This document shows positions 1-64,000 of a DNA stretch of 64,000 nt, piece after piece (positions within the stretch are counted from its first letter, which is position 1; each line of letters opens with the position of its first letter). Where the stretch lies: contig CM120644.1 in the NCBI GenBank assembly GCA_051362555.1, forward strand, positions 13,972,567 through 14,036,566, in the 5' to 3' direction. The notes under the pieces are model-generated. The model saw nothing but the letters and a program-made list of their open reading frames with translations. It was not told the origin of the DNA and made no database searches. The position numbers were made by a program, and so were the translations under genes. This DNA comes from Lingula anatina. Lineage: Eukaryota > Animalia > Brachiopoda.

Positions 1-3000
1 TGCCTCTCCTACCCCCCTCAAAAATAAATAAATAAATAAATAAGTAGCAAAAAAACGAGAGAGTACATACTCCTCTGAAAACATGTACAGTCCTCTGTAA
101 AAGTGAAAATATAAATAATGTTAAAATCATATAATGTATAATTATCAAAAAAATATATAAATATATTTTGTGGGACCTGGGTTCAGTTAAAAACTGTAAT
201 CTATACTTTTTGAATATATCCCTCTACTTGGCATTTTATGAAAATTTATCAGACTTTGGAAAGAACTATATCCAGATACAGGCAAGTAGGAAGCAATTTC
301 TAAAAGGGGGTTCTTTTTCTGAAAAAGTAGACCTTTTACATTAAAACCTCTGTGTACCTTGATCAAATTTTACCCAGAATGGACCTTTTCCTGACCAAAA
401 GGGGTGGTTCTTTTGACCTCCCCCCACCCCCCCAAACCATACCCCCCACTCCCAGCTATGGGCCTGAGATATCTCATCTTATAATCAACAAACAGAAAAA
501 CCAACCTCAATGATGAAAAAAAATCCTTCATTGGCAAAGGTACAAAATACATGTTGCAGTACATGAAAATGTAAGAAATACAAGTTCACTATTTTGACAG
601 TAAAACTGAATTCACACTTTTGGGTGGGAAACGGATATTTCGAACCCTATACCTGGAAAGTATTGACTGAATCTTACTAACAATACCACATTGGATCTTA
701 TCCAAACACTGGATAGAATGGTATAGTTTTGGGACATATTCAGTGTGCATATATAGTTACATGTATGCCCCTAACAACAGTAAACACAAGACAACAAAGA
801 ATGACACAAGTCTCTACTTGTTGCTTTCATATCTATATATGTCTATCCAAAAATGTCAACTGAAAATCATATTTGCCCATCTTATTTGTAAATCAAGTTA
901 ATGAAGATGAAGTACTTTTCAATTGTAAAATTTAATATGTACACTAATTATTCTAGTACTTGAGGAAAGAAAAAAAAAAAGAAAACTTAGTATTTAAGAT
1001 TAAAGGGACATATAATTTCCAACTTTCAATTAAATGCACCTGCTAGAAAAATAAATAGAAGTCACAGAACAGATTGCAGCCTAACATTTTCTTATTTGTT
1101 CAACTGTCCAAATACATAGAAAAAAATATATATACATACCAAAGTGAATATTTGCAAAGTGCTCACAGAAATTCATCAAATAATGCTCTTTCTAGGGTGA
1201 CCTGTGAAAAAAAAATGATAAGACCCAAATTAAGCTACTACTAGTAAATAGAATTGTTACATTAGTAGTGGAAGCCTGAAATGGATGATTTAAGATAAAA
1301 CATGATTGACCAAATTTATGTGTCTAGTTTGTGAATACCACGTGAGTAAAACGGGTTGTAAGTTTGCCATTTATGGTGTTATCAAGGAAAGTGCGCAGGG
1401 ATTACAGTGATAGCGAAGACAGACAAGGATTACAACCATGTGTTTACACATGTTAAGTCTGTCTATAAAAACGGTCCATATATTTTGACAAAGCTATAAT
1501 ATTGTACCTTTGTGCAGTGCTCAACAAATTGTTGAAAAACACACTTTGGGATCATAGCTCAGAGGCAACAGTTACTAAATACAAATTTTTTCTACAAATA
1601 TCTTTTGTCCTTGTGAGTAGAAAATACCCATCAGTACACAATGGCTCACTTGCTCTGCTTTTGTTGAAAAAAAGTAGAAAGAAAACATGTCACTAAATGT
1701 GTTTCATACATTTTACCCTCTTGCAAAGATGCCCCGATTCTGACTCAGTGTTCAACTTTCAGAGGTGCGCAGCATATTTTTATATTTTACAGTTGTTTTT
1801 TTCCTGTCAGTACCAGTTCAACAGCACTCACTCTTTCAATGCAGTTCCCAACATACTAGTACACTATCAATACTGTTATGATATTTAAATTAATTCCCAA
1901 GCCAATAATAACAATAATGTAATCTATGGAGTGTATAAACATATATTTTAAACTGCTTGGCAATGGATCATTTATTCCCTGGAAAATTAACCTCAGGCAT
2001 TAAATTTATGAATGCCCACCCCTAAAAATCATCTAAAGGGTAAAATTAAAGTAAAATTTACTGACCCCCCCCCCCCCCCCCCCCCCACCCACCGAATCTG
2101 CTGGCTTAACAGGCCTACAATGCATGACTTTAGCAGGTAAGGATACCTCCGCCTCCAGTCACATAAAAAAGAAGAACGAGAGATCAACAATTTTACTACC
2201 ACCCTAAGCTCTTTCTAGAGCCCATCAAATATTGACACATATGTCTAATATCAATGTAATGGATTTATAGTCCGACTGTAAACATTTATCATTAAAAAAA
2301 ATGTTAACTGTCTGTTGCCTTTGTGGGAAATTACAAGTTAAACATGGTGTCATGGTGGTAATATATATGCCCTTTTTTTATTGCAAGGGATCTTATGGCA
2401 AAGGGAAAATAAATCACCACGGAAAGAGTAACAGTTATGAAATAACCCATAATCAAAAAATGTCATGCTTCAAAGTTCATTGCATTGAGTTAGTTGGTAC
2501 TATATAACAGTCGCATTCTCTTATGTGAGGGGGTGGGGGGTGGGGGGTGGCAGGTGGGGGTAGGGGGCTGGGGGGGGGGTTGGCAATGTCATCCTCACTA
2601 AACTGTTACTTTTTTCTGTCTTTCATCTGCCTCTCTCTCTCTCTGCATATAATTTACCATTTTTCAAACCCATCATCTTTCTTTTTTTCCCCACTTACTA
2701 TATGTTCTTAGCTATGCGCCTGAAGTAACAGATTTAAAAAATACATCTCTCAATAACTATTTACATACATAAAACTATTAACATTGATTTTATCAATAGA
2801 TTATGCTGAGTTTTTTCCCACTTAACATCGCTAGAGTAAATCCATGATTCTCTTCAAAAGTGTGTGCACTCGGGCTTTTGTTCGTTTTTGTGCGAAAACA
2901 ACTGTAGCCCCTGTATGTGCTGACATTATGAATTAAACCATCTGAAACTTAAACTTATGCTTAATCCTTAATCGGTAACCAAATAGGTGTGGTGAGAGCA

Positions 3001-3158
3001 ATCACTACCACCCTTCAGATAGACTGCCTTGTTTGTTGTGTTGAAATTTAAAAGGTACACAAGGTGAATTTACTGATTCCAAACATTATCCCATGAGGGA
3101 TGTCAAAAGGTGTTAAACTTTAAAGGTAGTGAATGTGAATCTTGAATCACTGTCTCAC

Positions 3159-3189
<31 letters not shown>

Positions 3190-3831
3190 TCAAGACTTGG
3201 AGGACCTTACGGCTCGTCCATTAACATCTAATGTCAACCTGTACGAGTTATTTAAAACACATCACCCACACACCTTTAGTTTTCATTCCAGAATGTCTCG
3301 GAAATTTTTGTCACATCTACAGGTTCCGTTAACTTGCCATCTGACTCGTAATGCAAGAAGTAAAATTTTTATTCTATAAATGAAGTTCAATAGATTGATG
3401 AAAAAAAGAAGGTTTTTTTCTTGCTGCCCCTCCTGGAAATTATGTCTGGAGAGAAATGTCTGGATAGTAAAAGCTCTGTGAAAACGAGCAGCACACTTAT
3501 TGTAGCAAAGGAGAGTGAATCCATTAATTCTTTTTAGAATAAAGGTATGTACTATTGATCTCAGCTTGACCTGTTCAAGAGGGTAGGGAAAACCTTTAAC
3601 CTTAAGGAATGGCACTCCAGCCGTAGCTAGGGTTGTTGCTAAAACAAGGCTATCTCCAAGGTACTCAGCACACGTGGTGTGTAAACGTAGCCACCTATCA
3701 GCTTCCCCATCCATCCATTCACTCGGTTCTTTGCCACTGTGAAGCAGACATTAAAATATTCTAAAACTATCCAACCTCATAGAAAATCACTGCCTTTGAA
3801 GACGGTTTTTACATTGCATCATTAAGACAAG

Positions 3832-6800
3832 ATGAAGGTGAGTAACGATCTCTCAGAAAAAAAGCTTTCACAGTTTTAGTCATGACACTGTATCTTTTTT
3901 GATATTTTGAAATGAATACTGATGGAGTTTATTGAATCAGAATATTTTCAAAAGAAATTTGAAAGGTGGAAGTTATCAGATCAATGTTACACTGTTTAAG
4001 GTTAACTCGTGCCAAACATTTATAAATGATAAAAAATAAATATATAAATTAATTAATTAATTAAAAGAAAAAGAAAAATATCTTAAACCCAAATTCATAA
4101 CAAGTTACACTACTGCACAGAAGTGAAAGTGGAGAGGAAGTGGGCACTTGTAAATAATCCCCATCAGAAATGAATCCAAAATCTCCAAATGCTGTGATTT
4201 CATGCAAAAAAAGCTCCTGTCTGTAACTACGTTATTCAAAGATGTAAAATGGGATTTATATAAAAGTGGTAACTAGTAACTATGGTTTTAGAATCGACAC
4301 GATTATTTATGATCATCAACTTTATTTCTGAAATGTGTTCAGTGATAGAATCAATAGTTAAGTACTGGCAATCAGCATTATTGTTCCTATTTTCTTTTTA
4401 TAGAAGCACTTGTGTACTCTGTGTTTGATACAAAACAATGTAGCCAAGGTACCTTTATGTAAAAAGGGCTTTCTTTGAGGACATTCCCATTCATTGTTAA
4501 TAACGTCTGGTCTAGGAGGCTTTAGAAAAAAGTGTTCACTCAAGCATGAAATATATCCAGTAACGGTTGTATAAAAAGGGAAGAGTGCACTGATTCTTAA
4601 CAATTGATCGATAAAATACAAAAGCTGGAAGTAAAATGCAAGAGCAATAACCTTTGTTTTCACTGGGTTTGTATAGCAACCTACAAGAATAGATGCATTG
4701 GGAAGGTTGACTGATCAATCAATAAATGTGTAGCTGTGCCTAAATAGCTTAATTAACGGAAGTCTTGGAGAAGTCTGAAAATTTCAGATGCAGTACCCTA
4801 TAGTCTTTTCTATCAACTTCTGCATACAAATGATGCAGTAATAACTTAAAATATAAGCACATCTTTCTTTTTTTTTTTTTAAATTGAACTTTTTCAATTT
4901 TATTTTAGCATTTTTAGGCAATCACAAAAATCCAAATTTCTCAAAGTTGTTGAAACAACACTTTAAGCTTTTGAATTTTTTTCCTTTAATTCTTTTTTTT
5001 TTCTTTTTGATGTATTATTTTTTTAATTAAAAATAATTCATAAAAAGTTTTCAAAACATTTTATTTTTGAAGAAATTTTTGGTCATATGGTTCAAATGTA
5101 TTGAATAACCACCCTATATATTAGTTTTTTCTCTTACAATCCCTTCCTTCCCCACGTTCAGTAAATAATTCTATCTTTTCTATTTTTCCAAACAGTTTGA
5201 TATGGTTTCAATCAACACTATAATCTTCCAGAAATTTATTAAACTTCCAGAAATTTAACTCAAAGCAACATGATAAGACACGACTTGAGATACGAGTAAA
5301 CCAATTTTACAGATAGTTTATTGATCCTTTTATTTTTACCAGTTATCTTTGATGAATTGCATGCATTTTTGTAAAACATTACAAACATCTCTTCAAAAAG
5401 ATTTCAAAAGATAGCAATGCTTTCAGTACTTGAATTAGGGAATTCTGGTTAATGATTGTTTAGTTATGTCTTATCCAGTTCAAACTTTTTTATTTAGTAT
5501 TTCAAATGTCGTAAGTCCAAAAACAATATTTCACAGTATCTTCATTTTTAGCTTGATATATCCACCCTAAAAAAAACCTTTCTTATAACAATTTCTAAAA
5601 TACTCATCTTTCTATTTGTACATGCAGTGAGACTGAAAACACCATTTGTTGCCATGTCAACATAACAGCGACACACATAGCAAGGATAATTTCAAAAGCG
5701 AAACTGTACAGTCTATCAATTCAACTCGTTACGCTTGCTTTGGCATTAAGGATACCAAGCTTCAGTCTGCAACCAGGTCACACACATGACATTTTCGCAC
5801 TTGGTTTGAAAGATAATATCCCTGTCTCCGTGGCTTTGATTCAACATTTCCTGATAACAAGTACTGGTAACTCAATCTTTGGGGCCACAGCATGAGTTAG
5901 CCAAAGACAAGCAAAATGATTCAATTTACATAGCTTTCACTGAACGCTAACCACAATCAGCTAAATATTATTCCAGATAAAACTGAAAAATGTGGAGTCT
6001 CAGACTAACTACTATGCCGATTCAGAACCGACTTCTATTTTGTCAAGTGTGGACTGGGACAAAGGTGTTTTGTATTCATTGTACAACTTTCCATTGCATT
6101 CACCTGTCTTGGAAACTGCATCAGAACAAGCTCCACCCTTCCTCTCCTCTATCAATGCTCTAGGTCTAAATTCAGTATAAAATTCACGATGGTGTATAAA
6201 CATTCTACAGTTCTCAAACTTGAAAATTAAAAAAAGATTGAATTTAGAAAAAAATTAGGAGATTTTTTTTTTCGGACAGACCACATTAATGTTAAAGATA
6301 TAGACTACGACTATAAAATATGTTTCTTAACTTTTTTAGCACTTTATGTAAATGAATGGCATAAGGCTTAAGTGATTTGTCAGCAATTATAATAATTGTT
6401 ACTCTTGACTGGTGTTACTGATCCCATAAGTTTAAGGAACAAATAAAATATAGCCAAAAATACTCAAAGGCCCTTTTTGCATCGAGCTTTATACTTTGGC
6501 AAAAATACTCTGAGAGTTTGACAACTGTAATGTACCACTGAGTCGCCTAAACTTAACCGAACCTCTCTGTATACTGCAGACTTGTAAAGAATTTGTGAAA
6601 GGAGGTTAAATCCCACGTGACATGATTATTCTGTATATATTGAAACCTCTCAATCTGCACAGTAATTTTTTTTATCTTTTCAATGAGGGGAAAATGAAGA
6701 ATTTTACAGAGACTGTATTTTTTTAGTCATAATATCTTCAAATTATAACATTCTTAGTAAGTGGCAGTAACAAAATTAAAACGTAGGCCACTCTATAGCT

Positions 6801-7255
6801 CTATTGTATACAGTTAAAGCACCACAAATGCTATACAGAAACATAATTATTGTGATTATAAAATTATGTATCTGAAAGTTTGATCCTTTTTGCCCATTGA
6901 GAAGATCGAATCATTATATCATACTTGAACCAGAACAGATTGTATTACTTAAGTATGCCCCTGAATGTAAAAAGCACCAAAGGCAAACATTTGACTTCAC
7001 TTAGGCTATAAAAAGACAAGGATATGGCTAATGGCATGCCAATATAGATATTCTAAATGAAACTGACAAATCAATAAAAGGCAAACAATCAAAATCTGAA
7101 AATCAGGTAGAACTCACAAAGAACATACAAGTATAAATAGATTTCTTTTTCAGGCCTTTAAAGGTTTTCTATGTCCAATTCATAACCGTTGAATGCAAAG
7201 CTCATGACAACATAGCAACAGTGCTAATAGTCAATAATTGGGAATGTTTGCCCAA

Positions 7256-7319
<64 letters not shown>

Positions 7320-10300
7320 CAGTTATTCACTTTTTACAACAAGTTTTTAAGATAGGTATTGATGGCATACAACTGAGATTTAGATTGCTGTCACGTTATG
7401 GTTTTAAATAAATCTAAATCTAAACTTATCTTTCTATATTTTACTGTATACAGACGATATTGACTGAATTTCTTTTTTGTCATTTTTAGATTCACATCAT
7501 ATTGAGTGCATGCATGCTGGCAGTCAGCATTAGTTTGATTGGTAAGTCATAGCAAATGGTTGCCATATTTATACATTTACAATAATAGCACTTATTAAAT
7601 GTTAGTATATATGTGTGTCAACTTGTTAACACAAAATACAATATAATCAAAATTGTGATATAAGTGTTTCATTGTGTGATGACAACAGACAAGGTGATGA
7701 AATGGGTCGAAACACTATGCCCTTTTGCACTTCAAAACCAACTTACTGAGTACATTTTTTTAAAATCAATAAATGATTAATAAAGATGTTTCAAAAATAT
7801 AATAGGTATATTATTTATATTTACGTATTTCAGAGGCCAAGAAGTACTGTAAAGCGGATACAGATTGCACGACTTCTGCACAAATTGGAAACACAAACAA
7901 TGTGAAATGCATTAAAAGCGCCTGTGACTGGGGCGTGTGCGGCTGTTCGCATGGGTTTGTGCTGCGTTATCTGGGATCCGAAAAACTCATGCAGTGTGTG
8001 CCATGTAAGTTGTTTTCAAGGAGTCAAAAATGTGTAACCTAGGGATGGTTTTACAAAATGAAAAAAAAAAAAAAAAAGAAAATTGGTTAAAACTTTTACA
8101 AAAGTTTTTGGTTTACTTTAACTTAAATTCAAGATAAATCCATAGATACTGTAATCAACTTCATTATTATTAATATTTTTCATGATTCCTTTTCTTCTTC
8201 AGCAAATAAATGGAATAAATACTTGTAAATAAATCTATAAATAAAAAAAAATAATAACCAAAACTATAATTTTTTCCTCAGTGAGAAAAATTGACGAATC
8301 CTGCTCCTACAATGACGCTACAGGCGTTTGCGGCGCCAAGAACTCTGAGTGCAGTAATGGCGTCTGCAAATGCACTGGCAGCAACCACAAAATGTGGGGT
8401 GGTGAGCACTGCGGGACAGGCCTCATGCCATCGGAGGGCCTCACGGCTGGTGACACCTGCGACTCAGGTTCAGCTTCCAACTCAGTCAGTGGACATACCG
8501 TTTTAACAGGAGTTCCACACCAATGCATGTGTTCCTCAGCCTCTCAGACGTACCTCTACGGTGTGATGGCAAACACGTACAACTACTTCCTGGGAAGAAA
8601 ATTCCCCTATTGTTTATCAGGTTGGTTTATTTATATATAATTAATACAAGTGACTGTACAGTGCACAGTGCCTCTCTACTATGAACATAGAGATAATAAT
8701 TTTATCATTATTATTATTATTATTATTTTTTTTTTTTGCTCTGTTAATGAATTTTTCAAACATCAGATTTTCATTCTTTTCCATTCTTTTTGTTTGTGTG
8801 TATGTGTATATACATATTTTTATTCATACGTATACACATATATATACATTTTGTACATGTACAGTGTATATGTATATACATATTTATATAAAGGCCCTCT
8901 ATGCATGGTATTTTTGTAAAGCAAATGCTTTATCAGCATGCTGCATTACCTTACATAACCCATTTTGAAATGCTCAAGCTAATGTATTATCACCACCCTA
9001 TGTATGCATAAATATATATCTATGCATGTACTATATATAGTGAGTATATTTTTTTATACTTTGTAAATTATCATTATTTTTTTAGCTAAAATTGGAGATA
9101 TGTGCATCACAGACTCAGACTGTGGAACTAACATGAAGTGCACGAATGATGCATGTGACTGCGACCGTACCAATGGTTACAATTACTACAATTATGCAAA
9201 GACCCAATGCTTCACTGCAGCCCAAACCGGTAAGTTGTGTATGGTAACAGACCACAATAACCCAGATGTTACAAAAACTTCTATCATTCTAAGGCCAATG
9301 TAAGTTTCATTTTCATCAAGATTTATTAATTTTAGTTCCTTGTGGACCTTACCATCTGTCATGAACCAAACTTGATATTTTTTGGCAATTTTTGAATGAA
9401 AATTGACATTGTTGACATAGACTTGTTTTGTGTTTAAATATGTTCAATGTATCTTGCCCATTCCAAGCATCCCCCCCATCCCATCCATCCAGGCACCCAC
9501 TCTCCGTAACTCCATTCATCCACCCAACCATCTTTTGTCAGATTAATTCAGTTCTACCTCATGACTTCAAGACAAGGCTTATTAAATAAAAAAATGTTTT
9601 TCTATCCCCAGAAACCACCTTGGATCAGTCATGTACAGGCAAAAACTGCGATGGGTCTGCCGGACTGGTATGCGGCGATTACTGCGAGACCAACTCCAGT
9701 GCCACTGCCGCCACGACCTGTCAATGTGGAGTGGGCCACACACGGTCTGGTAGCTCTTGCAATGCACGTGAGTATTTTTGCAAGTTCAAAGCAACTCTAC
9801 AGGAACGTTCTCATAAACCCACTGTACTAGCTGGATCAATCTAACTCTGCAGGGATTCTCGTTAAATTGCATTCACTGTAAGAGACTTAAATGTCTGGCA
9901 TGCCAACTCAAGGCACTAGGGGGATAATTAACGAAGGCTAATTACCTTCTTGTCACTCAAGGGGCATGTCAGACAATTAAGCTGATTACACTGAAAGCAC
10001 TTTATTTAGCAAGAAGCCCCGCAGAGTTAGATTGATCTAGCTAGTATGGTGGGTTTATGGGAATGCAGTCTACCACTCCTCTGGCCACTGTCTGTCAATG
10101 GGGAATGGACTGCACTAAAACTAGAAGCATGCAAGATGCACAGGAGTAAAACAGTATGTTGCAAATTTAAATCTAGCAGTTATACAATGGCAATTGGTTT
10201 ATATCCTCATGTCAGCAAAGTAAAGTACAGACTTCTATAATGGCTTGTACACTGATTTTAGACTAGTAAAGGAGTTTAAAATTTCAAAGCCATTAATTCA

Positions 10301-11033
10301 TATGATAAGAGTGTTAGATATTTGTTATATATATTAACATTTCGAAACTGTTTTTTCAATCACGTTGTTAAACTTCTAGGCGGTGTTGGTTCAACCTGCT
10401 ACGGAGATGCAAACTGTCAAATGATTGGTCCAAATGCACGTTGCGTAGATGGTGCATGCGCCAATGGTGAGTATACATTAAATTACTCATTAACTACTTT
10501 TTTTAAAACTTTTTTTGTTTCTTTTTATCATCTGACAACATTTCATTTTGAATTACTTTTTTTAATTACTTTTATGAGTTCTCAACATTTATATGTTTTG
10601 TCTTTTCAAAACAATCATGTAAATCTTCCATTTTATTTGTCAGTAAAAAATTATTAATAAAATCGAGTCAATTAAAGGGATAATAACTCTTCGTATGAGA
10701 ATTTTATTTCACAATAAAAACATTGTGAATAACTCATAGAAATATAATATATTTTGTTTTACCAAAAAAACTGCAGTTATAGCTATTATTCTGATATCTG
10801 AGCTCGTCTTTAGACAACGTGACCTCTCTTTAGAGATTTAACAAAAAAAAAACAAACTTTTTTGAAAAAAACTAGGGACTAACTTCGAATGTATAAATGG
10901 ATTCATTAACCGTTGGTTAGTATGGGAAAATTTTTCTTTACTCCAGGAAAATTCATTTTTTGGCCGAACAAAGAGTTATTATCCCTTTAAAATGAGTTTT
11001 TAATAGTTCTCACTTTTTGTCTGTTGTCACTAG

Positions 11034-11072
<39 letters not shown>

Positions 11073-11358
11073 ACCACTTTTCTTGTATTTAAAAAAAATT
11101 AATTATGTAATTAATATCCAAGTGTGGATAAATTTAAATTTTGAAACATTACAGTTTCTTATTGTATTCTGATTTACTTTTACATCATATTGAGTATCCT
11201 TATGCCTATGACATCCAATGGCATCCAATGTCCTTTTTTAAGGTTCTATAATAATCATTCTTTATTTTTATTTCATTGCAGCTGTCTCTGCTATTGCTGC
11301 TGGGGTGATGTCCCTCCTCCTCCCAATTGTGCTAGCTGTCACAACCAAGTACAACTAA
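3832..11358 (+). CDS. Secreted, probably GPI-anchored cysteine-rich repeat protein (EB/EGF-like modules), 343 aa, 8 coding exons
   Basis: Exons 3832-3837 (ATGAAG|GTGAGT), 7490-7541, 7834-8004, 8282-8620, 9086-9229, 9612-9767, 10380-10466, 11282-11358. All introns are GT-AG and phase-compatible (phase 0, then all phase 1); total 1032 nt. N-terminus MKIHIILSACMLAVSISLIEA looks like a signal peptide; repeated C-x4-5-C...C-x4-C-x-C modules; hydrophobic tail NAVSAIAAGVMSLLLPIVLAVTTKYN*. Confidence 0.85.
7258..7314. repeat. (TA)n microsatellite
   Basis: Perfect TA run; a similar run lies near 12193-12232. Confidence 0.95.
9808..10030. mobile_element. Degenerate copy of the GATCGATC-containing MITE family
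   Basis: Shares gtactagctggatc..tctaact, ggggattctcg, aaattgcattca and cttaaatgtctggca blocks with 36712-36983 and 48751-49007; ends are eroded. Confidence 0.6.
10676..10986. mobile_element. Non-autonomous DNA transposon (Kolobok-like MITE) with TTAA target-site duplication
   Basis: Perfect terminal inverted repeats AGGGATAATAACTCTT...AAGAGTTATTATCCCT, flanked by TTAA at 10672-10675 and 10987-10990. Confidence 0.75.
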
Positions 11359-12187
11359 CACATTCAGGCTAAACTTCCAACTGTACATACTGAGAATGTG
11401 AGATTTCTCTAGACAAAGAAGTCTTCGTGCCTTGCTCTCTTAAGCATTTGTGTTGTATCAGACAAACAGCTTAAAGGTATTCTATACATATCTGAAATGA
11501 CCCAAATTCATATTTTTATTTTTTTTATAAATGTACAAATTAACTAAAGCTATCTCTCCCACATCATTCAGACCTTAAAAATGATAAAACTCAAATAAAA
11601 TTACGAAGTGTTGATATTTACTGTACTTCTGAAATGTCAAGAGGACATGGCAGTCTAAATGAATTGTGATTCCTTTCGAACTTAATTATTCAATTAGTAA
11701 GGGTACAAATAATTGGATCTCAGTGCAGAAATGGACTGCAGAATGGTTTTTGTGAGGAGAAAAAAAAAACATTTTTAGAGGCGAGTTAGATTTGGCATGA
11801 AATGATCAAATCCAACATAGAATACCTTTAAGTTTCTTGTTATTTGGTTGAAACAAAACAAATGAAACTTACTCAAACTTTAGGTGGTTGCCTTATATTG
11901 CAGTGGTTATGCACCATTTTTCTTTAGAACTTTGACTGCTTGAAACATTTCTATCATTTGAATAATGGTTTAAACCCTTCAGATGATCACAAAAATTAGA
12001 AAGCACTTACGTAGATGCAAGTGGAAAAAGTCCACAAGTTTGTTTCGCTGTAAAAGCTTTTGTTTTTGAATCACTTAAATTGGACAAAACTGCTGAAAAT
12101 GTACAACTATGCCATGATTACAGTAACCTGCTGTAAGACTTAACCATAATAACAATGGGCTTACTTTCAAAGAGTGCAAAATTGTAA

Positions 12188-12234
<47 letters not shown>

Positions 12235-12970
12235 TAAAAGTAATTTTCTTACAAGTATGTGCCCTGTTCAGCTTTTTTTTAATGAATGTTTTATATACCA
12301 GGGAAATATTAAGCTGACTGTGATAACATTGTTGTTCTTATTATATGTATGTTTAATACTTAATTTGTGTATTCTTCCCAATGAAATTGTGATTGGCTGT
12401 AACTTTAAACTATTTTAGTATATTGCAGTTCAAAAATTTTGTCATTTATTGTTTTTCAAATAACATATTATAAGACATCTAATCAAAGAGACTAAAATGC
12501 TGTTTAAGAAAATCAAAGTTTGTAAAGATAATCTTAATTTATAATTTCAAGTTCCAAACCACTTACTTGAGACAAAAATGTGTTATATCTCTATACATGG
12601 CAATATTTAGTAAATTTCAGTTTAAGCTATGTTATAATAAATATCTGTTTGTAAGAAATGGGATGATATATTGTTTTATCTGTATATATTACATATTCAA
12701 CCTGGAAAATCACTCAGAGAGCGCAGATTTCCTCCAAGGTTTTTATTTCTCAAAAAAGTACCAGTGGTGTGCTCAAACAACATATGTTGCATGTGCCTTT
12801 TTATATATATATAAAAAGGCACATGCAACATAAAAGTATTTTTTTAGGGAAACTTTGTCTGTAATTACCCTTTTAATCCAATGTGGCAAGTATTTACCCA
12901 ATTTATATGTGACGTCAAGAAGTAATTATTACAACTTACGTACAAGCTTTGATGCAGAGCACGCAGAGCA

Positions 12971-13638
12971 CACCCTGAGCTTCAGAGCTAACTTGACACT
13001 AACCTCTTCACTGTAGCCTATCTTCATCGTGTCAAGTAACCTCTGACCAGATTCGATTGCCTCCGCCGCCCGCCAATCAAATTTAAAAGCCTGCACTCAA
13101 TGACTCATTAAACGATCTAGCCAATGAACGCGAACGAGTCAAAGCGCGCTTTGTTCAAATCCGGACCAATCAAAGATAAGGCTGAATATCAGGGACTTGC
13201 CGTAACCTGTGGGCAGCACGCAAATAACATCGTCTCTCAGTAGATATGATGCAGGGCCTCAAACTGCTTAGACCCTATGGTTTCAATTCCGATTTACTCA
13301 TATTTTGCAAAGAATCAAGAGATAACTTAACACATTCTTTTTCGTAGTCACTCGCCTTGCTTTCTTTGTGTACGGTAATACACTCGGAACTACTCGGATG
13401 TCTCCGCACTCGACAATAACTATGTTGTTAGTATGGAGCTTGCGGAATCAGCCGAGGATTGCCGATTGACGGTCAACCAATCAGCGTTTTCACCAAACTT
13501 TGGTGAAAAATTTTGAAACATGGATTTGATTGGCTTATATAAACTAGGTCAAACTATTTTCGTCAGAGGTTACTTGACACGATGGAGATAGGCTACAGTG
13601 AAAAGGTTAGTGTCAAGTTAGCTCTGAAGCTCAGGGTG
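12971..13638. mobile_element. Non-autonomous DNA transposon with about 77-bp TIRs and 8-bp TSD
   Basis: CACCCTGAGCTTCAGAGCTAACTTGACACTAACC... at 12971-13047 is inverted at 13562-13638 with few mismatches; GCAGAGCA directly flanks both sides (12963-12970, 13639-13646); no transposase ORF. Confidence 0.9.
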
Positions 13639-14355
13639 GCAGAGCATGTTCATGATATGCAATGTCAGGTCACAGCATGGGATAAGGTGTGTGACAACGA
13701 GAAACTGGAAGGCAGCCAGCCAGGGTGATATAAAATTTACCCCTTCTTGCTTTGTCATGTCTGCTATAAAATGCTTTCAAGGGCAGTCACACAAGTGACA
13801 AGCTATTTTTTGGCAATGGCACTACACTGCTCTCATAACACTTTAACAATGTCACCAATCCTACCACTATTCCCAAGAGGGTAGGGGAATGGGGTTGGGT
13901 GGGGGTAGGGGGGGAGTAGGGGGGTGGGGGAGGCAAGAGTGGAGCATATAGTGTGTGACCGGGCGTATATGCAGCTACTTGAAATAACTTGACCTTCCAA
14001 TAGGGACAAGATACAGTGGCGGGGCTTGGTCTGGGATGGGGCGGAGATGGGTTTAAAGAGTTCTCCAAATTTGTGCACTTCGCTCACATATCATGTACTG
14101 GTAAGTTACCAAGTGCAGGAACAAATACAAGCACGTCTTTTCTTACCTTGATGAAAAGGAACAAACGTCTTCCCCTATCTCTTGGCTGGGTCGATTGTCA
14201 TCATAATAATCCCAAACTCCTCTCTATCTGCTGGGTAAGCCTTATCTATTCGAAAAAATCAATAATTGCATCTGCTCTCGAGTTACCATGGGCGCTGCCA
14301 TTTTGTTTGCCCACAATGCACTAGTATACAAGACAGTCCAAAACAAACAAACAAA

Positions 14356-14386
<31 letters not shown>

Positions 14387-14937
14387 GGTAAAAACGTATA
14401 TGATAGTATTAATGACTATGCTGAGAAAAAATAATAGAAAATGTTTGAATTTTCATTTTTTTTGTTTCACGATGATTTGCAAGTTCCCTAACGAAAAAGT
14501 CTTATGGACGTGGAATTCTGCCCCACACTTCTAAGGCCTAATTTGTCGCATATGGGCCTACTTAGGCCTGCATTTTTATGGATGGGGCATTTAAAGAGAA
14601 AAAAAATTAAAATGATATAACTTTTTTGGCCTTTATGAAACACAACGTTGCCTTTAAAACATGCAACAGAGTCTGAGAACAGTGTCACATCTTTTGAATT
14701 AATTTTTGTGTGAAGCGGCATCATTGATGTAGTAGTAGCAGCAGCAACAAAATCTGTAGTTGTAGTAGGCCTAATAAAGAATATTAAAAAAAGTCTTAAG
14801 TCCGGAATGCACCCTATGTAAGAGGGTGAGGCGGGTGAAATGTGAGGGAGTGAGGGAGATGATATTAATAACATAGCTGGGAAAAATCACCTGGGCATCA
14901 TTTGCTATCTCAACCCAATGGCACCATGAAATCTGCA

Positions 14938-14968
<31 letters not shown>

Positions 14969-15469
14969 AAGGAAATATGCATTCACTTAAAGAGGGGAGT
15001 CTTTCGTGGGTGGAATTAAATTTGACATATGCTACCTTCGAGGAATAAATCTAAATTAACTTCAGATTTGATATTTTTGACAACGTTATCTTTTCTAAAA
15101 TAGTTCTTCATAAACAAGAACATGCCCTGAATATTTCAATAGCTAGTAAGGAGAACGGAATGCAAGCCCTCGCCCATGGCTGTTAGACTGTCTATTTGAA
15201 AGATAAAAAAAATTTTGGGTTGCAGGGACGGGCTTTAAATATTTATAGATAGGCCTACAACTCAACCGACAACTATGCCTCAGCTCTAAAATGAATATAT
15301 CCCATGGAAATATGTTCAAAATAAACAAAAACACGTCAACAACAGGTGAAATTCTATAATACGACTCTCTTTAGACGCGCTCACTTTCTTTGTCGTGCAG
15401 TCACGAAAAAATGAGTCACCATCAACGCGAAAGCCTGAGTAACAATAGATAGGATCAAGATTTGAGTGA

Positions 15470-15520
15470 ATCAATAACTCGACTCGCTGACGTCACGACG
15501 CTATACACTTTATATATAGC
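15470..15520 (+). promoter_or_regulatory. Probable core promoter of the SAARP-like gene (CRE plus TATA box)
   Basis: TGACGTCA at 15489-15496 followed by TATATATAG near 15510, about 190 bp upstream of the ATG at 15700; an AP-1-like TGAGTCA lies near 15412. Confidence 0.45.
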
Positions 15521-15699
15521 ACCTTGTTTTGTGAGTCGACTTGACTAAGGGTTGAAGGTTTAAATCAGGTAGCACGACGCAGGTAGAAAGGGGTCCCCGG
15601 TCTTCGCGGTATATGCATATTCTATCTTAATAATTGCGACTAAAGGGAAGGAAAGTTTGGAATAGCCCCATCGCCTGAAACAGATTTAGACGCAAGGAG

Positions 15700-18600
15700 A
15701 TGAATAAGATTCAGCTTATGATCGGCTTGGGAGCCGTTATGGTCATGTGTGGAATGACCAACGTGGATGGTCAACCGGGGCGTGGACGACCGAAAGTGCC
15801 GGCATGGATGGAACGACTCGACACACGCCTGCGGAATGCCCGTCGTATGTTCAAGGAAAAAGTTAATAACAGGACATTCAACACTACAGAAGGAAGTCTG
15901 CGGGTAAAGCAACACGATTTTTCTTTGAATTTTCTTACTTTCTTCCTTCATCGCCATCCTCATCCTCATCATAATATTGTTACAACAGGCATGCCAAAAA
16001 GGCAGTAGTGTGAAACTGACGAAAATGAGAGTTGAATTTTAAGTTGTAGGCACAGCAAAGAGGAATGCTGATAGACATTTTGTGGCAACATTAATAAATA
16101 ATAATCTTATACTATTTTTTTCATACTTTAGGCTTCTCGCTGGGGAAATTTCACCATCAGCAAGTCGAAGAAAAACATCGACAACGACCGCAACAGCACT
16201 ACGTTTTCGGTTTGCCAAATGGCAGAGAAAACCCGCTCGAACAGAGGACTAGGTAGAAAACTGGGATGGGAATTGGGAAGGAGAGGAGGGCCATCTGCGA
16301 ATTTCAACTCCACGATGCAGATGATGTACAACATGTCTCAACCCGAGCCCACAGTGTATGGGGGCCTGAAAGCCTGGGCATTCGACATGGAAACCACCCT
16401 CCCCAGTGGCGCCAACATCACCGTGAGTATTTTGATGGGAAAACATCTGTGTTGTCTTTTGAAGATGTTATGTTATTCTTATACTTTTGGTTATGTTATA
16501 CGCTTGAACTTTTCAGTTTGAACACTTAGTCTGGGGTCCCATACCTAGATCGATCTAACAGGCCTACTTCTACGTATTTGCTTCAGGTGGTCTTAGACTC
16601 ACTCTTCTCTTTATATTTTCCTTTCAACAAATAAGTGTATTTCTCAAATTGAAATCTACATAGTCTATACAAATTTAATATATACCACAGTACAGTGTAG
16701 ATCGTGTTTAGTTTGGGGAAGGTTTCATTTATATACGCTGTGAATTTAAATGCTTTATCACCCGCAGCGACTTCAGGTTACACCTTAAATAATAAAAACG
16801 TATAACAGGTACTCTTAGTTGTCATAACAGAAAATACATATCAGTAAATATGAATTGAACAAAAATATATTAACATAACAGCTATATGGATCTGTAGAGC
16901 CCATCGAGTCCTGGTGTAACAGGAATGGAAGTCCTAGGAATGGAAGACCAGGGTTTATTATGATAACCCGTGTAGAAATGATGAGGAGCGGACTACTGTT
17001 CCGGTATTTACGGACTATTCTCGTTGTATTCTGTCCACATGCCACCTCTTATCTCGTTTTCATTGGTTTTAACTCAAAGTGTTGCGTTCCTTTAGTACTT
17101 CATTAAGGAAACCGCTTGGTTGCACCCCACCACAGACGGAAACTGTGTACCTACTCTCTTAAGACGTTCTTTAAGATAACAGATTGATAAGTTAGGTTCA
17201 GTCGGAAGCTAGGAATTAAAAAAGAAAACGACAATTTTTTTGTTCAAATTTATGAGAACAAGACCTCTTTCGCTACGAAAATAATCCTGAAACTGGTCTA
17301 AAAATTTTAAAACCAAAACTGTGGTCTTCGTGTACTTCAAATTCAAGATAAATTAAAATATTTCACTCAAAGTTAATATATATTCACGCCTCTCTTAAAA
17401 CTCAACAAGTGCAATGTTTCATTTAATATCATTGGGCCATTGTTTCTTTATCTTGGGTCAAATTAGAATAATTTTCAGATTTTTAAGGGCCTCAACACTA
17501 ACATTTGCTCTATGGTGAAATGATGAAATTTGCTTTGGTTGTTTTTGTTTTTCATGTATCTGCGTGATAACGTTAACGAGCGCTGCAGGATACATTTAAC
17601 ACCTCATCAACTTCTCTCTCTTTAATAATTCCTCAGTTATAATCTCTCCCAGATTCTTCACACTACCTTGCGTGTCTTTCCTATTCTGAAACAATATCCA
17701 TACCTTTGTTGCGGTTGTCACGTCTCATCACCCTGCTGCTCAGAGTATACTGAGTAGAACAAGCCGCCTTAACACTGACATGGCATTTACGGTATATGTC
17801 AGGAGCGGATTTAGGCCGTCTTCTGGGTCTTCTGGAACACGGTCAGATTTTCAAGTTTACATTGACGGGTATTTAATTTTTCCTGTCGGATGGTCAAAAA
17901 TGGAGGATGGATCAGTAAAGATAATTTGGAAGCCTGTCAGAAAATATGTCTGGATCCGCCCCTGTTACATGTATAATGTTTTCTCTTAATATGAATAGTG
18001 AAGGCTGCCTTCTGAAACCCAGGGTGTTGAGCGCACATGGATTCCGAAAAACGTGATTCTCCAGACAATACAAATTAAAGCAAAGTGTATTTCTCAAATT
18101 GAAATCAACATAGTCTATACAAGTTTAATATACACCACAGAAGATTGTGTTTAGTCCGGGGAAGATTTCATTTATATACGCTGTGAAGTTAAATGTTTTT
18201 ATCACCCGCAGCGACTTCAGGGTATACCTTAAAAAATAAAAACGTTATGACTATATAAGGTAGGCCTACTCTTAGTTGTCATAACAGAAGATACAAATCA
18301 GTAAATATAACATGATGTATTATTATCTCCATAACAGCAACAGCGTGTACTGAGATGAGAAGAACCATTTGTCATGAATTCGATCCTAAATAATCCAAAA
18401 ACCAGTGGATAATTAATGCCTGCTTGACGTCAGTGGTCCGCTTTATATAAGTAATAACAATCGATATTTTTAAAACACCACAGTGTCAACCCGCTGAGCG
18501 GGATATAAAATCTTATTGAACAGAGCACCTAATTTGTCTGACTATATAATACCCCGCTTTCACTAAGACCGAGATTGTGAAAAGGCGTTTTCATACAAGG

Positions 18601-19695
18601 CATATGACTCGTCCCTTAAAGCAGTCAATCATCTTAGGAAGGGTGTGCTAAAAGACGCTCACCTGAGCGTTAATAATTTGTGTGCGGATAGGCATATGCT
18701 AAGGTCAACCCAAGGAGGTAAAAATTCCTAGGGTCAACGTACGATGGACTAGTGATGTAGAGGCAGTGGGTGCTCATTGCCCTCTACCATGGCCACAGCC
18801 CACACATTGTTTTTTTTTTTTTTTTTTTTCACTTTTAATATTCACAGATATGTCTGTGGCCTATTCATGACAATTTTTCTTCTCTCCAACCAAAGTATTG
18901 GTATGACGTAGATTTCATTACTCAATAGGCCTCTTATATGGAGTAGATGGACACCCTTATATAAAATTGACGGATAGTTTAAGAGCCATATTCAGGAAAA
19001 TAATACTTTGAATCCCTCGCTTTAGAACATTTTTACTTGCGACATGACAACTCCCCTTTCGTATCGAAATTAGTTTGCTTTCGACGGCATCGCCAAGAGC
19101 CATATGGATAAATTATAGCTCCTGCGTTTTCCATTAGTATTATTCCAGACTATAAAAGTTATCATATTATTACTAATTTTAAAGCAGTCTTGAGGCTGAC
19201 AGGTCCACTTTTTCTTTCCACACATATTTATGAGGAACGATTATCTCGAGTGCATCTTTTTATGAATGCATAAATTATGCTAGTTTTCATAACGGAAGCT
19301 CTGCTTAATATTAATCATCATCATCATCATAATGACATGGGTGTGAGTTAAGATGTGAAGATCAGGAACGCAATCTTAGATAAACCAAAAGCTCGCGCAT
19401 TAATCACTGCATATATTACAGTCAAGATTTAATCTCACAAAAAAAAGGTGTGGCTCCACTTAACCTTATTCATTTCATATACGGGTACTCCGAAGAAGGA
19501 AAACAATGTTTGAAAAGTCACATTATATTATTATTTAGACTGATCTCGCAAAAACAGTGTATTTCATATTGTTATAATTAGGTGAATACAACAAAGATGA
19601 TCATATAGATAAATGTGACTTATCAAAAATTCTTTATCTTACTATTCTACCATATCTTTATCAGTACAGAGCTAGCTAGCTACCTACAGGTGTAG

Positions 19696-19755
<60 letters not shown>

Positions 19756-22700
19756 GGCGTCTTATCCCTCACTCAGAAAGTAGACTGTTTGCTTAACAAA
19801 GGAAATAAAGGTGGAGAAAATAGTTCTTTCCTTGGTTGCTGTCAATGAAAATGATTTTACCGTGTTCATATACACAATGACTCTTCCTGTCAAAGATGGT
19901 CACCTGTGCGTTGCTGACTTGGTAATGGGTAATTTGATACGAGGTCACCGGAGTTGGGTGGACATCAACTTATCAATGGACAACAGCTGAAATACGAAGA
20001 GTCCTATTCTAAAAAGAATCCGTGGAATCCCTTGCGTTAAATTGCGCGTTAAATTTCACCGTTTGCGTTTCGAAACTATTTCGGTTTTGTTGTCTGCATC
20101 GAATGTCGTAGGTATAATTATGGTGTCCTATCCTTCCTTATGAGTATCAACGGTCCTGTAGGTACATATAGGCTTCTGTTGTCTTGTCCATTCTGTGCGG
20201 CTGACCATTACTTTCTCTCTGTCGTCTTCATGTATTTTCCTTGTGTCTCCAAACAATCAAGATGTTGTATTTCCATAGAACGACCTGTGAACTTTGCTTG
20301 TCTTATGGACATTTTTGAAAATTCAAGATGTCTTTTGTGTTCAGCTTCTTTCATAACTGTTGTTAATTTTTTTTTCTATATTTGCCCATTTCGCTTTATT
20401 TTGACTTCGTTTTATTTTGATCTATTCTCTTATACTTTCACAGGTAAGCGTGTACAGGTTTAACGAAACTGGGAACTTCACAGACGAGGACGGCGTGGTC
20501 ACGCCCATCACCCAGGGAGACGTCAAATTCAATATGGAGCTGAGTGGGTAAATAGTCACCAGTACCTTTAATAATACCTTTCCCAGGGCTACATACTTAT
20601 TTTTCAGTAGATATTCACAAATATTTCTCTAACTCTGTTGGAGGAAAGTGCACATTCAGGGTAGTTTACACGATGTTTCCATTCTTAATGGAGTGGCATT
20701 TTTATTGAAAGGAAATATCTCATTAAAGCCATCTTTCATCAGCTATATTATGCATTCAAATTACAATTATAGAATCAATGGAAGCCCCCCTCCCCCTCCC
20801 CGGACATATTTCTAAAGTTTTTGCTTAAAGGGTTTGCTTCATGCCGTCAGAATGGCCTGAACGGAACATATTCTTCAGAAAACATGCCCAACTAACGATA
20901 TCTTTATCCAAATACACAAATTAAAAGCTCATTTTGTAAATTTTTGGCTTTAAAAAACGTCCTATTTGCTCGGCCTGGGAGTTAATGAGCTACGTGGTCA
21001 CGTGGTCCAATGACGACAATCGAACCACTGGAGAACAGAGCGTGCTTAGCTGTCAAACTGAGCTGCATTGTCTACCTGTAAGATGACTTCTCTGGCTTCT
21101 GATAAAAGTTTATATTCATTCAAATCTCTTACCCGAGGGGTCTAAATCCTCGTGAAGCTGTGTAAAACCATTTCCCGTCTAGTCATTTCTTTAACAAGCA
21201 TTTCATTATGGTTATCCCAAATTGTATAAAACACTGCATTTGAATGAGTTAAGGGAAATGTTGATTATTGCATATGAGGTCCATGTTATTTGTGAAATTC
21301 AATTTATTTTATTTAACCGCTGACACTCCGTCTTGCATACTTTTATTAAACTGAGGTAAACAATGCCCGTTACCTTTACAAGTCCTATCTTAATCATCCA
21401 TCTAACTGGAACTTCCTTTACCTCTTAATTAGAGGGTTAAATGGCATTCAATTTGTCTTGCTTGTATCGAACGCACTCTCTATCTAAGCTTTACTCCAGT
21501 TATCTCAGGTAAAAATCTACCTGTGCGTTAGTTACAAAGCGCAGCTCCCGTAGACCTGGGGGTACTAGATAAAATCTGAACACCAGGTTTATCGAGGAGC
21601 TAGAGAAAGAAAGGAAGAATTTTTCCTGCACAACTTCATAGGAATTTTAACACGGACTTGATCCAGCTTAGACCTCCAAACTAACAGGGTGGCATGGGCA
21701 ATTTTCACAAACAAATCATAAAACTATATTTCAGTTAACCGCCTTTAAAATAAATATACCGTTCTGGGTAAATTAAAATAGTTATTAAATCGCAAGAATA
21801 TTTTTGACTTAAATGATGATTTTATTATTAATGGAAATTAAGCTGCTATATGAGGTACATTTGCTGTGATTACGCTGTCCTTCATGTTTTGCTGTATGTG
21901 CTTGTAATCTTTTTAAATATGTGCGTACAATTTTTGCAGGTCTGGTTACCCCCCTGTTATGTGATGAGAGTATTAATTTGGCAATTAGTTCCTTAGCTTA
22001 TTTGAATAGAATTGCAGTGTAAAATTTTCAACAAGATGTTGGCGAAATAGCCCATTACTCTTTGTAGGTATTTCCCCCGTCAAAGTTTGTCTAAAATTAT
22101 CTTTCAATCTTTACTCTTTCAAAGACAGTATAAAGTTACCTGATATATTTTCGTGTAAACTTAATGACAAGCCAAGTGTCTCCAGTTCATTCCGTACTCA
22201 ATTTTACCCAAGCAAATTTTTTTCTTGAGTAGATCTTTATAGCACGGTGTTATAAGCTTACAAATTTGCAAAAAAAAAAAAAAAAAAAAAAAATTGCGTA
22301 TTGACTCAGAATTTGCGTTTCAAGTTATAAAATAATCAATCTTTTAAATTATTTAATATTTCAGATGAAATAATCTTCAGAAACAAATCCTCAAAGCATA
22401 AACGAATTAGGATAACGAACCATTTTATTATAGCAGTTCCCATTTTTTCTTTAATATAACGCTCTTTTTCCTGTTTTTCCTCAACACGTTTTCTTCCACG
22501 GAAGCTTCAAGATACCCTGAGAGCAATTTCTTTTATTAATGTTCGCGACCGTGTTTGAACTTAATTGTTTAAGTATTGATATTTAACGTCATTTACAAAT
22601 ACCAATAAAATAACCCCATGAAATAAATGAGATATATTGAAAAATATGAAAGCCCACCAAGACGAGTTTCATACCTGTTATTACCTGGCTTGGGAATTGC

Positions 22701-23745
22701 AGCGGTGCATAATTAACAGGTTTGTTGTAAACGAGCTTTTGGTCAACTACAATGCATTTAAAATGCATCAGCAATCAGTAAGTTTGCCAACTGATGACAG
22801 TTAATCTGAAAGACTACCAGCTCTTGATATGATCTAAACCACCTGAGGTGACCATGATCTAGAGCATCGCAACTATTGTCACCGAAGTTAGTAAGTAAGG
22901 CACGGAAGACCGTCACAGACAAAGAAAAATTGTCAACGAGAGCTGCAATTTTGGTGAATCCCACGGCAACACACCGAGGCATAACGAAAATGCCTCAACT
23001 CCGTTCAACACAACTTTCCTTAACTTCTCCGTTTGTATGCACCATGCAGCTCAGTTGAGTCTCATAGACCTTTATCGTGATTGTCGTCACAGTACCACGT
23101 GACCCAGATCTGTTGCTTCATTTTTGCATATTGAGGTGAGGTTTACTAAAACGCTTTTTTTCTACTAATAGATTGTTTTTATAATTTTTAAATGGCGGGG
23201 ATCGATTAAAACATACCTCTAGTGTATAGATTGAGTGCTGTATCTTCAAAATTCGAGAAATGGATTTTTACATGAACATTGTCCTTTAAGTATGATAGAG
23301 AGGTTGTAATGGGTGTTTCATAGTTCAGATGGAATCCATAACACGTATAGCCTCGTCCACGAAAAAAAGGGGTGTCCTGTGAGACACCGACATACTGGAC
23401 TGCAAATGTCTTCTAATATGGCTGTGTCACTAAATATATTTTCTTCATAGTCGCAAGAAAAAATAGTTAATTTTTACTCTCTCCCTCCACAAAATAATTC
23501 ACGTTTTTTTTTATTCTGTATTTTAGGTTTGAGCTGTGTAATGGTAATGATACAGCGTGTAACGACACTACGGAGTTTCTTGACGTCGACTTCTGCGTAG
23601 GAAGCCGTGAGGAACCAAAGGCAAGGAGGGGCTCCCCAAAGAACGCTGTAGGCCGCGTGAAAGATATAGTGCTTGGAAAAAGTAACATCACAATGGAGGA
23701 CAAGGTGAGCCGAGGATGTTTTTTTTTGTGCATAATGTTTTTACG

Positions 23746-23788
<43 letters not shown>

Positions 23789-24103
23789 TGAATGAATGAA
23801 ACTGACATTTAGTTTTGTATTTTACAAATCAAACTATATTTCTTTTAGGCATACATAGATGGCGCCAAACACGCCATGGCGGCGGGATATCCGAAGATCG
23901 TAAGAGTGGGAAACAAGTGGGCGATTAGGGTCCGTTTCCCTCGTTTTAACAGCACCGTGCTCTACGATCCCATCATAAGCCAAGGAGAAGCAGATGAAGT
24001 GGCCTCTTTAATTTCTGGAGGAAGACAAGTCGCCCTCAGTTCAATTCTTGTCTGCCTGTGCGCCGCCTTTTTATCGTCTGCCATGTTTTTGATGAAATGG
24101 TAA
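15700..24103 (+). CDS. SAARP/CARP4-like (skeletal aspartic-acid-rich protein family-like) secreted or membrane-anchored glycoprotein, 343 aa, 5 exons
   Basis: Exons 15700-15903, 16132-16422, 20444-20547, 23527-23704, 23849-24103; GT-AG, phases 0,0,2,0; 1032 nt. Signal peptide MNKIQLMIGLGAVMVMCGMTNVDG. Family-like motifs GDVKFNMELSGFELC, FLDVDF, IDG..MAAGYP and IRVRFPRFNSTVLYDP, then a hydrophobic C-terminal tail. Family assignment is from motif memory. Confidence 0.8.
16633..18309 (+). repeat. Dispersed direct repeat of about 215-225 bp in intron 2 (16633-16846 and 18084-18309)
   Basis: aagtgtatttctcaaattgaaatc...catagtctatac...tttatcacccgcagcgacttcagg...ctcttagttgtcataacagaa...cagtaaatat occurs twice with modest divergence. 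Confidence 0.85.
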
Positions 24104-25887
24104 TTGGTTCTCTAAAATCATTCATTTTTTAATCTCATGTGAAATGTAAGTTAAGTATATCAAACAATTAATGACTTATCTCAGTTCGAATATCTTTGGA
24201 GATTTGTTCAGATTGAAAGAGTAACCTACGAACAGTGGATGTGCATAGGGCCTATATATTTTTTTAAGTAGAATATAAAATGGATTTTCCCTTGAGGTTG
24301 ATCGTTAGGCAATTTTCTTATAACGAAAGAATTTTTTTGCATGAAGAAATGTGTGAGTAGATTAAATATATATTATAAAATGAGGGAGGGGGTTAATATG
24401 AGAAAGCTTTGGCAAAGGACAAGTGAATCCTGTATATCGCAAGTAGGCCTATATCCTGTATAACCCACACAAATCAATGGAAAACTGACGTTTTTTACCA
24501 GTTCAATATTTTGTATTGTTTTAATATTAAATGTTGTAATCATTTTATAATAATCGGTTTATAAAGGAAAAGTATAGGAATATATAACACTCTGTCTATT
24601 ATTGAAATGTGTCTATAAATCAATAGGGAATAAGACATTTATCGCATTGTCACAACATTCAAATTACATTTATAACAGCCTTGGTTTTTCTGGTCATGAA
24701 AAACTGCCAAAGTTCATGAAGTAAATGTTGTGAGAAAGTGGGAAAAGCACCAATTAACGCTTATGTAAAAAGGGAGCTTATCGTAAATGACTCGAGAGCA
24801 ATGTCGTTGAAACCATAGACATTGCACCGATATTGTGAAAACAGTCAAATGGCCTATCAAACGACATACCTTCAAGAATTCTCATCGCAGATTAACTTTT
24901 TACTTATCACGTTCTCAGGGTAGTTGGGTAGGCCTGGTTCTGACTCTTGCATAAACATTTATTTGAATAGAAGCAAGGCTTTTTAGTTTGCAAATCCCTG
25001 CAGAAGTTATCATTTTGTTTTATACACAAGTTTTTGTTTACATATTTGTTATTTTATCATAAAGTGATGGACTACATATTTATACAAGACTAAGGAATGT
25101 TTGGTAGTAATGTTACATGTACAAGCGAAATGAAAGATATAATTATTTTTTGAAGTTGAGCTTATAATTCTTATAATTCCCAAAATAATAAATGACTTTC
25201 TTACTTTCCTGTATCTACGTGGGTACTAAATATTGTAATTTGTAGAAATATGTCTGAGTCGTTAATGTGTGCAGTTGAAATTCATATTCTGTATAGGAAA
25301 TTAATAGGGTTAGATTATTTATAGCATATGCCAAGGAAGAGCTGGTTGGATGACACATTTTTCTATTTTTTGTTGAAAAAATAACTCATTGAACTTTTTT
25401 TTTAATTTGACCTTATACCACACACTTGATTGATATTTCATTGGGGTATTCCAGACTTTGTTATTCGTAATCAAGAGCATATAAAAGGTACAAGCTTCTG
25501 ACACCTGTTCCGCCCTTTTTAAGTGTGACATAGTATATAGTCGCATGTGTTTTATATCGTTTTTTGTTTACTTGATTTTTTTTGTAAATAAAAAAGAATT
25601 ATCTGGGAGTGTCCGTTTGTTCCTCATTTTATCTGATCGCATTTCGAAAAAAGGAATGATTGACGAGAAATGTTTCGATTTTTGCTTAGTGCATAGAAAA
25701 GAAAATGCCGTCAAGTTGGACGTTTTGAACCTATGCAAATCTGATTCAAAGATCAGATTGGTTCTAATATCTACATTTCTTTACTTAAGGGTCAGCACGC
25801 GTCTACACAAACACACACACTCACACACAACGTTTGGTATACGGATTTTGCCATTTCAAAATTATGAGTATTTATGGATAATTTATG

Positions 25888-26074
25888 GTGACTGTTGACC
25901 TTATAGCTGTGATAAATAACATTTCAAAGTTGCTCCTCACAAACGACAGTTGCCCGTTGCGACTTGGAGCCACGAATTAGTGACTGTTGACCTTATAGCT
26001 GTGATAAATAACATTTCAAAGTTGCTCCTCACAAACGACAGTTGCCCGTTGCGACTTGGAGCCACGAATTAGTG
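25888..26074 (+). repeat. Perfect tandem duplication with a 92-bp unit
   Basis: gtgactgttgaccttatagctgtgataaataac...gcgacttggagccacgaatta starts at 25888 and again at 25980. Confidence 0.9.
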
Positions 26075-26275
26075 ATTGCGATCGCAGATTTAGTGACGAC
26101 ATGCTACATGCATAGCGACGTCCAGATTTGAGTGCTTTTCCCGTTTTTAATGTTCGGGATTCGAGCAAATAAAGTACACAATTAAGTCCGTATTGCAATT
26201 TGTAACAGATTTAGATGGAGTACAAGGAGAGCATTTTTGTGATTGAAATTGATCTTGAAAAGAAGGTGAATGGTT

Positions 26276-26322
<47 letters not shown>

Positions 26323-28583
26323 GTAATATATATCGCGGCCCGTCTGAATAAAGAAGAGCTATAAAACTATTTTCGAGATCGGGATTCGGGTAAATATACT
26401 AAAAAAACCCGGCCTGCTGATGCAAAGTCAAGGTCATGAACAAGGACTGTAATAGAATTTGTTAAAAGAGATTTTGAGGGGGCTCAAGGTGTGCATTATA
26501 TTGATGGAAATTGGTCGTGCCATTCTAAAAGTTAGGTGGCCTTTTTTCACTTATTTATTTATTTATTTTTTACAATTCTAATTGAAAAAGACTAAGGCAT
26601 TCCTTTTAAGATGGTTTCTGTATCTTTTTATGTAATGACACTAGAATTCATTGAGATTTGGACGACGATTCCTCTTGACTTTAGGTAATGTAACGCCTTG
26701 ATTAAAATACCGAAGACAAAAGATTGCTAGTCACGAGTTGGTTAGACATATATCAAGCTGACAAAACCGTGGCCAGCGATTAGCATGTTAAGGGATAAGC
26801 TATCTTCACATCTATATGCTGATTGAATTGTGATAAATATAGAGCACATTCTTGGTAGACAGTAATAAAGGACTATCTCCAAACTGCAATTAGCATTAAC
26901 AAAATATTTCCTGGACTGGAAAATATGATAAAAATACCAAACAAAATCTACGTAGTTTTTGTTTTATTCTTCCTGCAACCAGACTCATTAAATGTTCGCA
27001 GCTTATATTAATGACCGCACTTAAATTAAGCACCATTACTGTGAGTATATTTCGTCCACTATTTTACTGGATAAAGATGTCGATCCTTTTAGAATTAAAG
27101 GGATAGCGACTGCTCGTTTTGGTAAAAAATATATTTACCTGGAGTAAAGAACAATTTTGCCGATGGTTAATATGAATCCATCCATTCCGACATTCAAACT
27201 TACTCCATGCATATTTTTTTCTAAAAAAGTTTTTTTTTTAATAATAAACTCTTGAGAGAATATCACGGAGGAATAACCACCTGTGAAGGTGCATGTCGCC
27301 CGCATAACAGTTCCCGAAACAATTTACCAGAAAAATATTTTATTTCATTTTTGCCACTTTTAATTAATTTATTTATTATTGTGGGTAATAGTTTAATAAT
27401 TTATTGATTCATGCTTATAACAGTAAGAATGATTTTCCTCAGTGTTGATCACCGACATTACAGGGATAACAACTGTTAGTATGAGATTCACATTCACAAT
27501 AAATACAACTCGTTAACAACTCATACAATTATAATAAATTCCATTTTACCCCCAAACAATTACAATTATTCTGTAATCTGTGCTTACGATTGTCAAGCGT
27601 ACGCCCTTGGAATACAAGAATATATCTCGGCCCGTCTTAATATACTGTAAGATATCTGTAAAATTGTTTCGAGTAAATATACTGACAAACACTGACTTGC
27701 TGATACAATGTTTCTACGATGAACTAGGAACGAAATGGAATTTGTTAAAAACAATTTTGAAGGAGCTCAAGATGTGCATTATATTGATGGAAATTGATCG
27801 TACTTCTTTAAAAGTGAGATGACTGTTTTTTCATTTATTTAGTTATTCATTACAATTCTAATTGGAATTCCCTTTAAGGTGGTATCGCTGTCTTTTTTTA
27901 ATCAATGACACTAGAATTCATTGAGATTTGGACGATGGTTCCTCTTTACATTAGGTAATGTAACGCTTTGATTAAAATACCGAAGACAAAAGATTGCTAG
28001 TCACGAGTTAATCAGACATATATCAAGCGGTTTATTACTTACATTACCATGGTCAAGGAGCATAATGCAAATGAGAAGGAGCCTTCATACACGTATCTAG
28101 ATGCAGATTGATTCGTGATGAACATAGAGCTTAGTTTTGGAAATAATTAAGGGCAATTTCCAAACTGCAGTTAGCATAATTATTAAAAGTCCTGGATCCC
28201 GTGTCCATTTACTGTAAGTATGCATACGTTGTAGCCAATCAAATAAAGGGAAACTTACTAGTCGGGAGAGCCGTGCCAGCGGTTTGCTACTTAAACGAGC
28301 ACTACTCTGCTAAGACGTACAGGAAACGTTTAAAGACTGAAAGTGAAAAGACGTAAAAATTACTCTAGCTGTTTACTCGCTAGCGGAGGTAAGCGCAGGT
28401 AAATACAAGAGTATTTTGACAAATCACCAGATTACACGTACTGTAGAAAAATATGAATTTACCAAAACAATGATAGCTTCAGTACCTTTATGTTTTCGAT
28501 TTGTTGATGGACTTTTTAAATTTTACATGCAACGTAAGTTATTTTCTATTTTTTTTTCTCAGGTCAGCGTTTTACGGTTGGAA

Positions 28584-30678
28584 ATGCCAGCAGTTATTAT
28601 CCCACCCTTAGTAGGTAAGCTCAGCAGGATAGCAATAGTTTATTCATTTCCCAATCCATTATAACTCATACATACCTCGATATAGAGAAGTGTAAACTTT
28701 TGACAACCATATTGTGTCTTGAAATGTTGGGACTGAAGTGAAAAGTATTGTTTTTACATGTACCACCATTCGTTCATGTTTTGTTGAGTGAGCCTTTTTT
28801 CGGGGAGCCATTTCAGATAGTTAACTTCGATCTGACTTTATCTCTTGTAGCAAGTTGCAGATGTATGAAAACCAAAAACCAAAATCAATTATCAAGTAAA
28901 GAGAAGCAGCACGTGATTTTTTCCTATGTCCTTAGCCGTTGTATTTCTATCGCAACATAACTAACATTGTAGATACCTATTTTAGGTACAATTTTCCCGA
29001 AAGGCACATGTAGATACCGTGCAGATAACTGGAACCAAGTCATGAGATTTATTGGACAGTATCGTTATCTTTCCAGGGTATACAGCCGACAACAGTACAA
29101 GCCTATTCAGAGCTTGTTCGAGTACGGCAGCGGTTGGAACTTCGCCACTGGCTTGTGGCGATAACACACGATGTGTTACGAACCCAGTGTTTTCCTTCAT
29201 AACAGGCTCCTCTCAGACCTGTCTCTGCCCGCTTACGTCCTATCCACAGGCGAATGGAACGTGCCAGATAAGTGAGTGGTTATTTTTATCGTGATTTTGA
29301 GTCGTAAAATACAATTCTATCTAATTTTGTGTGAAATTCACAAATATGTACCAGTATTCATGGGCGGATCCAGTATTATTCGAAGGGGGGTCCGCGGATA
29401 CTAGCAAAGGGTTCGAGGCCTGCTGAAGGGTCCCGGAAACTTTTGGCATTTCAGAGGCGAACGGCGCCATTTGGTACAGTTTAGAACTATGGCTCAGCTA
29501 GTCAAAATTCTTATTTCAGGTGGGGAATATTGGGGTGATTTTTTTCAGAAATCCCCCCCTGATTATTCTCATTACGACAGTGACTCAACGTAAAGAAACT
29601 AAGAACTTTGAAATAGGTTGTAGATCGTAGGTTTAGGCAAGGTAGACCTTGGTGACATAAGAGGATCGAGTTTACCTGATATCTATTTGCTACGTAAAGC
29701 CTAGGTCCCAACCGAACGTACGAGCTGCTACGTGTGGTCTACGGCCCAAAAAATGGGGAAAACTTGGGAGTTCGTGCGCGAGGAGCACGTCCATCGTGCG
29801 ACTTTTGGAGGACGCAAACAGCACGTGCCTTAAATGGTGCGACTGAAATGAAAAGTTTTGTTTCTTCAACGACCATTAAATCAATCAGTAGCTCATGTTT
29901 TGTTGAGTGAGCTTTTTTCTTGTGAAAAATCAAGCTGTGGCCCTGGTAGAGAGTACATTGTACGTCTTTAGATGACGTTTGCTTGGTCGTGTCGTCTACA
30001 CTGGAACGCCATGGAGTTGAAACCCTGTATTAAACAAGTCTTAATTCGGTCCTCAAACGAACATAAATTAAAGATTATCTTATCGCGACTATTCAAATAA
30101 GATTCCGGGTATGCATTCGTTATTCTGTATGCTAATTTTATGCCCTGAATCAATTTCAACATAATTTTAATTAAATCTTAAAAGATTTAATCTCGTGCAG
30201 TGTATCTTATATGTGCACACAATCAACGACAAAGAAAACGGGGCGCGTCGGAAAGAAAAACGGCGATCGGGAGATCTATTTTACGGTCAAAATGTATAAA
30301 CATGTCTGAGAAAACTCCGCGTCCAACGAATGTTCGCTTTTCTGTGAAATGTTAACACTGCCCCGTCTTTTCTATATTCCACTTTTTTTTTCTTTTCATG
30401 CTTTTATTGCATCTCTACTTATTAGTCAATTATTTTATAGATTATGAAAAACATGGCATTGTGATGGCGCGCAATTTGCTCTGCACATTTGCAAAACTTT
30501 GCGGAGTTTTACAGGTTTGCATTATTTCTTTGCAGTTGAGGGTTCGACCTGCCAGGCTGACTTAGACTGCAATACGAAGACATTTGACTGCGTTGGAATA
30601 AACGGGATGGGCTTGGACACTGCCTTATTGGACTTCCTGACGGTATGACAGCAGAGTTACAAACACAATGTACATAAT

Positions 30679-30710
<32 letters not shown>

Positions 30711-32376
30711 GTGGACAGACATAATCGAACAGCATCTAGCTATTTGTACAATTAAAACAAGACCACGTTTTATTTTGCCTTGTAAGGTGCGCGTGAAGAG
30801 TATTACGCGCTTCTTTGGTGACCACAAACATATCCTTTTTTACATTAATGTAGAGATAGATGTTGATCTCTTTGTAACGTACTGGATTATAATTGTCGTT
30901 CACTTTGGTCCGCACAAAATTGATAAGTTGGTCGAATTATGAGTCTTTATCCTTTACAATTCCTGGCACTGTTGTGAAAAATTATACTACTTGGTCTGTA
31001 CGCCTTCGCATATTCATAGTTGGGTTATCAGTCTTTAACATTTTCAATTTAGTCTGTAAACATGTTTTTAACCAAGAATCCAAGTTTTAACAAAGACTAA
31101 ACGGTTTTAGTAAGGGCAAATTTGCAAGTTGGTAAACAACGGGCGACAACTTTCTGTAAATAGGATTGGTAGACAATAAAGTGGGGATTGCTGCTTGATT
31201 TAAGGGTTTTTCGCTTTTTAAGGTGTGTGAGTTGGGAGGTGGGGGAGAAAGCCGCAGGGTAGGAAAAATTGAAATAATTAAATAACATTTAAATTCTTCT
31301 CGAAGGTCAGTGTTGAATTTCTCATTTGTCAATGACCGATTTGCTAAAAATGCTCTCTTCAAATCTGTGGCCGATTGATCTTCCTAAGTAACTTAACAGG
31401 AAGATCAGTAGCCTTAGAGCAAAGAAAGAAATACTGAAAGACTCGCAACACACCATCACCTTACAATTTAGCAGTTTATTATCAATACAGTCCACCTCAT
31501 TTGCCTATCTTTTATCCCTTATTAACACGTCGTACACAATCTACTTTGCCTTTTTCATTGTCAACAGAAGTTTCAATTACGCTCTTCTTCTTTCAGCCTA
31601 TCGTGTTGTTTCTGTGTCAGCTGACGGTGGAATACAACTTCCAAGTCCCGATTTGGGCGTGTACGGAAAGCCAGTGCAATCTCGTGGGGACTGGAACGCC
31701 GTCGATAATTCCCGTGACCGTGGCGGCGCCGACCAGACGAAAACGGGAAGGTACGAGTCACGATACTCGAGTACCCCGATAGTAAGGGTACGCTCACAGT
31801 GAAACTCTCGTACTAGGTAGTCCCAAGTACGTCTGCAGGAACTCTCGCTGAATGTAATCAGATTAAAAGATAAACACGCCACATTTTGTTTCCAAAGTAC
31901 TCGTATAATCACCAGGTTTTCCGTATTCTCTCAACACCAGGATTAATCTGATTGCATTCAACGACAGTTCCCGCGGAGTTAATACGAACTACCTGGAATG
32001 ATAGTTTCATTGTGAACGAACCCTAATACTATTTATCTTTGACAATGTCTTTAAGAGGGCTATATCGTACACAAAACGAATTTACCTCTTCCGATTTTCC
32101 GAATCGGTGTTACAATTGCCATTATAGGTGTTTGTATCTTTACGTATTTGTGGTACCAATATTTAACCTAGTAATAGTATTGTTTGATACAGATAGATTC
32201 ACTGAATGGAATTTTTTAATTGTCAATGACATGATCGACGAGCAATCTTAAACGAAATAGTGGACTTTGTTTTTTTTTCACAATCGAATGTAAACACTCG
32301 TACTGAGAACATATGTAGTAGGTGAGTAAAATACGTCATACTGCAAAAGGTTTTGTTGGACATTATTGAAAAGTGT

Positions 32377-32417
<41 letters not shown>

Positions 32418-32427
32418 AGAGCGTGTG

Positions 32428-32470
<43 letters not shown>

Positions 32471-32847
32471 AGGGGGGTGACAAACTATTTTCACCTCTTG
32501 TTTATATCCACTGTATATCCTGCATCCACCGGTAAAGCGTGTTCTTGCTGTCATAGCCACGCAGTCAGTGTGTTGTATCTTATCTTGCAGTCAGCGAACC
32601 CCTTGAAGCAGTTGTAGAAGACCTTGGAACCCGATTAATGGCGTCTCTATCTAGGAAAAAGAGAAGCGAAACCGAAAGTGCTGTCGGCTCGGAGTTCTCG
32701 TCCGTTGATGACACCAAATCGAGGCAAAAACGTGCACCGGCAACTGTGGCATGCTCACCCAATCTCCTTGTATGGGCTAATGTATTATCCTTTATCGTGG
32801 GAAGCCAGACAAGTCCGTTCCAGTTTAACTGTGGACTTCCACCATAA
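28584..32847 (+). CDS. Cys-rich precursor protein with multiple furin-type sites, paralog A (about 247 aa; 5' end uncertain)
   Basis: Exons 28584-28614, 29077-29271, 30536-30642, 31597-31750, 32591-32847; GT-AG, phases 1,1,0,1; frame open and conserved in the duplicate. Contains ACGDNTRC...CLCP...NGTC, GSTCQADLDC, then RRKR, RKKR, RQKR and ends APATVACSPNLLVWANVLSFIVGSQTSPFQFNCGLPP*. No convincing signal peptide found. Confidence 0.7.
32373..32467. repeat. (GT)n microsatellite
   Basis: Interrupted GT run; the equivalent site in duplication unit B (about 40523-40568) is (GA)n(GT)n. Confidence 0.9.
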
Positions 32848-33483
32848 AAAGTTTGAAAAGCCCAAATTGATGGCCGCCAGAACATCAAAGAAAGTTTTAA
32901 AAAAATGCAGTAAAATCCAGGTTCAAGTCTATCGATTGGTCCAGCTTTTTTGATATGTTTGTCTTGCTGGCAGGAAAGTTAATATTTTATGTCACACTTG
33001 CAATCAGGCAGGAAAATTTTAATTTTAAGTAAAATAAAACTGAATAAAAAAAGAAAAGAAAACGCAGGCATTCTTGTCCCTGAGCTCGACTCTTCTTCTT
33101 AACTTTGTACCTTTTCGCTGATTTAAAAAAGTTCGTTATCCGGACCGTTTCAGGGTCTTGTGGTGTGGGTGTGGGTGTCTTTTCCTTCTAGGGCCGTCAC
33201 GTATCGTAGAACTCGACGCTGATCCAGGGTCGCAGTGTTGGTGACCTTGACGCTGAAAGAGACCCTTGACACCAAAACCCATCCAAAAGATTGCAATAAG
33301 GACACAGCGAAAATGTGCAAATGAGGAAATGTTATTTTTATGTTAAGCCGCAAATAATGTTAACAAGACAAACAAAGTCGCGTGAATAATAAAAGATGGG
33401 TAATTTCTTAAGTAATTGTTCTATGTGTATGTAAAGTCTTCTGAACATGTAATTTTGGAATTTAGACTCAAAATAAATTTATT

Positions 33484-33790
33484 TTTACCTGTGCCAAGGA
33501 GGTTATGTTTTGAGGTTGTGTTTGTTTGTCTGTCTGTTTGTCAGCAACATAAATCAAAAAGATATGGGTGAATTTTGATGGTATTTTCAGTGTAGGTTAG
33601 AAATGGGTTAATTAAGAAGTGATTAGTTTTTGGCGGTGATCTGGATCAATGATCAATCAATAATCAAAAATAAAAAATAATAAAAAACTAAGTTATGGAC
33701 CGATTTTGATGAAATATTACGGAACTGTCGGAAGTGGGCCTAGGAACAGATGATTAATTTTTGGTGGTGATCCGGATCAATAATCAATCA
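33484..33790 (+). mobile_element. Partial Helentron-associated (HINE/DINE-1-like) element between the duplication units
   Basis: ttacctgtgccaaggaggttatgtttt, a GTCT/GTTT microsatellite and two core repeats (ttttgatgaaat...ggtggtgatccggatcaataatcaa) match 41509-41795. Confidence 0.7.
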
Positions 33791-36316
33791 ATAATGTACA
33801 GTACATGCAATTTTAGTTTTAGCCATAATAATTGTGATTGGAAATGCAAAATAATTTTTTAACCAACACAAAAACCCAAAATAATTCCTTATCAGCAATA
33901 TATGATAGAAAGAGACACAATTTTTCTGCATGTGCATGTGAAGTGTGTGTGCTTGCACGTACATGTGAAGTGTGTGCACGTGCACGTGCCATAAAAGAAA
34001 TGTTCCAGTACGCTCATTTTCTTTCGAAAATACAGAAAAATGATGAGCATTAACATTTTCAGCTATTATCAATGTTATTTCTATTACGAAATAAATCATT
34101 TAACATTCATTATTATTGTAATAAGACTGAACGTGAATTCCAAGGAAGTTTATAAAGGATATACAGTGATACCTTTAGTAAATAGATTTATAAATATTGA
34201 TCAAAATTAAGTCATATTCTTGTTAAATTTGGCCTCGGCCTATGGCCGCGGCAAGTAGATGGTACAAAATAAATGCAGGGGATTTATTTTGCGGTATGAA
34301 ATCATTTTCAGAATGAACCAGTAGCAAGAAAACAGCTATAATTGTCATCATCATGTGCATTATATTGTTAAAAATTGGCCCTGCCTTTTAAAAGTGCGGT
34401 GGTTGTTTTTTTTCTTGACATTAGGTAATGTAACGCTTTGAATAAAATATCGAAGACAAAAGATTGCTAGTCACGAGTTGGTCAGACATATATCAAGCTG
34501 ACAAAAGCGATTAGCATGTTAAGGATAAGGAATATTCACATCTATATGCTGATTGAATTGTGATAAATATAGAGCACATTCTTGGTAGACAGTAATAAAG
34601 GACTATCTCCGAACTGCAATTAGCATTAACAAAATGTTTCCTGAACTGGAAAATATGATAAAAATATCAAACAAAATCTACGTAGTTTTAGTTTTATTCT
34701 TCCTGCAACCCGACTCATTAAATGTTCGCGGCTTAATGGCCACACTTAAATTAAGCAACATTACTGTGAGTATATTTCGTCCACTATTTTACTGGATAAT
34801 GGTGTCGATCCTTTTAGAATTAAAGGGATAGTGACTGTTCGTTTTGGTAAAAATATACTTACTTGGAGTAAATAACCATTTTACCACACTTACCGATGGT
34901 TAATATGAATCCATTCCGACATTCAAAGTTAGTCCATGCACATTTTTTTTCTAAAAAAGTTTTTTTAAAATAATAACCTCTTGAGAGAATATCACGGAGG
35001 AATAACCACCTGTGAAGGTGCATGTCGCCCGCATAACAGTTCCCGAAACAATATACCAGAAAAATATTTTATTTCATTTTTGCCACTTTTAATTAATTTA
35101 TTTATTATTGTGGGTAATGGTTTAATAATTTATTGATTCATGCTTATAACAGTAAGAATGATTTTCCTCAGTGTTGATCACCGACATTACAGGGATAACA
35201 ACTGTTAGTATGAGATTCACATTCACAATAAATACAACTCGTTAACAACTCATACAATTATAATAAATTCCATTTTACCCCCAAACACTTACAATTATTC
35301 TGGAATCTGTGCTTACGATTGCCAAGCGTACGCCCTTGGAATACAAGAATATATCTCGGAGCCCGTCTTAATATACTGTAAGATATCTGTAAAATTGTTT
35401 CGAGTAAATATACTGACAAACACTGACTTGCTGATACAATGTTTCTACGATGAACTAAGAACGAAATGGAATTTATTAAAAACAATTTTGAAGGAGCTCA
35501 AGATGTGCATTATATTGATGGAAATTGATCGTACTTTTTTAAAAGTGAGATGACTGTTTTTTCATTTATTTAGTTATTCATTACAATTCTAATTGGAATT
35601 CCCTTTAAGGTGGTATCGCTGTCTTTTTTTAATCAATGACACTGGAATTCATTGAGATTTGGACGATGGTTCCTCTTTACATTAGGTAATGTAACGCTTT
35701 GATTAAAATACCGAAGACAAAAGATTGCTAGTCACGAGTTAATCAGACATATATCAAGCGGTTTATTACTTACATTACCATGGTCAAGGAGCATAATGCA
35801 AATGATAAGGAGCCTTCATACACGTATCTAGATGCAGATTGATTCGTGATGAACATAGAGCTTAGTTTTGGAAATAATTAAGGGCAATTTCCAAACTGCA
35901 ATTGGCTTAATTATTAAAAGTCCAGGATCCCCTGTGCATTTACTGCAATTATGCAGACATTGTAGCCAAATAAAGGGAAACTTACTAGTCGGGAGAGCCG
36001 TGCCAGCGGTTTGCTACTTAAACGAGCACTTCTCTGCTCAGACGTACAGGAAACGTTTTACGACTCGAAGAGAAAAAGACGTAAAAATTACTCTAGCCGT
36101 TTACTCGCCAGGGGAGGTAAGCGCAGGTAAATACAAGAGTATTTTGACAAATCACCAGATTACACGTACTGTAGAAAGATATGAATTTACCAAAACAGTG
36201 ATGGCTTTAGTACCGTTTAGTTTTCGATTTGTTGACGGACTTTTTTTACACGCAACGTAAGTTATTATTTTTTTATTTCTTTTTATTATTGTCAGATCAG
36301 GATTCTACGGTGAGGC

Positions 36317-37757
36317 ATGGCTTTGACAACTATTCCACCCTTTGTAGGTAAGTTCAGCGGGGTAGCAAAAAGTTATTATTTCTACAATCCATCATTACTC
36401 GTACATAATTCCATATAGAGAGGTGTGAACTATTGACAACCATATTAATTGTGTCTTGAAATGGTGGGACTGTAATGAAAAGATTTGTTTCTACAACGAC
36501 CATTAAATGAATCAGTAGTTCGTTTTGTTGAGTGAGCTTTTTTCGTGGAGACATCTTATAGGGTCGACTTTGATCTGACTTTATCTCTTGTAGCAAGTTG
36601 CAGATGTTAATTATGAAAACCGAAAGTAATCTATTGTCACGTAAACAGAATATGTGCAGCACTTGGTTTTTGGTATCCTAAACCGTTGTATTTTTATCTA
36701 AATATAACTAAGGGACCATTCCCATAACCTTATCGTACTAGCTGGATCGATCTAACTATTCGGGGATTCTCGCTAGATTGCATTCAGTTTAAGCGGCTTA
36801 AATGTCTGGCACGTCCCCTCGAAACTTAGAGTACTTTGGTACAGTCGGGAAAACCTTTTTGGTCCACGATGTTTTGATGTTTTTCATATTGCTTTGTGAG
36901 GGGGTGGGGTTCTGCGCCTTGGCGAGAAACCCCCCTGAGATAGATCGATTCTGCTAGTACGATCAGGTTATGGAAACGCAGTCTAATAATGCAAATGCAA
37001 TTTTCAAAAAAGGGACATGTTGAACCGTGCAGAGAATTGGAACCAAGCCATGGGATTTATTGGACAGTATCGTTATCTTTCCAGGGTTTATAGGCGATAC
37101 CAGTACAAGCCTATTCAGTGCTTGTTCGAGTACGGAAACGGTTGCAAGTGGAAATGCGCCATTGTCTTGTGGAGATAGCACACGATGTATTACGAACCCA
37201 GTGTTTTCGTTCATAACCGGCTCCAGTCAGACCTGTCTCTGTCCGCTTACGTCCTATCCACAGGCGAATGGAACGTGCCAGAGCAGTGAGTGTTCCTTTT
37301 TGTCGTGATCTTGAGTCGTAAGATACATTTCTATCTAATTTTGTGTGAAATTCACTAATATGTACCAGTTTTCATGGGCGGATCCAGTATTATTCGAAGG
37401 GGGGTCCGCGGATAATAGCAAAGGGCTCAAGGCCTGCTGAAGGGTCCCAGGATATTTTGGTATTTTAGAGGGCGAACGGTGCCATTTGGTACGGTTTAAA
37501 ACTATGATTCAGCTAGTCAAAACTCTAATTTCAGGTGGGGAATATTGGGGTGATTTTTTTTTTCAGAAATCCGCCCCTGATTATTCTCATCACGAGAGTG
37601 ACTCAACATAAAGAAACTAAGAACTCTAAAATAGGTTGTAGTTCGTAGGTTTAGGCAAAGTAGACCTTGGTGTTTTAAGAGGGGTTCACCTGATATCTAT
37701 TTAGTACGTAAAGTCTAGGCCCCAACCGAACGTATGGTCTGCTACGTGTGGTCTACG

Positions 37758-37811
<54 letters not shown>

Positions 37812-38343
37812 GGAAAACGTGGGAGTTCGTGCGCGAGAAGCGTGCGACTTTTTGAGGACGCAAACAGCACGTAGAAACTTTTCACCAATTACTTGATTCC
37901 TTCTCTGCGATCTAGCTACGTCCTAGCGGTGATCGGGAGATCTATTTTACGGTCAAAAAGTATAAACATGTATGAAAAAACTCCGCGTCCAACAAATGTT
38001 CGCCTTTCTGTGAAATGTTAACACTGCTGCTTCTTTTCTATATTCCACATTTTTTTCCTCTGATGCTTTTATTGCATCTCGGTCTACTTATTTGTCGATA
38101 ATTTTATAGATTATGAAAAACATGGCATTGTGATGGCGCACAATTTTCTCTGCACATTTGCAAAACTTTGCGGAGTTTTACAGGTTTCATATCTTTGTAG
38201 TTTCCGGTTCGACCTGTCAGACTGAGTTAGACTGCAATAAGAAGACATTTGACTGCGTTGGAATAAACGGGATGGGCTTGGACACTGCCTTATTGGACTT
38301 CCTGACGGTATGGCAGCAGAGTTACAAACACAATGTACACAAT

Positions 38344-38379
<36 letters not shown>

Positions 38380-40958
38380 TCACACGTGGACAGACATAAT
38401 CGAACAGCGCTTAGCTATTTGCAATTAAAACACAAACACGTTTTATTTTGCCTTGTAAGGTGCGCGAGCAGAGTATTAAGTGCTTCTTAGGAGACCACAA
38501 ACATCACTTTTTTACATAAATGTAGAGGTAGATATTGATCTCTGGATTATAATATTAACGCACTGGATTATAATAATAAGTCACTTTAGTCCGCACAAAA
38601 TTGATAAGTTGGTCGGATTTTGAGTCTTTATCATTTACAATCCCTTAGCACTGTTGTGAAAATATCTAATACTTAGTTTCTACGCCTTTGCATATGCATA
38701 GTTGGGTTATCAGTCTTTAATATTTTTCATTTAGTCTGTAAACGTATTTTGAACCTAGGATCTAAGTTTTAACAAAGACTAAACGGTTCTAATAAGGGCA
38801 AATTGACACTTTTGTGAAACATAGGGCGAAAACTTTTTGTAAATAGGATTGGTAAACAATGTTACGGGGATAGCTGCTTGATATATGGGTTGTTCGCTTT
38901 TTAAGGAGTGTTAAGTGGGGGTGGGGAAATGGGGGGAGGATGGGGTTAGTGAAATCCACATGGTTAGAAAAAATGAAGCATTTAGATGAAATTAAATTTT
39001 TTTTCGTAGGTCAGTTTTGAATTTCTCAATTGTCAATGACCGATATGCTTTCTATTAAAACGCTCTTTTCAAATCTGTGGCTGATCGAGCTCCCTAAGCA
39101 ACTTGGCAGGAAATTCAGTAGCCGTAGAGAAGATCAGTAGCCTTACAGCAGAGGAATAAATAAAATATAGACTCGCAACATACCATCTTACCGTTCAGCA
39201 ATTTATTATCAACACATACTCCATCTCCTTTGCCTACCTTTTATCCATTATTAAAACGTTCTAATACACAATCTACTTTGCATTTTTCACCGTCAACACA
39301 GGTTTCAAATTCTCTATTCTACTTTCAGCCTATCGTTTTGTTTCTGTGTCAGCTGACGATGGAATACAACTTCCAAGTCCCGATTTGGGCGTGTACGGAA
39401 AGCCAGTGCAATCTCGTGGGGACTGGAACGCCGTCGATAATTCCTGTGGCCGTGGCGGTGCCTCAGAGACGAAAACGGGAAGGTACGAGTCACGGTACTC
39501 GAGTACACTAAGACTGGGCTCCCATAGCTAGATCGATCCATCTGGATCGGTCTAAATCTCTGGGGAGTGTCACTAAATTGCTATTACTTTAACCAACTTA
39601 AATGTCCTTCATGCGTACCGAATCAGCTAGGGGGTAAAGATAGTTACCCCCTAACAGCTTTCTCAATCTAGTGAGACTCCTTAGGGAGAAATATCGATCC
39701 AAATATCTGTGGGGATGGTCCCTAAGGGTCCATTCCCATATCCTAACGTTCTAACTACATGTGGATCGAGCTGTCTCTGAGGATGTCTGACACGCCTACT
39801 GAAGCTTCTAGGGGGGTAATTTATCATCGCACAGCTAAGCCGCTTAAGCTGAGAGCAATTTAGCGAGAAACCCCACAGAGATAGATCGATCCTGTTAGAT
39901 CGATCTAGGTATGGGTACCCAGTCTGATGGTGCGGGTGCGTTCACAATGAAACTATCATACTAAGTAGTCCCAACTCACTCTGCCGGAACTCTCGCTGAA
40001 TGCAATCCGATTAACAGATAAACACGCCACCTTTTGTTTTCAACGTACTCGTATAATCACCAGGTTTTCCGTATTCTCTCAACACCAGGAAGGGGTGTGT
40101 TCATCTATTAATCTGATTGCATTCAACGAGAGTTAGCGCGGAGTTAATACGAACCACCTCGCACGATTGTTTCATTATAAACGAACCCAAGACTACTTAT
40201 CTTTAATAATGTCTTTAAATGGGCCATAACATACACAGAATGAAATTACCTGTTCCGATTCTACGAATTGGTGTTACAATTGGTGTTGGTAATTTACGTA
40301 TTTGTGCTACCAGTATTTAACCTAGTATTAAATATTACAGATAAATTCACTAAAATTTTAATGGCGTTGTTATATTATCAATGACATGATCGATAAACAA
40401 ACTTAAGTTCACAAGTGAATTTTTTTTTTTCACAATCGAACAAAACATTCGCTTTGAGAGCACATGCAGTAGTGGGTCAAATACGTCATACTGCAGAAAG
40501 TTTTGTTGGAGATAATGGGAAAGTGTGTGTATATGAGAGAGAGAGAGAGAGAGAGAGAGTGTGTGTGTTGGGGGGGGGGGGGTGACAAACTATTCTGTAT
40601 ATCCTGCATCCACCGGTAAAGCGTGTTCTTGCTGTCATAGCCACGCAGTCAGTGTGTTGTATCTTATCTTGCAGTCAACGAACCACCTGAAGCAGTTGTG
40701 GAAGACCTCGGAGCCCGAATTATGGCATCTCTATCTAGGAAAACGAGAAGCGAAACCGAAAGTGCCGTTGGCTCGGAGTTCTCGTCCGTTGATGAGACCA
40801 AATCGAGGCAAAAGCGTGCACCGGCAACTGTGGCATGCTCACTCAATCTCTCTTTATGGTCTAATGTGTTATCCTTTTTCTTGGGAAGCCAGACAAGTCC
40901 GTTCCAGTTTAACTGTGGGCCTCTGGTTCAGGCAGGATGGCAGCCAGGATGGGCTTAA
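36317..40958 (+). CDS. Cys-rich precursor protein with multiple furin-type sites, paralog B (about 258 aa; 5' end uncertain)
   Basis: Exons 36317-36347, 37085-37285, 38201-38307, 39329-39482, 40675-40958; same phases as paralog A, open frame, in-frame 6-nt indel in exon 2. RRKR, RKTR, RQKR; ends APATVACSLNLSLWSNVLSFFLGSQTSPFQFNCGPLVQAGWQPGWA*. Confidence 0.7.
36712..36983. mobile_element. MITE (PIF/Harbinger-Tourist-like, TAA TSD), GATCGATC family
   Basis: Imperfect inverted ends (gggaccattcccataaccttatcgtactag...ctagtacgatcaggttatggaaacgcagtc); TAA on both sides; absent at the homologous site in unit A (aacataactaacattg, about 28955-28970). Confidence 0.8.
39512..39924. mobile_element. Two abutting GATCGATC-family MITEs in inverted arrangement
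   Basis: gactgggctcccatagctagatcgatc...gggatggtccc, then TAA, then gggtccattcccata...gatcgatctaggtatgggtacccagtc; absent at the equivalent position in unit A (about 31775). Confidence 0.75.
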
Positions 40959-41508
40959 CAAGCATGATATTGTAATAAAATACGGGTAAATCAAGCCTAT
41001 TGATCGGCCCAGCTTATTTGATATAATATGTTTGTCTTGCTGGCAGGAAAGTTGATATTTTATGTCATGCTTGCAATCAAGCAGGATAACGATAGCAGGT
41101 TCCTTTTAATTTAGAAGAAAAGGTTTTGCACATATTCCGGTGGAAGTATATCATTTTAAATAAGAAATATTTTATTGTCAAATTATTGATTGTAATGATC
41201 TATGTATTTATTAAAAAATACTTCGTGTAAATAAGTCATGGCATATGGGTCGGATCATAAGTGTTGGTTTATTATAACACGATCATATTGTGGCAAGAAT
41301 AAGGGGGTTCCAGGAACCCCAGTTCGTTTCTTATTACTTTATACAGGTGATATTCGCCCCCTCCCCCTCCAAACTCAACCCTTTACTTTAGGCTGACCCT
41401 ACCTGTACTCTAATCATATGGGACTCCGAACTCCGTCTCAAATGAATTACAATTTTTGTCATTCCGGGCTCCACAAAAACAGTGCAACAACAATGTCCGT
41501 TGTATTAG

Positions 41509-41795
41509 TTACCTCCGCCAAGGAGGTTATGTTTTCACCCCTGTTTGTTTGTCTGTCTGTCTTTCTGTCTGTCTGTCATCAACATAACTCAAAAAGTTAT
41601 GGACCAATTTTGATGAAATTTTCAGGAACTGTCAGAAGTGGGCCAAGGAACAGATGATTGTTTTTTGGTGGTGATCCGGATCAATAATCAAAAATAAAAA
41701 ACTAAATCATTATAGAATGAAAATTTAGGGGTGAAACGGCACGGAGACTTTGCTGCCTTGGCGGAGGTCTGCACTCTCGGAGTGCTTTTCTAGTT
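41509..41795 (+). mobile_element. Helentron-associated non-autonomous element (HINE/DINE-1-like)
   Basis: 5' subterminal repeat acctccgccaagg and its 3' inverse ccttggcggaggt; internal (GTCT)n; 3' hairpin gcactctcggagtgc; terminal CTAGTT. Confidence 0.8.
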
Positions 41796-42904
41796 CAATA
41801 ATACATTCATGTATGACGTTGGTTATTCTCAAGAAAGTGTGCATCGATTTTAATTAAAATAAAACTGAATAAAGAAAAAAGAAAAGAAAAGAAAACGCAG
41901 ACATTCTGGTCCCTGTGCTGTGTCGTTTAACAGCTGTAATGAATCTTATAAAATGTTGAAGCAACTATGGAAATACTGCATGGTTACAATGAATAAGAGA
42001 CCGATCTACGAATGAATGGGAAGCGGGCTCACTATCATGGGGGACTCTCTGTTACATTACACTCCGGGTGTAACAGAAAGTTCGCCCTTCATTTAGTTTA
42101 TAATGGTTAGGGTTAGCCTGACCTAAGTGCGTCAAAATCTAGGACAAGGCTTGCCTGCGCAAATGAATGGGAAGCGGTCTCTCTCTCATGGGGTACTTTC
42201 TGTTACGTTACACCGGTGCAATGGCAGGGCTCCATATCATAAAGCCTGTTGCATGCGCTACGTCATTTTTTTTCTGCAATGAACTTTCCAAAATGTGTAC
42301 TTCAAATTATTTAATCTCTGTTTTGTCTTAATAAAATTTTCTTCGAAATTTAGATACAATTGTATCAATAAATTGCTTTGGATGTTTTTTTTTAGTTCCT
42401 GTACGTATACAGATTTGTTATTTAATGCGTAGAATTGAAAATGATTCTCATGGTTTTGTTCCATTGTTCACGTATTTGCATTATAATTAGTGAAATTAGA
42501 GAAATGGCGACATATTTCTATAGATCAGTTCGGTTCGAAATGATAATTCTCATTACGTTAATTACAGAGATCAATTAGACAACAACACATGATTCATTTC
42601 ATGTTTATTTTCATTGGGTACTTTCTTCATATCCCAGTACAATTATAGCTACATATATGATACACATACCGGTATACTAATTTTCTCGCTAATCATATAA
42701 CCGCTACAGACAGGCCATACCTTTATCACCGAAGTGGTATTTTTAGTCATTTGACGGCTTCATTTAGTAAGCAGTGCTCGTGCTACGTGGTTAGCCTTTT
42801 TAACCGTTAGAAACAAATCTACCAACACGCACAACAAAACGCAAGTTACTAATATTATTAGACCTTAATATAGCAATTTCCTACTCAGCAGTTTTTACTC
42901 TATC

Positions 42905-43130
42905 ACCCCATTTCCATAGATTTTTAGATCGATCTATCCCTGTGGGGAGTCTCACTAGATTACTGTCAGCTTGGCCGGCTTAAGCGTCTGTCCCGCCTAC
43001 TAAAAGCTGTAAGGGGGTAATTAACTATGGTGCCCGCTCGGCTGACTGCAATTTAGCGTGAACCCCCAGGGAGTTAAGTCGATCTAAAACTTAATCTTTA
43101 GATCGATCTAAATCTTTGGGAAAGCACCTT
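42905..43130. mobile_element. GATCGATC-family MITE, degenerate
   Basis: tagatcgatcta near both ends with the ggggagtctcactaga, ggcttaag and aagggggtaatt core shared with the other copies. Confidence 0.6.
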
Positions 43131-43959
43131 ATCACCCAGGTTTACATAAAACAATGGAAAAGAGAGCACGAAGTTGGCTGACATTCGTCTAGAACGCATA
43201 AGCCAATTGACAGAACAGTGGGAATTAACTACAAAGAGCTAGCTCATTAAAAGTTCCAAAGAAGCAGAATTACCAGTAATTTTCGAATGACACCAAAAGT
43301 ATCGAGGTGGTGCTTCCATAAATATGGCACGACCCACTTGAAGGCGTGTCGAGCTTTAATTGCTCTGCCCTGCTGGAACGGCACACGTGGGAGGCGGGAA
43401 TCCATTGTCAAGCGTACGCCATATTTGATCCGCAGTCTAGTTAGCCCGAGGATCAACTTAGTTGCGAATGCAGCCAAAGATGACCAGCAATAGATGCAAC
43501 GATTCTGTGTCCTGTCACTGTAAGTTATGGAGTACCAAAGAGGGTTGAGGATGGGGCAGATTTCAAAAATACTAAAACACATGGCAGCTGAAAGCTAAGT
43601 TGATACGTGCACATAAACATCAAGGAAACGCATCTATTCCCGATCACCACACGGGGTTTAACATTTAACGAATAAGGAATACAATTAACGTATAACAAGT
43701 TACATAAGTAGCACTAATGCATACTGGTACACACATGGTTCGAATTCCAATGTTCCTCTAAAACTGAGGTATATCCTGCCTTGACATCATTTATATCATG
43801 CATATTCTGTGTATGAAATATTAGTACACCATCGTAATACCACATTCAATGAGGAGGTCATCTTTTAACTGCTATAATAAAGTGAAATGCAATATTTGCC
43901 CAGAATAGCTGCCAAAACATAAACAAAACGAAATCAAGACAATCGCAAACGGCGATTTA

Positions 43960-44002
<43 letters not shown>

Positions 44003-44523
44003 ATAGATCACTGGAATTCCTCCTTTTCTGTGTAAATAATACACTATCGTAATACCACATTTAACAAAAAGGTCCGCTTTAAACTACTATATTGAAATGA
44101 AATGCAATATTTGCCCAGAATAGCTGCCTTTACATAAACATAACGAAATAAAAACAATCGGAAACGTTCGGTAAAGAAAAAATAAATAGATAATCATCAT
44201 AGTTAAAATGTCTCTATGTAATCATCCTTTCTCGACATCTCAGACACTTTTTCCACCCTATTTAATTGTCAGTTTATTCATATGATGAAAGACTTCGACC
44301 CTATAGCGCACAGGGCGGGTGTTATCAAATGCATAAATATGTTCGTGTTAGCAACATCATTATTTTTAACTGAAACAGTCCAACTGACGTCACACCAAGC
44401 GCCTTACGTGTCTTTTATTCGCACGTAAACCAATTAAGTCTTCTTTTTAATAAAGATTTAAGCAACTTAGACATTTCATTTGAAGGATTCCGCCGTCTCT
44501 CTCCCCTCCTCTCTCTCACTCTA

Positions 44524-44558
<35 letters not shown>

Positions 44559-44574
44559 TGTGTAAATACTGGCT

Positions 44575-45891
44575 CTATGTGCTTGGGGTCTCTAGGAGGA
44601 AATCCCGGCGTTCTACCAGCCACACCCCGCCTTCCTCCCCCATCGCACTGTCAAGGTTGTTACGGCTGAGCAGAGCGTTCTCGAAGCTTTCCAGAGGATT
44701 GAGCGAGCCCTGGAAAATAGAAAGGCAGTAAACGTTACTTAACATTTTGAGCATATTGTACATGTACGATTATTTCATTAAATTGCAAACAGTGAAAAAA
44801 GAAATTAAAATTGCCTATGATTCTGAACTGTCATTTTCTTTCAGCCGGGCCGTCTGGATAAGATAAGTTCATCACAAATCTTTCAGATTCTACTTATCTT
44901 TACATCTTTCTAAACAGTGTGCTATTTTATAAGGAGTGTTTTTGTTTTAAGAACAGAAAGGGCCGAAATGGGGCATTTCGAATAAGGCCGATTCAAGATC
45001 ACTGGAAATACAACATGGGGCTGTTTTAGGGGGCATTCAGAATGTGCTTGGTCGACCTAACTCTACGGGGACTCTCGCTGAATGCAATCAGAATAACAGA
45101 CCACCTTCCTGGCGCTGAGAAGAATACATCTAAGATGGTGAGTATATGAATATGTCGGAAACAACAGGAGTGTCAGTCTGTTAATCTGATTGCATTCAGC
45201 GAGAGTATAGGTGGGGTTAGTGCGAATTAGCTAGGTCAACATAACACATTGTGAACGGCCCTTGAGTCAGCAATGTACGTACTCGAACTGGGTCCGATCC
45301 TCGGCATTTCTCGTAATCTAGCGTTACCCCTTCCTGTAGAAGCGGGGAATAATCGGCCTGCTTTCTTGTCGCAAATAACAACAGAACATCTCTCCCACAC
45401 TGGGGTTCTTCTTGGTCGGGATCCGGGGCGACAAAATTGCGCAGAGCGCCTTCCGGTATGTACAGTCTGAAGATTTCTTCGTCCGTTTTTCCCGGGCCTA
45501 TTTCGATTGTTCTTCCCTGTTTTGTTAAAAAGAAGAGAAAATTAATCAGATAGTCCTTGCTTTTAAATTTTTTAAAAATTCCTTCAAAGACCACAGCGAA
45601 ATTCATTTATGTTTTTATCCAACAGCTTTAAGTACACTCAAAGTGTTCTGTATAAAAATTATAGTCCAAGGGCACTGCCGGAACACCATTCTCCGGCATT
45701 TTCTTTTTGTCGCTGAAGAAAGGTAGCGTGTGCCCCTCTCAGGAAAGACTCAAAAATATATACAAACATCATTAAAGTATTTCATATTATTCTCAAACTG
45801 AAGTCTCTTCTGTTTACGACAAAAAAGCATATACATGTAACTTTAACAACATATTTTGGATATTCTGTAAAAAAATCGGGTATCTTCTGTC

Positions 45892-45927
<36 letters not shown>

Positions 45928-46275
45928 ATGGATCGCGGTGAACTTGCCTCTCTGTTAGGCAGGAATGGGTCACTGATTGAACCGTCCACACCAAAGAGTA
46001 AAACACACACGTGGATAGGGAAATCTTCGCGGTTTTCAACCTGGAAAACAATGGCGTCTCCCGACCCGGGTGTGACCTCTTTCACATTCCCCTTTGCATC
46101 GTAAGCTACCTTGTGGGCCTTCAGTCTAGGAGGTTCGGCACATACGCCTTTAATGTAAAATTCACAATACATTAAAATCAAGGTAATACAAATAAAAATG
46201 AATCAAAAATAATAACAGTGCGCAATCTTGCATAAGATCAGGTCCCAGTTTCACAAACACACACACACACACACT

Positions 46276-46308
<33 letters not shown>

Positions 46309-49300
46309 AAGTCTGTTCCATGGCTTAGTTAACTAGGGTCAACATTAGAGTGCTGTAACATTGTTCCTGATAGGGTAAGATGTGCACATGTAACCATGTA
46401 ACGTTGGTAATTAAGTTCTTAACCGGGGAACCCCTGACTTAAGTGTTGTTTTTTTTGTTGTTTGTTTGTTTTTTGTGAAACCGGGGGCAAACTGCGCATT
46501 TCCTTGTTATACCCATATCATATTCATTATTGACTATAGAAGGCAGAGAACAAAATAAGTTTAATCTGGATGATAACTGACAACAATACTAAAATCTTGT
46601 GATGAAAATACAGTAATAAAAATGTATTATCTTGGCATAGTTACAAATTGTAAAGCTAAAAGGATTTTTTTAATCACGCAAGAAACGATATAAAACTGTG
46701 ACTATACAATAGGAGCAATAAAAAACAAAACTGGTCCAGGACCAATAACAAAAAACTGAGATGTAAACCCCTTAAGCCCCCTTTACACTGGACGGCGTCC
46801 TTTCTGCGTCCCGCAGTACGACTCAGTTTGAGAGTAAAAGAAATTAATACTTAACGTGCCGACAACTGGCCGGTCATTGAGCTTTTACTCTGCAACCAAG
46901 GCGATGCTTGTCCCTACTTTCTACGACCACAGTGATGCCAGTTTCGTGGTCTCACAAAGGACGCAGAAAGGACGGCGTCCAGTGTAAAGGGAATTTCAAT
47001 AAAAGTCGAGGACAATCGAAGGATCCAGTTTTACCTTGATAAAGCTCAGGCTCTTCAGTCAAAGCTCGCTGAATCTTAGCCGTCTTGTCAGCGGCCCGGT
47101 ACGGGGTCACACTGGAGATTCTCTTGCAGTGGAAACGCACGTTCAGCATCATACCGCCGTTGCTGTGGTGCTGCTTCAGCGCCATCTCGTACCGGCACAC
47201 CTTAGCCAGGTTCACGGCAAGGACCGTTCCTGACGTGGTCTCGTCAGCGCTGACGGGAGGAATTAATGACTTGCCAGAACGCCGGGTGAACCAGTGGGGT
47301 GAGCTGAATGTTTATTATCAAATGTAAACATAAGTACAAATTCTTAAAAAAAAAAAAAAAAAAAATGTACAAGCACAATGGAGACTGGAGGAATTACTCC
47401 AAACTTGGGCATATTATGTCCATGCTCCAAATAACAAAACTTTACAAAATTATTTATAAAATTCTAAAACCTCGATTATGTCAATTAAACTGCAAATGTC
47501 TTGCACATTTGAGGAGAAAATCAGAGAGAGAGAGAGAGAGAGAGAGAGGTGGACTTACCCCTTATAGTCCTCTTTGGTTATAACAATGAGGTCTGCAAAC
47601 TTGTTCGTTTTTGTCTCTTTCTTGTCTTCATATGGTCGCATTTTAAACAGTTTCTGCGCCTCTAGATGCGTCTTTATATCCTTCGATTCGTCGTCTCCTG
47701 CTCTGATGGTCACGTGATACCGCGGGTGGCTCCCCTTGTGGAGAACACACAAGCAGGACCTCTGTGAAAAAATACCGCATTTCCATTTGATTTGTATTGA
47801 TCATTAAATGCATGTTAATTCTGAACATTATGATGATAAGTTCGATAAAAATAGCATTGTGGGGATAAATCTTATACCCAAAGACGTCGAACACGCATTT
47901 GCGACCCAACCCTTCTTATGAAGTAAACCAAAACGAAAAATAAGACACAGTTCAAGATACATTTCAACCGAAGCCATGGCCCATTCATAGTGAAAAAGAT
48001 TTTCAAATATGAAAAAAAGTATGAACTTTAATTTCATGCTTTATGTTCTGATGAGGGCGTTTCATACACTGGAGCCCAAAAGGTTTGCGCACCATTCCAT
48101 ATTTGTAAATTTCGCATAAATCAGAACTACTTCGTATATTTTAGTTTTTGCTTTAAAAATAACAATCAAAAAGTGTATCGACTGCTTAGGACAACAGCGT
48201 AGCTAGATATGGTTTACCTCCAAGCCTTATCTCCACTGTAATAGTACATCTACCGGTAAGACCTACCCAAGCATTCAAGTATATCCCAAACAAAGTCTAC
48301 AAGGCAGCAATGTATAGATATAATACTATTACTATATGATTAGTTAATCTATAAATATACAGATCAAATCACTTCAGTCCTCACCTCAATGGGTTTATGC
48401 TCAGAGCGCTCTATAACGTATCCCCGAGTTGTGTCCAAGTCTATATCGTAATCACTGATATCAACACGTCCGCACCAGAGCGGGCTCTCTTTCCCAAGTT
48501 TTGTGGCCACGTCCAGGTTTGTAGTTGGTGCAAATATATCGTACTGTCCACTGTGTAGGAGCTGTAACTGACCAGCGCCTATGGTCACTCTGTCGTCGTT
48601 GGCGGACATCAATTCGTAGCATTGGGTAGGTGACTGGTCAACTGGCGGGAAGAGAGAACGATATTATAAATTATCTTTTCAAAAATAAAGTAGTATTTTT
48701 TTCTTCAATCAACTGCTAATATTAAAATTGTTAACCTCCAATATTTCTATGGCTGGGTACCCATACCTAGATCGATCTAACAGGTTCGATCCATCTCCAA
48801 GGGGTTTCTCGCTAAATTGCTTGCAGCTTCAGCAGCTTAGATAACTGAGACGCCTACTGAAGCTGCTAAACGATAATCAATTACCCCCTTGCAGCTTCAG
48901 TAGGCGTGACAGACATCTAAACCGCTTAAGTTGATTGTAATTTAGCGAGAATCCCCTTGGAGATAGATCGATCTACAGTTAGTACGATAGGGTCTGGGAA
49001 TGGTCCCTATGTTTGTCTAGAACGTCTTCAGCAGGGAATGAGGCTACCCAGGTGAATAGCCTCCATCCAGAATATACACCCCATTTACTGCTTTAATAAA
49101 AGGCGGGTAAAATAGAGTGATTTGTTGGTACAGAATGAAAATGTCTCTTACCGTGCGTTTTCCCAAAGAGCGTCATGTTCCCAGCGCCCTCTAGCTGTGG
49201 CGTTTGATTGGCTCGGTTTGTTCGCTCCAGCTCGCGTAAGACGAGTCTGAATATTATTCATAAATATATCAAAAGGGACTTATTAAGACGAGATATCTTA

Positions 49301-49904
49301 AACCAGTAATATATGAGAAATTCATAACAGTTACATGAGTAACAAAGATTTTCTTCGTCTGACATGTTTAAGAAAATGTCCATACACAAAACCCTATACC
49401 TGAACCGGTAGATACAAAAAAGAACGATAATTAACACGGCACTCCATTTCAACAAAACCATAACATCATAATCTTAATAAAATGTCACAGAAATGAGCAG
49501 ATACTTTGTAAAAGTTAATGCAAAGACGAGTGCCATTATTTGGCAGGCAAATTTTTAGGTACCTGTACAAAGTCTTCATCGTCAGCTCCTCCGGTCGTTT
49601 CACCTCCTTAATCACGCGTCGCATACAACTCGTTAAGAGACCGTGATTCAGCCCGTCCGCTCTATCTTTCACTTCATACGCCACCTCCAGGTGAGACGCT
49701 GCCGCCAAGTGGACAAAGTGACTGGCCTTTGAGGGGGACCAGCCCTTCGGACTAATGCGCTTGACCGGGGCGTCGTTTCCCCGATATTTAGGGGTGGTAT
49801 CCTCCGTGGCGTTGGGGTTGATGTTTGCCTTGGCCGCTGCCATGAGGTCGTCAAATGTTATCTGTGTTGTGAGAGGAAAGAAAGTTATAAAATTAAACGC
49901 AAAT

Positions 49905-49948
<44 letters not shown>

Positions 49949-50489
49949 TTGAAACGCCACCTTCAATTGTTGATCTGTCTCACTGGCATTCGTCCCTATA
50001 TACAATTCAATATAACTTCTCAGTGAAAATAATTTTAAACCATAAAAATACGAATAAATAAGATGGTGCAAGGTAGAGAGAAACCCAGAATTTCGCTGCT
50101 AGTCACGTAGTAACGGTAACGTACTGCTGAATTTTTAAATTCATTTTAATGAATTTATATTAAAATATAAAGATATAAAAAGTCATCATTTTCAAATTTC
50201 TAATGTTAAAATGAAAAAAGGCAATTATCTAGATATCTAGATATACAGATATTCATTTAACAGATGCTACATGTTAAAATCTCACCTGTCTTTCACCAAC
50301 AGGCTGAAATGGACTATCGCCGTGATCGAACCCTCGGTAAATCCTCCCCGAGTGGCAGCAGTCGAACACCATGAAAACGTACACATTCCGCTCCGACAAC
50401 GCGTTCAGGAACGGTCTCAGGTCGTCCCCAGTGATGACGAATTTCTCCGGGGAGTTTTGAAGACCCTAAAAATATAAAGAAAAGTTACA

Positions 50490-50520
<31 letters not shown>

Positions 50521-53500
50521 AGGCTATATATATACTTTGGTATACAGAGACAAAGATGTTGGATTTCTTTAAAAATTATCTGCGCCTTTCCAATTTTCAT
50601 TTCGTAATAAACAAATAATACACCTACATCCACTGTGGGAACATCCGCCGTAACCAAGCCCTCATCCCACTCGCCTTCTACTTGCATCCCGTGGCCGGCG
50701 TAGAAGAGGAAAAACACGCTACGTGGCTGAATATTCTGCACTATATCGTGCATCGACTGAAGGATATTTTCTTTGGTGGCTGCATGCTTCTCTAATATCT
50801 GAAGATATAGCGTTGGTTTTATAGATTAACACCGTCGAGAAATTTGGAGGTCATGAGAATTTCAATGCCAACAATTTTTACTGTTTAAATTGAACTTAGC
50901 TTAAAATTGAAAAACTGAAAGTTTTTCAGACGGCATACATGTATACTGCTTCTCATCCTTTTCTGCCAATTTTAAAGCTAAAAGCATCTTGTTATACGTC
51001 ACGCTTCTTTTTTAACCACACACAAAAACAAAATATTAAAAGGCTATTCATAAACCAATAGACAAGTCAGAATACGTACATGAATCTTTCTAAAGTTGAA
51101 CGGGGGCTGCTGTATGATCTCTCTGATAGTATTGATGTCATTCTCTACTCCAGGCAGCTGCTTGTTCACCGGAAGGAAGGGATAAGTCGGCCCTATCAGC
51201 AGCGCAGTGCCTGAAAAAAAAAAATTAGCCCAAGCCACTATTGCGTCACATACCACATGACCTAGATTTCTCGTTTCAAGGATATAAAAAGACGATAATG
51301 ATATATCCATAATATGAGATGATTTATTTCCCAAAAGTACAGGTGCCTTATACAGATGCAAACATGGATAATTAAGGACAATGGCTCATGTATTTTTCAA
51401 TCAAATCTTTTCTATTTAATTTCTATTTAATCTATTTAATTTTTAAATTAAAATTATATTTTGAGGTTAGCACTTTAATGTTCCCTAGACAAATGGCGCT
51501 GTAAGTCTCTGACCCGATTTCATAGAAGAAAAAAAACTTAAGTCAGTTTCCCTGGTTAAGAACTTTTAAAATTACCAACGTTAGTAACTTACATTGTCAC
51601 ATCTTTCCCTATCAGGATCAGTGTAACAGCACTCTCAAGGAAATCCTAGTCAAGTAAACCAGGAAAATAACGTTTTTTTTTTCTTTTTTTTTTTTTGTGC
51701 GACTGGGGCTTCGCCGTGCGAAGAAAAATAGTCACATTTTAAAGGTTTGATTAATAAAAATCTACTTACGCCGTACGTCCGGTGGCCGTCGTTCACTTTG
51801 GTTTATGGCCTGCATTAGGAGTTGCTAAAAAATAACACGTAAAAAGAAAGACGATTAAAAAGGAAATAAAGACAAAAAATAAAGATAATTTAATTTTTAG
51901 GGGATAATCAACATTCTTAGGCCCGCTCGATACATAACGATACCTGCAGCTGAGCCATCATTCAGGTGCATAGGACTCAAAGCATGAAACTAAAATTATG
52001 CCATCGCGGCAAAACCTGATGTACATTGGTAGACTTTCGCTGAGAAATCGCCCTCAAATATTCTGCCATACCCAGGGGGGGGGGGGGGTAGGGGGAGGCA
52101 CAGCCTGTCTCACATCTGGGAGGGTGTAATTGTGAACAGTTCAATACTGATATAGGTCTTCGAGTACAATAACGTCTTGTACACATATCAGATTTGGGAC
52201 ATCAAGTGTGTAGTAGGGAGGAAGCAGTGAGAAAGGAATTTGGGGGGGGGGGGGGGGGGAGTTTACATCGGCCTTGCCATTGCGAAGAAAACGAAACGTG
52301 AACCTGTCACCGACCCCGTAGACTTTATAGTCTACTTGAGAGTATGTTTCCTTCATTTGGGAAAGGAACTGGCGGAAGTGTATGTGTGTGTGGGTTCGTG
52401 CGTGTGACTTGCATGTTTGTGCGTTTGTGTGTATGTGTGTGTTTTTATTTAATTTTAGGTAGGTGGCTTAAGAACAACACTTGAAGTCCACCAATATCCT
52501 CAACAAAAATCTAAGTTAACAACTGCCGATAGTTTATACAATATACAGCACTTCCATCATTTCTACGATCATGATTATGTCACCTTCATCAGCAATTAAA
52601 ATGAGTCTATGTCAACAGCGTATATAATTTCTACAATAAACTGTGACGTCCACCGCTCGCACCAAACTCTGAACTGAGTCCCTCACATACATTCACTGAG
52701 AAGCTCAGAGTTAAATATAGATTTATATATAGATTCATTTTAAAGGGCTCATTCCCATTGAAGTCATCGGTCTACGTACATCGATGGCTTGGTAGGCAAA
52801 CTCGCTGAAATCAAAGACCAAAATAACCATTAAATGAGGCCATTACGAACCTGATCTTACCACGAAACGCCCGCACATAGAGTTGTATCTAAGCAGTGCT
52901 TCTCCCTCCACTTGATACAAGGAAGTGAGGTTAAGTTCCGTCAAAAAATATGCAGGGAATTTTATCAGCAATCCGTGTGTCAGAAGGGGATTCCCCTATT
53001 GATTGCTATAAATATCGGGCGTAGATCATCTGACTTCTTTATTTTTGTCTTATATAGGGGTATTCTATCGCTATTATCTTGTCTTTGAAATATATAACAA
53101 CCAGAAAGACAGGCTCTGTAAGTTTCTTTTTCATATGATCCATTAAACATATGTCATTTTCATGTTTAACAAAACGATCAAAGCTAGGGCATTCTAACAA
53201 CCAGAGACATTACGACACTGACTCAAGAAATTTCCCCACCTACTTAAGGACTTACGAAAAACTTCCGCATCCAAAAATAACATTATAGGGATTTCCACCG
53301 TTTCATATCGATGTATTTATAACCTGTGGGAATTCCCAGCCATGAGAAATATCAGGAATACAATATACGTGTAAAAAAAACCTGGAATGATTCACTTATT
53401 CGCCCACAGAGTGAGGGCGTTTCTTATTACTAATATTAAATTGTGCGACATCCTCAGTTAAATAAATAGCATAAAGAGATTGTTAATTAAGGAAATAAAA

Positions 53501-55659
53501 AGGCAATACAAATCGAAATATCTTGCTCTTTCTGGGTACATGCAAAATCCTCTTCTTTTATGTGATGAAAATTTTGCCAATTTAAATCATAACCAAAATA
53601 CTCACGAAGTGGTCAACTTCGTCGATCTCTCCCGTAGCAATATCAATTTCCGTAATAGGTGTTTGGGTCCCAGAAATATCCCGCACGGCCTGAATAGAAA
53701 AAAAAGGTACGCAAAATTACAGCCTAGTACGCACTGATACGCATAAATACAAATAAATACGCATTAAACAGGAATAACACACATTTAAATTCATAACGTA
53801 GAGAAACCGGTACGCATTGATACGCCTTAAGACGCGCATTTCAAATTAATTTTGTGTCACTACCATACATGTAGGGGCGACTACATGTAGGCCTATATTA
53901 CTACCAATTTGTCTATATAGCCAACTACAGTCATAATCACTGCACCTCATGAAAATGCCACACTGATACTGCAAATATGATATTTTGTCTTGAAGCCAGC
54001 ATATACTTCCATTTAAACTTTTGGTGAAATTTGCCGCCGTTAATACATACAACAAACGCAAGCAGGAATTTAAATTACAATGAGACGGCTGTAGTTTATT
54101 TGAGAAAATTTTACTCCTTTATCATCAAATAAATACAAAATTATCAGATTTTGTTATCAACTTATCAAATATGCAACAAGAGAAAATTACACAGTAACTG
54201 TTAAATCTATATTTGATCTTTTTTAAAAACATCAACCCATTCTAGTCATCTCAGCATGCGTGCCACGAAACCCGTGACGTCATGTGACGTAAGCATGATG
54301 TCATATTTCGTCATCCACCACCGTAAGTGATTAAAAGGTACGTATGAAGTCAAATATTGTTATACTGTTAGACCACATACAGTACAAGTAAAACACCCCA
54401 CAACCAACTTCCATAGCCATGAATGAAATCATGAAATCAGTGCAAGTAGTTCACTATTTCCCTTCTTTCTTACTTGTTTTGAGAGTGTGGGAGTATAGTT
54501 GCAAAATAGCACAGCAAATAATAAATAAATAAATAATTTTTTTAAAGATCAAAGCCAGAAAGTGAAAAAGAACAGAAGCAAAGGGAATATATCATAATAA
54601 CACCCAAACCCACAAGGTCTACTAAATCAATAGAGTGTGACTGACAAAGCACATGATCCGTCACCACTCACCAGTTACGTTCGCAACACAGTGTAACACC
54701 CATTCCTACTAAAAATGCTCAACCCCTAGTTTGAATAAAAGTATAGCTACAACATCTTATACTTTCTTCAAAAATGGCAAAGGTCTACTGAGACTTTTTT
54801 ATCATAAAATAATATGTATAAAAATCGAAATGGAATGTCCCAAAAAATCAACTTACACCCGGCCCCGGTATACAAATGCAGTGGTCAGGTAAGTCCTAAC
54901 AAATATGGAGAAGGTAACATAAACCCACAAGAAAAGGGTATAAAAACATACTGCTATATTTTAATATACTCCAAATACACATGTAGATAATGTTACTGAT
55001 CTTAAAAAGGGATGGAGGGGGGGGGGGGATATCAGACTCACCTTCTACACAGGTCTGATTATGCATTCTCAGTGTAGTCACGTGACAAAGAGATTACTTC
55101 AGTATTGGCCACTACATACAATTACTGACCAATTTCGCCTCCCTTTGATTAAAAATTTCACAACCCTTTCAAAAATGTAGGTGAAACAAGCCAGATAATC
55201 CGCGAATATAGAAAAAGGATACCGTTGCAAAGTAGCAGTATAACATATATAGTAGGTTTCGCTTACTCTCTGATAGCACAGGGGCTTCTAGTATCGGTAT
55301 ATTGGTAGTAAACAAAATTGAAGAAGATACAGTAATTTTGCAACAGACCACTAGCGAACCCCGTCGTAAGAGAGTGCTAGTAGGTTTAGCTGTATGTATA
55401 TAAGAGCACTACCGTACCCGGGATGTGTTATGTGATTCACTTTCAAATGCATAATATTTAGAAGGTGAGTTAAGAACTGGGATTCTGCTGTTCAGCAAAA
55501 TTATATATGGTAATACATGTTCTATACGTTAGTCTACATGCCATGTTTGAGATATATCGTTAGTGGAATGAGGACTAGTTAATGTATTTACATGCAAACT
55601 CAAACCAAAGCATCTTAAAGGGGTGCGGCTTCAGTCGAGCAATAATGAATGCTGGTTAA

Positions 55660-55694
<35 letters not shown>

Positions 55695-56394
55695 ATATTA
55701 GCGGAAGATAATGGATTTACCTTGAAACTCAAGGATCGCTACAAAGATAAAATAAAAAACAGTGCTTTGACATAAAAACAATATAAACAGCGCACGTTGA
55801 CAACACTGGCACTATAAGGACTTAATGAGCGTTTTCTTCGAGTTTGACATCTGTAAGTTTTTCATAGCACAAAACGCATTTGCCCCAGTGGAAATGGCCA
55901 GTTGATCAAAATACAACGCAGCCGTCTCAATTTTATATCCACAACTGTATATAAAATAAAGCGCGAGAAAAATAATTTTCCGTCTATACAAACGTATGTC
56001 GACAGGTAAAACTGATACCAACAAAACTAAAAAAAATTCTCTACATAAAAAAATGCTGCGAGATGATACATTTTATTGGCGATCGGCTAAAAAGGCCTTA
56101 TGTACGTAACTTTTACACATTCCGTATTACGAAAAACTTTATTATTCGGAAATAACTATATGAAGGAACAATTTGAACGGAACATATTTATGCAACTACA
56201 GTATGAGTAAAGTGTGGGTTGCTACTGCTGCAGGACCGTCACAAAAACATTTTCTAAAAATCTTACTTGTCTAAGTTAAACTAAACACAAGCAACTTTGA
56301 ATGCAATTAAAATATAGTAATAATGCAAACGAGACTAAGGCGACGGTGGAGGTGTATTTCTTAATCCTATCTCTAAAATCCGACAGGCCGGTGC

Positions 56395-56434
<40 letters not shown>

Positions 56435-57211
56435 GCACGCGCACACACACATATTCACACACAAATATCTAGTGGCGCTCTTTCAGTCGCTTTCTAATCA
56501 ACATTACAAAACAAGCACGTATATATTAGACCTAAAATCAAAAAGAGACAACACCTTTGTTTCGTAACTCATTTTCTCTCGCTTTCCGAAGCAATTCATT
56601 CACTTCAGAATTCCACATCATTTACTGAACCAGTAAGTAAAATGGACCACAGCTTTGGGACACCCTTACCTGCGACAACCTGACGACAGTGTCAAGGAAA
56701 GCGTCCGCGTTCTTGGGCAGCAGGAAAACGAGGCTGTGGTCGTTCAGTTTCTCCTCCATCTCTTTATCGAACACCACGTGGACTACAGTGTCGCCTTGCA
56801 CCGGGATGCACTTGGCACCTTTGTAGAAAAATTAAGATTATTTTAAATAAAAATAATCAGATAGAACAAAATCACAAGAGGCCCGGGAAAATTTTGCAAT
56901 ACCTTTAGTGAACCTAGTGTTAAAAAACAAACACACACAATAAATAAATAAATAGATAGATATACTTACTTTCCGTATGGCAGTTAATTCTAACTCTGGT
57001 CAATTCCTCCACGCTGACGGTGGACAGCATGTTGCTGCTGTCAATCAAATGGACGTCGCGTCCCGTCAAAGATAAATACCGATATAGAAGAGTTTCGTGG
57101 AGATTCACTGTCTTTGAGTAATAGAGGTCGATTGGTCTCACTGGAATAAAGTAAAGGGCACATTGGAATGATAGGAAATTAGTCGGCAGTGAAAAAAAAC
57201 ACGTAAGGATA

Positions 57212-57254
<43 letters not shown>

Positions 57255-58988
57255 GAGAGAGAGAGACTCAAGTTGTAGAAAAACAACATCACGCCTACAT
57301 AAAGTGGTAACCCTATTGTCCCTCATTTCTACTTCTAGCTTCAATATCTTTGTGTGATATGCTGTTGTTGGTTGATTTTAAAAAGTCGAAATAACTTAAT
57401 CCTAAATCTCATACATACACTCGAGAACAAAAAAAAAAAAAAAAAAAAAAAAAAAAGATATGTTATTACCCACCATGAAGCCATCCAGAAACTTTCTGCG
57501 GATAGACAACTTTCTCGGAATCTTTCAGCCGGATTCGTATTTCCGTTATGAACACACCGTGCACGTTCATCAATTTATTATTATCCACGATCTGGCGGAA
57601 AGTAGATAAAGAGCTCATGGGGATAGAATACCTGAAACATTGGACTTAATTTCTAAATTTCGGAATGCTCAAAACCTAGTTTGCCCTACAGAACCAGTAA
57701 TTCATTTCAAATAATTTTTACGCGTCAGAGTTTACGCTGCAAAATGAGAAATACCATAGAAACATACAGAACAGAAATCAATATCAGAAATTTCATTTTA
57801 AATTCTATCGCAAGTCGAAGATTGATGTATAAAAAGACATTACAGGAAACAATGTGCGTACGAACACGCTCATTTACAAAAATAGCAACATACACATACA
57901 AACGTTTTGTTTTATGACAAAATAAATTAAAATATATAGAAATAATAAAAAAAATAAATAAATATAATTGAAAGGAAAGAGTAAGGGCCCATTCCGTATT
58001 AATCTGTTAATCTGATTGCTTTCAGCGAGAGTCTCCGCGGAGCAGGATCCATCTACGTGGAACGATGGTTTCATTGGGAACAAGCCTTTAACGATCAATT
58101 TGTAATTAGTGAGTACTAGCTGTTAAAATTTAAAAGTTTATGCTTCCTGCACCATACTGAGGGGGATATGTATCTTGAATTAGATATGGTTTTAGATAAT
58201 AAAAACTGATCGAAAAGTGGGCACAAAAATCGATCTTTTACCTGAGTAATAAGGAACCATACTCTATCTGCTCCCAGAGGAAGTCATCCTCGTGAAGACA
58301 GAACATGAACCGCAGCGCCCTCTCCAGGTGTTCACGTCTGTCCAGGAAGTTCATCAGGTTACCGCGCATGCGGAATGTGGTCATGAAACGAGGCTGGTCT
58401 GTAATTAAAAAAATAATAGTAAATAAATAAACAAATTTAAAAAAACTAAAAAAAACTCATTAACAGTACTTAACTATTTCTTTGAATATGAATATCATTA
58501 TTACCTTTTGAATAGCCCTTGTATGTTATCTTAATCATATTAAATGTCGGTATCTTATTTAATAACATACATGTATACCAGTAAATATATACAAGTAATT
58601 ATAAAATCATACATGATTACAAAGAACATATTATAAACAAATCATTTATATCAAAATATGTGCAAAATTGTTTAGGCCACGTATGTAAAGACGAAACTCA
58701 CGAGAACTGTTTTAAAAATAAAGTATAATCAAATGTAGGTCTTACACTATAGTCTCTTTTCAATAACAGTTGGGTCAAGATCCGTTCAACCTGACACATT
58801 CAATTGTGGTATAAATAGAATGAAAAACTAGTATCACGACAACTGGCGATCACAAAAACATCCATTATCGCACAGAAAGGACAGAACTTCTCCAGTTCCC
58901 AGCATAAAAGACGTCATTGACATCATACAGTATATTGTACGCCACAGATATCAAAGCCATGAATAACAGTCGTAAGTTCGAATTCTTT

Positions 58989-59037
<49 letters not shown>

Positions 59038-60525
59038 CATAACCGCACCTCTCCCCGATTTTTAACCACGCCAGTCGTGAGCTCAGATTGTTAAAAGAAG
59101 GGGGGGGGGACTCATTTAACCTATATGTGTGTACGGCTGAATAAGTCATAAATAATCACGTTGAAGCCCAATGTCAAGTACATATTTTTGCCGTTATCCG
59201 TCCAACCCCGTTACTGTTTTTTTTTCCGGATACTCAAATCCCCCACCCACACAACTAAACTTGTTTTCTACTCGATGGGTCAAGCATCTGCCTTAATGTT
59301 TCGAAATAGGGGCAAGACACGTATAAAATTAATGCATGAATTCAGAGAACTATGCAAATAATTCTAAAACATCTGGAGGTCACTTCACCTTAATATCGAC
59401 CCGAACGGTCGGTTTTTCTTTCATACATGTCTGGCATGCATCTCTGAGTGCGGTTAACCTGTTATGAGAGCAAGGGCAAAAGGGGTAAGTTTGAAACCAT
59501 CAAGGTGAAATGTGAAGGTTCTAAATACATGATTCGTGATGTGTGTAATAGTACGTCAAAGAAAACGCAAAACAAGTTTTGTGGGTATCAGTTTTATCAT
59601 TTTGCAAAAGAGAACACGGTATGGCTGTGCCACTTTCTATGACAGATCAAAACGGTTCCATTCTCTTGCCCCTCGCCCCCCCCCACTCTTTCTTACATGT
59701 TTCTTGTCCTATTGCGGATCGGAAAACGGACGAAATGCTGGTATCTCTCTCTCTCTCTCTCTCTCTCTTGACACACACTCTCTCTCTCACTTACACACAC
59801 ACACACCCAGTCTATCTCTACCCTTTCGCTATTCTTAAAAAATATTTAATTTTTTTATAAATACATTTATCACTGACCACAAACTTACCAGACACGTTCC
59901 GATGTTTTCGACGAAACTCCGTCAAGCGAGCGGCAGATGCTTTTTCTTCCACGGACGACAACAGTATCTCCATATTTTCCAGAAGCTTTTTGTGTCCATA
60001 GGAAGATTTAACATTCTCCACCAGGGACCGGCCATCTTCTACTTGTGCCGATACCTATATGAGTTGGATTATATTTACACAATTTATCTAATCAATAAGT
60101 TCTTGTTTCTTTTTTACTGGTAAAGTGCAACGACAGAAAGCCAAATATTATTATTTTCACTTTATAAGCCGCCTCATAAAGGTGAAAAATGAATGTATAT
60201 ACATAGACAAAACATGCCAAATACCCAAGTAAAAATAAATACCCACATTGAATCAAAGTACAAAGGCATGATCACTTTTATTGCGGCTAAAAAATCAACA
60301 CATCAGACAACACAATCCAAATATTCATTCTTTGTTTACTTATTCTTCGATGTTTTTCGTTTGAAGGATTGTCTTATAACCATAACACAAAACTTTTAAT
60401 TTCTGGTTTTAGGCGAGGCGTACCTCTCGAGGGAAGTGGCAGAAAGCTGTCATCCAGTGGACCTCCTCGAGGGTCAGGTCTTTGGTGACATCCTCCAATA
60501 GATTTAACTCCTCTTCCTCGGACAT
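44575..60525 (-). CDS. DED-like / TRADD-N-like / possible TIR-like adaptor fused to a metacaspase-like (peptidase C14) protease with long C-terminal extension, 1043 aa, 18 coding exons
   Basis: Exons in transcript order: 60525-60424, 60054-59889, 58398-58242, 57631-57474, 57140-56970, 56818-56670, 51824-51770, 51210-51080, 50798-50628, 50465-50286, 49861-49563, 49246-49152, 48641-48385, 47761-47559, 47303-47035, 46147-45948, 45516-45283, 44709-44575. All junctions are phase-compatible with no stop over 3132 nt; 16 GT-AG introns and 1 GC-AG intron. Protease motifs RTALLIG, LPGVEND, ATKENI, FFLFYAGHG, DEGLVTAD, MVFDCCHSG, HLAAA...AYE, HGLLT, QTPQLEG. The 56670-to-51824 join is inferred from phase only. 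Confidence 0.85.
46241..46488. mobile_element. MITE with CCC(A/G)GTTTCACAAA ends; inverted related copy at about 51510-51710
   Basis: cccagtttcacaaa...tttgtgaaaccggg; the internal gagtgctgtaaca...cctgataggg..agatgtg...aacgttggtaat...aagttcttaacc block is found reverse-complemented at 51555-51636. Confidence 0.65.
46779..46991. mobile_element. MITE with 33-bp terminal inverted repeats in a protease-gene intron
   Basis: ccctttacactggacggcgtcctttctgcgtcc ... ggacgcagaaaggacggcgtccagtgtaaaggg (1 mismatch). Confidence 0.8.
48751..49007. mobile_element. GATCGATC-family MITE, well preserved
   Basis: ggctgggtacccatacctagatcgatcta ... tagatcgatcta...gggtctgggaatggtccc; internally palindromic (cgcctactgaagctgc...gcagcttcagtaggcg); TAT on both flanks. 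Confidence 0.8.
49152..51210 (-). other. Metacaspase-like catalytic domain (exons 8-12) with intact His-Cys dyad
   Basis: His codon of YAGHG at 50693-50691; catalytic Cys codon of FDCCHSG at 50357-50355; p10-like region FVHLAAASHLEVAYE...HGLLTSCM...QTPQLEG. Confidence 0.9.
52855..53337 (-). promoter_or_regulatory. Cluster of NF-kB/Rel-type sites with an adjacent splice donor; candidate intronic alternative promoter
   Basis: GGGGATTCCCC 52986-52996, GAAATTTCCCC 53227-53237, GGGATTTCC 53288-53296, GGGAATTCCC 53328-53337, GGGAATTTT near 52955, ETS-like GGAAGTG at 52921; minus-strand donor GTG|GTAAGA at 52861/52860. Confidence 0.55.
59889..60525 (-). other. Death-effector-domain-like N-terminal domain (exons 1-2, about 85 aa)
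   Basis: LLEDVTKDLTLEEVHWMTAFCHFPREVSAQVEDGRSLVENV...NMEILLSSVEEKASAARLTEF follows the DED hydrophobic pattern (LLxxIxxxLxxxELxxLKFLC...IxSGxDLF...LxxLLxxIxRxDLxxxLxxY); the RxDL motif is degenerate. Confidence 0.7.
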
Positions 60526-60738
60526 TGTCCAAAGAGAAAGGGGGGCAAGTCCACGAAGGTGTCTTAATAGTCTCTTGTGGGGCGAGGTGGTGGTGGTGGG
60601 GTGGGGTGGGTTCACGGTCAGTCTCGAGGTCGTGTTCCCGTGCAAAACGGCTCTCAGCTCTGGTGGTCAGCTAAACCTGGATTGTAAAAATTGTGATTGT
60701 AAATCGTAAAAGGGCGGGTAACTCAGATATTTTCTCGA

Positions 60739-60808
<70 letters not shown>

Positions 60809-61620
60809 GAGCATGCGTTCACACTGACAAGTGCTAGTACACAGCGGGTATTTACAAGTGTTAGCTACACGGGGCTGATTCCACCATATACATATGCATT
60901 CCAAACCATTCTCAGTATCTAAGCTACCTGAAAATGGGGTAGGTAATTTATAGGTACCTAAATACCTGAAAACAAAAGTGCTTAACGCTAACATACTAAA
61001 CATATACCTATACCGTGTCGGCCATTCGCAAATAGTAATTGACGTCCAGTAAAATTCCCAAATTCTGACTTATTCAACTCAAAGCACGCTACCTTTTAAT
61101 CCAGCACAGTGTATAACTTGAACGCGATCGGCCAATTTTTTCGATTGACCTCACGAGTTCAATCGATCGATAAAATTCCCCAAAAGAACGAGACTGTTGT
61201 TTGATAAACAATGGCTTTTGATATTAATGAATTGGAAACCATCCAAAAAGCGTTGCTCCTAAAATAAGAACTCGTCGCTTTAAAATACCCAACACCGAGT
61301 TTTTTTTTTATACCAATACAAATAAAGAAACTAATCGAGCAGTTTGGCCATTCAATTGAAATTTACCAATCGATTACTAGTATGCACGTGTACCACCGTT
61401 TGTTTACAAACAATCCACCTCTCTCGCGTTTGGCAAAGGTCCAGTGCATATACTGGCATGTCCCTCTAACACACGCAGTATTACTTAGGCTTCTAACACA
61501 AATCACATGCATGTGTGTATTCGATTTTCACTGTCTAAATCTGGGTTATGTACCCTGCATATGCACTGCTAAAGTATATAAATATTCAGAAGATATATAA
61601 GCTCGTAATTTATATAATAT

Positions 61621-61845
61621 ACTAGAAAAGCACTCCGAGAGCGCAGACCTCCGCCAACGCAGCGATTTTTTTATTATTGATTATTGATTGATTATTGATC
61701 CAGATCACCACCAAAAACTAATCATCTCTTCCTTGGCTCACTTTTGACAGTTCCTGAAAATTTTATCAAAATAGGTCCATAACTTTTTGAGTTATGTTGA
61801 TGGCAAACAAACAGGGGTGAAAACATAACCTCTTTGGCGGAGGTG
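61621..61845 (-). mobile_element. Helentron-associated non-autonomous element, second near-complete copy
   Basis: Reverse complement of 41509-41795 with shorter internal segments: actagaaaagcactccgagagcgcagacctccgccaa...ataacctctttggcggaggt. Confidence 0.8.
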
Positions 61846-61882
61846 ATGATATTTGATAAATCCAGGTAGACATGACTTCTCT

Positions 61883-61964
<82 letters not shown>

Positions 61965-63269
61965 CTCTGGTGCTCTAACCTTCTAAAACTGCAGTCTCAA
62001 CGTGAAAGTTCATTCAATTACTTTGTGACTATTCACGAAGTAGGGCATCCGACTGAACAGAGCGTAGATTCATTTAATTTTACACGTAGCACGCACAGAT
62101 ACATGTACCTACACCAAAACATCAATTGTGACTTCAACACGGTGGCGGCTTACTCTTCCCACTGGAAATATGTCACGCAGAACGGTGCTTAACCCTGGTC
62201 TACCTGCTTCTGAAACGTGCGGATGCCTTAATGGCACCGTACACTTGTCCGTCCCCTTGAAGTTCAGTGTCACATTGAGGAAGTGGACGTATGCTAAGAC
62301 CACATTAGTGACGATGTTTGCATAGTGACGTCAGAATATTTTTTACATTATCAGTAATGGTTAGTCTAAACCTTCATTCACCTTACGTGCTTTATATTTG
62401 TGTTGCATTTTGAGAGCCATTGATTTTACATATGAAATATCATTATGAAAAATGTTTATTCCATTTTTTTCATTTCTACTTCATCTGCTAAAATGTTCAA
62501 TTATTATTATAATTATTATCGCAATTTTTAATTTTCATTCCTTATTTTTTTACTGGCGACGCCTTACTAAGTTTTCCTGATATTCCTGACCTAATAGACT
62601 TCCAAGTACACACGGGAATGTGGCTTCTTTTCTAACCTCAGCCGATCCCTTATCGGAGACGAAGTAATTCAATTCACATCGTAAGGAATTGAGAGTATTC
62701 GTCTTTTAGAACAAACCAGTTCAATAAGGGGGCGTGTCCAGACAAAGCCTGTTCGGACCGAAAATCGGTCTCACTGTCGTCATTACACGCACGACCTAAT
62801 TACTACTCAAGTCCAAGGTTTGTCAAACTCCGTCCTATTTTTTCGGTCCAAATAAGTTTTTATCTGCACATTGCAATTATATGCGTATTTCCATCGCCAT
62901 TTAGCAGCCGTGAAAACACAACAAAGCTTACTTGTTGTGGATTAATTCCATCGTTCAAAATATCGGTAGGTGTAAACAGGACAATTGAATCCATACACAT
63001 CTGTGGCGACAAAAGACCGCTGTTAGAACGGGAATGTCAGTCTAACGTCAGTCTGCATATAAAAGCCCTTTTAACCCTATATTGCTATAACAAACTATCA
63101 CGATATCGCCCTTCCTTTTGCTTCACCAGCTGTTGGGCCATCAGCTGTCCATACAAACTGTGATGTCCTAGAATTAATATATTCAAATTCCTTGAGCTGT
63201 TTTTACACACGTTAAATGTGTCTAGGTTGCAACACACTATGGGTTTTTTAATTGGATGGTGCTTCTTTT

Positions 63270-63445
63270 TTAAAAGGGGGATTCTTCACGTTGAACAAAT
63301 ATCCCGGTATTTAAAAGGCGTTTCTATATGTGTATGATTCCTTCCCCTTTATTAACAGACTAAACCGTAAAATCAAACAAGCTGCATGAAAAACACGACG
63401 TAGTCTGACAACAAGGGAATCCATCAAAATCTGCAGGGAATTTCC
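63270..63445. promoter_or_regulatory. kB-type sites upstream of the DED-protease gene
   Basis: Consensus GGGAATTTCC at 63436-63445 and weaker GGGGGATTCT (about 63276) and GGGAATCC (about 63415), roughly 2.9 kb upstream of the ATG; the target gene is not established. Confidence 0.3.
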
Positions 63446-63785
63446 ACCCTTTCTTCTTTCAACACAAATAACGCCGTTTTTGACCACTATAAATAAATCA
63501 CTTCTCGCATACATCATTCCTGAACAAAGTCATTGGCATTTATTGATCGGCCTGCTGGATCCAGACAGATATCATTGTAGTGAATAATTTCTGTGGTGCG
63601 GGCGAAGCACTAATAAAGCTTGTTCACATAAGTCACATGTTAGATTGGGAGTCCGTCTGAAAACGCGTCGAGACTGAACACTAAGGCCCAGTGGGACTTC
63701 TAAATCAGGAAATCGTCTGACGTCGCGAGATAGATCGATAACGAGACCAGTGAATTCAGGATTTTGCCAAGCGGACTGTGTGTGT

Positions 63786-63834
<49 letters not shown>

Positions 63835-64000
63835 GAGAAGGAGGAAGGTAACTTTCCTATAATTTTCCTATAACGCAGGGATAGAAGGTTGCCTGTTTTG
63901 TTTCATTTTGCTGCACTTATTTTAACTAAAATATTTCTGCGTTAATTTTATCTAAGGTATTTTAGTATATAGACTTTTTTCTCTCTTTTTCTTGGGGGGG

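Follow-up and report, generated by a model that had tools for sequence, protein, structure and literature searches.

A brachiopod gene with a bacterial-type metacaspase-like module, ten introns in its protease half and relatives in sea anemones

How did a protease resembling large bacterial caspase-family proteins come to lie in an intron-bearing gene of the brachiopod Lingula anatina? The gene in question, LOC106155116, lies in a 64,000-nt stretch of contig CM120644.1 (assembly GCA_051362555.1, positions 13,972,567 to 14,036,566), hereafter the window, where it occupies positions 60525-44575 on the minus strand with 19 exons that join to one open frame of 1071 aa (Table 1). Seventeen of the 18 introns are GT-AG and one (intron 17) is GC-AG, and RefSeq isoform X2 has the same length as our model and differs from it by 10 substitutions. 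The protease half, exons 9-19 in our numbering and exons 8-18 in the first-pass annotation, comprises a C14 protease (H427/C485) and a tail of about 430 aa, and contains exactly the ten introns that had been counted there. All motifs quoted in that annotation were found on the minus strand and in the order given, with QTPQLEG at 49206, VTIGAG at 48588, NLAKVC at 47212, GDAIVF at 46061, LLLFAT at 45384 and GVWLVE at 44628; QTPQLEG corresponds to aa 622-628 and is followed by 443 aa, close to the 440 aa estimated before.

Table 1. Position of exons, key residues and repeat elements of LOC106155116 in the window.
Feature	Position	Strand	Basis
Exons 1-2, aa 1-89, six-helix death-fold (DED-like) candidate	59889..60525 (60525-60424, 60054-59889)	-	helices in single-sequence model
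Exons 3-4, aa 90-194, TRADD-N-like candidate	57474..58398 (58398-58242, 57631-57474)	-	by-eye motif match
Exons 5-6, aa 195-301, alternating beta/alpha domain	56670..57140 (57140-56970, 56818-56670)	-	model secondary structure, low confidence
Optional 18-nt microexon RSLSFK, RefSeq isoform X1	55721..55738	-	
Exon 7, acidic linker, aa 302-329	53606..53689	-	
Exon 8, aa 330-347, contains M333 (51815-51813)	51770..51824	-	
Exon 9, protease strand 1, S1 Asp D372 (51139-51137)	51080..51210	-	
Exon 10, YAGHG, catalytic His H427 (50693-50691)	50628..50798	-	
Exon 11, FDCCHSG, S1 Asp D483 (50363-50361), catalytic Cys C485 (50357-50355), R492	50286..50465	-	
Exon 12, disordered linker and p10-like subdomain (FVHLAAA)	49563..49861	-	
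Exon 13, protease domain end, QTPQLEG	49152..49246	-	
MITE-like palindromic repeat, intron 13	48753..49008		
Exon 14, aa 645-735, small beta-barrel with a homologous counterpart in the bacterial proteins	48385..48641	-	tail HMM
Exon 15, first part of the alpha/beta middle domain	47559..47761	-	
Exon 16, NLAKVCRYEMAL helix of the middle domain; C-terminal sandwich begins	47035..47303	-	
MITE-like element, 33-nt terminal inverted repeats, intron 16	46779..46991		
Exon 17, DUF4384-like beta-sandwich (GDAIVFQVEN...), then GC-AG intron	45948..46147	-	tail HMM, Atlas
Exon 18, DUF4384-like sandwich, LLLFATRKQADYSPLLQEG	45283..45516	-	
MITE-like element, 50-nt arms, intron 18	45052..45225		
Exon 19, last strand GVWLVERRDF and stop	44575..44709	-	

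The gene is transcribed. In the stranded RNA run X15 exon bins were covered on the expected strand only (depth 3.6-4.5 versus 0 on the opposite strand at 45240-46179, and 0.9-1.5 versus 0 at 56520-57929) and intron-only bins had a depth of 0; among the sequencing runs containing the stretch none is listed as RNA. Among the exonic read variants listed for the gene 14 of 18 are synonymous, and GC3 is 0.60 in both the protease half and the N-terminal half, which gives no hint that the gene arrived recently. The earlier description of the introns as containing host MITEs applies to introns 13, 16 and 18, which carry high-copy inverted-repeat elements with arms of 92, 33 and 50 nt and a summed contig depth of 9,000-75,000, compared with about 70 elsewhere; the other seven of the ten have no such high-copy repeats. 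Because none of the splice joints listed (15, with 92 more crowded out of the list by repeats) comes from a read spanning exons 7-8-9, the fusion of the N-terminal region to the protease rests on RefSeq and on frame compatibility.

Regarding the class of the enzyme, the Pfam profile Peptidase C14 (PF00656) matches with 69.7 bits at a cut-off of 21.4, which together with the His-Cys dyad and a caspase-hemoglobinase fold places it in C14 (clan CD). The closest folds of the protease model are plant metacaspases (Z 25.4-25.5), and a p10-like region follows the p20 part, the model of residues 345-638 being aligned to AtMC9 over 224 residues with an rmsd of 2.3. The acidic S1 pocket is present as well: D372 and D483 align with the S1 residues D95 and D211 of TbMCA2 (PMC4357240), and both positions are Asp without exception, across 111 of 111 bacterial-type rows and all animal rows that reach them. 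From this pocket we predict that the enzyme cuts its substrates after Arg/Lys, and a role in immune or cell-death signalling is likewise predicted. The four-Asp Ca2+ site of metacaspases (D173, D189, D190, D220; PMC4357240) is only half kept (2/4, D436 and D462), with G461 in place of D189 and R492 in place of D220, and we therefore call the protein metacaspase-like and not a canonical type I/II member. Eukaryotic metacaspases of MEROPS C14B (TbMCA2, Yca1, AtMC4, AtMC9) are the best PDB sequence and fold matches and have the p20 and p10-like parts and the acidic pocket in common with it, but lack the 430-aa three-domain tail; two short fungal metacaspases, the only ones in this thin sampling, branch apart from the animal clade (96/90).

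Several other identities were rejected. Animal caspases carry a QACxG motif, whereas here the motif is FDCCHSG and no sequence match to caspases exists, which excludes C14A. A type 1 paracaspase (MALT1) is excluded by the lack of any Ig or death-domain Pfam match and of a MALT1 sequence match; phmmer against caspase or MALT1 chains gave nothing at E<=10, and the fold similarity of the protease model to MALT1 is below that to metacaspases. The p10-like region speaks against an orthocaspase, a prokaryotic type with p20 only (PMC5756287), and membership of the NCBIfam family caspase_w_EACC1 fails as well, with a score of 44 bits where 140 are required.

The tail is homologous over its full length to the tail of bacterial caspase-family proteins of 620-710 aa (HHalign 99.8%, E 4e-30). 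An HMM built from 103 bacterial-type tails gave it 124.8 bits, compared with 3.2 bits for the best of 300 shuffled tails (138 reported, the others scoring below listing), and each part contributes: 15.8 bits for the exon 14 barrel, 18.2 for aa 737-842 and 80.9 for aa 843-1071. The three tail domains follow the protease in the same order as in the bacterial long-type module of C14 and DUF4384-like domains. Fold matches of the tail, whose domains were modelled within a larger model, are tentative; the barrel resembles N-terminal barrels of rotary ATPases and one chain of 8z5n, an entry for the flagellar LPHT ring, with VIA Z values of 8-9.8 that are in the range of a common fold. The Atlas top match for the tail end is a DUF4384 cluster (0.93) and the Lingula protein has no direct Pfam match to DUF4384 (PF14326) at E<=5, for which reason we use the label DUF4384-like; among the relatives PF14326 was detected in Nematostella (E 0.039) and in 10 of 22 bacterial-type proteins scanned (E<=0.1). 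Judged by sequence, the C-terminal 724 aa are thus a whole bacterial-type metacaspase module of protease, beta-barrel, alpha/beta domain and DUF4384-like sandwich, in agreement with the first-pass annotation, to which the protease half looked like a complete caspase-family protein of bacterial style.

The bacterial long-type proteins (Cyanobacteria, Acidobacteria, Chloroflexi, Gemmatimonadota and others; about 620-710 aa) show the same four-domain order at 24-33% identity and have the dyad, both S1 aspartates and R492 in common with Lingula. In contrast to these, the Lingula gene has ten introns, an additional N-terminal 347 aa and no operon partners, and its protein has the clade-specific G461/D463, at which place bacteria mostly show D/E, and lacks the Cys of the GCxND motif. 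At 79 loci of bacterial relatives ECF sigma genes were found 14 times, TPR/CHAT-like genes 22 times and a gasdermin neighbour gene never, while gasdermin fusions occur in 3 of 145 matches, one of them profile-tested (P0061). These relatives occupy protease-switch settings similar to the one predicted below for Lingula, namely TPR-CHAT, ECF sigma/anti-sigma and gasdermin fusions.

The N-terminal 347 aa are a candidate death-fold/TRADD-N-like adaptor, as suggested by models and motif patterns. Residues 1-89 form six helices in the single-sequence AlphaFold model, which is poor overall (pLDDT 31.9) and gave nothing at E<=0.001 in a fold search, and have a pLDDT of about 50-75 in the MSA model, in which residues 82-291 are below 50. 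For a death fold in this segment there was no Pfam, PDB, Atlas or fold match; a match to NLRP12-PYD was rejected as out of register and lying over an MBP tag. In aa 90-194 a pattern of strand, helix, 'GS' with hydrophobic strand, P-helix and strand matches by eye the TRADD-N alignment in the supplement of PMC8195603. The TRADD-N profile PF20694 did not match this segment, blastp of the TRADD-N-like region against two bacterial examples was not significant, an Atlas search with aa 1-302 gave no usable match, and the sequences for a TRADD-N profile of our own were too few (genomes matched 0/5 and 2/251). The beta/alpha alternation of aa 195-301, a domain without assignment, is perhaps TIR-like. 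The metazoan adaptor proposed earlier for the N-terminus thus agrees with secondary structure and by-eye motif and is without a match in profile or structure searches. Between M333 and the first protease strand there are 17 aa, a spacing also seen for the start Met of the stand-alone isoforms in Nematostella, and exon 8 is possibly an old start exon. Those parts of the survey by Kaur et al. 2021 (PMC8195603) that treat DEDD2-clade TRADD-N expansions in marine invertebrates describe a death fold and TRADD-N with variable effectors, expanded in brachiopods with swapped effectors (33 copies) and with caspase effectors in sponge, amphioxus and coral; among the Lingula rows listed in its supplement the present locus is absent and no row has a caspase.

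Who else carries the module? With phmmer against 1.84 billion representatives the four best non-self matches are sea-anemone proteins, and among the best 150 of 3654 matches (E<=0.001) animals are represented only by Lingula and three anemone genera (LOC116614781 in Nematostella, LOC110238608 in Exaiptasia, and QZH41 models in Actinostola); no coral, mollusc, annelid, deuterostome or named holozoan is present among these 150. Two word-index searches say nothing on absence elsewhere, one (7991 candidates with most words in common scored) finding no anemone protein and the other (7993 scored) recovering 1 of 5 known animal clusters. The anemone proteins are orthologous to the Lingula module (30-36% identity) and stand-alone, without the N-terminal adaptor; an older Exaiptasia LOC110238608 model is auto-named 'Metacaspase-7'. 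Breaks in the anemone gene models, as read from protein models and not from anemone DNA, coincide with Lingula introns 9, 12, 15 and 18, that is 4 of 6 sites examined (chance <=4e-5), and lie 2-3 codons off at the remaining two. As these intron sites appear to be common to both, the gene was not a transfer into brachiopods alone. In the literature we found no prior description of the Lingula gene and no study of the anemone orthologues.

For phylogeny, IQ-TREE was run on subsets of 57, 39 and 30 of 284 rows (the 57-row set with 3 viral rows added), after 9 rows had been dropped that represented the same animal genes as isoforms or fragments; trees are unrooted and come from one search each. 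In 4 of 4 trees the animals are placed as a clade amid sequences from bacteria, so that both the bacterial nesting and the patchy animal distribution proposed as a check of horizontal transfer were observed, and neither broad animal or holozoan orthologues (best 150 of 3654 matches) nor a tail devoid of prokaryotic homologues was found. Lingula and the anemones form one clade in species order (99/96; 94/58 and weaker on the protease domain alone), with Lingula outside the anemones (100/98). The sister group (100/99 with the animals) consists of three metagenome fragments, and bacteria come next. These fragments lack both ends, unlike other bacterial-type matches, have open frames across the positions of Lingula introns 10-13, and searches of genome, metagenome and viral collections did not yield their contigs. 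They may be exons of microbial eukaryotes, and therefore the bacterial route is perhaps indirect and the donor cannot be assigned to a phylum. Where the clade sits within the bacteria varies between trees, with a nearest bacterial group at 93/87 in one and no resolution in another.

We slightly favour, at a little above even chances for the whole, that a bacterial-type module was gained once before the cnidarian-bilaterian split, later widely lost, and fused in Lingula to yield a predicted effector. It has its costs: many losses are required, and the identity of Lingula and Nematostella (36%) is no lower than that of Nematostella and Exaiptasia (34%). The same values, set against 34-46% between anemone genera, would suit a bacterial gene that entered one marine animal line (or protist), gained introns and passed as genomic DNA between anemone and brachiopod lines, directly or via a protist or virus; such a route accounts for the common introns without mass loss and for a gene confined to two animal lineages (best 150 of 3654 matches), both sessile and marine. 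We consider it unlikely, as Lingula branches outside every anemone row (100/98; 99), so that any anemone donor must have been a stem anemone, GC3 bears no mark of recent arrival, and identity to the query is a mere 23-29% for the 13 viral loci detected, the three placed in the tree forming a separate long branch. Distinctly unlikely is vertical inheritance of a long-type metacaspase from an opisthokont or earlier ancestor, kept by some fungi, protists and few animals, with any bacterial origin very old. The fungus Candolleomyces (P0034) does have the same long architecture, the sister fragments lack both ends as exons would, and an AU test did not reject a clade of animals, sisters and fungus on the protease domain (p=0.449); on the whole module the same clade, tested with one long fungal homologue, was weakly rejected (p=0.028), P0034 groups with one cyanobacterial and one deltaproteobacterial row (99/98, with a long-branch warning) and is missing from the best 150 matches, a list taken up by bacterial-type proteins, and no named unicellular holozoan is among those 150 of 3654. 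Of the first reading, horizontal transfer or patchy retention, the bacterial nesting therefore stands, whereas the gene is not brachiopod-only, the donor route is perhaps indirect and fungal common descent is only weakly rejected.

Independent uptake by Lingula and anemones from related bacteria would fit the patchy distribution, and the sister fragments, open across introns 10-13, could then represent an unsampled bacterial donor group; the monophyly of the animals to the exclusion of these fragments and the four apparently common intron sites make it very improbable. Bacterial contamination or an assembly chimera has only the bacterial type of the sequence in its favour and a negligible probability: the gene is transcribed and therefore not a contaminant, it carries ten introns of the spliceosomal type along with repeats of the host, is flanked by host genes and has a RefSeq match, and the stretch is present as DNA in runs of four studies of the same organism, which bears out its earlier reading as a host gene. 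A further doubt concerns function only. If the fusion were a gene-model artefact or a minor isoform, the protease would be made stand-alone from M333, at the place of the anemone start Met and as in the anemone orthologues; no other intron is as long as intron 6 (2980 nt) or intron 7 (1781 nt), and no junction read is among the 15 splice joints listed. We regard this too as improbable, much as we do vertical inheritance: RefSeq X1, RefSeq X2 and a third database entry each join the halves, all splice phases agree, and RNA depth is similar across both halves.

Under the favoured single gain, the module would have been acquired from bacteria by a stem animal or its unicellular ancestor before cnidarians and bilaterians diverged; introns would have been gained once, likewise before that split, as the four common sites suggest, and the gene then lost from most animals. 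On the branch leading to Lingula, the old first exon, exon 8, would have been joined by splicing to a death-fold/TRADD-N-like gene lying upstream. The N-terminal adaptor may bring the enzyme into a death-fold complex upon an infection or damage signal, where clustering would activate a Ca2+-independent protease to cleave substrates after Arg/Lys through the D372/D483 pocket. The resulting immune or cell-death effector would be similar to a MALT1-style initiator made from a different enzyme. Should the N-terminus prove to be a death fold, adaptor-driven recruitment of a clan CD protease would be common to this protein, MALT1 and the initiator caspases of animals; MALT1 is Arg-specific (PMC4357240). 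The Lingula protein differs from both in having no QACxG, an acidic instead of a basic pocket, and no Ig domains.

To our knowledge, animals are held to lack metacaspases. Bdelloid rotifers are a known exception, with horizontally acquired C14 genes, some pathogen-induced, described as a bdelloid-specific expansion (PMC11258130), and show that an animal can harbour metacaspase-like genes of foreign origin; the matches listed here, most of which carry no species name, include no protein identified as bdelloid. The brachiopod and sea-anemone gene, intron-bearing and of bacterial type, would be an old exception, probably predating Bilateria. More speculatively, and in our view doubtful, the cnidarian-bilaterian ancestor would have had a third C14 lineage besides caspases and paracaspases, drawn from bacterial defence signalling, which in Lingula became a death-fold-coupled, Arg/Lys-specific and Ca2+-independent initiator of immune cell death, possibly cutting gasdermin. 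Nematostella and Exaiptasia are tractable models, and the function of the gene is therefore directly testable. If true, the Lingula fusion would be a bacterial conflict protease connected to the death-fold adaptor network of an animal.

All motifs quoted in the first-pass annotation were found on the minus strand in the order claimed, and splicing of the 19 exons of LOC106155116 yields one uninterrupted reading frame of 1071 codons; 17 of the introns are GT-AG and the remaining one is GC-AG. Exon 12 as search query matched a single protein, Lingula anatina LOC106155116, whose isoform X2 is equal in length to our model and differs in 10 residues. The locus is present in DNA runs from four studies, all of the same organism. 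Stranded RNA (run X15) covers bins that contain exons solely on the expected strand, and leaves intron-only bins at zero. Of the 18 exonic read variants listed, 14 are synonymous. Exons and introns, the matching protein record, DNA from four studies and stranded RNA together exclude contamination as the source of the gene. The protease half (exons 9–19) does contain the ten introns that had been proposed to carry host MITEs, but MITE-like high-copy elements occur in only three.

The C14 protease domain covers residues 348–635 (PF00656, 69.7 bits), with the catalytic H427 in YAGHG and C485 in FDCCHSG. A PDB sequence search returned metacaspases only, bar one chance match to the N-terminus. A model computed with AlphaFold from 119 sequences (block means of pLDDT mostly >80 across residues 351–1010, except for the linker 493–546) has AtMC4 (Z 25.5) and AtMC9 (Z 25.4) as closest folds, with MALT1 at 21.5 and caspases at ≤19; Foldseek agrees on metacaspases. 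According to the accessible text of PMC4357240, D95 and D211 of TbMCA2 give the metacaspase S1 pocket its acidity. Their counterparts are D372 and D483, and all 111 bacterial-type rows have Asp at both places. Only two of the four Ca2+ aspartates are retained, the others being G461 and R492. Since the S1 aspartates are conserved and the Ca2+ aspartates half replaced, the Lingula protease is predicted to be Arg/Lys-specific and free of Ca2+ control.

The 430-aa tail following the protease was scored against an HMM made from 103 bacterial-type tails whose alignment contained no animal rows; it reached 124.8 bits (best shuffle 3.2), and its three parts each scored on their own (15.8, 18.2 and 80.9 bits). 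HHalign of the tail against bacterial-type tails gave 99.8% (E 4e-30, 358 columns), and its top Atlas cluster is a DUF4384 cluster (0.93). The caspase plus DUF4384-like architecture proposed in the first-pass annotation is correct. Pfam made no DUF4384 call on the Lingula protein; it did so on 10 of 22 bacterial-type proteins scanned, often below cut-off.

A phmmer search against 1.84 billion representatives yielded 3654 matches at E≤0.001, of which the best 150 were used. Among these, the four top matches after Lingula itself are sea-anemone proteins, from Nematostella (E 7e-114), Actinostola (two models) and Exaiptasia; the complete ones are stand-alone proteins of 689–842 aa. Sixteen of the 145 other matches were looked up, including two short fungal metacaspases and one named bacterium. 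The remaining non-animal matches, six of which have an exact GTDB counterpart, were classed as bacterial because they intermingle in the tree with 79 GTDB loci of long-type genes (C14 plus DUF4384-like tail). Judged from the best 150 of 3654 matches, among representatives that conceal members at ≥50% identity, the family is likely missing from other animals.

The same animal topology, (Lingula,(Nematostella,(Exaiptasia,Actinostola))), was recovered by FastTree (284 rows), by IQ-TREE on the protease domain (57 rows x 270 columns) and the whole module (39 rows x 638 columns), and by a C20 mixture tree (30 rows), with clade support of 94/58 on the protease domain and 99/96 on the whole module. 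The sister group (100/99) consists of three metagenome fragments, P0056, P0106 and P0189. Animals and sisters are placed among bacterial rows, the nesting expected of a horizontal acquisition, but without a stable donor. All three fragments lack both module ends, as does only one short fungal protein among the 145 non-animal matches; two of them do so even though their contigs are 7.0 and 12.6 kb long, and by inspection of the alignment the similarity of P0106 stops precisely where Lingula has intron 14. The fragments could be microbial-eukaryote exons, although their reading frames continue across Lingula introns 10–13. The sole long-type fungal protein, Candolleomyces P0034, clusters away from the animals; forcing it onto their clade was not rejected on the protease domain (AU test, p 0.449), and with the whole module the rejection was weak (p 0.028). 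Old eukaryotic inheritance of the protease gene seems quite unlikely to us. P0034 carries two long-type modules in tandem, the second without His and Cys motifs by inspection.

Anemone splice sites were inferred at the protein level from breaks in gene models and compared with the Lingula introns. An Exaiptasia model terminates K-R-stop at intron 15, consistent with read-through of a phase-2 donor, two Actinostola models stop or diverge at intron 18, the alignment of one anemone model begins at intron 9, and one model starts at the first full codon beyond intron 12; two further breaks lie 2–3 codons from introns 8 and 10. By chance, four of six breaks would fall on Lingula introns (one codon slack) with a probability of about 4e-5. 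It is therefore probable that intron gain happened a single time, prior to the separation of the Lingula copy from those of anemones. A single gain argues against transfer into brachiopods alone; independent transfers into Lingula and anemones are very improbable, and transfer from animal to animal is unlikely. M333 (exon 8) occupies the place of the anemone start Met, which suggests that an adaptor gene was spliced onto this old first exon in Lingula. RNA coverage extends over both gene halves, and we consider it rather improbable that their fusion is a gene-model artefact. Residues 1–347 gave nothing supportive in Pfam, PDB, Atlas or fold searches; six helices are predicted in residues 1–84, and residues 90–190 resemble by eye the TRADD-N pattern aligned in the accessible supplement of PMC8195603. 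The accessible parts of that study report 33 brachiopod death-fold+TRADD-N proteins with exchanged effectors; a search by accession did not find LOC106155116 in 12 of its 13 supplementary files, and it is not among at least 77 Lingula entries of file 4. The N-terminus is a plausible but unproven candidate death-fold/TRADD-N adaptor.

Further features of the window are listed in the table. The gene at 12900–24100, without Pfam matches for the exons scanned, is reminiscent of coral skeletal aspartic-acid-rich proteins.

Positions of features in the window
Feature	Position	Strand	Remarks
LOC106155116	60525–44575	−	
Donor of GC-AG intron (intron 17)	45947	−	intron interrupts DUF4384-like domain
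Optional microexon, intron 6	54857–54895	−	39 nt; used in longer database isoforms
Optional microexon, intron 6	55721–55738	−	18 nt; used in longer database isoforms
Tandem segmental duplication	26300–41100		about 7.7 kb; 26673–33016 vs 34413–41089, 76–90% identical
Gene in two copies within duplication		+	Cys-rich exons, basic C-terminal tail
Spliced gene	12900–24100	+	one exon's end contains RFPRFNSTVLYDPIISQG; C-terminus hydrophobic
Cys-rich exons	8245–9841	+	weak EB-module match, E 0.0085

In bacteria, the family lies in protease-switch neighbourhoods: the 79 loci have ECF sigma factors in 14, anti-sigma genes of the zf-HC2 type in 10 by one probe and in 7 by another (counts may overlap), TPR/CHAT-like genes in 22 (TPRs included in the probe) and a separate gasdermin neighbour in none. 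The match P0061 is a gasdermin-protease fusion that clears the NCBIfam gasdermin cut-off, and two more matches start like it; bacterial gasdermins are activated by caspase-like proteases, according to the accessible text of bioRxiv 10.1101/2021.06.07.447441. P0061, P0126, P0137 and P0203 are bacterial single chains, 936–954 aa long, that join a gasdermin to the long-type module. A conserved unannotated gene of 120–240 aa (no Pfam match in three members scanned) occurs at 11 of the 79 loci (L004, L006–L009, L012, L020, L026–L028, L039), mostly in Acidobacteria and frequently immediately upstream of the caspase gene.

The feature proves genuine, and its protease family is already known. Among animals, bdelloid rotifers are an earlier example of carriers of foreign metacaspases (accessible text of PMC11258130). 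Full-text searches over mostly open texts (metacaspase with Lingula, Nematostella or Aiptasia; orthocaspase/DUF4384; Lingula HGT/caspase) gave no account of animal long-type members; neither the old intron-bearing animal branch nor its joining to a likely death-fold adaptor appears to have been described. We lean slightly towards the whole account, in which the N-terminal adaptor would recruit the Lingula protease, clustering would switch it on, and the activated enzyme would cut after Arg/Lys in immune or cell-death signalling.
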